Source of the DNA: an uncultured Clostridia bacterium
GTDB taxonomy: Bacteria; Bacillota; Clostridia; Oscillospirales; CAG-272
Reading direction: 5' to 3'
Assembly: GCA_947631765.1 (NCBI GenBank)
Contig: CANRMP010000007.1
Location: 72,647-136,646, forward strand
Length of the DNA stretch: 64,000 bases
Part shown: positions 1-64,000 of the stretch, piece by piece
Position numbering within the stretch: the first letter of the stretch is position 1
Layout: each line of letters starts with the position of its first letter
Position numbers and translations under genes: made by a program
The notes under the pieces: generated by a model
The model's input: only the letters and a program-made list of their open reading frames with translations
Databases searched by the model: none
Told to the model about the DNA's origin: nothing

Positions 1-142
1 GGGAATGGTAATGACTCTTATCGGAGTTATTCTCATGTGCATAATAAGAGGGAAAAAAGGCTCAAAATCCGACGACGACTCCAATGAGGACAAGCAAAGA
101 AAAAGCCGTCACGGCAAGCGCCGCAAAGAAGGGAAGTGTTAA
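1..142 (+). CDS. 3-prime end of a membrane protein. Its position suggests a ResB/Ccs1-type cytochrome c biogenesis partner. Partial; the start lies outside the window.
   Basis: The open frame 2..142 ends with TAA at 140-142. The tail GMVMTLIGVILMCIIRGKKGSKSDDD...KRRKEGKC is one TM helix plus a basic tail. It stops 3 nt before the ccsA ATG. Confidence 0.35.
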   Translation, partial: GMVMTLIGVILMCIIRGKKGSKSDDDSNEDKQRKSRHGKRRKEGKC

Positions 143-145
143 AAA

Positions 146-928
146 ATGAGCACGACCTTTCTAAAAGCTTTGATAATTGTCGGCGCCGTTTTATACTACG
201 CCGCGTTTGCGACAAGCTTTTCTAATAAAAAGCAGATAAAGACCCTCTCGGATGTTTTTTGGGGGCTGGGTTTTGCGATAAGTATTTCGATTGTTATAAA
301 CAACTGGGTTGTAAACGGCTACGTGCCTTTTGTCAGCATGTTTCAGGTGCTCACCTTCCTTGGCACCTGCTACACTCCGATATATTTGTATTTCAGCTTT
401 GCGAGAAACGGCAAATGGATGCGCCCGTATTTCATGTTTGCGCCCGCCTTTATAATGACCGGACTTTGCTTTATGGACGCAAATTCCGCTTGGGAGTATC
501 CTCCTGCGCTTCAATCCCCGTGGTTTGTGCCGCATGTGCTGATGTACATGATATCGTACACATTGGGCTTTGTCGCTTTTCTTATCTGCGTCATGTCGCT
601 CTTTGCAAAGAAAAAAGAGGACAGGCTGCGGCTTGAGGAGGGAGCATACGACTGCATTTGCATCGTTTTTCCCTTTATGACCTTCGGAATGTTTTTCGGG
701 GCGATATGGGCAAACGAAATATGGGGGCATTTTTGGTCGTGGGATACCAAGGAGAGCTGGTCGCTTGTCACTTGGCTTACATATATGCTGTACCTGCATT
801 TCAGGCGGCATAAATCCACAAAAAAATATGCGAAATATGTTGCAATGATAGGCTTTGTCGGAATAATTATCACCTTCTTCTTTGTGAACATGATGAACAG
901 TACGGGAAGTCACACTTATTCAGTTTGA
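146..928 (+). CDS. ccsA: Cytochrome c assembly protein CcsA/ResC family (System II haem handling)
   Basis: This 260-aa polytopic membrane ORF carries the Trp-rich WWD signature IWGHFWSWDTKESW (about 716-760), flanked by His-containing helices (PHVLMYM, YLHFRRH). Confidence 0.85.
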   Translation: MSTTFLKALIIVGAVLYYAAFATSFSNKKQIKTLSDVFWGLGFAISISIVINNWVVNGYVPFVSMFQVLTFLGTCYTPIYLYFSFARNGKWMRPYFMFAPAFIMTGLCFMDANSAWEYPPALQSPWFVPHVLMYMISYTLGFVAFLICVMSLFAKKKEDRLRLEEGAYDCICIVFPFMTFGMFFGAIWANEIWGHFWSWDTKESWSLVTWLTYMLYLHFRRHKSTKKYAKYVAMIGFVGIIITFFFVNMMNSTGSHTYSV

Positions 929-1007
929 GTTTTAATACATACGCTTAACCTTTAATTTTGATTTTAATTCAAAGTAAATTTAAACTTTTTTAAAGGAGGA
1001 ATAATAC

Positions 1008-3299
1008 ATGGAGAACATGGAAAACAAGGCTCCGGACAACAAAAAAGCAGAGAGCACGCCGGAAAATGGCGCGCCGCAGTCCGAAAGTCCGAATTCCGCT
1101 CCCAAGCAAAAAAGCGCAAAGCCACTCTCCGGTAAGACGATAGGCATAATTGCGGCGGCAGTCGCACTTGTGGCAATTATCGTTATCGTGATTGTGGTGC
1201 TCGCTATGAAAAAAGAGCCCGAGGTGGTTTTGCCCGACGGTGATTACACCTCGCCCACAGCCCTTGCAATGTCCGAGGACGGAGAAAATCTTTACATAGC
1301 GGACGCAACCGGCCGGTTTGTCTACAAGGTACGGCTCAGCGACAAAAAGGTTATCGCCGTGTATCGCACCGAGACCTCGGTTCAGGACGTTGCCGTTTCG
1401 GGAGAGAATGTGTTTGTTGCGGAAGGAGGACTCGGCGGAAAGCTTGTCAAGCTTAATGCCGACCTTGAAAAGCAGGGCGAGCTTGTGACGGGACACACGC
1501 CGACCGATATATGCGTTGTCGGAAATGTGGCGTACGTTGCAAACCGTTTTTCAAACACTGTCAGCTCTGTTGACATATCCGCAATGACGGAAAGCAAAAA
1601 TATTGCGGTTAGCCGCGAACCCGTAACTCTCACTCTTTCGGGCAGTGATTTGTACGTTGGATGTCTTTTGACCGACGATCCCGCAAATACCAATGACACT
1701 CGCGCCAAGGTATGCGTTATAAGCACTTCCTCGGGCGAGATGACAAACGTCATTGAGCTGCCAAACGGCGCTGAAAGCGTGCGCGGAATAATTGCGAGCA
1801 GCGACGGCTCAACCGTCTACGTTTCGCATATTGTGGGGCATTATCAGCTGCCTACCACTCAGCTTGATGCCGGATGGGTAAACACCAACGTAATATCGGT
1901 TATAGATACATCAAGCAAGAGCGTCAAATACAGCTACACTCTTGACGACGTGGATCTCGGCGCCGCCAATCCTTGGGGCTTGGCGCTTTCCGAGGATGAA
2001 AAAGAGCTTTATGTTGCGATTTCCGGAACAAATCAAGTAATTGTTGTAGACCTTAACAAAATGTCAACCCTTGTAAAAGCGGTTGAAAGAGGCACGTCCG
2101 GCATTGCAAAATCTCTTGACGAAATTTTAAACTACATTAATTTCGCCTCCTCCGCAAAGACTCGTCTTGACCTTTCGGGTGCGGGTGTGCGCACGGTTTT
2201 GTGCAGCGGCAGCAAGCTGTATGTCGGCGAGTATTTTGCAGGCAACGTTGAGGTGATTGACACCGAAAGCCTTGCTATAGTTGACGCAATAACCGTCAGA
2301 GAACAGAAGGAAAATGACCCTGTGAGGCTCGGAGAGCTCAGCTGGTACGACGCCACGCACTGCTATCAGATGTGGCAGTCCTGCAACAGCTGTCATCCCG
2401 ATGCGCGTGCCAGCGGTCTTTCCTGGGATGAGCTTGGCGACGGAATAGGAACCTCAAAGCAGACAAAAACAATGCTTTTTGCTACAAGAACTCCCCCATG
2501 CCTTGCAACCGGAGTTGAGCCTAACGCCGAGCACAACGTGTTCGGAAGCGTATCCGGAACTCCTCAATGGAATTCGGGCGATGAGGCTGAGACTATTTCA
2601 AATAACATTATCGCCTTCTTGAGATCGCTCATGCCGACTGCTTCACCCTATTTGAATAACGACGGAACGCTCACAGCGGCTGCCGAGCACGGCAAGGAGC
2701 TTTTCGCGCAGTACAACTGCACGGTATGTCATCCCGCTCCCTTCTATACCGACTTGAAGCCGCATAACATGGGAACGACCGATTTTGACTCTTCGTGGGA
2801 GTACCGCGATATCGACACTCCATCTCTTGTCGAAGCGTGGAGGAGTGCTCCGTGGACCTACACAGGGCATTTTAACAGCATGGTTGACTGCGTTAAATAC
2901 TTTGCAACAAGAAACGGCGGCACCATATCGGATGCCGACGCCAACGACCTTGCGGAGTATGTGCTCTCGATAGGTGCCGAGAATGAGCAGTACAGTGTGG
3001 TTCAGATAACCAACACGGACGATTCGTACAATACCTTCGACTCCTCGCTGAACATCAAGGCAATCTCGGTTGTAAAGCAGGCGGCGGGAGCGCCAAGCGG
3101 AACTCTCACCCTTACGATATGCGATGCCGACGGCAAGGCGCTGACAAGTACCTCTATTGAGCTTAGCGAATTGAAGTACGGAGTTGTTTGTGAATTTCCG
3201 CTTGAAAGCGAGCTTTCGACCTCAGGCGGCGCATATTACACAGTAACGATAACAGATTCGGACGGCAACAAGCTTGCATCCGATTTAAAGATTGATTAA
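1008..3299 (+). CDS. Membrane-anchored beta-propeller protein with a C-terminal di-haem cytochrome c peroxidase/MauG-like domain
   Basis: This 763-aa ORF has the RBS AAAGGAGG. It begins with a Pro/Ser-rich tail and a TM helix (IGIIAAAVALVAIIVIVIVVLAM). YncE/YVTN-like repeats follow (LYIAD, VFVAEGG, AYVANRF, LYVGC, VYVSH, LYVAISG). Two CxxCH motifs are in frame: CNSCH at 2382-2396 and CTVCH at 2718-2732. The segment DTPSLVEAWRSAPWTYTGHF resembles the CCP family. Confidence 0.8.
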   Translation: MENMENKAPDNKKAESTPENGAPQSESPNSAPKQKSAKPLSGKTIGIIAAAVALVAIIVIVIVVLAMKKEPEVVLPDGDYTSPTALAMSEDGENLYIADATGRFVYKVRLSDKKVIAVYRTETSVQDVAVSGENVFVAEGGLGGKLVKLNADLEKQGELVTGHTPTDICVVGNVAYVANRFSNTVSSVDISAMTESKNIAVSREPVTLTLSGSDLYVGCLLTDDPANTNDTRAKVCVISTSSGEMTNVIELPNGAESVRGIIASSDGSTVYVSHIVGHYQLPTTQLDAGWVNTNVISVIDTSSKSVKYSYTLDDVDLGAANPWGLALSEDEKELYVAISGTNQVIVVDLNKMSTLVKAVERGTSGIAKSLDEILNYINFASSAKTRLDLSGAGVRTVLCSGSKLYVGEYFAGNVEVIDTESLAIVDAITVREQKENDPVRLGELSWYDATHCYQMWQSCNSCHPDARASGLSWDELGDGIGTSKQTKTMLFATRTPPCLATGVEPNAEHNVFGSVSGTPQWNSGDEAETISNNIIAFLRSLMPTASPYLNNDGTLTAAAEHGKELFAQYNCTVCHPAPFYTDLKPHNMGTTDFDSSWEYRDIDTPSLVEAWRSAPWTYTGHFNSMVDCVKYFATRNGGTISDADANDLAEYVLSIGAENEQYSVVQITNTDDSYNTFDSSLNIKAISVVKQAAGAPSGTLTLTICDADGKALTSTSIELSELKYGVVCEFPLESELSTSGGAYYTVTITDSDGNKLASDLKID

Positions 3300-3311
3300 G
3301 GCGGTGAAAAT

Positions 3312-6300
3312 ATGAAGCTTAAGAATTTTATATCAAACAAAAAGTCCGTGCGGCTTATTTCGGTGCTTCTCATTGTTTTCTGTATTGCCGCGATTTTCGG
3401 TGCGACTGTTTTAACGAGCAATGCCGACACCGTGACCACTATTGACAACACCGATGAGGTCAAGGCGCTTATGTCCGAGGCGACGAGCTTTATTTTGGTT
3501 CGCCACAAACAGCTCGGCGGTTCTCACTATGCCTACACAGAGGGTGTTTCGGACGACTCGGGCGAGGTCAATTTCACCCCCGGCTCGATGCTCTGTCTTG
3601 TCACCCTTTCGGTTGACGACAAAAATCCCGACAAGGTGAAGGTCAGCGAGAAGGTGCTTTTAAGGTCTCCTAACGGAGTTATAAGAGATCCCGACGTTTC
3701 GGAGGACGGGACAAGAGTACTTTTCTCGCATAAAACAAGCTCAAACGACGACTTCCATCTCTATGAAATGGAAATTGCGACAAAAAAGACAACCCAGCTT
3801 ACTTTCGGCTCCGGAGTTGCGGACATTGAGCCGGTTTACGCCGGAAACGGAACGATAATATTCAACTCTACAAGAGACATTCAAACCGTCGACTGCTGGT
3901 ATACTCCCGTTTCCAATCTGTATATCTGCAATGCTGACGGAAGCAATATCACCCGCGTAGGCTACGATCAGGTGCACACAACCTATCCGACAGCTACAAC
4001 GGACGGAAGAATTTTATATACGCGCTGGGACTATAACGACAGAAACCAGATGTATATTCAGGCTCTGTTCCAGATGTTCCCCGACGGAACCGGTCAGACC
4101 GAGCTGTTCGGAAACAACTCCAACAACCCGTCAACTCTTCTTCATACAAGAGAGGTTCCCGGAAACTCCGAAAAGTATATTACGATTGTTTCCGGTCACC
4201 ACATGTATCAGGTTGGTAAGCTTGCAATAATTGACACGAGCAAGGGAAGAAACGGCACAACTCCGGTAAGCTATGTAAGGCAGGACAACGCCACAAGATC
4301 TCTTGCCAACCAAAGCACTCAAAGCGTTGACAACACTCTCTTCCAACAAGGCGACGTTTACAAATATCCGTATGCGATATCGGAAAACCTCTTCCTTGTT
4401 TCCATGTGTAAGAATTATAACGGGGACCGTTCCGCTCCCTTTGATATAGTCCTTATGAACAGCAAAGGAAAATATCAGACTCTTGTTAAAAATCAGGCGG
4501 ATTACCCCGCAAGCCAGTTTGTACCGATAAAGAGCGAAGAGCTCTTCACCCGTTCGAGCATGGTGAGCTATGCCGAAAAGACCGGAACATACTATGTGGC
4601 TGACGTATATCAGGGTGAGCCCATGAAGGGTATTGAGCGCGGTACCATTAAGTATCTGCGCGTTGTAGCTCTGAGCTTCCGTCCCTACGCTATAGGTGCG
4701 ACCAACGGTTACGGAACCGGTTCTGCCGACCCGTATTCACCGATAGCAACCGGTAACGGTTCATGGGATGTAAAACAAGTGCTTGGAATTGTGCCTGTCG
4801 AGGAGGACGGCTCGGCGCTATTCTCCGTTCCCTCGGAAACTCCGGTATATTTCCAGCTTCTTAACGAGAACGGCGATATGATTCAAACGATGCGCAGCTG
4901 GTCGACCCTACAGCCTGGAGAATATTTCTCTTGCGTCGGCTGCCATCTTGACAAAAACTCCGCGCCTCCCACCTCTCTCACGGTAACCGATGCGATGAAG
5001 AAGGGCGTTCAAGAGCTTCAGCCCGATCTCTGGATGTCTGTTGCCGACGAGTACAAGGATTTTGATCCTTATACCGATGAATATATCGGCTTTGACTATC
5101 TCTCCGTGGTTCAGCCCATACTTGACAGCACTTGTGTAACCTGTCACAGCAATACGCAGGACGCCTTCAAGAGAATCTCCATTGGCGATCTTAACGACAG
5201 CGAAAGAGAAACCGAAAGGGCTAGCACGGTTTTCGAAACAAACGAAGAGTGGAATTTCACAAAGGCAACTCCTTCAAACGACTGGACATCTCCTTCGTTC
5301 GATGACTCTGAGTGGAGCACCTCCTTTGCTCCTTTCGGTCAGGTTGCGACAAGACCAGGCAAAATAAGTACAGTCTGGAAGGACACCGACACTCTCTGGC
5401 TTAGAAAAACATTTAATTTGACCCAGTATGACTTTGAGGCGGGTACCCTGCAATTTTATCTTGCTCATTCCGGCTCGATTACGGTCTATGTAAACGGAAA
5501 AGAAGTGTATTCTTCCTCCTCGGCAATGTCCGAGTATACGATAGTTACCGTATCGCAGGAAAGAGACGCGTTTGTACTCGGTGAAAACGTCATTGCGGTT
5601 AAAGTTACCGGAAATTCAAGCGGAAGATATTTCGGGCTCTCCCTGCGCGCCCTCCCGCCCACATCCGAAGGTTCAGTCATTGATACCAGGGTTCTTGTGA
5701 ACAAAGGCGCCGAATGGACCTATTTTGTAAGTGCAAGCGACGACTTCGGCGAAAGCGGAGCATGGACCGGAATAGACTTCAATACCTCCGCGTGGAAAAA
5801 AGCAAATGCGCCTTTGGGAGCACGTGCGACCGGTGTTGCGGGTTCGGATTGGTGCGATGAAACTCCGTACATCTGGGCAAGGTATGAGTTTAATGTTGAT
5901 GACCCTAAAGACCTTGCAAAAGTGAACATTCATATGAATGCGTGGTTTGACGATGAAGTCGTTGTGTACATAAACGGCACCGAAATATTCAGAGATTCCG
6001 GCTGGAATGACGGTTACACAAATTACGACATTGACGCTCATGTGAACTTTGTCAGCGGCAAGAATGTTATTGCCGTCAGGCTGCATCAGCACTCGGGCGG
6101 CTATGAGTGGGATGCCGAGATTGTCGCCGACATTATGGACAGCAGTGTACTTTCCTCTAACGCTCCCGTTTCATTTGAGGGTATCGGAATTTACGCCTCC
6201 AGAATGCAGAAGTATTTCCCGCTCTCTTACCTTGTTCTTACCGGTTCTAAGCCCTCCGGCGGTGTGGAATGGATAAGCGAGGTAAACAACAGATATACAA

Positions 6301-7373
6301 GATATATTTCAACCATGTCTCAATGCGAGGTCTTGGGTCCCAAATCAGCGGGCTCTACCGTTTCTCTCATTATCAGAAAGCTCCGCCAGGGACACGTTGA
6401 GGGTCTGAGTAAAGAAGAAATCGCGGCGATCTCCTGCTGGATCGACCTTGCCGTACCTTGCTTCGGTTCGTATTCGCCCGAGGGCAATACCGAATGGGAC
6501 AACGGCAATGAAAGAGAAGCTATAGAGGAGAGCAACAAGCGCCATGTTTACGAGGTTCTTGACAAGTATGCAAAGCTTGACAGGGGCGACGTTCTGCCCG
6601 AGGGCGAAATAAAGGTTGAGTACCGTTCGCAGTCCGCAACGGGTAACGGATACGCAATTCTCTACACCGATACCGGTATTCGCGTCGGCTCGACAATAAA
6701 GGTAACTCTTCCCGAGGGAGTTCATTACTTTGGCCTTATGCTCAACTCAAGGCTCGGCGAGGCTGTAATATACACCCCGAACAGCACGTTCGAAATGACA
6801 ATTCCGAACGACTTTATCAGAGCCGTGCCTCAAACGTTTACCTCCATGAATTGCAGTACGATTATGGCAAGAATCGTGACGGACGACGAGCTTAATATGC
6901 GCCGCAACCTTGCGTATAATCCCCACGATCTGGCGGCAAATCAAAACGCCTTCCCGCATGTCGAAGCAAGCACTACCCTTAACGGGCAGACGGTATACGC
7001 CGGCAGAAACGTTATCGACGGCTTCGTTGCGAATCTGAGTAAGGGCGAGTACCCCACTCAAGCTTGGGAGCCCGGAACTCTCTCCGACAGCGACTACCTT
7101 ACAATTAATTACGGCAGAGAAGTTACTCTTGACGAACTTATAATTCTCATGAGATGCGCTTCGGGTGATACCTATTTCACCTCCTGTACCGTTGAATTTT
7201 CCGACGGAACCGAAATTGTCCTTTCAATGAAACAGTCTCAACATGAACAGCATTTTGATATCGGTTCCGTGACTACCACATACGTTAAGTTCAAAAACTT
7301 CGTTAAGGCTGAGGACGATAAAACGGTCGCTATAACCGAAATTCAGACCATGGGCGTCGATAAACTCGGTTAA
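3312..7373 (+). CDS. Very large exported PD40/TolB-like propeller protein with two CxxCH motifs, two tandem jelly-roll (galactose-binding-like) modules and a discoidin-like C-terminus
   Basis: This 1353-aa ORF starts 12 nt after the previous stop. It has an N-terminal anchor (LISVLLIVFCIAAIFGATVL). Propeller-like strings include DVSEDGTRVLFSH, TTDGRILYTRWDYNDR and MFPDGTGQ, which I recall as similar to HzsA-related proteins. CVGCH lies at 4932-4946 and CVTCH at 5133-5147. Duplicated modules lie at about 5235-5650 and 5697-6140. Confidence 0.8.
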   Translation: MKLKNFISNKKSVRLISVLLIVFCIAAIFGATVLTSNADTVTTIDNTDEVKALMSEATSFILVRHKQLGGSHYAYTEGVSDDSGEVNFTPGSMLCLVTLSVDDKNPDKVKVSEKVLLRSPNGVIRDPDVSEDGTRVLFSHKTSSNDDFHLYEMEIATKKTTQLTFGSGVADIEPVYAGNGTIIFNSTRDIQTVDCWYTPVSNLYICNADGSNITRVGYDQVHTTYPTATTDGRILYTRWDYNDRNQMYIQALFQMFPDGTGQTELFGNNSNNPSTLLHTREVPGNSEKYITIVSGHHMYQVGKLAIIDTSKGRNGTTPVSYVRQDNATRSLANQSTQSVDNTLFQQGDVYKYPYAISENLFLVSMCKNYNGDRSAPFDIVLMNSKGKYQTLVKNQADYPASQFVPIKSEELFTRSSMVSYAEKTGTYYVADVYQGEPMKGIERGTIKYLRVVALSFRPYAIGATNGYGTGSADPYSPIATGNGSWDVKQVLGIVPVEEDGSALFSVPSETPVYFQLLNENGDMIQTMRSWSTLQPGEYFSCVGCHLDKNSAPPTSLTVTDAMKKGVQELQPDLWMSVADEYKDFDPYTDEYIGFDYLSVVQPILDSTCVTCHSNTQDAFKRISIGDLNDSERETERASTVFETNEEWNFTKATPSNDWTSPSFDDSEWSTSFAPFGQVATRPGKISTVWKDTDTLWLRKTFNLTQYDFEAGTLQFYLAHSGSITVYVNGKEVYSSSSAMSEYTIVTVSQERDAFVLGENVIAVKVTGNSSGRYFGLSLRALPPTSEGSVIDTRVLVNKGAEWTYFVSASDDFGESGAWTGIDFNTSAWKKANAPLGARATGVAGSDWCDETPYIWARYEFNVDDPKDLAKVNIHMNAWFDDEVVVYINGTEIFRDSGWNDGYTNYDIDAHVNFVSGKNVIAVRLHQHSGGYEWDAEIVADIMDSSVLSSNAPVSFEGIGIYASRMQKYFPLSYLVLTGSKPSGGVEWISEVNNRYTRYISTMSQCEVLGPKSAGSTVSLIIRKLRQGHVEGLSKEEIAAISCWIDLAVPCFGSYSPEGNTEWDNGNEREAIEESNKRHVYEVLDKYAKLDRGDVLPEGEIKVEYRSQSATGNGYAILYTDTGIRVGSTIKVTLPEGVHYFGLMLNSRLGEAVIYTPNSTFEMTIPNDFIRAVPQTFTSMNCSTIMARIVTDDELNMRRNLAYNPHDLAANQNAFPHVEASTTLNGQTVYAGRNVIDGFVANLSKGEYPTQAWEPGTLSDSDYLTINYGREVTLDELIILMRCASGDTYFTSCTVEFSDGTEIVLSMKQSQHEQHFDIGSVTTTYVKFKNFVKAEDDKTVAITEIQTMGVDKLG

Positions 7374-7400
7374 AAGCTTAAAATTTTAAAATATTTAAAT

Positions 7401-7433
7401 AAGAGGCTGACGTTTAAACCGCGTCAGCCTCTT
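7401..7433 (+). terminator. Hairpin terminator after the 1353-aa gene
   Basis: A 12-bp stem AAGAGGCTGACG / CGTCAGCCTCTT encloses a 9-nt loop. The T-rich stretch (TATTTTGCTTTTTT) begins only about 8 nt later, so termination may be leaky. Confidence 0.55.
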
Positions 7434-7473
7434 TGCGCGTATTTTGCTTTTTTATCGTGAGAAAAAGGGAGTT

Positions 7474-7720
7474 TCGCGCTCTGCGGAGCGCGACGAGGGC
7501 TCAGCAGCCCCTCGACCCCGCCGGCTTTTGAAAAGCCGGGGAAACAAACGGGCGCTCGTGTAGTGCTAAGATGCGCTTTGCGCCGCGACAGAGTAAATGC
7601 CTTAGGCATTTACTCCATACGGTCAGAATATATATGCGGCGTCGCAAGCAAGCTTGCACGCCGTATATATATCCCTCCCTGCAAACCTTACGGTTTGCCC
7701 CGCGGCGCAAAGCTTGGTTT
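7474..7720 (+). ncRNA. Candidate structured RNA or hairpin cluster, including a four-way junction at 7575-7713. The family is unknown.
   Basis: Six strong hairpins lie at 7474-7493, 7494-7514, 7521-7539, 7591-7615, 7628-7672 and 7681-7698. A perfect 13-bp long-range helix (7575-7587 with 7701-7713) encloses the last three. The single G7636:T7664 pair is a wobble only on the + strand. A T-tract follows at 7717-7721. Confidence 0.3.
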
Positions 7721-7742
7721 TTCGACAACATTGCATATTTAT

Positions 7743-7771
7743 TTGCCAAAAATGGAATTGTGCAATACAAT
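7743..7771 (+). promoter_or_regulatory. Sigma-70-type promoter with no protein gene downstream (candidate sRNA promoter)
   Basis: TTGCCA (7743-7748), a 17-nt spacer and TACAAT (7766-7771). Confidence 0.4.
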
Positions 7772-7813
7772 ATGATTTTTCGGTCTGAAAAAGCATAATT
7801 GCTTCGTCGAAGT

Positions 7814-7851
7814 GCAAAGCCGCTCGTTTGAAGAGCGGCTTTGCGTGTTTT
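7814..7851 (+). terminator. Intrinsic terminator oriented for the + strand. It probably also serves the convergent esterase gene.
   Basis: A 12-bp stem GCAAAGCCGCTC (7814-7825) / GAGCGGCTTTGC (7833-7844) encloses the loop GTTTGAA and is followed by GTGTTTTTG. Confidence 0.6.
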
Positions 7852-7873
7852 GCGGCGGTCATATAACGCCGAT

Positions 7874-8668
7874 TTAAAGATTCCATGTGTGTTTTATATA
7901 ATTAATCATAAGGGGCAGCCACTGTGCGGTGTGGGGACATTCGCTAAGTGCGCAGTCGTATCCGAGACCGTGCCGTCCCTCCGGAAAGATATGAAGCTCA
8001 AATGGAATTTTCTTTTCGGAAAGGGCTGCCGCAAACATGAGAGAGTTTTCACAGGGAACGCAATCGTCTGCGGCTGTATGCCATATAAAGCATGGCGGTG
8101 TATCGCTTCTCACCGCTTTTTCCGAGGACAGATAATCGCAAAGCGCCTTGTCCTCCTTGCCGCCGAGAATATTATTTGTAGTGTCCCGATGTGTGAACTT
8201 GCCACCTATATTTATCACCGAATAGCACAAAATACCCATATCGGGTCGGCATGATATTTTATCTGTTTCATCCGAGCCTGAAATTCCGTAATCAAAATGT
8301 GTAAGCCCTATCGAGGCAAGATGCCCTCCCGCGGAAAAGCCGAGTAATGCTATTTTATTTTGGTCGTATCCGTATTTTCCCGCAAGTGAGCGGCAGACTC
8401 TGACCGCTCTGTTTATATCGCACTGCATTACAGGGTGTGAGTAGGGCGCAATGCGGTATCTTAGCAAAAACGCCGAAATACCGTTTTCGTTGAGCTTTTT
8501 TGCAATCGACATGCCCTCGTGTTCGCCGGCAATATGGCAATATGCGCCGCCCGGTATGACAATAACGCACGCTTTTGAGTTTTCTACAATACAGGGAAAG
8601 AGAGCGGGTACCTCCTGGCGATATTCCGGACGAAAATAAGGAGTATCGTTATCCCATAATGCTATCAT
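7874..8668 (-). CDS. Alpha/beta-hydrolase fold esterase or lipase (Aes/acetyl-esterase-like)
   Basis: This 264-aa ORF has the nucleophile elbow GFSAGGHLA, an HGGA-like IPGGAY oxyanion region, and a C-terminal HIFPEGRHG segment (His of the triad). Confidence 0.8.
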   Translation of the reverse strand: MIALWDNDTPYFRPEYRQEVPALFPCIVENSKACVIVIPGGAYCHIAGEHEGMSIAKKLNENGISAFLLRYRIAPYSHPVMQCDINRAVRVCRSLAGKYGYDQNKIALLGFSAGGHLASIGLTHFDYGISGSDETDKISCRPDMGILCYSVINIGGKFTHRDTTNNILGGKEDKALCDYLSSEKAVRSDTPPCFIWHTAADDCVPCENSLMFAAALSEKKIPFELHIFPEGRHGLGYDCALSECPHTAQWLPLMINYIKHTWNL

Positions 8669-8707
8669 CTGTAATTTCCTTTCGTTTTTTTAATTATTTC
8701 TCATATA

Positions 8708-8736
8708 ATTATACATTTTATCCTTCCCGTTGTCAA
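8708..8736 (-). promoter_or_regulatory. Consensus sigma-70 promoter for the esterase gene
   Basis: Read on the minus strand: TTGACA (8736-8731), a 17-nt spacer ending in TG, and TATAAT (8713-8708). Confidence 0.55.
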
Positions 8737-8754
8737 TAATTAAATTTAGACTCA

Positions 8755-8783
8755 TTGACAAAGGCGTGCTGTGATGTTATAAT
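8755..8783 (+). promoter_or_regulatory. Consensus extended -10 promoter for 8847-10090
   Basis: TTGACA (8755-8760), a 17-nt spacer, and TGtTATAAT with the hexamer at 8778-8783. Confidence 0.55.
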
Positions 8784-8846
8784 AATTGCAGTCGGGTTTG
8801 CCTATATGCGGTTGGTATTTCATACTATTTGAAAGGAAAATGTAAA

Positions 8847-9314
8847 ATGACAAGTCATGCAGAGAGAGCGAAAACACTTTTTTATGAGGGATACAATTGT
8901 GCGCAATCTGTCTTGCTTGCGTTTTCCGACATGACAGGGCTTGACGACAGCACCGCCATGCGCCTTGCTTCTTCCTTTGGCGGTGGCATGGGCAGAATGA
9001 GGGAGACCTGCGGGGCAGTCTGCGCCGCCTTTATGGTTATCGGCTTGCTTTACGGTTATGACGACCCCACTGCGGTTATCGAAAAAAGCGAGCACTATGC
9101 CCGAATCCAGGAGATAAGCCGTCGTTTTAAAAGTCAGAACGGCAGTATTATATGCCGCGAGCTGCTCGGAGCCAACGGCGTCGACACCTCGCCGACCCCT
9201 TCTTTAAGAACTGCGGAATACTACAAAAAGCGTCCCTGTCCCGATATATGCGCTTTTGCAGCAGGGCTTGTCGATCAATATATTGAAGAGAATCCTCTTA
9301 AATATTACAGATAA
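8847..9314 (+). CDS. C_GCAxxG_C_C family (putative redox-active) protein
   Basis: Family signatures are GYNCAQSVLLAF and CGAVCAAFMVIG plus a C-terminal Cys pair. I prefer the ATG at 8847 with RBS AAAGGA over the TTG at 8829 in the ORF track. Confidence 0.75.
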   Translation: MTSHAERAKTLFYEGYNCAQSVLLAFSDMTGLDDSTAMRLASSFGGGMGRMRETCGAVCAAFMVIGLLYGYDDPTAVIEKSEHYARIQEISRRFKSQNGSIICRELLGANGVDTSPTPSLRTAEYYKKRPCPDICAFAAGLVDQYIEENPLKYYR

Positions 9315-9346
9315 ATAAAAAAATGAAAAGGAGCATTGGTATTGGT

Positions 9347-10090
9347 ATGAAATACGGAATACAGCTTTACGGACTTCGTGATATCACCGGTAAGGATATG
9401 GAGGGCGCCCTTTGCGAGGTTGCAAAAATAGGTTACTCATATGTTGAGTTTGCCGGATTTTTCGGACATTCATCAAAGGAAATTTCCGATATGCTTGAAA
9501 AGTACAATCTTGAAGTCAGCGGAACGCACACCTCATGGCAGGAGCTTCTTCCCGAAAACTATGAAAAGACGATTAAATACCACAAAGAAATCGGAAATAA
9601 AAATATTATCATCCCGAGCGCCGATTTTTCCACAAGAGCGAAGCTTGACGAATTTGTGGATTTTATAAACGTTACCGAGCCGAAACTTAGGCGCGACGGC
9701 ATAGCGCTTCATTATCACAACCACTCGACCGAATTTCTAAAAAGCGATTACGGCACCGTGGTTCACACCGAGCTTGAAAAGAGGAGCAATATTAAATTTC
9801 AAATAGATACATACTGGGCTTTCCATGCCGGAAAAGACCCTGTAGAGCTTATGAGTGCGCTTCGTGACAGAATAGATGTAATTCACATAAAGGACGGCAT
9901 GGCAAACGGCAGCGGCAAGCCGCTCGGACAGGGCGAAGCACCCGTTAAAGCCGTCTATGAGTGCGCAAAAAAACTCGGTATGCTCATGGTGGTGGAGAGC
10001 GAAACTCTCGCTCCCGACGGCGCCACCGAGGCGCGCGTTTGCTTTGAATATCTTAAAAAGCTTGAAAGCGGTGAGCTTAAAAAAATATAA
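9347..10090 (+). CDS. Sugar phosphate isomerase/epimerase (xylose isomerase-like TIM barrel)
   Basis: MKYGIQLYGLRD is a typical N-terminus, and YVEFAGF, HYHNH and IHIKD motifs are present. An alternative upstream ATG at 9323 lacks an RBS. Confidence 0.75.
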   Translation: MKYGIQLYGLRDITGKDMEGALCEVAKIGYSYVEFAGFFGHSSKEISDMLEKYNLEVSGTHTSWQELLPENYEKTIKYHKEIGNKNIIIPSADFSTRAKLDEFVDFINVTEPKLRRDGIALHYHNHSTEFLKSDYGTVVHTELEKRSNIKFQIDTYWAFHAGKDPVELMSALRDRIDVIHIKDGMANGSGKPLGQGEAPVKAVYECAKKLGMLMVVESETLAPDGATEARVCFEYLKKLESGELKKI

Positions 10091-10175
10091 CCGCCGGCAA
10101 TACGCGCAAACGTTTTGCATCTGCGGCGTATGATTTAAAGCTTTTAAGAGCTTGAGGCATTACCGAATACAAAAA

Positions 10176-10212
10176 GATGCCCGCCGAAAGCTTGTTTCTT
10201 TCGGAGGGCATC
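10176..10212. terminator. Hairpin between convergent genes
   Basis: A 15-bp stem GATGCCCGCCGAAAG / CTTTCGGAGGGCATC has one mismatch and the loop CTTGTTT. Confidence 0.5.
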
Positions 10213-10224
10213 GGCTTACCTGCT

Positions 10225-10686
10225 TTACACGACTTCCTGTTCTGCTTTTACAAACGTCAGCCCCGGAAGAGCGGAGCCTAAATTTGAATAGTAATATTTA
10301 AGTATATCGCTTCGCGTGACTATTCCTATAAAGTTGTTGAGATCGTCAACAACCGGGACGAAGTTCTGATTTATCGAGCTTGTCACAAGGTCCTCAATCG
10401 GGCTTGTAATACCCACCGGAGGATTCTTTTTGGTATCAAGTATACGCGAAATAGGGGTGCTTTCCATATCGGATATTTTGGTCTTTTTTATGCTTTTGCC
10501 GTCGTCTACAAGATACCATAAAAAGTCGCCTTCGCTGACCGTTCCGACGTATTTATTGTCCTTGGATATGACGGGAATTGCGGTGTAACCGTAATGCCTT
10601 ATTTTTTCAAGACCCTGACGAAGCGAGCAGTCGTCATAAAGAAAAGCAATTTTGCTTTTCGGCAACAGGAAAAATGCGATGTTCAC
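10225..10686 (-). CDS. Stand-alone CBS-domain pair protein
   Basis: CBS-like strings include GYTAIPVISKDNKYVGTVSEGDFL and NFVPVVDDLNNFIGIVTRSDIL. I prefer the GTG start at 10686, which has RBS GAGGTGA 5 nt upstream. The longer ORF to 10797 has no RBS and an implausible N-terminus. Confidence 0.75.
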   Translation of the reverse strand: MNIAFFLLPKSKIAFLYDDCSLRQGLEKIRHYGYTAIPVISKDNKYVGTVSEGDFLWYLVDDGKSIKKTKISDMESTPISRILDTKKNPPVGITSPIEDLVTSSINQNFVPVVDDLNNFIGIVTRSDILKYYYSNLGSALPGLTFVKAEQEVV

Positions 10687-10989
10687 TCTTATCACCTCAC
10701 GAGTATTATACACTATAAATACAAACAGTTTATAAATACGGAGTAAACTTTGTTCATTTTCACAAAAAAATTTTACCCCGTAGGAAAATGAAACCATATA
10801 GATTTTAACCGCCCTTAACAGTTATATTCAGCCGATATTTTCTTGTATCGGGTGCCGAAGTGTCGATTATTGCCGCCTTTTCGGTAAGAAAAAAGCAATA
10901 TGAGGCAATATAAAGATTCAAAAATCATGTTTTGTAAAAAGTGTACAAAAAATTTATATCAAATTTGTTAAGTATGTTGTTTTTGTCTC

Positions 10990-11018
10990 TTTACAAATTT
11001 GTGTGCGTATGATAAAAT
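10990..11018 (+). promoter_or_regulatory. Candidate adhE promoter
   Basis: TTTACA (10990-10995), a 17-nt spacer, and TGaTAAAAT with the hexamer at 11013-11018. The 10-bp palindrome ACAAATTTGT (10993-11002) overlaps the -35. Confidence 0.4.
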
Positions 11019-11103
11019 TATTAAAGCAGAATGTTAAATAAATAACAATGTAAACACATATATAATCTTTCATGTATATACGGAAAGGAAGGGCATTTTT
11101 ATC

Positions 11104-13719
11104 ATGAAAAAGGATTACCCTATAATTGACAGTGTTGAAAAGCTTGAAAACGCCATAGACCGTGTAAAGAAGGCGCAGGCAAAGTTTGCCCTCTATACAC
11201 AGGAGCAGGTAGACCAAATATTCAAAGCCGCCGCTATTGCCGCAAATTCGGCAAGAATACCTCTTGCAAAGCTTGCGGTTGCCGAAACGGGAATGGGCGT
11301 TGTTGAAGATAAAGTTATAAAAAACAATTACGCAGCCGAGTATATATACAACGCCTACAAAAACACAAAAACCTGCGGTGTTATCGAGCGGGACGAGGTA
11401 TTTGGAACGATGCGAATTGCCGAGCCTATCGGTGTTATTGCGGCGGTAATACCCACCACAAACCCCACCTCCACCGCCATATTCAAAACTCTTATTGCCC
11501 TTAAAACCAGAAACGGCATAATAATAAGCCCTCACCCGAGAGCCAAAAAAAGCACCATTGAGGCGGCAAAGATTGTGCTTGAAGCGGCCGTTGAGGCAGG
11601 CGCGCCCGAGGATATTATCTCATGGATCGATATTCCGAGTCTTGAAATGACAAATCTTGTTATGAAGGAAGCGGACATAATACTTGCAACGGGCGGACCG
11701 GGCATGGTTAAGGCGGCGTACTCGAGCGGAAAGCCCGCTCTCGGCGTCGGCGCGGGAAACACTCCGGCAATTATTGACGAGAGCGCGGATATAGTTCTTG
11801 CGGTAAACTCCATAATCCATTCAAAGACCTTTGACAACGGCATGATATGCGCCTCCGAGCAGTCTGTCATAGTTCTCGGCTCGGTATATGAGGCGGTAAA
11901 AGCCGAGTTTGCGGCAAGGGGATGCTATTTCCTTTCTCCCGAAGAGACCGAAAAGGTTCGCAAAACCATGATAATAAACGGCGCGTTAAATGCCAAAATA
12001 GTCGGTCAAAAAGCTTATACCATTGCGAAAATGGCGGGAGTTAATGTTCCCGAGCGCACCAAGGTTTTAATAGGCGAGGTTGAAAGCGTAGATATTTCCG
12101 AAGAGTTTGCGCACGAAAAGCTCTCTCCGGTGCTTGCCATGTACAAGGCAAACAGTATTGACGAAGCCTTTGACAAAGCCGAACGGCTTATTGCCGACGG
12201 CGGCTACGGTCACACCTCCTCGATATATCTTAACGCGGTTACACAAAGAGAAAAAATAGAGAGATTTGCAGCTCGCATGAAAACCTGCAGAATACTTGTA
12301 AACACTCCGTCCTCGCACGGCGGAATAGGGGATCTTTACAACTTTGACCTTTCTCCCTCGCTTACTCTCGGATGCGGAAGCTGGGGAGGCAACTCGGTTT
12401 CCGAAAACGTTGGTGTAAAACATCTTCTCAATATTAAAACCGTCGCCGAAAGGAGAGAAAACATGCTTTGGCTCAGAACTCCCGAAAAGATATACATCAA
12501 AAAAGGCTGTCTGCCTGTTGCTCTTGATGAAGTCGGCAACGTTATGGGCAAGAAAAGGGCGTTTATTGTGACCGACAGCTTTCTTTACAAGAACGGGTAC
12601 ACAAAAGCTATAGAAAAAAAGCTTGACGAAATGGGCATAGTTCACACCGCATTCTCGGATGTTGAACCCGACCCGAGCCTTGCCTCTGCAAAAGCGGGCG
12701 CCGCCATGATGACAAGCTTTGCTCCCGATGTGATTATAGCTCTCGGCGGAGGCTCGGCAATGGATGCGGCAAAGATAATGTGGGTGCTTTACGAGCATCC
12801 CGAGGTCGATTTTATCGATATGGCTATGCGCTTTATGGACATAAGAAAGAGAATATATACCTTCCCCAAAATGGGTGAAAAAGCCTATTTTATAGCTATT
12901 CCCACTTCAGCCGGAACCGGCTCCGAGGTAACTCCCTTTGCGGTCATTACCGACCAAAGCTCAGGAATAAAGTATCCTCTTGCGGATTATGAGCTTCTTC
13001 CCGATATGGCGATTGTTGACGTCGATCTTATGATGAGCGCGCCCAAGGGACTTACAAGCGCTTCGGGTATCGACGCTCTAATACATGATCTTGAGGCGTA
13101 CGTTTCGATAATGGCGACCGATTATACCGACTCGCTTGCGCTCGGATCAGTCAAAATGATATTTGAATATCTCCCTCGCGCCTATGAGGACGGAGCAAAC
13201 GATATTGTTGCAAGAGAAAAAATGGCGAACGCCGCTACCATGGCGGGAATGGCTTTTGCAAACGCCTTTCTCGGGGTATGCCACTCCATGGCTCACAAGC
13301 TGGGAGCCTTCCATCATCTGCCTCACGGAATTGCAAACGCACTGCTTATAGATGAGGTCATAAGGTTCAACTCTGCCGATATTCCCACAAAAATGGGCAC
13401 CTTCCCGCAGTACGCTTACCCGCACGCAAAGAGCAGATACGCCGAGATTGCGAAGAGTCTCGGGCTTTGTGGCGAAAATGACGATGAAAGAGTCGAAAAG
13501 CTGATTGCTCTTATTGACGAGCTTAAGGTTAAGGTTGGCATAAAGTCCTGCATTAAGGATTACGGTATTGATGAAAAGGATTTCCTTGACCGACTTGACG
13601 AAATGGTCGAGCAGGCGTTTGACGATCAGTGCACCGGAGCAAACCCGAGATATCCCCTGATGAGCGAAATAAAACAGATGTATATAAATGCCTACTACGG
13701 CACGCACACCGAGGTTTAA
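11104..13719 (+). CDS. adhE: Bifunctional acetaldehyde-CoA/alcohol dehydrogenase
   Basis: This 871-aa ORF has an N-terminal aldehyde dehydrogenase domain (catalytic-Cys region MICASEQS) and a C-terminal iron-dependent ADH domain (GGGSAMDAAK and the His cluster HSMAHKLGAFHHLPHG). Confidence 0.95.
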   Translation: MKKDYPIIDSVEKLENAIDRVKKAQAKFALYTQEQVDQIFKAAAIAANSARIPLAKLAVAETGMGVVEDKVIKNNYAAEYIYNAYKNTKTCGVIERDEVFGTMRIAEPIGVIAAVIPTTNPTSTAIFKTLIALKTRNGIIISPHPRAKKSTIEAAKIVLEAAVEAGAPEDIISWIDIPSLEMTNLVMKEADIILATGGPGMVKAAYSSGKPALGVGAGNTPAIIDESADIVLAVNSIIHSKTFDNGMICASEQSVIVLGSVYEAVKAEFAARGCYFLSPEETEKVRKTMIINGALNAKIVGQKAYTIAKMAGVNVPERTKVLIGEVESVDISEEFAHEKLSPVLAMYKANSIDEAFDKAERLIADGGYGHTSSIYLNAVTQREKIERFAARMKTCRILVNTPSSHGGIGDLYNFDLSPSLTLGCGSWGGNSVSENVGVKHLLNIKTVAERRENMLWLRTPEKIYIKKGCLPVALDEVGNVMGKKRAFIVTDSFLYKNGYTKAIEKKLDEMGIVHTAFSDVEPDPSLASAKAGAAMMTSFAPDVIIALGGGSAMDAAKIMWVLYEHPEVDFIDMAMRFMDIRKRIYTFPKMGEKAYFIAIPTSAGTGSEVTPFAVITDQSSGIKYPLADYELLPDMAIVDVDLMMSAPKGLTSASGIDALIHDLEAYVSIMATDYTDSLALGSVKMIFEYLPRAYEDGANDIVAREKMANAATMAGMAFANAFLGVCHSMAHKLGAFHHLPHGIANALLIDEVIRFNSADIPTKMGTFPQYAYPHAKSRYAEIAKSLGLCGENDDERVEKLIALIDELKVKVGIKSCIKDYGIDEKDFLDRLDEMVEQAFDDQCTGANPRYPLMSEIKQMYINAYYGTHTEV

Positions 13720-13748
13720 TAACAGAAGCGCCGAAAGGATAAAAAAAA

Positions 13749-13795
13749 AACAAGAATATTTGCCTTAAAAATGCGGCGATATTCTTGTTTTTTAT
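13749..13795. terminator. Bidirectional terminator between adhE and malQ
   Basis: An A10 tract precedes the stem AACAAGAATAT (13749-13759) / ATATTCTTGTT (13779-13789), which is followed by TTTTT. Confidence 0.6.
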
Positions 13796-13802
13796 ATTTG
13801 TT

Positions 13803-15239
13803 TTAATTGCATCTTCCGTACAGAGAGTTCAGCCTCTTCCACATTTGCGAGTCGATAAGCTTTAGCTGGTCTGAGGTAACGCGGTACTGCCAATTGCCCT
13901 CTGCCACTCCCGGGCGATTCATTCTTGTATCCGAGCCGTAGCCGAGGATGTCCTGAATGGGGAAAATAACCGTATCGGCGTGGGACGCCATTATGGTTTT
14001 GATTATTGAAATAGTGCCGCCCTTCCAGTCTCCCGTGTGATTGCAGTATTCAAGCATACAGCGTCTGGTATTATCGTCAAGCTCCCACAGATATCCGAGC
14101 AGGGTATTGTTGTCGTGAGTTCCTGAGTACGCAACGCAATTGTCGGTGTAATTATGCGGCATATGTGTGCTTTCCCCGCCGAGAAAGGCAAACTGAAAGA
14201 CGCGCATACCCGGAAGTCCGCTTTTTTCAAGCAGCGAGACAACCTTTTCGTCAATATCGCCGAGATCTTCGGCGATTATCAGCTTTTTTCCCGCCGCCTT
14301 TTTGATAAGCTTTACAAATTCAAGCCCGGGACCCGGGTACCATTTTCCGCTCTTTGCGGTTGTCTCCTTTGCATCTACGGCAAAATATTCGGAAAACGCG
14401 CGGAAATGGTCTATACGTATGCCGTCAAACAAGGTGAGCTGCCACTTTATACGGTCGAGCCACCAGGAGTAGCCGTCCTTTTTCATAAACTCCCAGTTGT
14501 AGAGCGGATTGCCCCAAAGCTGTCCGTCGGGTGAAAAATAATCGGGAGGAACGCCGGCGACCTTTTCGGGCTTGCCGTCTTTGTCAAGCAGAAAATTCTC
14601 TTTACCGAAATACAAATCACTGCTGTCGGTGTCGACGTAAATGGGAAGATCTCCGATAATTCGAACCCCTTTTTTATTTGCGTGTTCTTTGACCTTGCTC
14701 CACTCAACAAAAAATTCGTGCTGAATGAAGCGATGCATAAATTCAAGCGCTTCCTTTTCTTTATTTGACGTTAAAGAAGCTGCGCTCTTTTGAGTTACGT
14801 ATTTGCAGTAATTGCCAAGATGAGGATGAGAGGATATGAAAGAGTTTATTTCGTTTTTGTGCTCCGAATCTACGCGCAAGGAGGCTTTAAGGAGCAATTT
14901 TTCACGCTCGCTTGCAAGGCTTTTAAATTCGCACAGATATGGCTGTGTTTGGCGGGAGGCAAGAAGCTCGTCTTTTGTAAGCAGTCCTTTTGAATAAAGT
15001 GTATCAAGGTCGATAAAATAGGGATTTCCGGCAAAAGCGGATATCGCTTTATATGGCGAGCCGTACTCGTCCGGAACCGAGAAGGGAAGCACCTGCCAGA
15101 CCGAAAATCCGCACTCGCTTAAAAGGTCTGCAAAGTCATATGCGGCTTTTCCGAAAGAGCCGCACATGTATAAGCCGGGAAGGGAGGATATATGCATAAG
15201 TATTCCGCTTGAACGCTTCATAACTGTTTTACCTTTCAT
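13803..15239 (-). CDS. malQ: 4-alpha-glucanotransferase (amylomaltase, GH77)
   Basis: The N-terminus MKRSSGILMHISSLPG is typical of the family, and IGDLPIYV and RIDHFRAF motifs are present. The start may instead be Met7 at 15221. Confidence 0.9.
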   Translation of the reverse strand: MKGKTVMKRSSGILMHISSLPGLYMCGSFGKAAYDFADLLSECGFSVWQVLPFSVPDEYGSPYKAISAFAGNPYFIDLDTLYSKGLLTKDELLASRQTQPYLCEFKSLASEREKLLLKASLRVDSEHKNEINSFISSHPHLGNYCKYVTQKSAASLTSNKEKEALEFMHRFIQHEFFVEWSKVKEHANKKGVRIIGDLPIYVDTDSSDLYFGKENFLLDKDGKPEKVAGVPPDYFSPDGQLWGNPLYNWEFMKKDGYSWWLDRIKWQLTLFDGIRIDHFRAFSEYFAVDAKETTAKSGKWYPGPGLEFVKLIKKAAGKKLIIAEDLGDIDEKVVSLLEKSGLPGMRVFQFAFLGGESTHMPHNYTDNCVAYSGTHDNNTLLGYLWELDDNTRRCMLEYCNHTGDWKGGTISIIKTIMASHADTVIFPIQDILGYGSDTRMNRPGVAEGNWQYRVTSDQLKLIDSQMWKRLNSLYGRCN

Positions 15240-16234
15240 TAACTGTTTTCTTCTTTGATTTTTTCGATAAGGGCGATAATTTCAGCTTTGGTTTTGGCGC
15301 TGTTTATCTTTTCTCTGAAATACGCCGCGCCGCGAAGTCCCTTGACGTACCATATAAGCTGTCCGCGCGCCTCTCGGCAGGCGACCTCTTCTCCCTTGTT
15401 TTTTGCAAGAAGCTCAAGATGCGCGATTGCCGTATTTAATATTTCCTCATTTGTGGGAGTACGATATTCTTCACCCTTTATTTTGGCAATAATCTTAGAA
15501 AATATCTGCGGGTCGCCCCTTGCGCCTCTTGCAATTGCCACGCCGTCGCAGCCCGTCTCTTGCATCATGCGCAGAGCATCCTCGACGGTGTATATTCCGC
15601 CGTTTCCTATAACGGGTATTTTCACCGTCTCTTTCACCCTTTTGATTATTTCAAAATTTACCGGCGGAGAGTACATCTGCTCTCTTGTTCTGCCGTGAAC
15701 GCAAACAAGCGAGGCTCCGGCGCTTTCGGCGGCTGACGCACACTCGGGGGCGTTAAGGCTGTCTTTGTCCCAGCCGGCGCGCATTTTAACGGTTATCGGA
15801 ATATCCACAGACCTTGCGACGGCGTCAACAATTTTAAAAATTCTTTCTGGGAATTTCATAAGGGCGCTGCCCTCGTTGTTTGACACCACTTTTTTTACCG
15901 GGCACCCCATATTTATATCAATTGCGGCGGGTAGTATGCGGCTTTCGCACCCGTGATAGCAAGAGTTTGCTATCTTATACGCCGCCTCAGCCATAATATC
16001 GGGGTCTGAGCCGAAAATTTGAACTCCTATCGGATGCTCATCCTCATAAAGCTTTGCCAATAAAGCGGTCTTTTTGTCGTTATAATGTATTGCGTTTGCG
16101 CTTATCATTTCGGTGAATGTGAAAGAGGCGCCGAAATGTCGGCAGATTTTGCGAAAAGCGTAGTCGGTGATACCCGCCATAGGCGCAAGAAATACCGGAT
16201 ACTCAATAACCGTGTTTTTGAGAATTATCGACAT
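15239..16234 (-). CDS. dus: tRNA-dihydrouridine synthase
   Basis: Motifs include FLAPMAGITDYAFR, NMGCPVKKV and VCVHGRT. I chose Met29 at 16234 (RBS AAGGATA) because the longer ORF to 16318 runs into the RNase P RNA. The stop overlaps the malQ start as TAATG. Confidence 0.88.
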   Translation of the reverse strand: MSIILKNTVIEYPVFLAPMAGITDYAFRKICRHFGASFTFTEMISANAIHYNDKKTALLAKLYEDEHPIGVQIFGSDPDIMAEAAYKIANSCYHGCESRILPAAIDINMGCPVKKVVSNNEGSALMKFPERIFKIVDAVARSVDIPITVKMRAGWDKDSLNAPECASAAESAGASLVCVHGRTREQMYSPPVNFEIIKRVKETVKIPVIGNGGIYTVEDALRMMQETGCDGVAIARGARGDPQIFSKIIAKIKGEEYRTPTNEEILNTAIAHLELLAKNKGEEVACREARGQLIWYVKGLRGAAYFREKINSAKTKAEIIALIEKIKEENS

Positions 16235-16261
16235 TAAATTTATCCTTATTTTGCAAAAGAT

Positions 16262-16618
16262 ATAAAACTGGGCATGTAAGCCGGGTTCTGTTTCGCATTT
16301 ATATGCGACTGCCGCCATCTATCTTGACTTTATGTTGCCATAAAGCTCTTTGCCACCCCCGAGCATATGTCGGGCAAACTGCCCATATGGGGTGTTGCTT
16401 CGGATAGGGTTTACACTTGCATCATGTTGCCATAATGCCGGTGAGCTCTTACCTCGCCTTTTCATCCTTACCGCATTGCGGCGGTTGTTTTCTGTTGCAC
16501 TTTCCCGGAGGTCGCCCTCGGCGGACGTTATCCGTTATCCTGCCCTGTGAAGCCCAGACTTTCCTCACGGTAATACCTTACGGCATGATACCGCGCGGCG
16601 GCACCGCCCAGTTTCTTC
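16262..16618 (-). ncRNA. rnpB: RNase P RNA (bacterial, about 357 nt)
   Basis: The minus strand reads GAGGAAAGTCTGGGCTTCACAGGGCAG (core at 16552-16566) and ACAGAACCCGGCTTAC (16276-16291). These match the universally conserved P4 and 3-prime elements. The P1 stem forms between GAAACTGGGC (5-prime) and GCCCAGTTTT (3-prime, 16264-16273). A consensus promoter lies directly upstream. Confidence 0.9.
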
Positions 16619-16621
16619 TAC

Positions 16622-16650
16622 ATTATAACGCAAAAAAGGTCATTTGTCAA
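16622..16650 (-). promoter_or_regulatory. Consensus promoter of rnpB
   Basis: Read on the minus strand: TTGACA (16650-16645), a 17-nt spacer and TATAAT (16627-16622). The predicted start lies a few nt before GAAGAAACTGGGC. Confidence 0.6.
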
Positions 16651-16755
16651 AGGTAAAAGTAAAATTTCAAAATATTTATGGAAATTCACAGATAATTAAT
16701 AATAATGTATTATAATATCTTGATAAATGTGTCAAAAGGAAGGACACTGTGTTAT

Positions 16756-17838
16756 ATGGACAGAGTTATATTGATACCGGCGTATCAACCCGCGGATATT
16801 CTTGTTGATTTTGTAAAAGAACTTAAAGAGTCTTCTTTTGAAACGGTTGTCGTTGACGACGGCGGAGGAGCCGCATTTGACGAGATTTTTAACAAAGTGG
16901 CAGAGCTTTGCACCGTTATAAGGTATACGCCAAACCTCGGCAAGGGAGCCGCGCTCAAAGCCGGATTTAAATATATAAGAGAAAATATTCCCTCGGCGCG
17001 CTTTGTAATCACCGCTGACGCCGACGGTCAGCATAAAATCCCGGATATTATAAAAGTGGCTGACGCTCTTGCAAGCTCCCCGGAAAACATAATGGTTATC
17101 GGGGCAAGACATTTTGAAAATAAGGTACCCTTAAGAAGCAAATTCGGCAATACCGTTACAAGATTTGTATATAATGTTCTTACAAGGCAGAAAATCACCG
17201 ACACTCAGACGGGACTTCGCGGCTTTCATGTATCTATGCTGCCGTGGCTTGAGAGTGTGGAGGGCGACCGATACGAATATGAAATGAACGTGCTGATGGC
17301 GGTGGGCGAAAATCAGATAAAAATCACCGAGGTAAAAATCGAAACGATATATGAAAACGACAACTCCTCGTCGCATTTTCGTCCCTTTCACGATTCGGTA
17401 AGAATATATAAAACCATCTTTTTAGCCTCAACTCCGCTGAAATATATGGCGTCGGCGCTTTTGGCGTTTGCCTTAAATTACGGAATTTACGCGCTTCTTG
17501 TATGGCTTCTTAAGCCGGTTGTCGAAAAATATCTTTTTATTTCCACACTTGTTGCGTGGGTTATCAGCTCATTTGTGAATTTTTCGGTCAACCGCTCCGT
17601 TGTGTTTAGGAAAAAGGACGGGTATTTTGCTGCGTTTGCGGGGTACTATTCGCTTGCGGTGATTGTGTATTTTGTAAAGTTCGGAATGACCTACGTCTTT
17701 GTAAATTTGCTTCACATAAGCGAGTATATAGCGATGCCGATTTCGGAGGTTATCCTTTTTGTGGTCAACTATTTTGTGCAAAAGCTATTGATTTTCGGCA
17801 AAAAGAAAAAAATTAAAGCGTCCGAGAAAAACGTCTGA
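16756..17838 (+). CDS. Family 2 glycosyltransferase fused to a GtrA-like membrane domain
   Basis: The N-terminus ILIPAYQP..VVVDDGG..GKGAALKAG..DADGQH fits the GT2 DxD type. The C-terminal 4-TM region resembles GtrA. I prefer Met18 with RBS AAAGGAAGG. Confidence 0.8.
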   Translation: MDRVILIPAYQPADILVDFVKELKESSFETVVVDDGGGAAFDEIFNKVAELCTVIRYTPNLGKGAALKAGFKYIRENIPSARFVITADADGQHKIPDIIKVADALASSPENIMVIGARHFENKVPLRSKFGNTVTRFVYNVLTRQKITDTQTGLRGFHVSMLPWLESVEGDRYEYEMNVLMAVGENQIKITEVKIETIYENDNSSSHFRPFHDSVRIYKTIFLASTPLKYMASALLAFALNYGIYALLVWLLKPVVEKYLFISTLVAWVISSFVNFSVNRSVVFRKKDGYFAAFAGYYSLAVIVYFVKFGMTYVFVNLLHISEYIAMPISEVILFVVNYFVQKLLIFGKKKKIKASEKNV

Positions 17839-17874
17839 AAGCACGGCTGTTTTTCGGACATTTTACAGAAAGGT

Positions 17875-18342
17875 ATGGTGCAAAGCTTGCTAAAAAAATT
17901 AATAAATCTTTTGAAACGTCCTGCGGAGCTAACTCCCCACGCCGTTATAATAACGTCTCTTATATTTATAACCCTGTTTGTAACAGACCGTTTTAACGGA
18001 GCCATGAATTTTGTCTCACATCACCTTACAGAGTCAATGTTTGTTATCTGCGCGATTATATTTTTATATCAGACGGTGGTGTTTTTTGCGGATTTTGCAA
18101 AAAACAAAAAGGTTTTTGTGCTTGTGGCACTGAGTATTGTAATCTCGCTTGTGGGAGTTTATCTTGCCGCGGTATGCATAAGGGACTTAAACGTCGAAGA
18201 AAGCCCCTTAATGCGATATGACTACAACAAATTTTTGCTCTGCTTTTATTCGGTTTTATCCGCCATTATTTCCTTTTTGGTTATTAATATTCAAAGAGCT
18301 TATAAAATGGCTTGCAACAGAAAAAGAAGCAGGACGTCATGA
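17875..18342 (+). CDS. Hypothetical membrane protein of about 4 TM helices
   Basis: This 155-aa hydrophobic ORF has RBS GAAAGG. I recognise no family. Confidence 0.55.
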   Translation: MVQSLLKKLINLLKRPAELTPHAVIITSLIFITLFVTDRFNGAMNFVSHHLTESMFVICAIIFLYQTVVFFADFAKNKKVFVLVALSIVISLVGVYLAAVCIRDLNVEESPLMRYDYNKFLLCFYSVLSAIISFLVINIQRAYKMACNRKRSRTS

Positions 18343-18369
18343 AAAGTAATATATTTTGGGAGAAACACA

Positions 18370-19317
18370 ATGAACAGCGTTGATTATATCGTTGAGCGCA
18401 AAAAGAAGGAATTTTGGCTCCTTTCATTGCTGAAAGCAATAGGATACATTGCGCTCTATATGGTAACCATGACTTTATTTGAGTTCATCAACGAGATGCG
18501 GCTTTATGCGATTTCGGTGCGCGAAGGCTGGGATAATGAGGTGTTTACCGAAACGGCGCGCGGTCAGTCGTATTCTGTGATGATTATTTCCGCATTGTTT
18601 ACGGTGCTGATTCTCATAGCCATGCAGGTTATTTTTAAGAAAAAGCCCTTAAGAAAGACCTTCCATCTAAATAAAATCAGCCCCCTGTCGGCACTTCTTG
18701 CGTTTATAACGGGAATTTCGCTCAACTTTGCGCTTAACGTCTTTATGTCGTTTGTGCCGCAAAAATACCTTGAAGAATACAGCGAATCTATGGATACCGG
18801 CAATCTTCCGATAGCAATATACATTATTGCCGCGGTAATTTGCGCGCCCATTATTGAGGAGCTGATATTCAGAAATTTTGCCACCTCCGCCTTAAAAAGG
18901 TCGATGCCGGTGTGGCTGTCGGTACTTATTACCTCCACTCTGTTCGGCTTGGTTCACGGACAATGGATACAGATGATATACGCCGGAGCGCTCGGAGCGC
19001 TTCTTGCCTCTGTTTTCTGCTATTCCGACTCGATTTTTCTTTCGATTCTTATACATTTCGGCTTCAACTCGGTGAGTATTATTAACTTAATTGTCGACGT
19101 CGAAAAAATGTCCGAAAATGAGCTTATGACCTTTGAAATTATTTATTCGATAATATCATGGTTCTGCATTTTTGTCGCAAGCGGCGCCGCTGTCGCGCTT
19201 TTTGCCTCAATTAAGCACTATAATCAAAAGAAAAAGCACAAAGAAGCGGCGGCACTCGCCATAGGCGGGGCAAGCGGCGAAATAAATCAAACAGAGCAGG
19301 GTCCGTATGGTCAATGA
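18370..19317 (+). CDS. CPBP family (CAAX/Abi-type) intramembrane protease
   Basis: The three family motifs are present: EELIFRN, FGLVHG and HFGFNS. Confidence 0.8.
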   Translation: MNSVDYIVERKKKEFWLLSLLKAIGYIALYMVTMTLFEFINEMRLYAISVREGWDNEVFTETARGQSYSVMIISALFTVLILIAMQVIFKKKPLRKTFHLNKISPLSALLAFITGISLNFALNVFMSFVPQKYLEEYSESMDTGNLPIAIYIIAAVICAPIIEELIFRNFATSALKRSMPVWLSVLITSTLFGLVHGQWIQMIYAGALGALLASVFCYSDSIFLSILIHFGFNSVSIINLIVDVEKMSENELMTFEIIYSIISWFCIFVASGAAVALFASIKHYNQKKKHKEAAALAIGGASGEINQTEQGPYGQ

Positions 19318-19897
19318 CGCTCTTGAAAAACGCAGAAAGCACCACGAGGCGATTATAAAAAAAGCCGGCTTGTATATTCTCATAACTCTTATACTGACGC
19401 TTACAAATATCGTCGGGATAGTTACAAAAATTGCGTGGTTTTCACTGCCTTACGGTATAACCTCGGTGCAGGCGTTATTTGAATACGGGATAAACATAAT
19501 AAGGGTAAAGCAGCTATATTCGGTAAATGTTATTTTTGCGCTTTTAGGGGCTTTGGTTTTGTACGCTCTGCTTTTTAAGTGCTGGTATTCAATGAAAAGC
19601 CGCCTTTTATGGGCTAAAGTTCTCTTTGCTTTATACGCTCTTGACACTGCGGCAACCTTTATTTTGGCGATTATTAATTTTGTTCCCGCGCTTTTTACAA
19701 TGACTTTGTATCTTGTCGATATCGGGCTTCACGTTTTTGTGCTTATTCAGCTTATGAGGGCAAAAAGATCGCTTTACGCACTTAGCGTCCTTCCCGAAAA
19801 GGAAACCGAGGAGGATATAAACGATATGTTTGCAGAGTATAGAGCGGAGCGGGATAAAATAAATGACGACAGTAATCAAAACCCGGATAATAATTAA
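19307..19897 (+). CDS. Hypothetical membrane protein (about 4 TM helices with an acidic C-terminal tail)
   Basis: This 196-aa ORF overlaps the CPBP gene by 11 nt. I recognise no family. Confidence 0.5.
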   Translation: MVNDALEKRRKHHEAIIKKAGLYILITLILTLTNIVGIVTKIAWFSLPYGITSVQALFEYGINIIRVKQLYSVNVIFALLGALVLYALLFKCWYSMKSRLLWAKVLFALYALDTAATFILAIINFVPALFTMTLYLVDIGLHVFVLIQLMRAKRSLYALSVLPEKETEEDINDMFAEYRAERDKINDDSNQNPDNN

Positions 19898-19918
19898 AAA
19901 GTACAGAAAGGAACGGAT

Positions 19919-20872
19919 ATGGGCGGCACTCTTCAAGAGGTATACAACAAAATAAAGGAAAACATTGGTCGTGTGATTGTGGGCAAGGAGAATATTATCG
20001 ACCTTATGCTTGTCACTCTTTTTGCCAAGGGACACATGCTCCTTGAGGACGTCCCGGGAACCGGCAAAACAGTGCTTGTAAAATCGCTTGCAAAATCAAT
20101 TGACGGGGAATGCAGCCGAATACAGTTCACCCCCGACCTGCTTCCTTCCGATATAACCGGAATAAACTTTTTCAACATGAAAACAAGTGAGTTTGAATTT
20201 GTAAAGGGCCCTATATTTGCAAATATTGTTCTTGCCGACGAAATAAACAGGGCGACCCCGAAAACACAGTCCGGACTGCTTGAATGTATGGAGGAAAGAC
20301 AGACCACAATAGACGGGAAAACATACAAAATGTACCCGCTTTTCATGGTTGTCGCAACGCAGAACCCGATTGAAAATATGGGAGTTTTCCCGCTTCCCGA
20401 GGCTCAGCTTGACAGATTTTTGGTTAAAAGCTCGATGGAATATCCCACACACGACGAGTCTGTTTCAATAATCGAGCGTTTTGCCTCTGAAAATCCCCTT
20501 GACAGCCTTAATGCGGTTGTTACCGCCGACGATATCACAGCGGCGCAGCAAGAGCTTGACACGGTTTACGTTGACAGGGACATCGCCTCGTATATAACAA
20601 GTATAGTGGAAGCGACAAGGGGCGCTAAGGGTGTGGAGCTCGGCGCCTCCCCGCGAGCCGCACTTTCTTTACTAAGAGTTGCAAAGGGCTACGCCGCCAT
20701 AGCGGGCAGAAAATATATCTCCCCCGACGACGTGAAAAAGGCAGCGCGCCCCACGCTTGCCCACCGTCTTGTGCTTACAAGCACCATGAGAATAAAAAAG
20801 AACGCCGCAAGCGAAATAATAGACGAGATAATCTCATCCCTTACCGTTCCCACGGAGCCTCAGCTGTCATGA
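19919..20872 (+). CDS. MoxR-family AAA+ ATPase
   Basis: Walker A is GVPGTGKT and Walker B is VLADEINRA. The ORF is 317 aa long with an ASPRA...L lid region typical of MoxR. Confidence 0.9.
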   Translation: MGGTLQEVYNKIKENIGRVIVGKENIIDLMLVTLFAKGHMLLEDVPGTGKTVLVKSLAKSIDGECSRIQFTPDLLPSDITGINFFNMKTSEFEFVKGPIFANIVLADEINRATPKTQSGLLECMEERQTTIDGKTYKMYPLFMVVATQNPIENMGVFPLPEAQLDRFLVKSSMEYPTHDESVSIIERFASENPLDSLNAVVTADDITAAQQELDTVYVDRDIASYITSIVEATRGAKGVELGASPRAALSLLRVAKGYAAIAGRKYISPDDVKKAARPTLAHRLVLTSTMRIKKNAASEIIDEIISSLTVPTEPQLS

Positions 20873-22008
20873 CATGTCAAAGACTTGTAGGTCTGCCTTC
20901 CTATTTTCCTATAGCCATTATTATTCTGGCTTTGGCAGTCCTTGTGCTTGTGTGGAGACGGATTACAAAATATGTGTTTTCAAGGCTTGAATATTCAAGG
21001 GAATTTACCGATACGGGCGTATTTGAAGGAGATAGCACCATTCTTGAGGAGACTATTATAAACCCCACTCCTTTTCCGATATTTTTTGCAGAGGTGGAGG
21101 CGTTTGTATACAAGGACCTTGAATTTGCCGACTATATTCCCGATATCGATAAAAATATGCAGTATATGATAAGCCGTTTCACTGTTATGCCTTATATGAA
21201 GGTAAGAAGGCGACACAATATAAACTGCAAAAAGCGCGGCTTTTATCGGCTTGAGACCGCCAGACTTTGGAAGGGCAAGAAAAACAGATATTTTGACTCC
21301 GTGGCGTCAATTTATATTTATCCCAAAACCATCGACTCGGGGATAATTCCAAGCCCCCTTTCATATCTTCAAGGCAATTATCCGACCTCAAGAAGGCTTA
21401 TAAGCGATCCCTTTTCCTTTGCGGGAGTCAGGGATTACCGCTTCGGAGACAGCTTCAGCTCGGTGAATTTCAAGGTTACCGCCAAGGCGCCGATTACAGG
21501 CTACAGCTCAATAAAAGTAAACAGCCGCGAGTTTTGTTCAAACCGCAGTATAATGATCTACCTTAACTTTCAAACCGACAGCGAGGACCCTATCCCCGCA
21601 AACGTGTATTCTTCTCTTATGGAGACCTCTATAAGCTTTGCTTCAAGCGTTGTTTTTGAAGCGGTGAGAGAGGGATACAAGGTGGGGTTTGCGGCAAATT
21701 CGAGAAACAATGACGGGAGTATAAGCGTAAGAGCCCCGATGCTCTCGGGAAACGACCACTATATCAGCCTGCTTCAAAGCCTTTCGCTTATGCGAACCGA
21801 GGCGGGTGCATCGGTAATATCGCTTTTTGATAAGGATATTAAGGACTTTGTGAGCTGTACCGAGTTTTATTTTATGACGACCTTTATAAACGACGAGATC
21901 TCGGAAAAAATCAGTCTGCTTGAAAAAAACACGAATATGGTGAGTATTATCAGACTTGACCGGATATTTGATATAAAAAGCGGCGGCTCAAAAGAGGAAA
22001 GTGTATGA
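20869..22008 (+). CDS. DUF58-family protein (usual MoxR partner)
   Basis: It has an ATGA overlap with moxR, two N-terminal TM helices, and the central GVRDYRFGDSFSSVNFK motif typical of DUF58. Confidence 0.75.
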   Translation: MTCQRLVGLPSYFPIAIIILALAVLVLVWRRITKYVFSRLEYSREFTDTGVFEGDSTILEETIINPTPFPIFFAEVEAFVYKDLEFADYIPDIDKNMQYMISRFTVMPYMKVRRRHNINCKKRGFYRLETARLWKGKKNRYFDSVASIYIYPKTIDSGIIPSPLSYLQGNYPTSRRLISDPFSFAGVRDYRFGDSFSSVNFKVTAKAPITGYSSIKVNSREFCSNRSIMIYLNFQTDSEDPIPANVYSSLMETSISFASSVVFEAVREGYKVGFAANSRNNDGSISVRAPMLSGNDHYISLLQSLSLMRTEAGASVISLFDKDIKDFVSCTEFYFMTTFINDEISEKISLLEKNTNMVSIIRLDRIFDIKSGGSKEESV

Positions 22009-22700
22009 AAAACAATAAAAAGTTTTATATAAAAATTGCGCTTCTTGTCGCCGCCGAAATAATTTTGGCTCTTGTTTACTCACGCCTCGGCGGCTTCGGC
22101 ATGAACAACAAGAACGACAACGCAAGGCACCTTTGCCAGCTTATTGCGGCGCTCTCAGCTGCCATTATGTTCTATGCCCTGTGGCTGATATACAAATATT
22201 TTCTGCTTCCCGCGGTTAAAAAAGGGTATATAAGAGCGAAAGCCGGAATTATAAAGGCGCTCAAATTTATCTCCCGAAAGATAGGCGGCTTTCTCAATAA
22301 AATAGGTATCGGGGGAAGGCGCCGACTTGCCATCGGAAAGGACGAATACACCTTTATTTTCGATGAGGATAAAAAGGAAAACAAAAGGCTTTTTGTAGGA
22401 AATGTCAACAGGTGGAAGAACCTTACCGACAACAATCAAAAGCTGCGATTCCTCTTTATTCGCTATATGATGAAGCGCATAAGACGGGGCTATCGCAAAA
22501 GACGTGGAAAAACTCCGAGAGAGTGGGCAAAAGAGCTCGGGGTACGTCGGGACGCGCTCGAGCTTTTTGAAAATTACGATATTGCAAGGTACTGCGGCGG
22601 AAAAATAATAATTTCCGACGACGCTGTTGAAAGAGCGAAAAAGGTCTGCGATTCAAAGCCTTCAAAGGGTGACGAAGGGCTGCGGGCGGCAAACCGATGA
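22005..22700 (+). CDS. Membrane protein with a DUF4129-like C-terminal region
   Basis: It has an ATGA overlap, two TM helices, and a basic C-terminal segment TPREWAKELG...LFENYDIARYCG. That segment resembles the DUF4129 tail of TgpA-like proteins. This is recollection, not a search. Confidence 0.55.
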   Translation: MKNNKKFYIKIALLVAAEIILALVYSRLGGFGMNNKNDNARHLCQLIAALSAAIMFYALWLIYKYFLLPAVKKGYIRAKAGIIKALKFISRKIGGFLNKIGIGGRRRLAIGKDEYTFIFDEDKKENKRLFVGNVNRWKNLTDNNQKLRFLFIRYMMKRIRRGYRKRRGKTPREWAKELGVRRDALELFENYDIARYCGGKIIISDDAVERAKKVCDSKPSKGDEGLRAANR

Positions 22701-23194
22701 AGGATCTTGTAAAGCTTACAAAAGAGTGTCAAGCGGAGCTTGAGAGCCTTGGCATAAAATGCGGGAAAATTCGAAAGCTTATTGTAAACACCCGAGCAAA
22801 GAAGCAGTGGGGAAGCTGTAAGAAGGTATCTGACGGAGTTTTTGATATCAGCATATCGCAAAGACTGCTTTGCGAGGGAGCTAATGACAAAGCCGTCAAG
22901 AGCACTATTTGTCATGAGCTGCTCCATACGGTGGAGGGCTGTATGGGACACAAGGGCAAGTGGGCGCTCCTTGCAAATACGGTAAATCTCAGGCTCGGCT
23001 ACGATATAAAACGCGTGACAAGCAATGAGGAAAAAGGAATTAAAGCCGAAACGGCTCCGGTACAATTTAAATATCTTTTGGTCTGCAAAAGCTGCGGCGC
23101 CCTGATACCAAGGCAAAAAGCCACTGCTGCTGTTATGCACCCCGACAGGTATCGCTGCGGGAAATGCGGCGGAGCATTAGTCAGAAAAATATAG
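22697..23194 (+). CDS. SprT-like zinc metalloprotease with a C-terminal zinc ribbon
   Basis: It has an ATGA overlap. HELLH lies at 22913-22927 and is followed by GHKGKW. The C-terminus carries CKSCG...CGKCGG (CxxC x2). Confidence 0.75.
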   Translation: MKDLVKLTKECQAELESLGIKCGKIRKLIVNTRAKKQWGSCKKVSDGVFDISISQRLLCEGANDKAVKSTICHELLHTVEGCMGHKGKWALLANTVNLRLGYDIKRVTSNEEKGIKAETAPVQFKYLLVCKSCGALIPRQKATAAVMHPDRYRCGKCGGALVRKI

Positions 23195-23195
23195 G

Positions 23196-23225
23196 AAGAA
23201 GAGATGAGAGTCTCTTCTTTTTTTA
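23196..23225 (+). terminator. Intrinsic terminator ending the 16756-23194 gene array
   Basis: The stem AAGAAGAGA / TCTCTTCTT has the loop TGAGAG and is followed by TTTTT. Confidence 0.7.
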
Positions 23226-23338
23226 CGCTTTCGGAGGTGCAAAATAACGCGGAGACGGCTTCTATTTTTAAAGCGCTTTTGCGCCTCAACCCGCGCCGAA
23301 GGTGCCTGCGGATTTTTTGCTTTTTTTAAATAAAATTA

Positions 23339-23367
23339 TTGACATTAGGCTCATTCGGTGGTATTAT
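23339..23367 (+). promoter_or_regulatory. Promoter of the antiporter gene
   Basis: TTGACA (23339-23344), a 17-nt spacer and TATTAT (23362-23367). Confidence 0.5.
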
Positions 23368-23433
23368 TATGGGGTGCGAATTTAAAAAGCACAATCAATA
23401 TATTGTATTTAACCGAAAGTAAGGTGCACAAAT

Positions 23434-24696
23434 ATGGAACTTCTTTTAAGCCTTTCAATCGCGCTGTTTGCCGGGCTTATTATGTCAAGAGTTGTAAAAC
23501 ATCTTCATTTGCCTGCGGTTACGGGCTATCTTATCGCGGGAATACTTGTCGGACCGTACTGCCTCGGGGCGCTCGGGATTAACGGTCTCGGCTTTGTCTC
23601 CTCCGAATACAGCGGCTTTTCCGTGCAGACCTTTGACATTCTCTCAAAGCTTGCCCTCGGCTTTATTGCTTTTGAGATAGGAAACGAATTCAGAGTTGCG
23701 GAGCTCAAAAAGGTCGGAAAACAGGTTGTGGTAATATCGCTTACCGAAGCGCTCGGAGCGGTACTCCTTGTTGACGCGGCGCTTATTGTGCTTCACTTTA
23801 TCATGCCGGACAGAATATCCCTGCCTCTTGCGGTAACAATGGGCTCAATTGCCGCCGCAACTGCGCCTGCCGCCACCCTCATGGTGGTAAACCAATATAA
23901 GGCAAAGGGCAAGGTGACCGAGCTGCTTTTGCCTATCGTCGCGCTTGACGACGCCATAGGACTTATAGCTTTTGCGATAAGTAGCGGAATTGCCAAAGCC
24001 CTTTACAGCGGGGAAGCGGATATGATATCCGTTTTGGTAGAGCCGATTTGCGAAATTGCCTTTTCACTGCTGCTCGGCGCGGCGCTCGGCGCAATTCTTG
24101 CATTTCTCGAAAGGCTTTTCCACTCAAGAAACAACACAATGGACCTTTCAATTTGCTTTGTGATTTTTTCTGTGGCAATATCCTTGACTAAGTTCAAAAT
24201 AGGTCCCATTCCCTTTGAATTTTCCACATTGCTTGTATGCATGATGCTCGGGACGATGTTCTGCAATATCAGCGAAAAATACGAGGGCGTCATGGACCGC
24301 TCCACAAGGTGGGCAAATCCCGTTATACTGCTGTTTTTCGTGCTCAGCGGAGCAGACCTTGATTTTTCGGTGTTCGCCTCTGCCGCCGCTGTGGGAATGG
24401 GAATTTTGTATCTTATTACAAGAAGCGCGGGAAAGTATCTCGGCGCAACCTTCGGGGCAAAAATTACCCATTCCGCGCCGGAAGCCGTCAAATACCTCGG
24501 TATTACGCTTTTGCCGCAAGCGGGCGTTGCGCTCGGCATGTCGCTTACTGCCGCGGAGACTTTGGGAAGCGACGGTACGCTTATCAGAAACGTGGTTTTG
24601 TTCGGAGTTTTTGTCTATGAGCTGGTGGGCCCCATGCTTGCAAAGCTCGCGCTTGTGAAATCCGGAGATATATCCCCCGAAAATCTTATTGAATAG
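23434..24696 (+). CDS. Cation:proton antiporter (CPA2/Kef-type membrane domain)
   Basis: This 420-aa polytopic ORF has an N-terminus (LSIALFAGLIMSRVVKHLHLPAVTGYLIAGILVGP) typical of sodium/hydrogen exchanger family proteins. Confidence 0.85.
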   Translation: MELLLSLSIALFAGLIMSRVVKHLHLPAVTGYLIAGILVGPYCLGALGINGLGFVSSEYSGFSVQTFDILSKLALGFIAFEIGNEFRVAELKKVGKQVVVISLTEALGAVLLVDAALIVLHFIMPDRISLPLAVTMGSIAAATAPAATLMVVNQYKAKGKVTELLLPIVALDDAIGLIAFAISSGIAKALYSGEADMISVLVEPICEIAFSLLLGAALGAILAFLERLFHSRNNTMDLSICFVIFSVAISLTKFKIGPIPFEFSTLLVCMMLGTMFCNISEKYEGVMDRSTRWANPVILLFFVLSGADLDFSVFASAAAVGMGILYLITRSAGKYLGATFGAKITHSAPEAVKYLGITLLPQAGVALGMSLTAAETLGSDGTLIRNVVLFGVFVYELVGPMLAKLALVKSGDISPENLIE

Positions 24697-24727
24697 TAAA
24701 ATGTTTATTAAAATTCATCAAAACGGC

Positions 24728-24766
24728 AATGTCAATATTGACATTAAAGATTTACTTTGGTATAAT
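24728..24766 (+). promoter_or_regulatory. Consensus extended -10 promoter overlapped by a perfect 18-bp palindrome (candidate operator)
   Basis: The palindrome AATGTCAATATTGACATT spans 24728-24745. The promoter is TTGACA (24738-24743), a 17-nt spacer, and TGgTATAAT with the hexamer at 24761-24766. Confidence 0.55.
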
Positions 24767-24812
24767 TAAATAAAAACTGCGATACATACTTTTATGCAGA
24801 AAGGAAACAATT

Positions 24813-26759
24813 ATGAAATTGAGAGCACCCTCAGTACCGCTTATTACGGTAGACCCTTATTTTTCGGTATGGTCGCCTGCCGACAGACTTACCGACACCA
24901 CGACAGAACACTGGACAGGTAAGCCCAACACCATAACGGGTGTTGCAACTATTGATGGAAAAGAATATTCCTTTTTAGGTAAGCCCTTCAGAAATATCGA
25001 GAAGATGGAGCAGATCTCACTAAGTATTACCGCGCTTTATACGGAGTACAAATTCAGCGCGGGTGGAGTTGAGCTTACCGCAAACTTCTGCACCCCTCTT
25101 CTTCCTGACGATTATTACTATTTCACCCGTCCGATAAGCTATCTTAAGCTTTCATATAAGTCCCTTGACGGCGCCTCTCATAAGGTCAGCGCAAAAATTG
25201 CCGTATCCGAAGAGCTTTGCCTTGACTGGAGAGGACAGATGCCGGTCACCACGGAGATAATAGAAAAAGACGGCGTCAAAATGGGAAAAATGGGCGGAGT
25301 AGAGCAGAGAGTGCTTGCACGCCGAGGCGATGACATCAGGATCGACTGGGGATATGTCTATCTTGCAACCAAGGGCGGAAAGCTTTCCGTCGAGGAAATT
25401 CCTTTCCCGTTCAGAGAAAGAGAAAGACATAGCGACTCGATATACATGACCTGTATTGTCGCCGAGAATACGGTTTCAAAGACAGGAACGCTCTTTGCAT
25501 TTGCTTATGACGATATTGAGAGCATGGTATATTTCGGCGAGCACCTCAAAACATGGTGGAACAAGGACTCGCAGAAAATCGAAGACGAGATAGTCAACGC
25601 TTTTGCCGATTATAAAGATGTTTATACTAAGGCTGTTGCGTTCGGCAAGAAGATGTACGCAGACGCTCAAAAAGCGGGCGGGGAAAAGTACGCGGAGCTT
25701 TTACAGCTTGCTTACCGTCAGGTATGCGCCGCTCACAAGCTTGTGCTTGACAAGGACGGAACCATTCTTTATATATCCAAGGAATGTCATTCAAACGGAT
25801 GCGCCGCAACGGTCGACGTTAGCTATCCCTCTATTCCCATGTTCTTGCTTTACAACCCCGAGCTTGTCGCGGGTATGATGCGCCCGATTTACAAGTATTC
25901 AAGAAGCGACGAATGGACAAAGGTTTTAAAATACGACTTTGCTCCTCATGACGCGGGTCAGTATCCTCACGTAAACGGACAGGTTTACGCCGGTAATAAC
26001 CGTGACGGTCAGATGCCCGTTGAGGAATGCGGAAATATGATAGTTATGGCGGCTGCCCATGCCGTTGCCTCGGGCGACGTTTCCTTTGCAAAGGAGAATT
26101 TAGACCTTCTTGAGCTCTGGGCAAACTATCTCTTAAAATACGGCGCAGACCCCGAAAATCAGCTCTGCACAGACGACTTTGCGGGACATTTGGCTCACAA
26201 CTGCAATCTTTCGCTTAAAGCCATATCGGGAATTATCGGTCTTGCAATCATTTACAAGATGATGGGCAACAAGGCAAAATGCGACGAGCTTATCGCAAAG
26301 GCAAAGGAGCTTTCTCTCGACTGGGCAAAGAGAGCTTCAAACGGCGACGGAAGCTACCGTCTTGCGTTTGACAGACCCGGCACCTTCTCCATGAAATACA
26401 ATATCGTGTGGGATAAGCTGTTCGGAACGGGCGTTATGCCGCGCGAGGTAATTGACAGCGAGCTTGAATCATATAAGTCGCGTATGCAGCCGTACGGGCT
26501 TCCCCTTGACAACCGCAGACCCTACACAAAGTCAGACTGGCTTATATGGACTGCAACCCTTGCAAAGGACAAGGCGGGCTTTATGGCAATTGCAGACCCT
26601 CTGTGGACCGCGTACAATTTCAGCGAGACTCGTTGCCCGATGACCGACTGGTACTGGACTGTGACCGCACATCAGGCGGGATTCAGACACAGAAGCGTTC
26701 AGGGCGGACTTTTCATAAAGCTGCTTGAAGCAACCGGCAAAATGAAGGTTGAGCTCTGA
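24813..26759 (+). CDS. Glutaminase A-like protein (DUF5127/DUF4965/DUF1793 architecture), cytoplasmic
   Basis: This 648-aa ORF has no signal peptide. The N-terminus LRAPSVPLITVDPYFSVWSPADRL and later DVSYPSIPMFLLYNPEL strings are as I recall for this family. Confidence 0.7.
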   Translation: MKLRAPSVPLITVDPYFSVWSPADRLTDTTTEHWTGKPNTITGVATIDGKEYSFLGKPFRNIEKMEQISLSITALYTEYKFSAGGVELTANFCTPLLPDDYYYFTRPISYLKLSYKSLDGASHKVSAKIAVSEELCLDWRGQMPVTTEIIEKDGVKMGKMGGVEQRVLARRGDDIRIDWGYVYLATKGGKLSVEEIPFPFRERERHSDSIYMTCIVAENTVSKTGTLFAFAYDDIESMVYFGEHLKTWWNKDSQKIEDEIVNAFADYKDVYTKAVAFGKKMYADAQKAGGEKYAELLQLAYRQVCAAHKLVLDKDGTILYISKECHSNGCAATVDVSYPSIPMFLLYNPELVAGMMRPIYKYSRSDEWTKVLKYDFAPHDAGQYPHVNGQVYAGNNRDGQMPVEECGNMIVMAAAHAVASGDVSFAKENLDLLELWANYLLKYGADPENQLCTDDFAGHLAHNCNLSLKAISGIIGLAIIYKMMGNKAKCDELIAKAKELSLDWAKRASNGDGSYRLAFDRPGTFSMKYNIVWDKLFGTGVMPREVIDSELESYKSRMQPYGLPLDNRRPYTKSDWLIWTATLAKDKAGFMAIADPLWTAYNFSETRCPMTDWYWTVTAHQAGFRHRSVQGGLFIKLLEATGKMKVEL

Positions 26760-26786
26760 AAAATCTTATATTAAATTAATAAATCA

Positions 26787-26821
26787 AAACGGAATCACCG
26801 ATCAAGGCGATTCCGTTTTTT
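26787..26821. terminator. Bidirectional terminator
   Basis: The stem AAAACGGAATC (26787-26797) / GATTCCGTTTT (26809-26819) lies between convergent genes. Confidence 0.6.
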
Positions 26822-26845
26822 AGACCTTTAATAATTCATATTAAA

Positions 26846-29335
26846 TTATTCGGTCGGGTTTGCGGGGTCATATGCCAAATATTGCTCCATCGTCGCTCCC
26901 CAGACAACTTTGATCGAACTGTTGCACCAATCCTTTGCCCATCCGGAAGGTCGCGCATTTGCCTCACAATAGATAACGGTGTTTTCATTACCGTAAAGTA
27001 CAACATCAAAAGCATACCCGCCCATTTTGACTACACTTGCAGGTATGTAGACTTTTTTCAGGGAGTAGCATGACATAAAAGCTTTTTCGTCGATTTCTTC
27101 GACGCTATCGGGAATGACGAGTTCGGTAAGGGTATGGCAGCTTTCAAAGGTGGCAGTCTCGATTTTTGTAATACCCTTTGGAATATGGATTTCGGTCAGG
27201 CTGTAACAACTGTCGAACGCAGATTCTCCGATTTCTGTTATGCCGTCGTTTAGGTTGATTGTTTTAAGAGCTGTGCAGTACCAAAACGCACTATCACCTA
27301 TTTTTTTAACTGTGTTCGGCATAATCACGGTTTCAAGAGCTTTAGCATTGCCGAAGGCAAAATAACCGATGGAGGTTACGCCCTCGGGAATCGTTATACT
27401 TTTCAAAGCTGCATTTTCGCTAAAGGCTTTTGGTCCGATTTCGGTAACTCCGTTTGGCAGAACTATATCGGGTGTACTTCCGTCATAGTCGGCGGCAACA
27501 ATGTTCCCGTTGTGCTGTACTGCATAGGTGACACCCTGACTGTCGGTTCTACACTCTTTTACATCGAAAATTAATCTATCAGGGTCAACACCAATATCTC
27601 TCTCGGAAAACTCGCAGCATATAAGTATGTAGTCTAATTCATAATATTCGAAGGCACCGTTAATTGAAGTCACATTTTCCGCAAGATAGACGTAATCAAT
27701 TATATTGCCGCCATAAAAGGCGTTTGCAGCTATGTTCATTGCAATATACAGTTTGGATTCCTTGCAGTCTCCGATGCCGACAATTTCTCCGTTGCTGATT
27801 TTCAGTCCACTTGTTTGTGTGGCAATCTTACCTTCTGAAACGACTGTATGAGAACCGGTGCCGTCGCGCAGATCATAGGTGTATGTGGCTTTGACGGTAT
27901 AAAGCTTAAGTTTATCCAGCCCGTCGACGCGGCGCGTACCTGTATTCAGCTTTTTGACAAGCTTTCCGCTATTGTCAAGCAGCTCGAGAGAAGTCAGCTT
28001 GCCGACAGAATTTTTATCCGCAATATTTATGGAAAACTCTATGTGCTCAAAAGACCAATCGGTCGGTGAAATGGTTAATTTGGGTACCGTATTCGTTGCC
28101 GTGGTAAACATCTGCTCCGTCTTATCCTCGTGACCTTCGCTTTCGAACCTTGCAATAAGCTTATAGGTATGTCCCGACAGCAGTCCGGTAACCTTTGTAG
28201 CGCTTGACGACAGCTTGGAAATCAGCTTATCCCCATCGTAGAGCTCCATAGAGGTGATAACCTTTTTGCCGACGTAGTCCTTTGCCCAGCTTGGCGTAAA
28301 GGAGACGGAGGTGTCGCCGATTTTCATGTCGCTAAAGGCAAAGACAAGCGGAGTTGCAGCGCTTTCTGCGGCAAGAATGTGAACCGCCTTCCCCTCGCCG
28401 TCCAAGGCGTCATAGAAGCCGATAACGCACACTCGGTACTCGGTATTTGATATAAGCCCGTCGAATTTGATTGTTGAGGGCATTTCTTTGAATATTTCCT
28501 GTCTGTAGAGAAGGTCGTCTCCGTCATAGATTGCCGCATAGAAGTTTCCGCCGAGCAGTCCGCGCAGTCCGAACGGGTCGTGCGCCGTCACCGTGCAGGT
28601 CACCGAATTGAAGTCGACCAATATGTTTTCAACAGTCGCGGTAGGCTGATTTTCGGTGTAAACCCCTATTTCTACAGTGCGCTCACCCTGCATACGAACG
28701 TCCTTTATTTTCTCTCCGTCAACATACTTTATGGCGTCGATTGTGTATTCGACAAGCCCCTCTGCATCCCCTACGTTGCATTTGAGAATCAGATTTTCCA
28801 TATCCGAGCCTGTCTCAAACATGTAGGATGAGTATTTGACTCCGTTGAGGGTGAACGAGAGAATTTCATAGTTGTTCGGGTTCGAAACGTGTACCGTTAT
28901 GTAGAAATCCTCGTTGGGCTTTGCGTAGAACAGCTCTGTGTCGTTGCCCTTTGACACTTCGTTTGCGTATTTTTCTTCATACTTTGCTTTGATGCTGTCC
29001 TTGACGTCCTTATCGTCTGTTTCATCTCCTGCCGCAAGCAGGGATATACCGAGCTTATTTCCGCTTAGCGCAACTTCGCCCTGCTCGTTTTCGGAGGACA
29101 GGGTCATTCCGGTGTAAACGGGAATGTTTTTGTTGTTATTCCAAATAAGGAAAACTACCGATGCGCCGATAACAAGGCAAAGAGTTGCGGCAAGCGTTGA
29201 AATCCAGCCGGCTTTACCGAAACGCTTCGTCTTTGCGCCGCCTTTTCTCAGGTAGTAATTGTACCTTATTGCCGCGCAGGCGTCAATTAAATCGTCCGAG
29301 ATGTTTTTTAGTATTTTCAGCTTTTTGTCATGCAT
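26846..29335 (-). CDS. Single-pass membrane protein (putative anti-sigma factor) with FN3/Ig-like repeats and a C-terminal BspA-type leucine-rich repeat domain
   Basis: This 829-aa ORF overlaps the sigma gene stop by 8 nt. A roughly 45-aa cytoplasmic head is followed by a TM helix (ISTLAATLCLVIGASVVFLIW). The C-terminal repeats follow the pattern I.IP.GVT.IG..AF..C..L. Confidence 0.7.
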   Translation of the reverse strand: MHDKKLKILKNISDDLIDACAAIRYNYYLRKGGAKTKRFGKAGWISTLAATLCLVIGASVVFLIWNNNKNIPVYTGMTLSSENEQGEVALSGNKLGISLLAAGDETDDKDVKDSIKAKYEEKYANEVSKGNDTELFYAKPNEDFYITVHVSNPNNYEILSFTLNGVKYSSYMFETGSDMENLILKCNVGDAEGLVEYTIDAIKYVDGEKIKDVRMQGERTVEIGVYTENQPTATVENILVDFNSVTCTVTAHDPFGLRGLLGGNFYAAIYDGDDLLYRQEIFKEMPSTIKFDGLISNTEYRVCVIGFYDALDGEGKAVHILAAESAATPLVFAFSDMKIGDTSVSFTPSWAKDYVGKKVITSMELYDGDKLISKLSSSATKVTGLLSGHTYKLIARFESEGHEDKTEQMFTTATNTVPKLTISPTDWSFEHIEFSINIADKNSVGKLTSLELLDNSGKLVKKLNTGTRRVDGLDKLKLYTVKATYTYDLRDGTGSHTVVSEGKIATQTSGLKISNGEIVGIGDCKESKLYIAMNIAANAFYGGNIIDYVYLAENVTSINGAFEYYELDYILICCEFSERDIGVDPDRLIFDVKECRTDSQGVTYAVQHNGNIVAADYDGSTPDIVLPNGVTEIGPKAFSENAALKSITIPEGVTSIGYFAFGNAKALETVIMPNTVKKIGDSAFWYCTALKTINLNDGITEIGESAFDSCYSLTEIHIPKGITKIETATFESCHTLTELVIPDSVEEIDEKAFMSCYSLKKVYIPASVVKMGGYAFDVVLYGNENTVIYCEANARPSGWAKDWCNSSIKVVWGATMEQYLAYDPANPTE

Positions 29336-29924
29336 TCCAGTATCCCTCTGCTTTCAAACGATCTTTCAGCCCTTCTCTGAGCTTTTCAAGCTCGCGGAAA
29401 ACCGTTCTGTCGCTGATTTTCAGCATACTTGCAATTGATGCGACGCTGTCGAAAAAATAATAGCGGCAAATGAAGATTATTTGCGAGCGCCTGTTTTGCT
29501 CATTAAGGAAGGTATTGAGAATTCCCGATACGTCCTTTACGAATATTTCTTCCTCTACCGTGGTTTCAGACGGTATGCACGCGTCAAGCTCGGAAAGGGA
29601 GGTTGTCATTTCCATGGGAATGCGCTTTGCGGCGTTGTTTTCGCGGAATTTGTCTATAGCAATGTTTCGCGTGAGCTTTGAGAGAAATGCTTGAAAGATT
29701 GTAGGCTTTGTCGGCGGAATTTTGTTCCACGTGCTAAGGTATGTGTCGTTTACACACTCTTCTGAGTCCATGGCGTCGTGAAGAATGTTGGACGCTATGG
29801 TGAACAGATATCTGCCATACTTGTCGCTCGTTGCGCTTATTGCGCTTTCATCCCGATTCCAGTAAAGCAGTATAATAGCCTCGTCGGTGAGCGGCTTTTG
29901 TAGGTGTTGTTCATTCGATTTCAT
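29328..29924 (-). CDS. ECF-type sigma-70 family RNA polymerase sigma factor
   Basis: Region 2 is visible (YGRYLFTIASNILHDAMDSEECVNDTYL) and so is the region 4 HTH (SVASIASMLKISDRTVFRELEKLR). I prefer Met39 with RBS AAAGGAAAA. Confidence 0.8.
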   Translation of the reverse strand: MKSNEQHLQKPLTDEAIILLYWNRDESAISATSDKYGRYLFTIASNILHDAMDSEECVNDTYLSTWNKIPPTKPTIFQAFLSKLTRNIAIDKFRENNAAKRIPMEMTTSLSELDACIPSETTVEEEIFVKDVSGILNTFLNEQNRRSQIIFICRYYFFDSVASIASMLKISDRTVFRELEKLREGLKDRLKAEGYWNA

Positions 29925-30097
29925 ACGTGTTATTTTTCCTTTCTTATTTATATACGGTCTATTATAATATGTCGTAAAAAAAGATAAAAACTGACACACT
30001 TTTGACAAAAAAATTTCGGTTTGTCGAAAAAATCCCACGCACCTTTTAAAAATATTATATCATATCCCGCTAAAAAAGCAAGGCCCATATTTTGACC

Positions 30098-30126
30098 TTG
30101 CCTTTTGCTGTAAAGTATGATATAAT
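30098..30126 (+). promoter_or_regulatory. Promoter of 30193-31062
   Basis: TTGCCT (30098-30103), a 17-nt spacer, and TGaTATAAT with the hexamer at 30121-30126. Confidence 0.45.
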
Positions 30127-30192
30127 GTTATTAAATTATTAAAAAGCGTCGGGCAAATACGACGGCGGTACTGAAAAAAGAAGGAGAATTTT

Positions 30193-31062
30193 ATGGAAAA
30201 CACGGTTATAAACTGGCTTTTGGAGGAAAACAACCCCGCTGTGAGATATCGCACGCTTTGCGAGCTGCTTGACAGAAAAAGCTCAAGCGAGGCAGAGGCG
30301 GCTCTTGAGTGTCTTCTTATGTCGGATGAGGTGAAGCACGCGCTTTCCTTTTTTGAAATCGGGAAGGAATACGCCGACGCCCACGCCTTCAGCGCGCTTG
30401 CTGAATGCGGTCTGACGCGCAAAAATTTGGATATTGACAAATATGTTGAAAATTATATTTCAAAATACGGCTTTTCGGAGGGCTGCGGCGAGGGGTTCCT
30501 GCTTCGAAATTTAGTAAAACTCGGATATTACGATATGCCTGCCGTCAGAGCGGAGCTTGAAAAGGTTCTTCCCGCACAGCAAGAGGACGGCGGGTACCCC
30601 TGCGTATCGAATAATCCGAAAATCAAAAAGCCGAATGTTCCTCATAAAAGCTGCTTTCAGATGTCGACAAGCTATCTTTTGCTTTTTGCGGAGCTTAAAA
30701 AGGTCGGGTACAAATGCGATGAAGAGAACGCTCTTTGCGAGTATTTTCTCTCCCGTGAGGTGCTGTTTCGGCATGACGATACAAGCCGCGTGGTAAAAGA
30801 TGAAATGGGCAGAACCTTCCACCCGCCGGTTACAACGCGCATCGGTCTGCACATGATTCTTCACTCGCTCTCGCTTCTCGGCAAAGCGGACGATCCGCGC
30901 TGCAAAAGAGCGTTGGACATGCTTGAGCAAAGAAAGGGCGGCGAGGGGAAATATGTTATAGACTGCTCGCTGACAAAGCCGTACATAAAAACCGAAAAGC
31001 CGGGCAAGGAGAGCAAATGGGTGACCTTTTATGCGCTTGCGGCAAAAAAACAGGAAAAATAA
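30193..31062 (+). CDS. Hypothetical protein, possibly a prenyltransferase/terpene-cyclase-like alpha-alpha toroid repeat protein
   Basis: This 289-aa ORF has RBS AAGGAG. The N-terminus INWLLEENNPAVRYRTLCELL, the QQEDGGYPC and RKGGEGKY repeat-like strings, and the tail KWVTFYAL are family-like from memory only. Confidence 0.6.
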   Translation: MENTVINWLLEENNPAVRYRTLCELLDRKSSSEAEAALECLLMSDEVKHALSFFEIGKEYADAHAFSALAECGLTRKNLDIDKYVENYISKYGFSEGCGEGFLLRNLVKLGYYDMPAVRAELEKVLPAQQEDGGYPCVSNNPKIKKPNVPHKSCFQMSTSYLLLFAELKKVGYKCDEENALCEYFLSREVLFRHDDTSRVVKDEMGRTFHPPVTTRIGLHMILHSLSLLGKADDPRCKRALDMLEQRKGGEGKYVIDCSLTKPYIKTEKPGKESKWVTFYALAAKKQEK

Positions 31063-31072
31063 ACAAAAATAT

Positions 31073-31110
31073 AAAAAAGCCATACCCGATTTTTGGGATA
31101 TGGCTTTTTT
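31073..31110. terminator. Bidirectional terminator
   Basis: AAAAAAGCCATACCC / GGGATATGGCTTTTTT lies between convergent genes. Confidence 0.65.
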
Positions 31111-31118
31111 GGCGTTAT

Positions 31119-33968
31119 TTATCGCTTTTTCTTTCTTACAACCGCAAAATATACAATGCAAAGCACAGTCAAGGCGACAACAACGCCGCCCGCAATAAAG
31201 GCGGGAATAATAAAGCTCTGACCTTTTGAGCTGTCATCGTTTGAGCTTTCACTTGAACTGTCGCCGGGGATAATGGGCGCGGTACTCTGCGAGCCGCCCT
31301 GTGTTTTTTGGGTAGTTATGCTTGTTGTTTTTTTGCCGTCGGTTACTGGAGTCACTGGACCCTCCGGCTTTGTTGACGGGGGAGAGGTGGGCTCGGGCTC
31401 TGTTGTGACTGTCGGAGCTAGCGGCAGAGTTGTCTGTGTGGGCTTTGGTGTTGTCTGCTCTTGAGGCTTTTTGGTGGTTATTTCAGGTGGCTTTACTGTG
31501 GTTTCGTTAGGCTTCTTCGTCGTTACCTCGGGAGGCTTTACCGGCGTGTCGCCTCCTTGCTGAGGCGGCGGGTCGGGGATGTTTGAATTATCGTCCTCAT
31601 ATCCGCTAATATAGCTGCCTAAGGTCGGAGAGGGGCGTTTTTCCCCGTCCTTATAGACCGAAATATAGTTAATGTCATAAATATAGTCGCCCTGATAAAG
31701 GTAGACTGTTATGACGTTCACTCCGTTTGTAAGCTCACTGCCAGAAGCGTTAAGGGTTTTTGCGGTGTTTGCCGAGAGATTTATTTTGTCCCTGCAAGCT
31801 CCGTTAAGCCAAATCTGCGCCTTGCAGTCATAATCCGAGGTCACCGAGATTGTAAAAGACGAGAAGGGAAGCGCCAGCGTATAATCCGCAAGCTTATTTT
31901 TTGCCGCAACATTTCCGCTAAGCGACAGAGAGAGTGTTCCGTTTGTGTGCATTCCGAAATTTTCAATATCGGGATCGCGGAATGAAAACTGCTGATCAAG
32001 CCAATATATGCGGTTTTTAAGGAAGGTTTTAAGCTGATTACATTCGTCTTTAAAGGACCTTCCGCCGGTGCGCCCTGCAAAATCGGTTTCGTAAGGGTCC
32101 TTTGAAAACTTGTCGTACTCAAGCACCGAGGCTTTATAGAGCATATCGTAGTAATAATCTATGCTGTTTACCATGTCGTCAAGCGCGCCCGAAAGCTGAC
32201 TCCATCTTTCCTTTACAAGTGACACAAAATACGGATCGCCGTAAAGCTCACGATACCACTTGTTGTTTTGTGCTCTCCAGTCGTTGTACCACATAAAATA
32301 GTCGCCGCTTGCGCCGAGAAAGGGATTGCCCGACGACCAGTCGTAGTCCCAGCAGGGTCCGAAGACTATTTTATTGTCGCTGTTTATGTACATATACATC
32401 GACTTGTAGCCGAATTCGACGTTAAGAATGACCGTGTTTAAGATATAGCAGTCGACAAGTGAATTTATATCAACGTATTCGGTGTAATGCTTTCCCTTTG
32501 AATTTGTGAAGTTATCGCCAAGGCAAGCTTCCTCAAAATCGTTGAAAAAGCCAACGATATATTCAAAAAGGGCAGGGTTTGTCTTTATTGCCTCCATGTT
32601 CGAGACCTTGAGAGGCACGTTATTATTTGTATAGAAAAAGCTGTCCTCATCGCTGTAGCCGTCATATTCTATAAGATATCCGGTGTAAATCGAGTAGGTG
32701 GAGGTGTCGACATAATCCGAGAGGTTGTACCCCTCGAATTTTCCCGAGGTCAGCCAGGACATATCGGCGCACAGCCTGTCTTCAAGCTCCGACTGTCGGT
32801 TTTCGTCAAAGCCGTATTTTTCGGCAACGCCCGCGGCAAAATCCTCTGCGATATCCTCCCAGTCGGTGACCTCGCCGTCAAAAAGATCGGTGTCGACCTT
32901 TTGAGTCAGAGCATATGTGCCCATATACTCTCCGTTGAGCACGAGATTGACGTATACCGACTTGCAGAAAACCATGCCCATTTGACCGGAAAGGTCATAG
33001 ATAAGCTTGTTTCGCATCATAGTGCGGTCCATGTAATTTGAAATAAGTACCCATTTTTTGCTCTTTCCCATGCCGAAAAGATCCGCTTTTTGGGAAAGCT
33101 TAATGGTATACGGCACCTTTCTTGTGTGGGTGTCGCCCGGAAGGGTGTTTAACTTACCGTCGGGGTAACCGTTGTTCCAGGTGGAATTTCCGCGCCCCTT
33201 TATTTTGATTGCCGCGCCTTCCTTTGTGAAAACGTTTGAATACTTTGAATATGAATTTGAAAGCTCTATGCGCATTGCGGCGTCTTTATAGCTTATGCGC
33301 GAGGTGACGTAATCGCCGTCCGAAGTGTTTATATAAACTGTCGAAAGTCCGGTTTCGGAAAGCTGATTTTCGCTGACAGAAGGCGGCGGGTCATTTGGCG
33401 GCTGCTCGGCACTTGGCGTGCGCATAATGAGCGACATGTCAAACTCTCGTCCGCCCGCATCGTCTTCAAGAGAAATTGCAAGCGTATTGCTTCCGCTTTT
33501 AAGATAATCTTTAAGATTAAGGGGAAGGTCGATATATCCGTCAACCCACCCGACGTCATAGAAAATTTCCGCACCGTTAAGATAAACCGTCATGGTGTTA
33601 TCGTAAAAAATATTTGCAATAAATTCTTTTTCCCGGGCTTTGTTAAGATCTTTTATATCAAAGGTTGTAACAAGCAAAAGCACGTGATTTTCAGCTGCCC
33701 AGCCCGAGCCGTTGTAAGGGTCGATCCTGTCTCCGAACGGTGAGACCTTGCTGTCCCAATCCTTGACAAAGGCGGAGCCCTGTATCCAGTCTGAGGGCAT
33801 GTCCGTGAAATCCCACACGGTCATTGTGCGGTATTTCCACTCGGTCACGCCAGCCTCAATGAGCACAACGATGTCATCCTCCTCGGCACTGCACAAAATG
33901 AGCACCGAAAGCAGAGCGGCAATAACGACGAGCACAAGCGCGGCTATAATGATTTTCTTTCTTTTCAT
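31119..33968 (-). CDS. CotH-like kinase family protein with an N-terminal jelly-roll module, a Pro/Thr-rich linker and a C-terminal TM anchor
   Basis: CotH-like strings include KKWVLISNYMDRTMMRNKL and GPCWDYDWSSGNP. There is an N-terminal signal or anchor. The linker contains VKPPEVTTKKPNETT / VKPPEITTKKPQEQTT. The C-terminus is IIPAFIAGGVVVALTVLCIVYFAVVRKKKR. I prefer the Met3 start (RBS GAGGA). Confidence 0.75.
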   Translation of the reverse strand: MKRKKIIIAALVLVVIAALLSVLILCSAEEDDIVVLIEAGVTEWKYRTMTVWDFTDMPSDWIQGSAFVKDWDSKVSPFGDRIDPYNGSGWAAENHVLLLVTTFDIKDLNKAREKEFIANIFYDNTMTVYLNGAEIFYDVGWVDGYIDLPLNLKDYLKSGSNTLAISLEDDAGGREFDMSLIMRTPSAEQPPNDPPPSVSENQLSETGLSTVYINTSDGDYVTSRISYKDAAMRIELSNSYSKYSNVFTKEGAAIKIKGRGNSTWNNGYPDGKLNTLPGDTHTRKVPYTIKLSQKADLFGMGKSKKWVLISNYMDRTMMRNKLIYDLSGQMGMVFCKSVYVNLVLNGEYMGTYALTQKVDTDLFDGEVTDWEDIAEDFAAGVAEKYGFDENRQSELEDRLCADMSWLTSGKFEGYNLSDYVDTSTYSIYTGYLIEYDGYSDEDSFFYTNNNVPLKVSNMEAIKTNPALFEYIVGFFNDFEEACLGDNFTNSKGKHYTEYVDINSLVDCYILNTVILNVEFGYKSMYMYINSDNKIVFGPCWDYDWSSGNPFLGASGDYFMWYNDWRAQNNKWYRELYGDPYFVSLVKERWSQLSGALDDMVNSIDYYYDMLYKASVLEYDKFSKDPYETDFAGRTGGRSFKDECNQLKTFLKNRIYWLDQQFSFRDPDIENFGMHTNGTLSLSLSGNVAAKNKLADYTLALPFSSFTISVTSDYDCKAQIWLNGACRDKINLSANTAKTLNASGSELTNGVNVITVYLYQGDYIYDINYISVYKDGEKRPSPTLGSYISGYEDDNSNIPDPPPQQGGDTPVKPPEVTTKKPNETTVKPPEITTKKPQEQTTPKPTQTTLPLAPTVTTEPEPTSPPSTKPEGPVTPVTDGKKTTSITTQKTQGGSQSTAPIIPGDSSSESSNDDSSKGQSFIIPAFIAGGVVVALTVLCIVYFAVVRKKKR

Positions 33969-34124
33969 ACCCATTCAATCCTCGCATATTGCTTAACTGT
34001 AATCAGTATATCATATAAAAAGTATTATGTCAAACATTTTAAGAGTAAGTCGGCGCAAAAAAGCAATATTTTGCCGATTTTCAAAAGAACAATAATTTGA
34101 TATAAAACTAAGCAAGAAAAGACC

Positions 34125-34153
34125 TTGAAATCCGTGCGGATTTGGTATAGAAT
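34125..34153 (+). promoter_or_regulatory. Promoter of 34186-37344 with an inverted repeat in the spacer
   Basis: TTGAAA (34125-34130), a 17-nt spacer and TAGAAT (34148-34153). The inverted repeat AAATCCG-TG-CGGATTT spans 34128-34143. Confidence 0.45.
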
Positions 34154-34185
34154 ACAGTTAAAAAAGAAAAAGGGAGGAAATCGGC

Positions 34186-37100
34186 ATGAAAAAGCAATTT
34201 TTGAAGTCAGCCGTTTCTTCAATCTTACTGCTGACCCTTATCGGGTGCGGCAGAACACCTGCGACAAGTACGCAAGGAGGTACGACTATGAATACGAATG
34301 ATCCTGCACTCTCGGAAAACGATAAGCTGTACGCGGAATTTAAAAATCCCGACGAGCATTTGAAAACCAAGCCACTCTTTTTCTGGAACGTCCCGCTCTC
34401 CGAGATGACCACCGACGGCATTCGGGAAATTGTGCGCCGCTCATATCAAGAGAGCGGCTACAACGGCTTCGGAATCCTGCCTTACTGGCTGGACGGCTAT
34501 CTGTCCGAGGAGTACTTCGATCTCTACGAGGCGGCGCTTGACGAGGGGAGCAAGTACGGAATGCAGTTCTCACTCTACGACGAGGACGGATTCCCGAGCT
34601 ACACCGCGGGAGGGCTGTTTGCCGAGAAATACCCGTCTTTGACCGCCCACAGGCTGGACAAGTACGAGGTCGAGGCAAAGGCGGGGGACAAGGTTTTCCT
34701 GCGCCTTCCTCAAGGTGTCCTGCTCTCCGCAGTGGCAATGAACACCGCCACCAAGGAGCGAATTGACATCTCAAAGTACGCATCTATTGTAAAGCTGCCC
34801 GATTTTGACCCCGAAAGTCAGCCGATAGGACCTATTGCTTCGAGCGTTTACACGGTGGAGGACGGCTATGAAGCCGACAAGGCGTTTGACGGCAATCCAA
34901 ACACCCGCTGGAACGCCCTCTCCTATTCGGGTAATCGCGAATGGATAGGCATAAACTACGGCAAGGAGGTCACCTTCGACTCGGTGAAGGTCTACGAGGA
35001 CAAGAATCCCGTAGTCCAGAGGGTCAGAGCCTTCGATGTGCAGTATTGGAACGGGAGCGAGTGGAAAACCGTCGCCTCCGGAACAACCGTCACCGACAAG
35101 GGAGTCGAGCTTAAATTCGAGCCGGTCAAAGCGCAGTTCGTGCGGCTCTACTGCCGCAAAATCTCCGGGGACAGTTCAAGTATCACAGAGCTTGAAATAT
35201 ATAGCAATGGCAAGCGGCTGGACACTCCCAAACCCGAGCAGTCCGACTCTGCAAAGCCCGGATACTCCTGCTCAAGCATTTACGACGGTAATTATGACGC
35301 CGAAAAGGCGTTTGACGGCAATCCCGAAACCCGCTGGAATTCGGCAAGGGGCGCTTCGGTGAACGAGTGGCTGATGGCGTCCTTCGGAAGAACGGTTGAA
35401 ATTAACCGCGCGGTGATCTCGGAGGCTCTTGACCGGATTTCCTCCTTCACTATTGAGTATTTTGACGGGCAAGGCTGGAAGGTTGCCGCATCAGGCAGCA
35501 CTATCGGTATAAATAAAATTGTCGATTTCGCTCCGGTCACGACCGACCGAATGAGGCTTGTGGTTTCCACACCGAACGGGGAGTTGCCCTCAATATACGA
35601 GCTTGCCTTCTTTAACGGGGACGAGAAGATAATTCCGGTAAATCAAGCGGACGAAAATTACAAGGGCTCGCGCATAGAATTTACGGTTCCCGCCGACTGG
35701 GAGGGAACGTGGAAGATAATGGGATTTCTTTCGGTGCTTGAGGGCAGCGAAGGAATGGATTACCTTGACTCTGACGCTGTGGCAGGCTATATTGAGATTA
35801 CCCACGAGGCATACTATAAGAGATTCAAGAAATATTTTGACAACGGCACCATCACCACCTCATTCTACGACGAGCCGTCATTCTATCCGGCAAACGAAAA
35901 TTACGGCGTGGAGGGGTCGCGGATGTGGACTGATTCCTTCAATGAATTTTACAAGAGCCGCTTTGACGGCGAGGACCCCGCCTTGCTGTATCCCGCCCTC
36001 TGGTACGACATCGGAGAGGACACGACAGCGGCAAGGGACAGACTGCTTGGTACGCGAAGCGAGATGTTTGCCAAGAATTACATCGGTCAGATCGACAGTT
36101 GGTGTACTTCTCATGGGATTTCGCTTATGGGACATATGCTAATGGAGGAGCAGATAAATCCCCTGCCGCTTGAGGGCGATCTTATGCTTTCCTTCAAGTA
36201 TCAGACCATCCCCGGAGTAGATCTTATTACCTACTACGGCTTCTCGCAGGAGGCGTACAAGATAATCTCCTCCTCGGCGCAGAACTGGGACAAAACGCTT
36301 GTCATGTGCGAGGCGTTCGGCGCCATGGGCGAGGGAATTTCACCCGACATACTCTACAAGGGAACTATTGATCTGCTTGCCAAGGGGATAAATCTTATAG
36401 TCCCGCACGCCGTTTGGTACGACAACACCAAAAATGTGGTCTTCCCGCCCGAGCTCTCCTACCGCAATCCGAACTATTCAAAAATGCTCTCTGACTACAA
36501 CACCTATGAGGCAAGAATTGCAAGTCTGCTTCAGCGGCAGGGAAGTCACGTCGCCGACATCGCCTTGCTCTACCCCATAGACTCTCTGGAGAGCGACTAC
36601 ACCTTCGACGTGCAGATGACCCAGCCGGGATACGCCAACTACATGAAAATAGGCGAATATTTAAGCCTTACCGCACGGCGCGACTTTACCTATCTGCACC
36701 CGCAGATTCTGGACGGCTGCACGGTCGAAAACGGTATGCTGACTATGACAAACAAGATAAACACCGAGCGTTTTAAGGTGGTGATTATCCCCGGAATGAC
36801 AAGAATCAGCCTGTCAAATCTTGAGAAAATCTATTCCTTCTGGCAGGCAGGCGGATCGGTGATTTCGGTAGGAAAGCTGCCAACAGCCGGGATTGAGCGC
36901 TCCGAGGACGCACGTGTGAAGGAAATTCTTACCGAAATGTTCGGCGCGGACCCGGCAAGCGTTACCGGCAATATCGAGAATATCGGCGAGTGGGGCAAAG
37001 CCTTCCACGTCAGCGCGGCGACAGGGCTGGGCTCGGTCCTTGACAAGGCGACAGAAAGCCCGGACGTTGCGATAAAGCCCTCGAAAGCTCAGCTTTCGGG

Positions 37101-37344
37101 CGGAAATCTCTCCTACATCCACAAGGTTGTGGACGGACGGCACCTCTATTTTATCGGCAATTCCTCAGACACTAAAATCGACTTGGAAATCACCCTGCGC
37201 GGCAAATTTGAAGTGCTGGAGCTTTGGGACCCCGCCACCGGCGAGCGCACGCTTGTTGAAACCTCTGTAAACGGCGATTCCACCGCATTAAATTTGACCA
37301 TGGACAAGGTGAGCTCGTACATCCTTATCGAAAGCGCAAGCTGA
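34186..37344 (+). CDS. Large lipoprotein, putative glycoside hydrolase scaffold (GH106-like, tentative) with two tandem F5/8 type C (discoidin/CBM32-like) modules
   Basis: The lipobox is LLLTLIGCG. Two copies of AFDGNP(N/E)TRWN start at 34882 and 35308. The flanking regions (FFWNVPLSEM..., GILPYWLDGY, IPGVDLITYYG) resemble large uncharacterised or rhamnosidase-like hydrolases from memory. Confidence 0.65.
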   Translation: MKKQFLKSAVSSILLLTLIGCGRTPATSTQGGTTMNTNDPALSENDKLYAEFKNPDEHLKTKPLFFWNVPLSEMTTDGIREIVRRSYQESGYNGFGILPYWLDGYLSEEYFDLYEAALDEGSKYGMQFSLYDEDGFPSYTAGGLFAEKYPSLTAHRLDKYEVEAKAGDKVFLRLPQGVLLSAVAMNTATKERIDISKYASIVKLPDFDPESQPIGPIASSVYTVEDGYEADKAFDGNPNTRWNALSYSGNREWIGINYGKEVTFDSVKVYEDKNPVVQRVRAFDVQYWNGSEWKTVASGTTVTDKGVELKFEPVKAQFVRLYCRKISGDSSSITELEIYSNGKRLDTPKPEQSDSAKPGYSCSSIYDGNYDAEKAFDGNPETRWNSARGASVNEWLMASFGRTVEINRAVISEALDRISSFTIEYFDGQGWKVAASGSTIGINKIVDFAPVTTDRMRLVVSTPNGELPSIYELAFFNGDEKIIPVNQADENYKGSRIEFTVPADWEGTWKIMGFLSVLEGSEGMDYLDSDAVAGYIEITHEAYYKRFKKYFDNGTITTSFYDEPSFYPANENYGVEGSRMWTDSFNEFYKSRFDGEDPALLYPALWYDIGEDTTAARDRLLGTRSEMFAKNYIGQIDSWCTSHGISLMGHMLMEEQINPLPLEGDLMLSFKYQTIPGVDLITYYGFSQEAYKIISSSAQNWDKTLVMCEAFGAMGEGISPDILYKGTIDLLAKGINLIVPHAVWYDNTKNVVFPPELSYRNPNYSKMLSDYNTYEARIASLLQRQGSHVADIALLYPIDSLESDYTFDVQMTQPGYANYMKIGEYLSLTARRDFTYLHPQILDGCTVENGMLTMTNKINTERFKVVIIPGMTRISLSNLEKIYSFWQAGGSVISVGKLPTAGIERSEDARVKEILTEMFGADPASVTGNIENIGEWGKAFHVSAATGLGSVLDKATESPDVAIKPSKAQLSGGNLSYIHKVVDGRHLYFIGNSSDTKIDLEITLRGKFEVLELWDPATGERTLVETSVNGDSTALNLTMDKVSSYILIESAS

Positions 37345-37488
37345 CAAAGGCAATGCAGGCTGTTTAAAAAGTCTGACCCGTTTTCTGCAATTTACATATC
37401 AAGGAGGGACTTCTCAAAAAGAGGTCTCTCCTCGCATTATTTTAAGGTCAGTTTTGCAAAGGTCTTGTTTTCATGGGACAATCCGACA

Positions 37489-37517
37489 TTGACAAGGGTA
37501 GGAAAAAGTGATATAAT
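37489..37517 (+). promoter_or_regulatory. Consensus extended -10 promoter of cca
   Basis: TTGACA (37489-37494), a 17-nt spacer, and TGaTATAAT with the hexamer at 37512-37517. Confidence 0.55.
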
Positions 37518-37547
37518 AGCTTGACAAGAAATATCACGAGGTAGAAG

Positions 37548-38891
37548 ATGGAGCTTCCGCTGTACGTAAAAAATATATTAGACACGCTTTCAAAAGGCGG
37601 ATACGAGGCGTATGCCGTCGGCGGGTGCGTCCGCGACAGCCTGCTCGGAATTGTTCCGGGGGATTACGATATATGCACCTCGGCGCTGCCCGAGGAGGTT
37701 ATTGAACTTTTTCGGGAATTTACCGTTGTGCCGACGGGTATTAAGCACGGAACGGTAACTGTCGTATCTGACGCTCCCGTTGAGATCACATCCTTCAGAA
37801 GCGAGGGAAAATACAGCGACAACCGTCATCCCGACAGCGTTATATTTGTAAAAAGCGTTGAGGAAGACCTTTCAAGGCGGGATTTTACGGTAAACGCCAT
37901 GGCATATTCCCAGCAAAGGGGAATTGTCGACCCGTTCGGGGGTATTTGTGATCTTGAAAAAAAGATAATTCGCTGTGTTGGAGACCCCGAAACGCGATTT
38001 GACGAGGACGGATTGCGCATAATGCGCGCCCTGCGTTTTGCCTCGGTATACGGCTTTGAGATTGAGAAGGATACCGAAAGTGCGCTGCGCAAAAAGCGCA
38101 CTCTGCTGCTCGGCATATCGGAAGAAAGACTGTTTGCCGAGATGAGCAAGCTGCTAATGGGTCAAAGCGCGCACATAATTATTGACAAATATCCCGAGGT
38201 TATCGGCACGTTCATTCCCGAAATACTTCCGATGATAGGCTTTAGGCAGCACACTCCTCATCATCATCTTGACGTATGGAAGCACACAATGAAGGTGCTT
38301 GAAAATTCATGGGGAGATGACCTTTCCATGCGCTGGAGCGCACTTTTGCACGACTGCAAAAAGCCTGATTGCTTTGTCCTTGACAAAAACGGCAGGGGAC
38401 ACTTTACCTCACATCAGGAGCTCGGGGCAAAAAACGCTTTTAATATTTTAACAAGGCTTAAATGCGACAACAAGACAAAAAACGAGGTTGTTTCCCTCAT
38501 TGAAAATCACGATCTGTATTTTCGCGGCGATATTCCCGACATGCAAAGACTTATAAACCGTCTCGGAAAAGAGCTTCCCAAAAGAATTTTTCGTTTCAGG
38601 GTTTATGACAGCATGGCGCAAAATCCGAATACCGTTCCCGAAAAACTGCTTGAATGTCAAAGGGCAATGAAAATTTACAACGAGGTTGTGGAAAATAAGC
38701 TTTGCTGTTTTGTAAGCGATTTGGAAATTGACGGCTTTGACCTTATAAAGCTCGGTGTAAAGCCCGGAAAACAGATCGGAGAAACGCTTACAAAGCTGCT
38801 TTTTGCGGTAATTGATAAAAAATGCGAAAACAACAGGGACAAGCTTGCGGCATATGTTGCCGACTATATCCTCAAGGCGGGTAATTTATGA
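37548..38891 (+). CDS. cca: CCA-adding tRNA nucleotidyltransferase with an HD domain
   Basis: Motifs include GGCVRDSLLG..GDYDI, RRDFTVNAMAY and a later HD region (HHHLDVWKHT). Confidence 0.88.
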   Translation: MELPLYVKNILDTLSKGGYEAYAVGGCVRDSLLGIVPGDYDICTSALPEEVIELFREFTVVPTGIKHGTVTVVSDAPVEITSFRSEGKYSDNRHPDSVIFVKSVEEDLSRRDFTVNAMAYSQQRGIVDPFGGICDLEKKIIRCVGDPETRFDEDGLRIMRALRFASVYGFEIEKDTESALRKKRTLLLGISEERLFAEMSKLLMGQSAHIIIDKYPEVIGTFIPEILPMIGFRQHTPHHHLDVWKHTMKVLENSWGDDLSMRWSALLHDCKKPDCFVLDKNGRGHFTSHQELGAKNAFNILTRLKCDNKTKNEVVSLIENHDLYFRGDIPDMQRLINRLGKELPKRIFRFRVYDSMAQNPNTVPEKLLECQRAMKIYNEVVENKLCCFVSDLEIDGFDLIKLGVKPGKQIGETLTKLLFAVIDKKCENNRDKLAAYVADYILKAGNL

Positions 38892-39403
38892 ATATACTTT
38901 GGCAGGCGGTCGGTTATGTTGCCATGATAACCATAATTCTGTCTTTTCAGATAAAAAAGCAAAACGCGGTTATTGCAGTGCAGGCGGCGGCACAACTGCT
39001 TTTTGTGATACACTACACAATGATAGGCTCCTTCTCGGGCGCAGTTTTGAATTTTATTGCGGTAGTGCGAGCCCTGCTGCTCTTGTCGGGGAATAGATAT
39101 CTCAAATCGGATATTTCAAAATACATTGTAATGGCAGTTTTCCTTCTCTCTCCGGCGCTTGTTTATAAAAGCTTTTTTGATTTTCTGCCGGGGGTCGCCA
39201 TGATGATAAATACATATTGCATCTGGTCAAATGACGGGAAAAAGCTCCGTATTTCACAGGCGGCGGTGGTCTCTCCGCTTTGGATAGTATATAACGTTAT
39301 AAATAACTCGCCCCCGGGCGTGCTCACCGAGATTTTCAATATGACCTCTTCGATTATTTTTCTTGTCCGCACCCGTTCAAGGAAGGAAAAACCGATAAAA
39401 TAA
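38888..39403 (+). CDS. YgjV-family inner membrane protein
   Basis: This 171-aa ORF of about 5 TM helices has the N-terminus WQAVGYVAMITIILSFQIKK. It has an ATGA overlap with cca. Confidence 0.65.
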   Translation: MNILWQAVGYVAMITIILSFQIKKQNAVIAVQAAAQLLFVIHYTMIGSFSGAVLNFIAVVRALLLLSGNRYLKSDISKYIVMAVFLLSPALVYKSFFDFLPGVAMMINTYCIWSNDGKKLRISQAAVVSPLWIVYNVINNSPPGVLTEIFNMTSSIIFLVRTRSRKEKPIK

Positions 39404-39422
39404 AAAAAGGAAGTTTAAGAAT

Positions 39423-40151
39423 ATGGCAGACTGCAAAATACAAATATGCGGCGACAGATCGGTAATTGTCGCTTTTTCCGACGAGGGCGGAACACTTGCC
39501 GACGAAAAGGCAAGGCGCTTTGTCAAAAAGCTTGCCGAAAAGGAGTTTGATTGGCTGATTGACTCAAAAATACTCGAGGACTCGGCGGTGCTGATATACA
39601 ATCCCACCTTTATTACCTACGGAAAGCTTTGCAAGCAAATTGCAAAGCTCACAAAAAAAGGAGATGTTTTTCTCCCGAAGCTCAGCGAGGCAGAGCAAAA
39701 ACAGCTTGTGCACAGTATTCCGGTGTGCTTTTTGGGTAAATACGCACCCGATTTAAAAAAGCTATGCGAAAGCTGCGGCGCAAGTGAAAGTGAACTTATA
39801 AACAGGCTATGCAAAAGGGATTACCTTGTGCGCTGTATTTTGGGCGGCGGAAAGCTCTGCCTTTCGGACGCTCCCGTGGAAATTTCTCTTGAATGTGAGA
39901 AAAAAGAGGCGTGCGCCGGCTCGCTGATATATGAAAACGGCAGGCTGTTTATAGCTCCGACCGATATTATGACAAGCGGGGCAATTATCGGGCTCTCGGC
40001 ATTTGATTATTTTTCGGACAGCGGAGAGATAATATGCCGCCCGGGGGAGTATATTGAGCTTAGCTCGGTAACCGAAAACAAATTCAAAAAGCTGTGCGAG
40101 AAGAAGGAAAATATAACACAGCGGCGCAAGGTTAATATCGAAAGGCAGTGA
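39423..40151 (+). CDS. Divergent PxpB/KipI-like (allophanate hydrolase subunit 1 family) protein
   Basis: The N-terminus IQICGDRSVIVAFSDE and the IPVCFLGKYAPDL string fit the family. The usual GF.PGF and PGGW strings are not recognisable. Confidence 0.55.
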   Translation: MADCKIQICGDRSVIVAFSDEGGTLADEKARRFVKKLAEKEFDWLIDSKILEDSAVLIYNPTFITYGKLCKQIAKLTKKGDVFLPKLSEAEQKQLVHSIPVCFLGKYAPDLKKLCESCGASESELINRLCKRDYLVRCILGGGKLCLSDAPVEISLECEKKEACAGSLIYENGRLFIAPTDIMTSGAIIGLSAFDYFSDSGEIICRPGEYIELSSVTENKFKKLCEKKENITQRRKVNIERQ

Positions 40152-40155
40152 TGAG

Positions 40156-41049
40156 GTGAAAATACAAGTTTTAAAATGCGAAAAAAATATAACTCTCTGC
40201 AAAGCGGACTCACATAACAACACCTTTGAACGCCCTTTTAAAAAGGCCAAATACGCCCTTGACCCCGAGTCTGCGGCAATAGGGAATATGCTCATAGAAA
40301 ACAGAGACGACGATCTCTGCCTTGAAATTACAGGCTCGTGCGAGCTTCTTTTCGGGGACGACTGCGTTATTGCGCTCACCGGTGCGCCTTACTCGGCGAT
40401 TATCGGCGAAGAAACTCTCCCGCATTATTGTGCGGCGCAGATTGACAAGGGAGACAGGCTTGAAATTAAGGCAAGTGACGGCGGCTGTCTTTATATTGCG
40501 GTAAACGGCTCCTTTGTCAATAAAGAGTGCGCTGCATATAAAGCCGGAGACGAGATTGAAATTGAAAATAACAAAGAAAATCTTTATAACATGGACCTTC
40601 GCCTTTATGTCAAAGAGAGCGCAAGCGAGGGCGCGCCCTTGCGCCTTATTCCGGGTCCCTGTGCCGAGGATTTCGGCGCGCACGCCTTGGAGCTGCTTTA
40701 CACGTCCGAGTTTACGGTAAAGGGAGCTGACAGAAAAGCCGTTTCATTTCACGGTATTGCAATCGAGGACTGCGAAAAGCTTCAGCACCTTACCTATGCG
40801 CCGGTCGGAGCGCTCTTTATCGATAAGGACGGGGACCCGTACATAATAATGCAGGACTTTGACGACCTTACCGATAAAAAAATTATGGCGTGTGTGATAA
40901 GCGCGGATATGTCCCGCCTTGCCGCCCTTGCCCCGGGCAGTAAAATAAGATTCTCCCCCTGTACCGTGGAGGAGGCGCAAAGACTGATAACGCTCAAGCG
41001 AAAGGAATATATCAGACATTATCTGCGAATAAACACATATGACAAGTAA
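40156..41049 (+). CDS. Divergent PxpC/KipA-like (allophanate hydrolase subunit 2 family) protein
   Basis: The ORF has a GTG start. Family-like strings are AAIGNMLIEN..LCLEIT, VIALTGAPY and LRLIPGP. Confidence 0.55.
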   Translation: MKIQVLKCEKNITLCKADSHNNTFERPFKKAKYALDPESAAIGNMLIENRDDDLCLEITGSCELLFGDDCVIALTGAPYSAIIGEETLPHYCAAQIDKGDRLEIKASDGGCLYIAVNGSFVNKECAAYKAGDEIEIENNKENLYNMDLRLYVKESASEGAPLRLIPGPCAEDFGAHALELLYTSEFTVKGADRKAVSFHGIAIEDCEKLQHLTYAPVGALFIDKDGDPYIIMQDFDDLTDKKIMACVISADMSRLAALAPGSKIRFSPCTVEEAQRLITLKRKEYIRHYLRINTYDK

Positions 41050-42304
41050 TAAATTCAAAAGGACCAAATACGCCTGTTATTATGCGTATCTTGCGATGTC
41101 CTCGGTGTTCAGTCTGCCGCCGGTTCTCTTTATGACCTTTCGCGAGATGTATAACATCTCATATACCCTGCTCGGAACCTTGGTCCTTGTCAATTTTTGC
41201 ACGCAGCTGACAATAGATCTTATCTTCACATTTTTTTCAAAGCATTTCAATATCAAAATAACCGTGCGGACAATGCCGCTTCTTACCTCCTTCGGTCTTA
41301 TTGTTTACGCCCTGACTCCGATGCTCTTTCCTAAGTACGCCTATGCGGGACTGCTTTGCGGAACAATTATTTTTTCTGTGGCGGCGGGACTTTCAGAGGT
41401 GCTGATAAGCCCGACGGTTGCGGCGCTTCCTTCCGATAACCCCGAAAAAGACATGAGTCTGCTTCACTCTCTGTACGCGTGGGGCGTGGTAAGCGTTGTT
41501 GTTATTTCCACCACGTTTTTAAAAATATTCGGCAGGGAAAACTGGATGTATCTCACCTTGCCTTTTGCTTGTCTTCCGATTATATCCTTTTTGCTTTTTT
41601 GCCTCTCCCCAATGCCCGAAGCAAAGCTTTCCAATGGCGCGCCGCCTCCGGAAAAGAAAAAGCGCAAGAATTTCGGGCTGGCGCTCTGCGCCATGTGCAT
41701 TTTTTTGGGAAGTGCCGCAGAAAATTCAATGACAAACTGGATTTCGGGCTATATGGAAAGCGCACTCGGTATTCCCAAGGCGACAGGGGATATTTTGGGT
41801 ATGGCGGCTTTTGCGTTTTTGCTCGGAGTGGGCAGGATACTGTACGCAAGGTTCGGAAAAAACATCTCAAGGGTTCTGCTCTTTGGCATGGCGGGCGCCG
41901 CTGTCTGCTATATTGTTGCGGGCACCTGCTCTACTTCGTTTGTTTCGGCGGCGGCGTGCGTGCTTACGGGCTTTTGCACCTCGATGCTCTGGCCCGGCAC
42001 TCTTATCATGATGGAGGAGATATTCCCCTCATCAGGAGTTGCCGCCTATGCGCTTATGGCGGCGGGAGGGGATTTCGGCGGGTCTGTTGCTCCTCAGCTG
42101 CTCGGAATTGTGGTTGACACGGTCTCGGCAAGCGGCTTTGCGGCAAGTCTTGCTGCAAAGTACAACCTGTCCGCAGACCAAATCGGCATGAAGGTCGGAA
42201 TGCTCACCTCCTCGCTCTTCCCGATTTTGGGCGTTCTTTTGCTTATTTTTATGATTAAATATTTTAAAAAGACAAGCGCGGCAAATACCGGCAAGGGCAC
42301 CTAA
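41039..42304 (+). CDS. MFS transporter
   Basis: This 421-aa ORF of about 12 TM helices overlaps the previous gene by 11 nt. Confidence 0.8.
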   Translation: MTSNKFKRTKYACYYAYLAMSSVFSLPPVLFMTFREMYNISYTLLGTLVLVNFCTQLTIDLIFTFFSKHFNIKITVRTMPLLTSFGLIVYALTPMLFPKYAYAGLLCGTIIFSVAAGLSEVLISPTVAALPSDNPEKDMSLLHSLYAWGVVSVVVISTTFLKIFGRENWMYLTLPFACLPIISFLLFCLSPMPEAKLSNGAPPPEKKKRKNFGLALCAMCIFLGSAAENSMTNWISGYMESALGIPKATGDILGMAAFAFLLGVGRILYARFGKNISRVLLFGMAGAAVCYIVAGTCSTSFVSAAACVLTGFCTSMLWPGTLIMMEEIFPSSGVAAYALMAAGGDFGGSVAPQLLGIVVDTVSASGFAASLAAKYNLSADQIGMKVGMLTSSLFPILGVLLLIFMIKYFKKTSAANTGKGT

Positions 42305-42429
42305 AGGCTTGAGCTTTGAAACGCAAAAAAATAAATTTTTTTAAAAAACTTAAAACCCGAGGGATTTTTAAATCGTCTATATGGTGTAAAGCAAAAAGAA
42401 AAAAACTTTTAACCAAAAGGAGACCTACC

Positions 42430-43512
42430 ATGAAAAAAATAATTTCAATCATTCTTACCCTTGCCGCTTTAGCTATGTTTGCTTCGTGCGGGGACGATAA
42501 TACCGAAAACACCTCCGACCCGTCCGACGTAACCGGGACAGACGCTTCGATAGTCACAACAGACCCGACAGGAACAACCGGGACAACCGACCCGACAGCG
42601 ACAAACGCTCCGACAGAGACAACCGCCCCGGAGGGACCACAGCAGCCAAAGCCGATTGAACCGGAAAAACCGTTTAAGGGACTTATGTACAAGCTAAATG
42701 AAGAGGGAACTGCTTACGTCATTGCCAGTATTGATGAATTCGCCGATTCTAATATCGAAGTTTCGGCAATGTACAAGGGATTACCGGTGACGGCAATCGG
42801 CAAAAGAGCCTTCTATGGCTGCACAAGTCTTATAAGCATAACGATACCTGACAGCGTTACGACAATCGGCGAAAGTGCCTTCTATGGCTGCACAAGTCTT
42901 ACAAGTATCACGATTCCTGACAGCGTGACGGAGATTGGCATGCAAGCCTTCTCAAACTGCATCGGTCTTGCGAGTATTACCATACCGGGCAGTGTGAAGA
43001 CAATCGGCGAATCTGCCTTTGAAGGTTGCACAGGTTTGACAAGTATCACGGTTGCCGAAGGAAATCCCGTATATCACAGTGCGGGTAACTGCCTTATTGA
43101 AACAGAAGCAAAAGTCCTGATTTTGGGTTGCAAAACCAGTGAGATCCCAAGTGACGGAAGTGTGACGAAAATTGGCGATGCTGCTTTTGGTAGATGTGAA
43201 GGTTTGACAAGCATCACGATACCGGACAGCGTTACGACAATCGGCGGCTTGGCGTTTTGTGACTGCACCGGTCTTACGAGCATAACGATACCGGACAGCG
43301 TTACGACAATCGGCGACTCCGTATTCAGCAGCTGCACAGGTCTTACAAGCATCACGATACCGGACAGCGTGGCGACAATCGGCGACTTCACCTTTAATGG
43401 TTGCGAGGGTCTTACCGATATTTACTATGGCGGAAGCGAAGAGCAATGGTGGGATTTGACATGGTTTGCCGAAATTCCTTACGGCGCTACAGTTCACTGT
43501 AACAACGAATGA
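42430..43512 (+). CDS. Lipoprotein with a Thr/Pro-rich linker and BspA-type leucine-rich repeats
   Basis: I prefer Met39 (RBS AAAAGGAG). The lipobox is LAMFASCG. Repeats follow the pattern SITIPDSVTTIG.SAF..CT.LT. Confidence 0.8.
   Translation: MKKIISIILTLAALAMFASCGDDNTENTSDPSDVTGTDASIVTTDPTGTTGTTDPTATNAPTETTAPEGPQQPKPIEPEKPFKGLMYKLNEEGTAYVIASIDEFADSNIEVSAMYKGLPVTAIGKRAFYGCTSLISITIPDSVTTIGESAFYGCTSLTSITIPDSVTEIGMQAFSNCIGLASITIPGSVKTIGESAFEGCTGLTSITVAEGNPVYHSAGNCLIETEAKVLILGCKTSEIPSDGSVTKIGDAAFGRCEGLTSITIPDSVTTIGGLAFCDCTGLTSITIPDSVTTIGDSVFSSCTGLTSITIPDSVATIGDFTFNGCEGLTDIYYGGSEEQWWDLTWFAEIPYGATVHCNNE
42781..43430 (+). repeat. In-frame 69-bp (23-aa) tandem LRR units with near-identical DNA cores
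   Basis: ACGATACCGGACAGCGT recurs at 43216, 43285 and 43354, exactly 69 nt apart. GCCTTCTATGGCTGCACAAGTCTTA occurs twice (about 42809 and 42878). Confidence 0.85.
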
Positions 43513-43519
43513 CAATATT

Positions 43520-43549
43520 CCCCCGACTCGAGCCCGAGTCGGGGGTTTT
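43520..43549 (+). terminator. Intrinsic terminator
   Basis: The stem CCCCCGACTCG / CGAGTCGGGGG has the loop AGCC and is followed by TTTT. Confidence 0.7.
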
Positions 43550-43559
43550 CGGCATAGTT

Positions 43560-43593
43560 AAGGCAGACTGCGGAATTTGCCGCAGTCTGCCTT
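43560..43593. terminator. Second strong hairpin between convergent genes
   Basis: A 14-bp stem AAGGCAGACTGCGG / CCGCAGTCTGCCTT. Confidence 0.5.
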
Positions 43594-43616
43594 GAATTAT
43601 TTGATTTTCAAAGGGC

Positions 43617-44549
43617 TTACTTATTTGTCGAGCCGTCAACCTGAATGTCAAGAAGCGACATAAAATCCTCGCTGCTGACAAACGTATCGGGAAGAGCGCC
43701 GTCCCAGTGGGTTATGTAGTAGTACCTGAGAAGGTCGGGAGTGAGCGATTCGGCAATAGCTCTGTTTATTGCCGCGTCCTTTTGTCCCTGATATTCCGCG
43801 CTGTCGGCTTGAATCTTCACGACGTCTGCGTCCGATTCGGCTTTGATTTTTGCAACCTCGGCGTCTGACTCGGCCTTGATTTTGGCACGCTTTGCCGCCT
43901 GGTCTGCTTCCATTGTCTGCTGTTCCTGCTCGATTTCAGCCTGAAGCTTGTTCTGAGCGGCAACCTGCTTTGCCTCGACAGCGTCTGTAAAAGCGTCGGT
44001 AAAGTCTATGTTGTCAATCGAGGTGGCGACAAGAATAATGTTGTACTCGGTAAGCTCCGCTTCAAGCGCAGTATTTATCTTTTGAGAAAGCTCCTCTCTC
44101 TTTTCGATAAGCTGTTCTGCGTTGTACTGGGCAACGTAGGTTTTGACTGAGGACTGGATTCTCGGAACCATAACCGTATCAAAATAGTCGACTCCGATGC
44201 TTTTGTAAATGTTCTGCGCGTTTGATTTTTCAATCTGATAGTTTACGGAATAGGAGAGAGCAACCTCTTGAATATCCGAGGAGAAGCATGAAAGCTCTAT
44301 TGTCTTTTTCTGATTTCTGTTATCCATTTTTACAACTGCCTGCCAAGGAAGCTTGAAGTGCATTCCCGCGTCCAGCGTCTCGTCTTCGACCTTACCGAAG
44401 GTTGTGACAATACCCGTGTGTCCTGTGGGGACAGATACGGTGCAGCTTGCCGCAAGTATTAGAAAAACCACAATGCAAAGCACGACTCCTGCAATTATTC
44501 CGACGGTTTTTCCGCTGATTTTTGTCTGATTGGTGTAAACTTTAGCCAT
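43617..44549 (-). CDS. SPFH/Band 7 (prohibitin-like) membrane protein
   Basis: An N-terminal TM helix is followed by VPTGHTGIVTTFGKV and an Ala/Glu/Gln-rich coiled-coil tail. The tail contains the duplicate AKIKAESDAEV / AKIKAESDADV. Confidence 0.85.
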   Translation of the reverse strand: MAKVYTNQTKISGKTVGIIAGVVLCIVVFLILAASCTVSVPTGHTGIVTTFGKVEDETLDAGMHFKLPWQAVVKMDNRNQKKTIELSCFSSDIQEVALSYSVNYQIEKSNAQNIYKSIGVDYFDTVMVPRIQSSVKTYVAQYNAEQLIEKREELSQKINTALEAELTEYNIILVATSIDNIDFTDAFTDAVEAKQVAAQNKLQAEIEQEQQTMEADQAAKRAKIKAESDAEVAKIKAESDADVVKIQADSAEYQGQKDAAINRAIAESLTPDLLRYYYITHWDGALPDTFVSSEDFMSLLDIQVDGSTNK

Positions 44550-44841
44550 TTAAATACCTCCCGCCGTTATACGGCAAATGTTTTTTAATATTTTTTATGT
44601 TAAGGTTTTGCGCCTTACAATAATATTAACACGGGTTTTTATATTTTTCGCACGGGGCAAGAAAATTTTGTTTACGGTATCTTTGCGCCGTAAGATAGCC
44701 GAACCTCGGCGATTTTTAACCGCGCCGCAGATAATTTCGACTGCAAATAAAGTATAACATAAGGTCGGATTTTTGTCAACGTCGGAAAAAGAAGATAACA
44801 AAAATATGAAACGCAAGGCGGCGAAAAATAACAACAAACTA

Positions 44842-44870
44842 TTGATTTTTATGTACAAATATGATAGAAT
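44842..44870 (+). promoter_or_regulatory. Promoter of the ACT/UPF0210 pair
   Basis: TTGATT (44842-44847), a 17-nt spacer, and TGaTAGAAT with the hexamer at 44865-44870. Confidence 0.5.
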
Positions 44871-44989
44871 ATATCAGAAATTGCGCCGGACATTGCAGAG
44901 ACGGCAAAAACTTAAGAAGGGCTTTACATAAAGCACGAAAAGCTAAGGCTTACTTATAATATGAAAAACAGTTTGAGAGGTCAGGATAA

Positions 44990-45259
44990 ATGAAAGCAAT
45001 AATAACCGTGACAGGTATTGACGGTGTGGGCATTGTAGCCTTTGTCAGCTCGGTATGCGCAAAATACGGAGTCAGCATAAACGATATTTCTCAAAGCGTT
45101 ATAGGGGAGTATTTTGCCATGATTATGGTGGCAAGTATCGACAATATTACTATACCTTTTAATGAATTTGTCGATGTAATAGAGTCCGCGGGAAAAGAAA
45201 AGGGGCTTGTTATAAGCGCAATGCATGAAAATATTTTTACATCAATGCACAGGATATAA
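44990..45259 (+). CDS. ACT-domain protein (UPF0237 family)
   Basis: This 89-aa ORF has MKAIITVTGIDGVGIVAFVS, and it pairs in the classic way with the following UPF0210 gene. Confidence 0.85.
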   Translation: MKAIITVTGIDGVGIVAFVSSVCAKYGVSINDISQSVIGEYFAMIMVASIDNITIPFNEFVDVIESAGKEKGLVISAMHENIFTSMHRI

Positions 45260-45281
45260 GACGTAAGGCGGTGCGCGCACA

Positions 45282-46646
45282 ATGAATTTTTATAACAGCA
45301 GTGATATTTTAGAAACAATAAATATGATCCATTCGGAAAATCTCGACATACGCACCATCACCATGGGAATTTCTCTTTTTGACTGCGTGAGCGACGACAC
45401 CGAAAGACTCTGCGAAAGGATTTATGACAAGATAACAAAAAGAGCCGAAGGTCTTGTGAAAACCGGAGAGGATATCGAAAAAAAGTACGGTATCCCGATA
45501 ATTAACAAGCGCGTGGCGGTAACTCCCGTTTCGCTTATCGGCGGAGGGGCAGACCCCGACGGCTACGTAAAAATCGCAAAAACGCTTGACAGGGCGGCAA
45601 AGGCGCTCGGCATAAACTTTATCGGGGGCTTTTCCGCACTGACTCAGAAGGGAATGACACTCGGAGCAAAAAATTTGCTTGACGCCGTGCCGCAGGCGCT
45701 TAGTCAGACCGACGCTCTTTGCTCCTCTGTGAACGTCGCCTCCACAAAAGCGGGAATAAATATGGACGCAGTCGTTATATGCGCAAATATCATAAAGGAG
45801 CTTGCATATCTTACAAGAGAGGATCGCTCGATAGGCTGCGCAAAATTTGTGGTCTTTGCAAACTCTCCCGAGGACAATCCCTTTATGGCGGGGGCGTTTA
45901 ACGGAATAGGCGAGCCCGAAGCGGTAATAAACGTCGGAGTTTCAGGTCCCGGGGTTGTGGCGTCGGCAATACGGCGCGCGGGTGACTGCGACCTTTCAAC
46001 CCTTGCCGAGACGGTTAAGAAAACGGCTTTCAAAATCACAAGAGTCGGACAGCTTGTTGCAAGAGAGGCAGCAGAGAGGCTCGGCGTTCCCTTCGGAATT
46101 GTCGATTTGTCGCTTGCTCCCACTCCGGCAATAGGCGACAGCGTGGCGCATATAATTGAAGAAATGGGAATAGAAAAGTGCGGAGGCTGCGGAACGACCG
46201 CCTGCCTTGCGCTTCTCAACGACGCCGTGAAAAAAGGAGGCGTTATGGCGTCCTCTCATGTGGGCGGACTTTCGGGCGCGTTTATTCCGGTGTCTGAGGA
46301 CGCGGGCATGATAAACGCCGTCGAATGCGGAGCGCTCTCGATAGAAAAGCTTGAGGCGATGACGGCGGTATGCTCCGTTGGGCTTGACATGATTGCAATT
46401 CCGGGCGACACTCCGCAGGCGGTTATTGCCGGGCTAATCGCAGATGAAATATCAATAGGGGTTGTAAACACCAAAACCACGGCGGTTAGGGTCATTCCCG
46501 CTTACGGGAAAAAGGTCGGAGATAAGGTATCGCTCGGCGGGCTTCTCGGCGACGCGCCTGTAATGAAAATAAGCTCATACAGCCCCGAAAAATTCATAAG
46601 CCGAGGCGGCAGGATTCCGGCTCCTATACACAGTCTCAAAAATTAA
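45282..46646 (+). CDS. UPF0210/DUF711 (PFL-like) family protein
   Basis: This 454-aa ORF has the N-terminus [24 protein letters not shown]. Confidence 0.85.
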
Positions 46647-46650
46647 AACC

Positions 46651-47622
46651 ATGAGAAAAAAAGGAGACAATCCCTTTCCTTATTCCGACTCGAATAAAAG
46701 GTATCACACCTATGATTATTTTCTGAGAAACAAATTCGGAAAAAAGGTCTATAAAGTGTCGCTTGACTGCGGCTTTACCTGCCCAAATATCGACGGCACC
46801 AAGGGATACGGGGGATGCACATATTGCTCGGGTCGCGGAAGCGGCGATTTTGCCGCGCCGTCATGGCTTAGTATCAAAGAGCAGTATGAAAGGGTCAGAG
46901 AAGCTCTTTCAAAAAAATGGTCGGACGGATTTTGCATACCTTATTTTCAGGCGCATACAAATACTTATGCGCCGCCTGAGGTGCTAAGACATAAGTATTA
47001 TGAGGCGCTCTGTCTTCCAAACACGGTGGGAATAAGTATTTCCACCCGTCCGGACTGCCTTGAAAATGATGTTTTAAAACTGCTTGAAGAAATAAACCGA
47101 AAGACCTTTTTGACGGTCGAGCTCGGGCTTCAAAGCATTTTCGACCAAACGGCAAAAAGAATAAACCGCTGTCACACCTTTGCCGATTTTCTTGACGGCT
47201 ACAACAAATTAAAAGAGCGCAATATTAACGTCTGTATTCACATTATAGACGGTCTTCCGGGCGAAAGTCACGAAATGATGCTTGAGAGCGCAAAGACGAT
47301 AGGTTCGCTTTGCCCTCACGCCGTCAAAATTCATCTGCTTCACGTGCTTTCGGGAACCGAGATGGCAAAAGAATACCAAAGAGGCGAGTTTTTTGTTCTG
47401 TCGCTTGAAGAATATGTAAATATCGTATGCGACCAGCTTGAATATCTGCCGCCCGAAACTGTAATAGGCAGAGTGACGGGTGACGGCGCGCCGCAAGACC
47501 TTATAGCGCCGCTCTGGAGCCTTAAAAAGTTTGTCGTTATGAACGAAATTGACAAGGAGCTTGTAAGAAGAGGCTCTTTTCAGGGCGCACGTTTGCAAAA
47601 AACTTCCTTTACGGGAAAATAA
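46651..47622 (+). CDS. Radical SAM protein, TIGR01212 (YtqA/YhcC-like) family
   Basis: The string LDCGFTCPNIDGTKGYGGCTYCSGRGSGDF matches the family signature. Confidence 0.85.
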   Translation: MRKKGDNPFPYSDSNKRYHTYDYFLRNKFGKKVYKVSLDCGFTCPNIDGTKGYGGCTYCSGRGSGDFAAPSWLSIKEQYERVREALSKKWSDGFCIPYFQAHTNTYAPPEVLRHKYYEALCLPNTVGISISTRPDCLENDVLKLLEEINRKTFLTVELGLQSIFDQTAKRINRCHTFADFLDGYNKLKERNINVCIHIIDGLPGESHEMMLESAKTIGSLCPHAVKIHLLHVLSGTEMAKEYQRGEFFVLSLEEYVNIVCDQLEYLPPETVIGRVTGDGAPQDLIAPLWSLKKFVVMNEIDKELVRRGSFQGARLQKTSFTGK

Positions 47623-47640
47623 AAAAAGCGTAAAGTTTTA

Positions 47641-47669
47641 TTGACACGGGATAACATACATTATATAAT
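47641..47669 (+). promoter_or_regulatory. Consensus promoter
   Basis: TTGACA (47641-47646), a 17-nt spacer and TATAAT (47664-47669). Confidence 0.55.
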
Positions 47670-47690
47670 ATTATCCGAGAAAGCGAATAA

Positions 47691-48581
47691 TTGCGGGGTG
47701 ATTGTTTGGAGCTTGAAAAGGAGCTTGAAAAGAGGCGGCATGAGGCGCTTGTATACAATATTATTTTCATTGCCGTTGCCGCTTTTTTCGTTTTGACTTT
47801 TTTCTTTATCGGTATTTTTGCATTTGTCGGCATAATTCTTGACATTGTTTTCGAGATTGTCGTTGTGCGCAAAAAGGTTCGGGAGTTCAAGCGCTTTTAC
47901 AAGGAAAATCTTGTAAAGCATGTGCTTGAAGGGTATATAGAGGATCTTTACTTTGACCCGCAAAACGGCATAAGCATGGACGTTATTTCGGATACCGGAA
48001 TGATGATGCTCGGCAACCGCTACGATGCAAACGATTATATCAGCGGCGTATACAAGGGCACATTCTTCGAACAGTCCGACGTGCTTATTCAGGATGTGCA
48101 GAGCAGCGGTAAAAATACCACAACCGTCACATATTTTCAGGGCAGATGGATGATTTTCAGCTTCAACAAGCGCTTTGCCTATGACATGCAGATAAAAGAA
48201 AATACATTCAGATATTCAAAATACAAGAGCTCGCTTTTTGAACCGAAAAACGAGCGCTTTAAAAAGATAGATTTTGAAGACAGCGCCTTCAACTCGGTTT
48301 TTACAACCTTTGCAAAAGACGAGCACGAAGCGTATTATATCGTAACTCCCCAGTTTATGCAGCACCTTATGGAGTTTAACGATATGATAAAAGGCGACCT
48401 GCTATTGTGCTTTGTAAACAACAGGCTTCACCTTGCAATCAATAACAACAAGGACTCTTTTGAGCCGAATGTTTTCAGGAAAATAAATATTCGAAACGAA
48501 ATGGGGCTTATAAAAGAGGACCTTGAGCTGATTTTCAAATTTGTCGACACTCTTAAGCTTGATACAAGACTGTTCGTATAA
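47691..48581 (+). CDS. DUF3137-family membrane protein
   Basis: Two N-terminal TM helices precede YDANDYISGVYKGTFFEQSDV...VTYFQGRWMIF. The start is non-ATG: either TTG at 47691 or TTG at 47706 after GGGGTGA. Confidence 0.7.
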   Translation: MRGDCLELEKELEKRRHEALVYNIIFIAVAAFFVLTFFFIGIFAFVGIILDIVFEIVVVRKKVREFKRFYKENLVKHVLEGYIEDLYFDPQNGISMDVISDTGMMMLGNRYDANDYISGVYKGTFFEQSDVLIQDVQSSGKNTTTVTYFQGRWMIFSFNKRFAYDMQIKENTFRYSKYKSSLFEPKNERFKKIDFEDSAFNSVFTTFAKDEHEAYYIVTPQFMQHLMEFNDMIKGDLLLCFVNNRLHLAINNNKDSFEPNVFRKINIRNEMGLIKEDLELIFKFVDTLKLDTRLFV

Positions 48582-48708
48582 ATTTGAATATACATAATTT
48601 TCGAAAAAAAGCCGCAAGGCATTTGACGGCTTCATGAAAACATATAAACAATATTAACACAATTTTAATTTTAAGAAAGGACCCGCCAAGGCGGGAAGGG
48701 AAAAAATC

Positions 48709-49254
48709 ATGGCTGCATTTATTATCGGAGCGCTCATACTTGTAATACTTCTTATAATAGTTTGGTACATTTCAACAATGAATACATTCAAAGTCATGAG
48801 AGTGAAGGTGGACGAGGCGGAGTCTGGCATTGACGTCGCTCTGGCAAAGCGTTCGGACGTTTTGACAAAAATGCTCGATACCTGCAAGGGCTATATGAAG
48901 CACGAGGCAGAGGTTTTTGCAGACGTCATAAAGCTGAGAAAGGGCATGACTCTCTCCGAAAAGGTAAAGCTCAGCGAGGACATGGACGCTCTTCAAAAGC
49001 AGATAAACATAACTGCTGAGGCGTACCCCGACCTCAAATCGGGTGAGACCTTTATAATGCTTCAAAAGAGCATTGCCGACGTTGAAGAGCATCTTCAAGC
49101 GGCAAGGCGCGCTTATAACGGCAACGTGTCAAAGTACAACCAAAGGTTAGTCGTTTTCCCCGCTTCAATTGTGGCAAACGCCTGCGGGATGACAAAATGC
49201 GAATTTTTCGAAGCGAGCGAGAAACAGCGCGAGGACGTCAAGATTGAATTTTAA
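48709..49254 (+). CDS. lemA: LemA family protein
   Basis: This 181-aa ORF has an N-terminal TM helix, NTFKVMRVKVDEAESGIDVALAKRSDVL and a C-terminal YN..V..YN motif. Confidence 0.88.
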   Translation: MAAFIIGALILVILLIIVWYISTMNTFKVMRVKVDEAESGIDVALAKRSDVLTKMLDTCKGYMKHEAEVFADVIKLRKGMTLSEKVKLSEDMDALQKQINITAEAYPDLKSGETFIMLQKSIADVEEHLQAARRAYNGNVSKYNQRLVVFPASIVANACGMTKCEFFEASEKQREDVKIEF

Positions 49255-49299
49255 TCTTCGAGCAGGATACATTCGTGCAGAGATGAAAGAGGTGAAGCT

Positions 49300-50163
49300 A
49301 TGATAGAGTTTTGGAATAATATTGCCGATATGTTCAAAATGATGACCATATATGACCTTATTGACATATTGGCGGTCAGTGTTCTTATATTCCTTGCATA
49401 CAGATTTATAAGCGTACGTCGGGCGGGAAAGCTGACTATCGGTATTGCGATTATTATCATTTTATCTGTTTTAAGCAATATCTTCCATCTTAATACCATG
49501 AGTTTTATTTTCTCCAATCTGTTTCAGGTCGGTATAGTTGCACTAATTGTGGTATTTCAGCCCGAGCTTCGTTCCGCTCTTGAAAAGGTGGGCGGAGTCA
49601 GGGAGTACATTAACCATGTGTCCCTCAATAAGAGCGAAAAGCATGTAGCGGAGTGTATTGACATTATCTGCAACGCGGTCTGCGACATGGCGCTTGACAA
49701 AACCGGAGCGCTTATAGTTTTCGAACGTGCGGAAAAGCTTGACGACGTTATTAAGAGCGGTACTATTGTAAACGCCGATCTTTCGGTAAATCTCATTAAA
49801 AATATTTTTTACAAAAACTCGCCTCTTCACGACGGCGCCATGGTGATAAGAGATTTCAGAATCATAAGCGCAAAATGTATGCTTCCGCTTAGCACCAAGT
49901 CAAGTATGGCAAGCGAAGAGTACGCCACAAGGCACCGCGCGGCAATAGGCATGACCGAAATCAGCGACGCTGTTGTCGTTGTCGTCAGCGAGCAGACCGG
50001 GGTTATATCCGTAACTCACGGAGGCGGAATAGAAAGAGAATACGACTACAGAAAGCTTCACGAGACTCTTGAAGGCTTCCTCACTCCCTCCTCTCAAAAT
50101 GCGGGCGAAAAAAAGGGCGCAAAGGGCAAGTCTGCCGAAAAGGAAGCGTCAAATAATAAGTGA
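49300..50163 (+). CDS. cdaA: Diadenylate cyclase CdaA
   Basis: Three N-terminal TM helices precede a DAC domain (TGALIVFE, LHDGAMVI, TRHRAAIG, VVVVSEQTG). Confidence 0.9.
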   Translation: MIEFWNNIADMFKMMTIYDLIDILAVSVLIFLAYRFISVRRAGKLTIGIAIIIILSVLSNIFHLNTMSFIFSNLFQVGIVALIVVFQPELRSALEKVGGVREYINHVSLNKSEKHVAECIDIICNAVCDMALDKTGALIVFERAEKLDDVIKSGTIVNADLSVNLIKNIFYKNSPLHDGAMVIRDFRIISAKCMLPLSTKSSMASEEYATRHRAAIGMTEISDAVVVVVSEQTGVISVTHGGGIEREYDYRKLHETLEGFLTPSSQNAGEKKGAKGKSAEKEASNNK

Positions 50164-50323
50164 GCTTTGCGGCATAGGTCAAAGCGTGCTGAAAAGTTAT
50201 GCAAAAGGACAAAAACTTTTGTTACTTGAGGTGCTGCAATAAAAGGTTCTGCTATGTCGGCAGGACAAACGTCGGATACACATGGTATTTGTGCCGCGGC
50301 ATGGCGGCGGAATGGAGATTTAC

Positions 50324-51613
50324 ATGCTTTTTAATAAAAAAGGTTTCAATGATGAAAAAAATAAAGTTAAAACAAGGAAAAAAGGCTCTCTAAATACGGT
50401 AGATATCATAATGATAGCTATTTCGCTGATTTTGGGTGTGGCGCTTTGGTTATATGTGTACAGCACGACAAACACCACCGATGAGAAGACCTTCAACCTT
50501 GTCAGCATTGAAAAGAAAAATACGGCGTCTCTTTTTGAAAATCACAATCTTGTCGTTCAGTCTATGAATATCGACACGGTGAACGTCACGGTTATGGGAA
50601 GCAAAAACGTCATAAACGGAGTGACCGGCGCAGATATAAGCGCGTATATAAATCTTATTGACATATCGGAGGCGGGCGAATACAGACTTGAGGTACTTAT
50701 TGACGTTCCCGAAGGGGTGACATGCGTCGGTCAGACGGTATCTTATGTTGAGGTCACCGTGGACTCTTCAACCGAAAAGACTGTTGAGGTCACAGGCGAC
50801 AATGTGATACTGAGCGGCTGGAATCTTGAGGCGGGTTATTCTTTCGGCGATATTACCACAAATTTAACCTCGGTAAAGCTTGAAGGCGCTCAGAACGATA
50901 TAAACAAGATAAGCTCAATAGGACTTGTAACCGGGTCGCTCGGAAATGTCAGAAACAGTATGACCGCTTTTTGCGAGCTGGTGCTTTTGGACGCCGCAGG
51001 AAACGAGCTTGACCTGCCGGGAGTATATGTAACTCCGAGCGTCAATTTAAACAGCATAGAGGCGCATATAACGGTGTTTAAGGAAAAGACGGTTCCTCTT
51101 GAGCTGCTCTTCTCATACGGATACATTGAGGAAAGCTGTATTAACATCACTCCGTCCGAGGTTGTTATTAAGGGAGAAGCGTCCTTCGTGGATGAGGTTG
51201 AGAGCATTGTGCTTGGCAGAATAGATGAGAAGAGCATCGCTTATCCTGTGTACGAGACGCGCTTTGACGTAAAGTATGACGGGCTTGAAATACTTGACGG
51301 AAGCGGAAAAGCCGTAAACTCGGCGACTGTGAAAATAGACCGCTCGGCAGTAAAAAGCCGTACAATAACCGGAGTTGCGCTTTATACCGACGGAGTTATA
51401 AATGAAGAATACGAAGCCGAGGTTACAATTCTTGCAAGACGGGGAGACGACATATCGCTTTCATTCCTAAACAGCATCGGCGAGCAAAATATACGGGTTT
51501 ACTCGCAGGACAACGCCGAGGTATACGCAGTGGTATTTTCGGATAATTATTACGAGTACGTGTATGAGTGCGTTGTAAATATTGTGGCAAAAGCGAATAT
51601 TTCAGATGAATAA
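50324..51613 (+). CDS. cdaR: YbbR-domain protein (CdaA regulator CdaR)
   Basis: It lies downstream of cdaA and has one TM helix plus repeated YbbR-like beta-rich units. The start is uncertain (50282, 50312 or 50324). Confidence 0.75.
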   Translation: MLFNKKGFNDEKNKVKTRKKGSLNTVDIIMIAISLILGVALWLYVYSTTNTTDEKTFNLVSIEKKNTASLFENHNLVVQSMNIDTVNVTVMGSKNVINGVTGADISAYINLIDISEAGEYRLEVLIDVPEGVTCVGQTVSYVEVTVDSSTEKTVEVTGDNVILSGWNLEAGYSFGDITTNLTSVKLEGAQNDINKISSIGLVTGSLGNVRNSMTAFCELVLLDAAGNELDLPGVYVTPSVNLNSIEAHITVFKEKTVPLELLFSYGYIEESCINITPSEVVIKGEASFVDEVESIVLGRIDEKSIAYPVYETRFDVKYDGLEILDGSGKAVNSATVKIDRSAVKSRTITGVALYTDGVINEEYEAEVTILARRGDDISLSFLNSIGEQNIRVYSQDNAEVYAVVFSDNYYEYVYECVVNIVAKANISDE

Positions 51614-53207
51614 GATAATTCTGAGAAATTTAAGGGCGTCTGTTACGGAGCCTGAGCCCTCGGCGCTAAGGCGCGCCGCCGCACTGCTAAAAAAAGAGGG
51701 GATAAGCTACAGCAGTCTTTCCCTATGCAAAAGATCGCTTGACGCGAGAAAAAAGAACGACATTCACTATATCTGTTCGGTAATTGCCGAAACAGAGCAG
51801 AATATAAGCGAGAAAAAGCTCGCCTGTCTTGATGCTGTTCCTCTTATAGAGAGCAGCATCAAGCCGCTGTACGGCAGTCTTCCCATGAACGACCGACCGC
51901 TTGTCGCGGGGTTTGGACCCTGCGGCATGTTCTGCGCCCTGCTTCTTGCGGAAAACGGCTATTCTCCGATAGTAATTGAGCGGGGCGGGGATGTTTCTTC
52001 AAGAAAAAAAGCGGTAAAAAGGTTCTATGAAAGCAGAGCTCTTGATACCGATTGTAACATTCAATTCGGAGCGGGGGGCGCCGGCACTTTTTCGGACGGC
52101 AAGCTGCTTACAAGAATAAACGACGGCAAGTGCTCCTATGTGTTGCGCCGACTTGTTGAATTCGGAGCGCCCGAGGATATATTAATAAATGCCAAGCCTC
52201 ATATCGGGACAGACCTTCTTGAAAAGGTCGTCTCGGGAATTGCAAAAAAAATCGAGGCGTCTGGCGGAGAAATACTGTACAACACCAAAATGCAAAAGGT
52301 ACGCACCGATATTTCGGGACATGCCCTCTCGGTTCTTACAAACAAAGGAGAAATCCCGTGCGGAACTTTGACGCTTGCACTCGGGCACAGCGCAAGAGAT
52401 ACGTATATGTATCTTATTAATAATTCGTTTGTCACTCTTCCCAAGGCGTTTTCGGTCGGAGTCAGAGTCGAGCATCTTCAAAGCGAACTGAATTATTCAA
52501 TGTACGGGGATATGGCGGAATTTCTTCCTCCCGCCGAGTACAGCCTTTCCAAAAGAGCGGGAGAAAGAGGAGTCTACAGCTTTTGCATGTGTCCTGGCGG
52601 TGAGGTGGTGGCGGCAGCCTCAGAAGAAGGAGGAGTCGTTACCAACGGCATGAGCAGTCACAGTCGAAATCTCAAAAACGCAAACAGCGCAATTGCCGTG
52701 TCTGTTTTGCCCGAGGATTACGAAAACAGCTCTGTGGGGGCAATAGAATTTCAGCGTGGACTTGAGAGAGCGGCGTTTGCCGCCGGAGGGGGAAATTACA
52801 ATGCTCCGCTGCAAACGCTCGGCGATTTTATGATAGGCAGTCTCAAAAGCGAGCCGACAAGGGTCGAGCCCTCCTATATGGGCAAAAACAGATATACGCT
52901 TTGCAAGCTTGACACAATATTGCCGCATTTTGTATGTGAAATGCTGAGGTCGGGATTTGACGATTTCGGAAGAAAAATAAAGGGCTTTGATGCTCCGTAC
53001 GCTCTGCTTACCGGAGTTGAAACGCGCACCTCATCCCCTATTAGAATATTAAGAAATGAAAATATGACGGCTGTGGGGCATGACAACATATACCCCTGCG
53101 GCGAAGGAGCGGGATATGCCGGAGGAATAACAAGCGCCTCGGTTGACGGTATATCGTGCGCTCTTGAAATAATGCGAAACTATAAAGCTCCCGTTTGTCG
53201 GGAATAA
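51606..53207 (+). CDS. FAD-dependent oxidoreductase (COG2509-like)
   Basis: The dinucleotide-binding motif is VAGFGPCGMFCALLLAENG. The ORF overlaps cdaR by 8 nt. Confidence 0.8.
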   Translation: MNKIILRNLRASVTEPEPSALRRAAALLKKEGISYSSLSLCKRSLDARKKNDIHYICSVIAETEQNISEKKLACLDAVPLIESSIKPLYGSLPMNDRPLVAGFGPCGMFCALLLAENGYSPIVIERGGDVSSRKKAVKRFYESRALDTDCNIQFGAGGAGTFSDGKLLTRINDGKCSYVLRRLVEFGAPEDILINAKPHIGTDLLEKVVSGIAKKIEASGGEILYNTKMQKVRTDISGHALSVLTNKGEIPCGTLTLALGHSARDTYMYLINNSFVTLPKAFSVGVRVEHLQSELNYSMYGDMAEFLPPAEYSLSKRAGERGVYSFCMCPGGEVVAAASEEGGVVTNGMSSHSRNLKNANSAIAVSVLPEDYENSSVGAIEFQRGLERAAFAAGGGNYNAPLQTLGDFMIGSLKSEPTRVEPSYMGKNRYTLCKLDTILPHFVCEMLRSGFDDFGRKIKGFDAPYALLTGVETRTSSPIRILRNENMTAVGHDNIYPCGEGAGYAGGITSASVDGISCALEIMRNYKAPVCRE

Positions 53208-53231
53208 AGCGAGTGAAAGGACAGTCCTGCA

Positions 53232-55355
53232 ATGTCGGATAAAATATGGCGTCAGAGAAGTGAATATACGGTGTCCTCACCGGAGGTGTCGGAGCTTGCC
53301 TCAAAGCTTGGTATTACGCCCGTCACGGCTCTTTTGCTTTATAACCGCAATGTGCGCGACATCGAGAGCGCAAAAAAGTTTATAAGGCTCTCGGACAGCT
53401 GTATATACGACCCTTTTCTTATTAAAGATATGGATAAAGCGGCAACTCGTATATTAAAGGCGGTCGAAAACGGTGAAAAAATCGTTATATACGGCGACTA
53501 TGACGTTGACGGAGTTACCTCGGTCAGCATTTTATATATGTACCTTTCGTGGCTCGGAAGCCGCCCGAGCTATTATATCCCCGGCAGGGCTAAGGAAGGA
53601 TACGGAGTCAATAACGAAGCTATAGACAAAATATCGCAAGAAGGCGCCTCGCTTATAATAACGGTCGATACCGGTATTACCGCCTTTGATGAGGCAAAAT
53701 ACGCCAACACGCTCGGGATTGACATGGTTATAACCGATCACCATGAGTGTCCGGAGCTTTTGCCCGAGGCGTTGGCAGTCGTTAACATAAAGAGAGGCGA
53801 CTGTCCCTATCCGTTTAAAGAGCTTGCGGGAGTGGGCGTTGTCTTTAAGCTTATATGTGCCATGGAAATATCGCTCAGCAAAAGCGAGGACGAAAAAGAA
53901 AAGCGCCTTGCAAAGGTTTTTGAAAAATACATTGACCTTGTGGCAATAGGAACTGTTGCCGACGTTATGCCGCTTGTGGATGAAAACCGGCTTTTTGTGA
54001 GCATGGGGCTTTCGTCTATGAAAAAAAACATAAGACCGTGTATCAGAATGCTGCTTGAAGCTTCGGGCAGTAAAATAGCCCTCGGAAATGACACCTCGGC
54101 GCTCTCCTCCTCGACTATAAGCTATACCTTGGCTCCGAGAATAAACGCCGCGGGAAGAATGGAAAGCGCCCAAAGCGCGGTCGAATTTTTCCTTTCGGAC
54201 GACTCTGAAAAGTCAAGGGAGCTTGCGATAAAGCTTTGCGATATAAATCGCCGCAGACAAGAGGAAGAAAATCTTATCGTCGATTCCGCAGTGAAAAAAA
54301 TGGGCAAAATAACAGAGGACACAAGGATTATTGTGCTTTCCGAAAGGGATTGGAGCAGCGGAGTTATCGGAATTGTGGCGTCAAGAATCACCGAACGCTT
54401 CGGTCTGCCCTGTATTATAATATCCTTTGACGAAAACGGAGTAGGTAAGGGATCGGGACGGAGCATTAAGGGAGTAAATCTTGTTGAAGCCCTGTCCGCC
54501 TGTTCCGATCTGCTCATAAAATTCGGAGGACATTCCCTGGCTGCCGGACTGACAATAAGTTCCGAAAATCTTGAAAAGTTTATAAGCCGCATAAACGGGT
54601 ATATAAAGTCGCACAGCGAAAATATTTCCCTTGTCCCCACAATAGAATACGAGGCGGAGCTTTCGTCACGGGAAATATCCATAAAGCAGGTAAAAGAGCA
54701 GGAAATGCTCGAACCCTTCGGCGTTTCCAATCCTATACCGGTGTTTCGAATTTGCGGGGCGCTTGTTGAAGATATTATGGAGCTTGCGGGCGGCAGGCAC
54801 ACAAAGCTCACGGTGTCAAAGGACGGCATATCGCATCAGGTACTGCTTTTCGGAGTGCCGAGAAGCACTCTTGATATTATTGTAAGTGACAGGGTGGACG
54901 TGCTTTTTTGCATGTCGTTAAATCAATACAAAATGACCACCTCGGTTCAGCTGATAGCGCGCGATATAAAGCTTTGCCGCAATGATGTAACAAGTGACGA
55001 AAGAAAAAAATATTCCGAGCTTATGGCGGGGGCAACACATTATCGGGATGAAGATCTCCTGCCCTCAAGAGACGAGCTTGCAATGGTCTACCGATACATA
55101 AGGGAAAAATCGGGTCATACAAGAGACGATTATATCTCGGTAAGAGAGATAATTTCCGCGTGCGGTGTGAGATTAGGGTACGTCAAGACCAAAATCGCCG
55201 TAAACGTGCTTTGTGATTCGGAGCTCATACACATGGAAAGTCACGATAAAAATAACGATATTTATCATATCGGCATAAACTATGTTAAAAATAAGGTGGA
55301 TATAGAAAAATCACCTCTGCTTGTAAGGCTCCGCGCCAATATGATAAAAAGGTAA
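53232..55355 (+). CDS. recJ: Single-stranded-DNA-specific exonuclease RecJ
   Basis: DHH motifs are present (IYGDYDVDGVTS, ITVDTGI, VITDHH), as is the DHHA1 string GGHSLAAG. Confidence 0.92.
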   Translation: MSDKIWRQRSEYTVSSPEVSELASKLGITPVTALLLYNRNVRDIESAKKFIRLSDSCIYDPFLIKDMDKAATRILKAVENGEKIVIYGDYDVDGVTSVSILYMYLSWLGSRPSYYIPGRAKEGYGVNNEAIDKISQEGASLIITVDTGITAFDEAKYANTLGIDMVITDHHECPELLPEALAVVNIKRGDCPYPFKELAGVGVVFKLICAMEISLSKSEDEKEKRLAKVFEKYIDLVAIGTVADVMPLVDENRLFVSMGLSSMKKNIRPCIRMLLEASGSKIALGNDTSALSSSTISYTLAPRINAAGRMESAQSAVEFFLSDDSEKSRELAIKLCDINRRRQEEENLIVDSAVKKMGKITEDTRIIVLSERDWSSGVIGIVASRITERFGLPCIIISFDENGVGKGSGRSIKGVNLVEALSACSDLLIKFGGHSLAAGLTISSENLEKFISRINGYIKSHSENISLVPTIEYEAELSSREISIKQVKEQEMLEPFGVSNPIPVFRICGALVEDIMELAGGRHTKLTVSKDGISHQVLLFGVPRSTLDIIVSDRVDVLFCMSLNQYKMTTSVQLIARDIKLCRNDVTSDERKKYSELMAGATHYRDEDLLPSRDELAMVYRYIREKSGHTRDDYISVREIISACGVRLGYVKTKIAVNVLCDSELIHMESHDKNNDIYHIGINYVKNKVDIEKSPLLVRLRANMIKR

Positions 55356-55396
55356 ACCATCGGAGCCGATAATAACGAAAGGAAACGTCACGAAAA

Positions 55397-57595
55397 ATGT
55401 GCACGGATATTGACGCTTTAGTAAAAATACTTTGCGAGACGCGCAACAGCTATGATATTGAAAAAATCAGGCGCGCATACAACTACGCAAAAGACCTGCA
55501 CGAAGGGCAGTTCAGGGTAAGCGGAGAGCCCTATATTATGCATCCGCTTGCCGTGGCTGAGATAGTTGCGTCTTTGGGGCTTGACACCGATTCGATTTGC
55601 GCCGCTCTGCTTCACGACACGGTGGAGGACTGCGGGATAACCATTCAGAATATAAACAGCGAGTTCGGAAAAGACGTGGCAATGCTGGTCGACGGACTTA
55701 CAAAGCTTGTTCACATTCCTTTTGAAGATAAAGAAGAAGAGCAGATGGAAAATTTGCGCAAGATGTTCCTTGCAATGTCCAAGGACGTCCGCGTTATCTT
55801 CATTAAGCTGTGCGACAGACTTCACAATATGCGCACACTCTCCGCAAAAGGAGACGACAAGCGAAGAAAGACCGCTCTTGAAACCATGCAGGTCTATGCG
55901 CCGCTCGCTCACAGGCTCGGTATGCAAAGAATAAAGCAGGAGCTTGAAAACCTCGCTCTGTCATATCTTGACCCTATAGGATATGCCGAGGTGAAGGGAA
56001 GCATTGAAAAAAAGTACGGTCAAAACCGTAATTTTATAGCAAACATAAAAGAGCAGATAACTCAAAAATTGACCGAGCAGGGCTTTAATTTCCAGCTTGA
56101 CGGAAGAGTGAAGAGCGTTTACTCCATCTATCGCAAGATGTTCAATCAAAATAAGTCTCTTGATGAGATATACGATTTTTACGCCGTCAGGGTTATAACT
56201 CAAACCGAGCTTGAATGTTACACGGTGCTCGGTATTATCCACGACACCTTCAGGTCGATTCCCGGGCGCTTTAAGGACTATATTTCGACTCCGAAGCCCA
56301 ATATGTACCAGTCGCTTCACACAACGGTTATCGGAAGGGAGGGCATACCCTTTGAGGTGCAGATAAGAACTTGGCAGATGCATCAGATAGCCGAGTTCGG
56401 CGTTGCGGCGCACTGGAAATACAAATCGGGGGATCGAAGCAAGGAGGAGATAGACAATAAGCTCGGCTGGATTGCAAAGCTTATCGAAAGCGAGGACGAC
56501 ACAAAGGACCACGAGGAATTTATGCAAGCGCTGAAGGTGGACATCTTTCAGGACGAGGTTTTTGTGTTCACTCCCAAGGGGGACGTTATAAATCTTCCGC
56601 AGGACGCCACACTTATCGATTTCGCATATGCGATTCACACCGCCGTCGGCAACCGCATGATAGGCGCTAAGGTCAACGGCATGATAACTCCTATCGACAA
56701 GAGCCCACAAAACGGGGATATAGTCGAAATTATTACCAGCTCTTCCTCCAAAGGACCGTCAAGAGACTGGCTTAAAATCGTCAAAACCAGCGAAGCAAGA
56801 AACAAGATAAGGCAGTGGTTCAAGAAGGAAAAGCGCGCCGATAACATAGTTGTGGGGCGCGGAGAATTTGAAAAGGAGTTAAAGCGCTACGGGCGCCCTT
56901 ACACTGCCGAGCAGTTTGACGAGATATGCACAAACGTTGCGGCAAGGCTCGGTTATCACGGCTTTGAAGACCTTTTCAATATGGTCGGCTACGGCGGCAT
57001 TACAATGAGCAAGGTTGCCGCAAAGCTTAAGGACGAGTTTGACCGTGTGGTGCGCCCGATCGAGCCCGAACAGCAGGGCGACTTGCAGATACGCACAGTG
57101 GCAAAGCCCAAAAAGACCTCCTCCAAAAACGGCGTTATTGTTGACGGGGTTGAGGGCTGTGAGGTGAAATTCGCAAAGTGCTGCAATCCTCTTCCAGGCG
57201 ACAAGATAGTAGGATTTATAACCAAAGGATACGGCATCTCAATTCACAAGACCGACTGTCCCAACATTGAAAACCTCAGAAAAAAGGACGAAGAGGAAAG
57301 GCGCTTTGTCAGTGCATATTGGAACGCCGATGTTATTCAAAGTAAAAACGACAACAATATATTTGACGCATATATCCAGATATTTGCCGAAAACGATATG
57401 ATGCTGCTTGCCAACATTACAAACACTCTTGCCGATATGAGAGTGACGCTTCATCAAATCAACACCCAAATGAAAGAGGATAATTTCATAGTAAACCTTG
57501 TTATAAGCTGCAAAAATACCGATCATTTTAAGTCGATAATGTCAAGGCTTGCGGCTGTAAACGGGGTGAGAGCCGTCAAGAGAGGATTTTCGTAA
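55397..57595 (+). CDS. relA: Bifunctional (p)ppGpp synthetase/hydrolase (RelA/SpoT homologue)
   Basis: This 732-aa ORF has an HD hydrolase domain (HPLAVAEI..LHDTVED), a synthetase domain (YRSLHTTV-like QSLHTTVIG), and TGS and ACT regions. Confidence 0.95.
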   Translation: MCTDIDALVKILCETRNSYDIEKIRRAYNYAKDLHEGQFRVSGEPYIMHPLAVAEIVASLGLDTDSICAALLHDTVEDCGITIQNINSEFGKDVAMLVDGLTKLVHIPFEDKEEEQMENLRKMFLAMSKDVRVIFIKLCDRLHNMRTLSAKGDDKRRKTALETMQVYAPLAHRLGMQRIKQELENLALSYLDPIGYAEVKGSIEKKYGQNRNFIANIKEQITQKLTEQGFNFQLDGRVKSVYSIYRKMFNQNKSLDEIYDFYAVRVITQTELECYTVLGIIHDTFRSIPGRFKDYISTPKPNMYQSLHTTVIGREGIPFEVQIRTWQMHQIAEFGVAAHWKYKSGDRSKEEIDNKLGWIAKLIESEDDTKDHEEFMQALKVDIFQDEVFVFTPKGDVINLPQDATLIDFAYAIHTAVGNRMIGAKVNGMITPIDKSPQNGDIVEIITSSSSKGPSRDWLKIVKTSEARNKIRQWFKKEKRADNIVVGRGEFEKELKRYGRPYTAEQFDEICTNVAARLGYHGFEDLFNMVGYGGITMSKVAAKLKDEFDRVVRPIEPEQQGDLQIRTVAKPKKTSSKNGVIVDGVEGCEVKFAKCCNPLPGDKIVGFITKGYGISIHKTDCPNIENLRKKDEEERRFVSAYWNADVIQSKNDNNIFDAYIQIFAENDMMLLANITNTLADMRVTLHQINTQMKEDNFIVNLVISCKNTDHFKSIMSRLAAVNGVRAVKRGFS

Positions 57596-58056
57596 TGATT
57601 GCGGTTATACAAAGAGTGAGCAGTGCAAGGGTCACGGTGGACGGGAATATCACCGGAAGCTGCGGTAAGGGATACGCCATATTGTTAGGGGTCTCAAAAG
57701 AGGACACAAAGGAGGACGCCACACTCCTTGCGGCAAAAATATCAAAGCTTCGTATATTTGAGGACGAAGAGGGTAAAATGAACCTTTCGATAAACGATAT
57801 TAAGGGAGACGCCGTAGTGGTATCGCAGTTTACCCTGCTTGCAAGCTACAAAAAGGGCAACCGTCCGGACTATTTTAACGCGGCGCCGCCCGAGGCGGCA
57901 AACGAGCTTTATCGGTTTTTCATCTCGGAGCTTGACTCCTTGATGCTCGGAAATATCGGCTGCGGAGTGTTCGGAGCGCATATGGTGTATGAGATAATAA
58001 ACGACGGTCCATGCACCATAGTGATGGACAGCAATCTGCTGAAAACTAAAAAATAA
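57595..58056 (+). CDS. dtd: D-aminoacyl-tRNA deacylase
   Basis: This 153-aa ORF has MIAVIQRVSSARV and SQFTLLA. Its start overlaps the relA stop as TAATG. Confidence 0.92.
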   Translation: MIAVIQRVSSARVTVDGNITGSCGKGYAILLGVSKEDTKEDATLLAAKISKLRIFEDEEGKMNLSINDIKGDAVVVSQFTLLASYKKGNRPDYFNAAPPEAANELYRFFISELDSLMLGNIGCGVFGAHMVYEIINDGPCTIVMDSNLLKTKK

Positions 58057-58072
58057 AAGGTAATAAAAACAC

Positions 58073-59557
58073 ATGAAGCTTATAATTAACGGCGACGTAA
58101 GCCGTTACTACGTTCAAAATCTCTGCCTTATATATTTTCCCGGCTCGAAATTTTCCGAACATGAGGAAATAACCGACGACACCCCTATAGTTAACGTGAA
58201 CGTTGACGAAAGGGAAGACGGGGTATATTCGAGCGCCTTTATGAAGGTCGGGGAGCTGACAAGCTCTTTTGAGGCTTTCGAAAGGTACAAAAAGGGCTTT
58301 ACAAAGGACAGAATAAAGGAAATAGCGGTGGGAAAGGCGGTCTTTTCCGCGGGAGAAAAATTTTTCGGCTACACTCCTTCATGGGGAATTATAATAGGTA
58401 TCAGACCCACCAAGATTGCAAGACAGCTCTTGAAGGACGGAAATGACCCGGCGCAGATAAGAAAGATTCTCAGAAATGAGTATCTGCTAAATCCCAAAAA
58501 AGCGGCGCTACTTACAAGCATAACTTTAAATGAGGCAAAAATTATAGACGACATAGGGGAAAACACCTGCTCCCTTTATATTTCCATTCCTTTTTGCCCG
58601 ACAAGGTGCGTATATTGCTCCTTTGTTTCCTTTGCGACAAAGCGACTTCTTTCGATGATTCCCGATTATATGGAGCGACTGCTGCGTGATATCGACAGAG
58701 TTACCTCGATTATTAAGGATAACGGGCTGAAGCTTACCACCCTTTACATAGGGGGCGGAACGCCCACTACGCTTAGTCAAAGTCAGCTTATTTCGCTTTT
58801 TGAAAAATTGCACCGGCAAATCGATATAAGCTCTCTAAAGGAATTTTCTATAGAGGCGGGCAGACCTGATACAATAAACGCCGAAAATCTCAAAATTATC
58901 AAGGATTACGGCGTAAACAGAATAAGCATAAATCCCCAGACTCTCAATGACGCGGTGCTCAGATGCATCGGCAGATGCCACACCGTCGAGGATTTTTACA
59001 GAGCCTATGAGCTTGCCCGTGAGTCGGGAATACAGTATATCAACACCGATCTTATTGCGGGACTGCCCGGCGACAGCTATCGCGGCTTTTCAAAAACGGT
59101 GGATGAGATTTTAAAGCTCTCCCCCGACAACGTCACGGTACACACGTTCAGCGTAAAAAAAGGAGCCGACATAGTGCACTCCGGTTCGGAGGTTTACAGA
59201 CCCAACGCCGGCGACGCCCAAAAGAGCGTGGATTACTCCCAGCTAAGGCTGAGAAACCACGGCTACAGCCCCTACTATCTTTACAGACAGAGAAACACGG
59301 TGGGCAATCTTGAAAACGTGGGCTATGCGTTGCCCGAAAAAGAAGGACTTTACAATATTTACATCATGGAGGAGCTTCATCATATCTTTGCCGTGGGCGC
59401 GGGAGCCGTCACAAAGCTTGTGGATTTCAAAAAGCCGAAAATCGAGCGGATATTTATGCCCAAGTACCCTTATGAGTATCTTTCACAAAAGCACGAAAAG
59501 GACTTTTTGGAAAACTACAGAGTAAAGGTTGAAGCCTTTCTTTCATCCATGAAATAA
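58073..59557 (+). CDS. hemZ: Radical SAM coproporphyrinogen dehydrogenase-like protein (HemZ type)
   Basis: This 494-aa ORF has the radical SAM motif CPTRCVYCSF, and its N-terminal extension is typical of HemZ. Confidence 0.8.
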   Translation: MKLIINGDVSRYYVQNLCLIYFPGSKFSEHEEITDDTPIVNVNVDEREDGVYSSAFMKVGELTSSFEAFERYKKGFTKDRIKEIAVGKAVFSAGEKFFGYTPSWGIIIGIRPTKIARQLLKDGNDPAQIRKILRNEYLLNPKKAALLTSITLNEAKIIDDIGENTCSLYISIPFCPTRCVYCSFVSFATKRLLSMIPDYMERLLRDIDRVTSIIKDNGLKLTTLYIGGGTPTTLSQSQLISLFEKLHRQIDISSLKEFSIEAGRPDTINAENLKIIKDYGVNRISINPQTLNDAVLRCIGRCHTVEDFYRAYELARESGIQYINTDLIAGLPGDSYRGFSKTVDEILKLSPDNVTVHTFSVKKGADIVHSGSEVYRPNAGDAQKSVDYSQLRLRNHGYSPYYLYRQRNTVGNLENVGYALPEKEGLYNIYIMEELHHIFAVGAGAVTKLVDFKKPKIERIFMPKYPYEYLSQKHEKDFLENYRVKVEAFLSSMK

Positions 59558-59625
59558 ACATAACGTCAAACCAAAACGAATAAACTAATATACAGCTTTA
59601 TTGTGTTTTCGGAGATGTTATGTAT

Positions 59626-61224
59626 ATGAAAAAAAACGAAAAATCCCGCCGCAGGTCGGCGACTGCCGGAAAGGTCGCCTACGGAGTGTTTGTCCTATCA
59701 CTTTCCGGAATACTTGTGAAGGTTATAGGACTGCTCTTTAAAATACCGCTTACCAATATGATAGGCGAGAGCGGGATGGGCTATTTCAATTCGGCGTATA
59801 CCGTATATTCGTTTTTCTATATTCTCTCGACAGCCGGGCTTCCGATAGCTCTATCCATTATGATATCCTCAAGCCGGCAAAAGCAAATTCAAAAGAGAGT
59901 TTTTAATACCGCTCTGGCGCTTTTTGCGCTTATGGGAGTGCTTCTCTCATGCCTTATGCTTTTAGGCGCCGGTCTGCTCTCAGATTTTATTTCGAATCCC
60001 GACGCGGTATACTCAATAATGACCATGGCTCCCTGCCTGCTTTTTGTGTGTATTGCAAGCGCGTACAGAGGTTATTTTCAGGGCTGTCAGTCGATGCTTC
60101 AAACAGCGCTCTCACAGCTTATAGAGGCGGCGGGAAAGCTGATACTCGGTATGCTTTTGGCTCTTTGGGCAATAAGGCGCGGCTTTTCTTCACCTATTGT
60201 CGCCGCCTTTGCGGTGCTTGGAATAACGCTCGGCTCGGGTATTTCCATGCTTTATCTTGTAGTAGCAAGGCGCTTTTTCAGAGGCGACGCACTTGACGCA
60301 AACGAGAGCGAGGGCGAAGAAAATACAAAGGTGCGCACGATATTAAAAAAGCTTATTAAGCTCTCCGTTCCGATTACCGCAAGCTCCGCCGTGCTCTCCC
60401 TTTCGGGACTTCTTGATCTTGCAGTCGTTATGAGGCGGCTTCAGCAGACAGGGTACTCTGCCGAGCTTGCAAACGCGCTTTACGGAAATTACACCTCTCT
60501 TGCCGTGCCTCTTTTCAACATGCCGGCAGTGCTTATAACTCCGATTTCCTGCGCTCTTGTGCCGTATATTGCAAAGGCAATATCGACGGGAGAGAGAAAA
60601 AAGGCGATAAGCGGAGCCCAAAACTGTTTAAAGTACGCGACAATTATCGGAATAGCCTCCTCGGTGGGGCTTTCGGTGCTCTCGGAACCGATACTGAGGC
60701 TTATATTCAGCGATACTTTGGCAAAATCGGCGGCGCCGTTGCTCTCAATATTGGCAATCTCGGTGATTTTTGTCGCTTACACCAACGTTACGGTATCAAT
60801 TATGCAGTCCTCAGGCTTTATGCTGCTTCCAATTGCTTCAATGGCGACAGGAGGGGTAATAAAGCTTGTCGGAGCGTGGTTTTTTGTCGGCAATTTCGGC
60901 ATTGCGGGAGCGCCGATGTCAACTCTTCTATGCTATTTGACAATGTCTGTTATTAATTTTGCACTGCTTGACAGTAAACTGAATATAAGAATAAATATTG
61001 CCCGCATGATATTTATCCCCCTTGTGGCGTCTCTTTGCTGTGCACTTTCGGCAAGCTTTACTTACATCGTACTTGAAGGAAAAATGCACAGTGCAGCCTG
61101 CCTGCCCGCAATAGTAATAGGCGGCGCTGTGTATCTTGCACTTCTTTTTGTCTTCGGATATATAAAAAAAGAAGAGCTTCAAAGGCTCCCGATAGTGAGA
61201 AAATTTGCGGGCAAAGCCGAATAA
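59626..61224 (+). CDS. MOP-superfamily flippase, SpoVB/YabM-like
   Basis: It is a polytopic protein of about 14 TM helices. It sits directly before mazG-yabO-yabP-yabQ-divIC, as yabM does in Bacillus subtilis. Confidence 0.8.
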   Translation: MKKNEKSRRRSATAGKVAYGVFVLSLSGILVKVIGLLFKIPLTNMIGESGMGYFNSAYTVYSFFYILSTAGLPIALSIMISSSRQKQIQKRVFNTALALFALMGVLLSCLMLLGAGLLSDFISNPDAVYSIMTMAPCLLFVCIASAYRGYFQGCQSMLQTALSQLIEAAGKLILGMLLALWAIRRGFSSPIVAAFAVLGITLGSGISMLYLVVARRFFRGDALDANESEGEENTKVRTILKKLIKLSVPITASSAVLSLSGLLDLAVVMRRLQQTGYSAELANALYGNYTSLAVPLFNMPAVLITPISCALVPYIAKAISTGERKKAISGAQNCLKYATIIGIASSVGLSVLSEPILRLIFSDTLAKSAAPLLSILAISVIFVAYTNVTVSIMQSSGFMLLPIASMATGGVIKLVGAWFFVGNFGIAGAPMSTLLCYLTMSVINFALLDSKLNIRINIARMIFIPLVASLCCALSASFTYIVLEGKMHSAACLPAIVIGGAVYLALLFVFGYIKKEELQRLPIVRKFAGKAE

Positions 61225-61249
61225 TTGTTATATGAAAGGAAAAACAAAA

Positions 61250-61924
61250 ATGGATATCGAAAAGAAAAAGGAAGAATTAAAAAACAAAGAGAGACATAAT
61301 ATACACGACCTTGTTGACATAATGGTGCTGCTCCGAGGGGAGGGAGGCTGTGCGTGGGACAGGGAACAGACTCACGAAAGTATTCGAACCAATCTTATAG
61401 AAGAGACTTATGAGGTTGTCGAGGCTATTGATAAAAGCGATATGGCGCTTATGAGGGAAGAGCTTGGAGACCTGCTTCTTCAAGTGGTTTTTCACGCGCG
61501 TATTGCCGAGGAAGAGGGTTATTTTAATTTTGACGACGTGGCAAACGACATATGCGCCAAGCTCATTTTGAGGCATCCTCACGTATTCGGAGACATAAAG
61601 GCGGACACTGCCGAAAAGGTCCTTGACAACTGGGACAAAATTAAAATGAAGAGCAAGGACCAAAAAACCTCAAGGGAGGTGCTTGAGAGCGTTTCAAAAT
61701 CGCTCCCCTCGCTTATGCGCGCGCAAAAGCTCGCCTCCAAGGTCAGAAAGCGGAGCATTGACGAGCTGACCCTCGAAGAGAGAATCGGAGAAACGCTGTT
61801 AAATCTCTCAATAATATGCGACAGAGAAAATATTGACGCGGAAAAAGCGCTGTATGACGCCTGCGAAAAATATATCGGTTCGGTTGCGGAGAATGAAAAG
61901 GAAGAAAATATAAATGAGACTTGA
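61250..61924 (+). CDS. mazG: MazG-family nucleoside triphosphate pyrophosphohydrolase
   Basis: The strings GCAWDREQTHESIRTNLIEETYEVVEAI and ELGDLLLQVVFHA match the family. I prefer Met16 with RBS AAAGGAAAA. Confidence 0.88.
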   Translation: MDIEKKKEELKNKERHNIHDLVDIMVLLRGEGGCAWDREQTHESIRTNLIEETYEVVEAIDKSDMALMREELGDLLLQVVFHARIAEEEGYFNFDDVANDICAKLILRHPHVFGDIKADTAEKVLDNWDKIKMKSKDQKTSREVLESVSKSLPSLMRAQKLASKVRKRSIDELTLEERIGETLLNLSIICDRENIDAEKALYDACEKYIGSVAENEKEENINET

Positions 61925-62156
61925 CAAATATCTTAAGGTATCAAGAATTATAAAAAGAAGAACGGTGGCAAACGACGCTTGCGACACCGACCATGTTTAC
62001 GTTAACGGAAAACAGGCAAAAGCCTCCTACAACGTAAAGGAAGGGGATATAATTGAGGTGGCGTTCGGCGCGCGTACTCTGAAAATCAAGGTTGTAAGCA
62101 CGTCCGAGCACATCGGAAAGGCGGAGGCATCATCAATGTATGAGGTGCTCTCCTGA
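61914..62156 (+). CDS. S4-domain RNA-binding protein (YabO/RqcP-like)
   Basis: This 80-aa ORF begins MRLDKYLKVSRIIKRRT and occupies the syntenic position. Confidence 0.85.
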   Translation: MRLDKYLKVSRIIKRRTVANDACDTDHVYVNGKQAKASYNVKEGDIIEVAFGARTLKIKVVSTSEHIGKAEASSMYEVLS

Positions 62157-62222
62157 GCTTTTGCTACTGACATAAAGTGGTATATTGCCGCATATAATTT
62201 ACAAAAAAGTGTGGTGATATAA

Positions 62223-62510
62223 ATGAATAACGGTTCGAAAATTCAGCAAAGCAAGGGATTTGGCAGTCATACGGTGAAGCTCGAGGACCGTAAAAAAATA
62301 GAACTCGGCGCAATTGAGGACGTGATAAGCTTTGACGAAGGCTCGGTCGTGCTCGGGTCGTCTCTCGGAGTGATAAGCATTGAGGGGGAGGGGCTTCACA
62401 TTCTCAAAATGAACGTGGACAGCGGAGAAATCATAATAGAAGGCAGAGTCAACGCCCTTATGTATATAGATAAAAGTACAAAGAAGAACGGACTGCTTCG
62501 GAAAAAATGA
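62223..62510 (+). CDS. yabP: Sporulation protein YabP
   Basis: This 95-aa ORF has HTVKLEDRKKIELGAIEDVISFDE and occupies the syntenic position. Confidence 0.88.
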   Translation: MNNGSKIQQSKGFGSHTVKLEDRKKIELGAIEDVISFDEGSVVLGSSLGVISIEGEGLHILKMNVDSGEIIIEGRVNALMYIDKSTKKNGLLRKK

Positions 62511-63046
62511 CGCAGGAGCTTTCGCAGACCGCTCTTGCCGCTCTTATGCTGACCGCTCTGACTGTCGGGTTTGTCTTCGGCGCGATTTACGATCTGCTAA
62601 GGATTCGAAGAATCGCCTGCAAAAAGGGAAAATCCGAGAAAAAACACTTGACATCTTTTATCGAAGCGTTTATAATCGGTATAGAGGACATTTTGTTCTT
62701 TATATTTCTCGGCTGTGTCACCTCTGTTATGTACTATGTGTTCAGCAGCGGAAGGGTGCGGCTTCTTGCAATTCTTTGCGAGTTTATCGGGTTTATAATT
62801 TATCGCCTGACGCTTGGCAGACTTGTCATGCTTGTGTCGGACATTATAATTTCCTTTATATATTTTCTGTGGAGAAAATTTGTCGCTTTTGTGATAATGC
62901 CGCCCGTGAATTTTGCAAAGAAAACAGCTTCAAAAGTCTTTGCAAGTATCGCAAGGAGCTACAGAAAAGTCGGGAGACGGCGCTTTTCTAATAAGATGAA
63001 AAAAAGCCTTATTAAAGCTTCAAGGGGCGGAATGCTCGGCTTTTAA
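62507..63046 (+). CDS. yabQ: Spore cortex biosynthesis protein YabQ
   Basis: This 179-aa membrane protein has an ATGA overlap with yabP and occupies the syntenic position. Confidence 0.75.
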   Translation: MTQELSQTALAALMLTALTVGFVFGAIYDLLRIRRIACKKGKSEKKHLTSFIEAFIIGIEDILFFIFLGCVTSVMYYVFSSGRVRLLAILCEFIGFIIYRLTLGRLVMLVSDIIISFIYFLWRKFVAFVIMPPVNFAKKTASKVFASIARSYRKVGRRRFSNKMKKSLIKASRGGMLGF

Positions 63047-63063
63047 GGCCGGAAGGTAATGAT

Positions 63064-63342
63064 ATGAAAAATAGAAGCGGTTTATTTATGAGGTTACTCG
63101 GCATTGTGGGGATTATTTTGATTCTCGCAATGGTGCTTGGTGTTCAAATGAGGCTTGACGAGCTCGAAGAGCAGAAAAACGAGCTTTATGAAGAAGTCGA
63201 AAGGCAGGCTGACAAGGTTGAAGAATTGCAATATGAGATAAAACGCCCGATTGACGACGCCTTTTTAATTGAGCTTGCAAGAGAAAAGCTCGGATATTAT
63301 CAATACGACGATACTATTTTTTACTATAGCCGCGGTGAATGA
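63064..63342 (+). CDS. divIC: Septum formation initiator (DivIC/FtsB family)
   Basis: This 92-aa ORF has one TM helix, a coiled coil (LDELEEQKNELYEEVERQADKVEELQYEI) and the string ELAREKLGY. Confidence 0.85.
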   Translation: MKNRSGLFMRLLGIVGIILILAMVLGVQMRLDELEEQKNELYEEVERQADKVEELQYEIKRPIDDAFLIELAREKLGYYQYDDTIFYYSRGE

Positions 63343-63344
63343 AA

Positions 63345-64000
63345 ATGAGAATTGTTGAAAGCAGTGTGATAAAAGAAAAGGTACGAGAGCTCTTTAAAAA
63401 GGCGAATACCCTTCTCCCGACCGATGCCGAGGAGCTTATAAAAGAAGCGGCAAAGAGGGAAGAGGACGGTTCGGTGGCGCAAAGCGTTATGGGAACCATA
63501 TGCGACAATTTGAACGCCGCGCGGGATTACGACCTTCCTATCTGTCAGGACACCGGCATGGCGGTGCTGTTTGCCGAAATAGGATGTGACGTCCATATAA
63601 ACGGAAATTTCGAGAGGGCGGTAAACGAGGGGGTAAGAGAGGCGTATCTTTTAGAAAAATTCAGATGCAGCGTAGTTTCCGAGCCGCTCTTTGAAAGAAA
63701 AAACACCGGTGACAACACTCCGGCAATAATACATATAAATATTGTCGACGGCGACAAAATAAAGCTTATTGCCGCTCCAAAGGGCTTTGGAAGCGAAAAT
63801 ATGAGCGCTCTTAAAATGTTCACTCCCTCCGCCACAAAAGAGGATATTGTAAATTTTGTGGTGTCAGCCGTAAAAAACGCGGGAAGCAATCCCTGCCCGC
63901 CGATTATGATAGGCGTCGGAATAGGAGGCACATTTGAACAATGCGCCTTGCTTGCAAAGCGCGCGCTTGCAAGAGATGTGAGTGTACGCAGTCCCCACCC
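63345..64000 (+). CDS. Fe-S type hydro-lyase alpha subunit (class I fumarate hydratase / tartrate dehydratase). Partial; it runs off the window.
   Basis: The frame is open from the ATG at 63345 to the window end. Motifs LPICQDTGMAVLF, NTPAIIHI and KGFGSENMS are present. Confidence 0.8.
   Translation, partial: MRIVESSVIKEKVRELFKKANTLLPTDAEELIKEAAKREEDGSVAQSVMGTICDNLNAARDYDLPICQDTGMAVLFAEIGCDVHINGNFERAVNEGVREAYLLEKFRCSVVSEPLFERKNTGDNTPAIIHINIVDGDKIKLIAAPKGFGSENMSALKMFTPSATKEDIVNFVVSAVKNAGSNPCPPIMIGVGIGGTFEQCALLAKRALARDVSVRSPH

Follow-up and report, generated by a model that had tools for sequence, protein, structure and literature searches.

A hydrazine synthase-like pair of haem proteins encoded with cytochrome c maturation genes in an uncultured gut Clostridium

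The locus described here raises the question of what two large haem c proteins, encoded immediately downstream of a gene for a haem-handling membrane protein, might be doing on the surface of an uncultured spore-forming gut Clostridium. A preliminary description of the window (the whole stretch of 64,000 nucleotides that was analysed) was unable to match the genes to any described system, but this proved to be wrong. The two proteins, referred to here as ORF2 and ORF3, are homologous to the beta-gamma and the alpha subunit, respectively, of the hydrazine synthase (HZS) of anammox bacteria, and they belong within a family of non-anammox HZS-like pairs that has already been reported (PMC12758564, PMC10732223). 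What is new is a Gram-positive, surface-displayed and self-maturing form of the HZS-like pair.

Organization and conservation of the cassette

These genes form the distal part of a cassette of five, which consists of an araC-type regulator, resB, ccsA, an hzsBC-like gene and an hzsA-like gene. Three ORFs on the + strand occupy positions 146-928 (ccsA), 1008-3299 (ORF2) and 3312-7373 (ORF3), with intergenic gaps of 79 nt between ccsA and ORF2 and 12 nt between ORF2 and ORF3, and a truncated ORF in frame 2 stops at 142, 3 nt upstream of ccsA, all of which agrees with the preliminary description. The terminator proposed there was also borne out, in that the operon is closed at 7401-7433 (+) by an intrinsic-terminator-like hairpin, a perfect inverted repeat of 12 nt (about -23.5 kcal/mol) with a T-rich tract behind it. 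A pattern scan also picked up a few weak 5-bp terminator-like sites within the ORFs, their number being no greater than the shuffled expectation.

The AraC-resB-ccsA-betagamma-alpha cassette is kept in about 30 genomes of herbivore-gut Clostridia, and the Clostridial matches all come from metagenome-assembled genomes (MAGs) of herbivore gut or rumen. When related genomes were checked for co-occurrence, as had been proposed, 23-24 of 33 Clostridial loci proved to have resB-ccsA-betagamma-alpha and 15 to have AraC, and no gene beyond these five was found to be conserved across the 33; at about five Clostridial loci resB/ccsA are separate from the alpha/betagamma pair. Alpha lies directly 3' of betagamma in 28 of the 33 loci, the contig stopping within or before alpha in the other five. 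The two genes are neighbours in many other phyla too, and in one representative protein they are fused into a single chain, so that the 12-nt gap, the adjacency and the fusion all support a partnership between the subunits. Glycan-degrading genes (GH89, GH106, GH18 and a sulfatase) occur near the cassettes, and no flanking CAZyme is conserved across the loci.

Haem maturation proteins

The truncated ORF (1-142, +) is the 3' end of resB, which encodes the Ccs1/ResB component of system II cytochrome c biogenesis and is cut by the window edge. Its frame-2 C-terminus contains VLVGMVMTLIGVILMCIIRGKK, ends in KC before the stop, and is identical to the C-terminus of a 340-aa gene product with the Pfam ResB domain on contigs carrying the same ccsA; the ResB partner that was to be sought is thus encoded directly upstream of the window. 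The identification of CcsA (146-928, +) was upheld by Pfam Cytochrom_C_asm (5e-36) and by the WWD stretch IWGHFWSWDTKESW at 716-757, and its haem-handling histidines H130, H218 and H256 are, together with the WWD residues, at least 90% conserved among 23 cassette homologues, while the transmembrane histidine H75 of ResB is kept in 24 cassette ResBs. The pair shares both Pfam domains and the WWD motif with known ResB/Ccs1 and ResC/CcsA proteins, and it also keeps the conserved P-His and TM-His residues and the TM histidines of ResB. It differs in that the proteins are unusually small, ResB having 229-364 aa and CcsA about 260 aa, that CcsA scores below the TIGR03144 cut-off (157 against 187.6 bits), and that neither CcdA nor ResA genes for thiol reduction were found in the cassette.

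ResB and CcsA constitute a system II that exports haem and attaches it to the four CxxCH sites of ORF2 and ORF3, and they appear to be dedicated to these two clients. No other credible ORF of at least 150 aa in the window carries CxxCH, nor does any of 281 flanking ORFs of the 33 related loci. The earlier view of a self-contained cassette that provides for the maturation of its own extracytoplasmic haem c proteins is accordingly sustained by the upstream resB, the conserved synteny and the lack of another CxxCH ORF. No haem biosynthesis or uptake genes were found in the window.

The two haem proteins

ORF2 (1008-3299, +; 763 aa) is a fusion of HZS beta-like and gamma-like parts, with PDB sequence matches to 5c2v_B (HzsB; 9e-18, aa 79-419) and 5c2v_C (HzsC; 8e-12, aa 435-590) and a score of 5.5e-24 against NCBIfam hydrazine_BC. 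A 44-aa charged tail precedes an N-terminal membrane anchor (aa 45-67, 1140-1208, +; Kyte-Doolittle 19-residue maximum 3.6 at aa 47), after which come an HzsB-like seven-bladed YVTN-type beta-propeller (aa 79-419, 1242-2264, +; NCBIfam hydrazine_beta 3e-21) and a dihaem module resembling HzsC and the CCP/MauG proteins (aa 435-655, 2310-2972, +), assigned by alignment with the CxxCH motifs of HzsC. Its own motifs, at 2382-2396 (gamma-I-like) and 2718-2732 (gamma-II-like) on the + strand, are invariant in 120 of 120 betagamma homologues. A C-terminal extension of about 108 aa (2973-3296, +) is confined to the Clostridial clade, since tblastn matches to non-Clostridial sequences end at about aa 655 and Clostridial ones reach aa 758-762. 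ORF2 is 35-40% identical to betagamma versions from PVC, Hydrogenedentes and Nitrospirota.

ORF3 (3312-7373, +; 1353 aa) is an HZS alpha-like protein (Pfam HZS_alpha 2.5e-31) to which modules of carbohydrate-binding type have been added. The best Foldseek match of its AF2 model (pLDDT 86.6) is HzsA, 5c2v_A (E 3.7e-23, about 700 aligned columns), with a TM score of 0.55 normalised to the target and an identity of about 16%; a further AF2 model used for fold assignment had a pLDDT of 90.8. A signal peptide or signal anchor (aa 1-37, 3312-3422, +), with a hydrophobic segment at aa 15-34, an AF2 helix at aa 10-34 and a possible SNA|D cleavage site, is followed by a TolB/HzsA-type beta-propeller (aa ~90-430, 3579-4601, +) bearing many invariant polar residues (D194-C195-W196, R238-R244 and H296-H297), and an invariant H72-Y75 lies just N-terminal of the propeller. 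The HZS_alpha middle domain (aa 444-545, 4641-4946, +; Pfam 3.1e-33 when scanned alone) ends with the alpha-I-like CxxCH at 4932-4946, where CVGCH aligns with CSGCH of HzsA and C541, C544 and H545 are invariant. The alpha-II cytochrome c domain is split. Its first half (aa 586-638, 5067-5225, +) contains the CxxCH at 5133-5147, in which FDYLSVVQPILDSTCVTCH aligns with VDFRRDIQPILDAKCAMCH of HzsA, and its second half (aa 959-1056, 6186-6479, +) is marked by a conserved GH (H1028) and WIDLxVP motifs; an HMM of the latter segment matches 26 of 31 non-Clostridial alpha homologues right after their CxxCH. Both CxxCH are retained in 111 of 120 alpha homologues, six of the 120 having lost haem alpha-II and kept alpha-I.

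The cytochrome domain is interrupted from inside by two tandem jelly-roll modules of the GH2-N or galactose-binding-like type (aa 639-807 and 829-943, 5226-6140, +; AF2 and Foldseek), which are 32% identical to each other (E 1e-13) and carry invariant Trp, Asp and Asn residues, whereas non-Clostridial alpha homologues lack them and have cytochrome halves about 50 aa apart. A long helix and third beta-sandwich follow (aa 1064-1188, 6501-6875, +; AF2 secondary structure), a segment for which a Pfam scan gave no match. The C-terminus (aa 1216-1350, 6957-7361, +) is a discoidin module, F5/8 type C (CBM32-like) or DUF7402, scoring 32.7 bits for F5/8C (cut-off 28.2) and 26.6 bits for DUF7402, with Foldseek matches that include neuropilin b1b2. 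Thus the propellers, jelly rolls and discoidin of the preliminary description were all recovered, as were its four CxxCH motifs. Of the profile hits that it anticipated, Cytochrom_C_asm, the HZS_alpha middle domain and F5/8C were obtained, but ORF2 itself fell short of Pfam CCP_MauG (17.6 against a cut-off of 25.6).

N-terminal hydrophobic anchors occur in 118 of 120 homologues of ORF2 and in the same proportion for ORF3, in keeping with the anchoring originally proposed. The sugar-binding-type modules are likewise real and are added to by relatives, in which FIVAR, ricin and Laminin_G_3 were found and Dockerin_1 scores above cut-off for both subunit types. The marks of the Clostridial clade are the jelly-roll pair within the second alpha cytochrome domain, the C-terminal discoidin and the dockerin, FIVAR and ricin modules of relatives. 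Lectin-type modules are present on Gram-negative homologues as well. In a Gram-positive cell, which has no periplasm, lectin modules and dockerins may be mere retention devices and would then be uninformative about the substrate.

Relationship to hydrazine synthase

The homology with HZS rests on several kinds of evidence. The top NCBIfam matches of the pair are hydrazine_BC, beta, gamma and alpha, the only close PDB sequence matches are chains A, B and C of 5c2v (HzsA/HzsB/HzsC of Kuenenia stuttgartiensis), and each of the four CxxCH aligns with one of the four haem sites in that structure, the chance expectation of CxxCH being about 0.003 per protein. Both systems have an alpha subunit made up of propeller, middle domain and cytochrome domain, a seven-bladed beta propeller and a CCP-like dihaem gamma module; the beta-gamma fusion is found in Ca. 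Scalindua HZS too, and the order of beta-gamma before alpha is also that of anammox bacteria (PMC12758564). The Clostridial proteins differ in that identity is only about 16-25%, the host is Gram-positive, the proteins are membrane- or cellulosome-anchored, and alpha is enlarged by two jelly rolls together with a beta-sandwich and a discoidin module.

HZS-like pairs outside the anammox bacteria were described from Gram-negative phyla in 2023 and 2025 (PMC10732223, PMC12758564), including those of Phycisphaerae UBA1845 and KSB1 (PMC10732223) and the alpha and fused beta-gamma pairs assigned to clades I-IV by Hagglund et al. 2025 (PMC12758564), where Clostridial homologues are represented only by about seven weak hits, listed in a supplementary table. 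All of these pairs share with the Clostridial one the co-localisation of an alpha gene with a fused beta-gamma gene and the loss of the HZS catalytic residues. However, in the Gram-negative pairs alpha is usually upstream, often with an FG-GAP gene in between, and there are no linked biogenesis genes; clade I has 4-8 extra haems (PMC12758564), and the Gram-negative relatives that were fetched have FGE-sulfatase or Laminin_G_3 modules in place of the jelly-roll insertion.

Possible functions

The cassette probably encodes an HZS-related surface haem complex provided with its own haem maturation, a redox enzyme that may be held on glycan. Judging from homology, ORF2 and ORF3 would assemble as an HZS-like complex on the external side of the membrane, with a CCP/MauG-like gamma-I-like haem and a His-ligated alpha-I-like haem in the alpha middle domain as putative reaction centres and the gamma-II and alpha-II haems as relays; a canonical His ligand is expected at alpha-I because there is no equivalent of Tyr591. 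Our best guess, less certain than the assembly, is that the jelly rolls, wired into the alpha-II domain, and the discoidin hold the enzyme on glycan, and targeting of this kind is supported by the anchors, dockerins, lectin-type modules, invariant Trp, Asp and Asn residues of the jelly-roll insertion, AraC-type regulator and glycan-degrading neighbours. Redox chemistry on the glycan would then be driven by diffusible co-substrates rather than a respiratory chain, candidates being peroxide, a small N- or O-oxide and a soluble reductant; the cassette has no gene for an electron-transfer partner. The peroxide removal or oxidative attack on a polymer suggested in the preliminary description may be one of several possible chemistries. 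Points against the favoured reading are that lectin modules and dockerins might serve retention only, that flanking CAZymes are not conserved, that resB/ccsA stand apart from the pair at some loci, that ORF2 misses the CCP_MauG cut-off and has no relay Trp, and that neither a haem source in the window nor CcdA/ResA in the cassette was found.

Several other functions have to be weighed against a glycan-held enzyme. A genuine hydrazine synthase, by which a Clostridium would cryptically form N-N bonds as anammox bacteria do, would have the same subunit folds, haem sites and gene order, but this idea is effectively refuted and was rejected: equivalog scores are far below cut-off (84 against 1250, 49 against 800), ORF3 lacks a Tyr four residues after the alpha-I histidine (the position of alpha-Tyr591), gamma-Cys165, the third thioether, sits in a 12-aa insertion absent from the ORF2 family, gamma-His144 is not conserved, identity to HzsA is about 16%, and anammox partners are missing, with no HDH/HAO-type multihaem genes in the window or the 281 flanking ORFs. 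Rather less implausible, though unlikely, is a surface reductase detoxifying nitrogen oxides (NO, or hydroxylamine derived from nitrite) that originate in nitrate-rich forage or the host, in which gamma-I would reduce NO as in HZS, alpha-I would dispose of the intermediate, for example by converting hydroxylamine to ammonium, and the lectin modules and dockerins would merely retain the enzyme on the cell wall. The only characterised relative, also the closest solved structure, does reduce NO at haem gamma-I (PMC12607021), both relay haems are kept, and the herbivore gut or rumen origin of every Clostridial match would suit such a role. Against it can be set the same missing residues of HZS chemistry, the lack of an encoded electron donor, the position of dockerin-tethered versions away from the membrane, a regulator of the AraC/cupin type and not an NO or nitrite sensor, and the lectin-type modules of Gram-negative homologues, in which wall retention is unneeded.

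Removal of extracellular H2O2 by a peroxidase of the bacterial CCP type, protecting an oxygen-sensitive anaerobe and using alpha as electron-donating cytochrome, is improbable. The C-terminal half of ORF2 does match dihaem CCPs (3o5c, 2.7e-17 by profile), with which it shares the two-haem fold and the region of the TPxL...P(Y/W)...G motif, and homologues score 30.7-35.5 bits for Pfam CCP_MauG, above its cut-off of 25.6. However, HzsB (3.3e-27) and HzsC (1.6e-27) outrank all CCPs in a family-profile search, HzsC being closer to the dihaem module than any CCP, and unlike CCP/MauG proteins this module is joined to a propeller, has an alpha subunit as partner and is devoid of the inter-haem relay Trp required for CCP/MauG function, a variable small residue (A500 in ORF2) taking its place. 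A partner of 1353 aa, its propeller invariant and its open-site haem domain conserved, also exceeds the needs of an electron donor, and the six alpha homologues without haem alpha-II keep alpha-I. Least credible apart from hydrazine synthesis is a role in extracellular electron transfer, whether as a conduit or as a terminal reductase whose acceptor is soluble or insoluble, by analogy with the surface cytochromes known from metal-reducing Gram-positive bacteria. Surface-exposed c-type haems on a membrane-anchored protein and a cassette with its own maturation system would fit, but the pair has no more than four haems in 2100 residues, homology places two of these haems in enzyme-like pockets, no quinol-oxidising or membrane cytochrome partner was found in related loci, and dockerin-tethered homologues have no membrane contact.

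The glycan-held enzyme favoured here is most readily compared with the modular and cellulosomal CAZymes of gut Firmicutes. A literature search found no report of a c-type haem complex among dockerin proteins. The accessory modules are the same (CBM32/F5-8C, GH2-N-type jelly rolls, ricin B, FIVAR, Big_2 and type I dockerin), as is the AraC-type regulator, but the present proteins have no catalytic domain of a glycoside hydrolase, lyase or esterase, and their catalytic core is a c-type haem complex.

Gene organisation and haem attachment sites

Three open reading frames on the same strand, at 146-928, 1008-3299 and 3312-7373 and separated by gaps of 79 and 12 nt, were recovered as in the preliminary description, together with a truncated upstream ORF (frame 2) that stops at 142, 3 nt ahead of the ATG of the first. 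The assignment of ORF 146-928 to the CcsA type was borne out by a match to Pfam Cytochrom_C_asm (5e-36) and a WWD stretch at 716-757. The two larger products are referred to here as ORF2 (1008-3299, beta-gamma) and ORF3 (3312-7373, alpha) after the subunits of hydrazine synthase (HZS) that they resemble. Both possess the N-terminal hydrophobic segment previously described, which is a type II-like anchor in ORF2 and a signal peptide or anchor in ORF3. The terminator placed at 7401-7433 consists of a perfect 12-nt inverted repeat (about -23.5 kcal/mol) with a T-rich tract after it, and weak terminator-like sites within the ORFs do not exceed their frequency in shuffled sequence. There was no Rfam match across the cassette region.

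Four CxxCH motifs lie, as originally described, at 2382-2396 and 2718-2732 in ORF2 and at 4932-4946 and 5133-5147 in ORF3. That these might be chance occurrences was ruled out by an expectation, calculated from Cys and His content, of only about 0.003 per protein, by their invariance in homologues and by their alignment to solved haem sites, each of the four aligning with one of the four haem motifs of the HZS crystal structure (alpha-I, alpha-II, gamma-I and gamma-II). All 120 of the beta-gamma homologues listed contain exactly two CxxCH motifs, about 110 residues apart. Among the 120 alpha homologues listed, C541, C544 and H545 of the alpha-I motif are invariant, and the alpha-II motif is kept in 111 and lost in six. 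No other CxxCH protein was found among the credible ORFs of at least 150 aa elsewhere in the 64-kb window.

Identity of the two large proteins

The preliminary description was correct in its structural reading and the finding is real; its statement that the cassette could not be matched to a described system no longer stands, as the system can be named with very little doubt as an HZS-like haem complex. The best NCBIfam families for ORF2 were hydrazine_BC (5.5e-24), beta (3e-21) and gamma (1.9e-13), and the closest solved structures by sequence were 5c2v_B (HzsB; 9e-18, aa 79-419) and 5c2v_C (HzsC; 8e-12, aa 435-590). At its C-terminus ORF2 is extended by about 108 aa. ORF3 (1353 aa) contains the Pfam HZS_alpha middle domain (2.5e-31) and is an HZS alpha homologue. 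An AlphaFold2 model of its aa 1-1200 (pLDDT 86.6, pTM 0.82) had HzsA as its top Foldseek match (E 3.7e-23 over about 700 columns, TM 0.55 normalised to HzsA, 16% identity), followed by TolB propellers and then by GH2 jelly-roll domains. The alpha propeller has so many invariant polar residues (D194-C195-W196, R238-W239-D240-Y241-N242-D243-R244 and H296-H297) that a functional surface fits better than a scaffold, and H72-Y73-A74-Y75, which immediately precedes the propeller, is also invariant in the family.

Within the alpha-II cytochrome domain of ORF3 is an insertion (aa 639-943) made up of two tandem jelly-roll modules of the GH2-N/galactose-binding type that are 32% identical to one another. 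HMMs for the two cytochrome halves place them about 350 residues apart in ORF3, compared to about 50 in non-Clostridial homologues, and jelly-roll HMMs found no match at the insertion site in the non-Clostridial alpha homologues. In the second cytochrome half a conserved GH (H1028) may provide the distal haem ligand. Further modules comprise another beta-sandwich and a C-terminal F5/8-type-C/DUF7402 domain, the former family (F5_F8_type_C) being a carbohydrate-binding module that scores above threshold (32.7 against 28.2) and is a putative binder. A glycoside hydrolase domain in ORF3 was considered and rejected, because the Foldseek matches to GH2, GH106 and rhamnosidase proteins cover only non-catalytic jelly-roll or CBM domains and have low TM-scores. 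The same module type is used by the host on ordinary CAZymes, such as an alpha-L-rhamnosidase of family GH106 (34186-37344, plus strand) that carries two strong F5/8-type-C modules, and recent shuffling of the ORF3 discoidin domain from the CBM32 modules of that protein was rejected on the grounds that the similarity is weak. None of the proteins in the window has a Pfam type I dockerin, but in relatives such dockerins occur above the Pfam cut-off on both alpha and beta-gamma subunits, and FIVAR, ricin B and Big_2 modules are also found.

Maturation genes and conservation of the cassette

The preliminary description had made its reading dependent on a ResB partner, and a Pfam ResB gene was found directly upstream of ccsA; on contigs with an identical ccsA it encodes 340 aa and ends 3 nt before that gene. 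Upstream of resB, on the same strand, is a gene for an AraC/cupin regulator. Comparison of sequences establishes the cassette as one encoding a predicted system II haem attachment apparatus and two HZS-type haem proteins that would be bound for the external face of the membrane.

A scan using one genome per species found a beta-gamma relative in at least 565 genomes. Clostridia MAGs account for 32 of the best 80 loci, mostly from herbivore hindgut or rumen (rabbit, deer, goat, sheep) and labelled Lachnospiraceae, Oscillospiraceae, Ruminococcus, Acutalibacteraceae, Howiella or Metaruminococcus, and the closest beta-gamma relative among these 80 loci is 69% identical. The order resB-ccsA-betagamma-alpha is kept in nearly every Clostridial locus with sufficient upstream DNA. 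When all ORFs from 33 loci were clustered, the only conserved families were beta-gamma (33), alpha (28), ResB (24), CcsA (23) and AraC (15), there being no conserved neighbours beyond the last three. As no CxxCH motif occurs in the 281 other ORFs of these loci either, the cassette looks, on its gene content, to be self-contained and devoted to its two client proteins. The conserved haem-handling residues include H130, H218, H256 and the WWD residues of CcsA and the transmembrane histidine H75 of ResB. Neither the cassette nor the annotated genes of the window include CcdA/ResA thiol-reduction genes, which could lie at another place in the genome or be unnecessary in a reducing habitat. In one Clostridiales MAG (GCA_012840445.1; locus L089, 7714-14857) the beta-gamma/alpha pair lies amid housekeeping genes with no adjoining resB/ccsA or AraC gene, so the biogenesis genes are not necessarily linked in every lineage.

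Relation to HZS-like genes outside anammox bacteria

To our knowledge, hydrazine synthase was long believed to be without relatives. Distant homologues of it came to light only recently, all of them in Gram-negative phyla and none with an assigned function, in Hagglund et al. 2025 (PMC12758564) and in a 2023 subsea-tunnel study (PMC10732223). Both describe alpha homologues whose genes are co-localised with those for fused beta-gamma proteins (Planctomycetota, Desulfobacterota, Acidobacteriota, Verrucomicrobiota and KSB1), and their authors conclude that none of these is a hydrazine synthase and that other substrates may be used by the family. Clostridia are not discussed in the main text of PMC12758564, where about seven Oscillospirales hits appear in a supplementary table; apart from that table, the literature searched yielded nothing relevant on Clostridial cytochromes or HZS-like proteins, nor on any that bear dockerins.

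ORF2 and ORF3 share with this family the co-localisation of an HZS_alpha-domain gene and a fused beta-gamma gene (here 12 nt apart), a canonical alpha-I site, two gamma CxxCH motifs and the loss of HZS-specific residues. The pairing is kept in 28 of the Clostridial loci and recurs in many other phyla. One representative protein, P0289 (1440 aa), combines HZS_alpha, a lactonase/YVTN propeller, CCP_MauG and a cytochrome c domain in one chain, and this natural fusion of alpha and beta-gamma supports a physical partnership of the subunits. The alpha core family is large, comprising 1096 clusters at 50% identity (E up to 1e-30).

The Clostridial members differ in several respects. Clades I-III are reported to have an inter-haem Trp at the position of gamma-His144 (PMC12758564), whereas in the Clostridial family this is a variable small residue (A500 in ORF2), which suggests a clade outside I-III. 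By neighbour-joining the Clostridial beta-gamma proteins group in a single clade, with identities of 37-46% inside it and at most 47% to others. The non-Clostridial relatives retrieved have beta-gamma proteins of 600-650 aa; the alpha gene in most cases immediately precedes, and biogenesis genes are lacking nearby. Their alpha subunits often bear a C-terminal FGE-sulfatase or an N-terminal Laminin_G_3 domain. What distinguishes the Clostridial variant is the group of hosts in which it occurs, the maturation genes that it brings with it, its display at the surface or on cellulosomes and the lectin modules in its cytochrome domain; it is a newly noted form of a kind that was itself recently recognised. 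C-terminal FGE-sulfatase domains (PF03781, E 1e-39 to 1e-46) were seen in the alpha-like proteins of five loci, L065 (5761-9855), L060 (3158-7210), L041 (3746-7765), L063 (5383-9633) and L059 (5176-9177), which are labelled Planctomycetales, Hydrogenedentes and Nitrospiraceae, with one unclassified bacterium; other alpha-like proteins bear Laminin_G_3, SBP_bac_10/DUF1559, or Peptidase_M23 with PKD.

Proposed function and alternatives

The whole picture, that of an HZS-like haem complex with a glycan-directed redox role, is considered reasonably probable, whilst the glycan-directed redox role, taken alone, is put forward tentatively and at rather less than even chances. By homology, alpha and beta-gamma would form a complex of four haems, two of them (gamma-I-like and alpha-I-like) reaction centres and the other two relays. 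Among solved structures the best sequence matches are HzsA, HzsB and HzsC, and by fold HzsA leads again. A true hydrazine synthase is ruled out by its residues, its equivalog scores and its missing anammox partners, and the chance of one is negligible. The NCBIfam equivalog scores are 84 against a cut-off of 1250 for hydrazine_BC, 49 against 800 for alpha, 76 against 560 for beta and 50 against 625 for gamma. In HZS (published numbering, offset from the PDB by +39 for gamma and +27 for alpha) the alpha-I haem is ligated by Tyr591 at CxxCH+4 and the His is displaced to a Zn site, whereas ORF3 reads CVGCHLDKN, with no Tyr at +4, and the family consensus in homologues is CHEDKN. The third thioether of HZS, gamma-Cys165, lies in a 12-residue HZS-specific insertion that is missing from the ORF2 family, and gamma-His144 aligns with the variable A500. 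There are no HAO/HDH-type multihaem genes nearby, either in the 64-kb window or in the 33 related loci. A CCP-type peroxide scavenger is a quite improbable alternative. Homologues of ORF2 score 30.6-35.5 with Pfam CCP_MauG, ORF2 itself scores 17.6 against a gathering score of 25.6, and a profile of the ORF2 family (64 homologues) reached HzsB at 3.3e-27 and HzsC at 1.6e-27 with the best dihaem cytochrome c peroxidase behind at 2.7e-17. The Trp found between the two haems of CCP/MauG is absent from the ORF2 family, according to both the profile alignment and the residue mapping of PMC12758564. That the proteins serve as an electron conduit is very unlikely; a surface NO or hydroxylamine reductase, in which the lectin modules would be wall anchors, is unlikely, if less so than the conduit.

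The cassette contains no electron-transfer partner, the host is fermenter-like (adhE and sporulation genes are in the window) and dockerin-bearing versions are off the membrane, which together make it probable that the predicted enzyme runs on diffusible co-substrates. The CAZyme-like modules, the AraC-type regulator and the glycan-degrading neighbours (GH89, GH106, GH18, sulfatase) point to action on, or beside, a glycan. One specific, and rather doubtful, form of the glycan-directed reading is that the Clostridial complex is a c-type haem "auxiliary activity" of strict anaerobes, of a class unrecognised so far, acting on a glycan or its N- or S-bearing substituent by modification or cleavage; it would be displayed at the surface of the cell or on cellulosomes, with a small co-substrate activated at one haem and passed to the second.

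Fermentative spore-forming Clostridia of the gut and rumen are not expected to produce c-type cytochromes, and the HZS-like family is abundant in these organisms also. The CAZyme-style decoration (CBM32, jelly rolls in the cytochrome domain, FIVAR, ricin, dockerin) would imply the presence of haem c proteins on cellulosomes and hints at anoxic redox chemistry on glycans. With its single regulator gene, two genes for maturation and two for structural proteins, the cassette is a minimal self-sufficient unit and hence the simplest available system for learning what HZS-like enzymes do. It also raises the question of the haem source in these organisms; no haem biosynthesis or uptake genes were seen in the window.

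Other features in and near the window

Just upstream of the window, and adjoining the AraC gene, is a divergent cluster (locus L001, 2623-7714, minus strand) of two Gfo/Idh/MocA oxidoreductase genes and three AP_endonuc_2 genes (xylose-isomerase-like TIM), which presumably resembles loci for the deglycosylation of 3-keto-glycosides or C-glycosides and is common to just 3-4 of the 33 loci. Further upstream are genes for a 1661-aa GH89 protein (NAGLU) with CBM96 and F5/8C modules and for a SASP. Downstream of the cassette a 440-bp non-coding stretch (7434-7873) lies between convergent terminators at 7401-7433 and 7814-7844; it has no match in Rfam and contains a perfect 12+12 palindrome (7591-7615). 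On the minus strand there are a bacterial class A RNase P RNA (16261-16614; 267 bits against a gathering score of 100), an 829-aa leucine-rich-repeat protein adjoining a sigma-70 r2 gene (26846-29335) and a 951-aa CotH-kinase-like protein (31119-33974).
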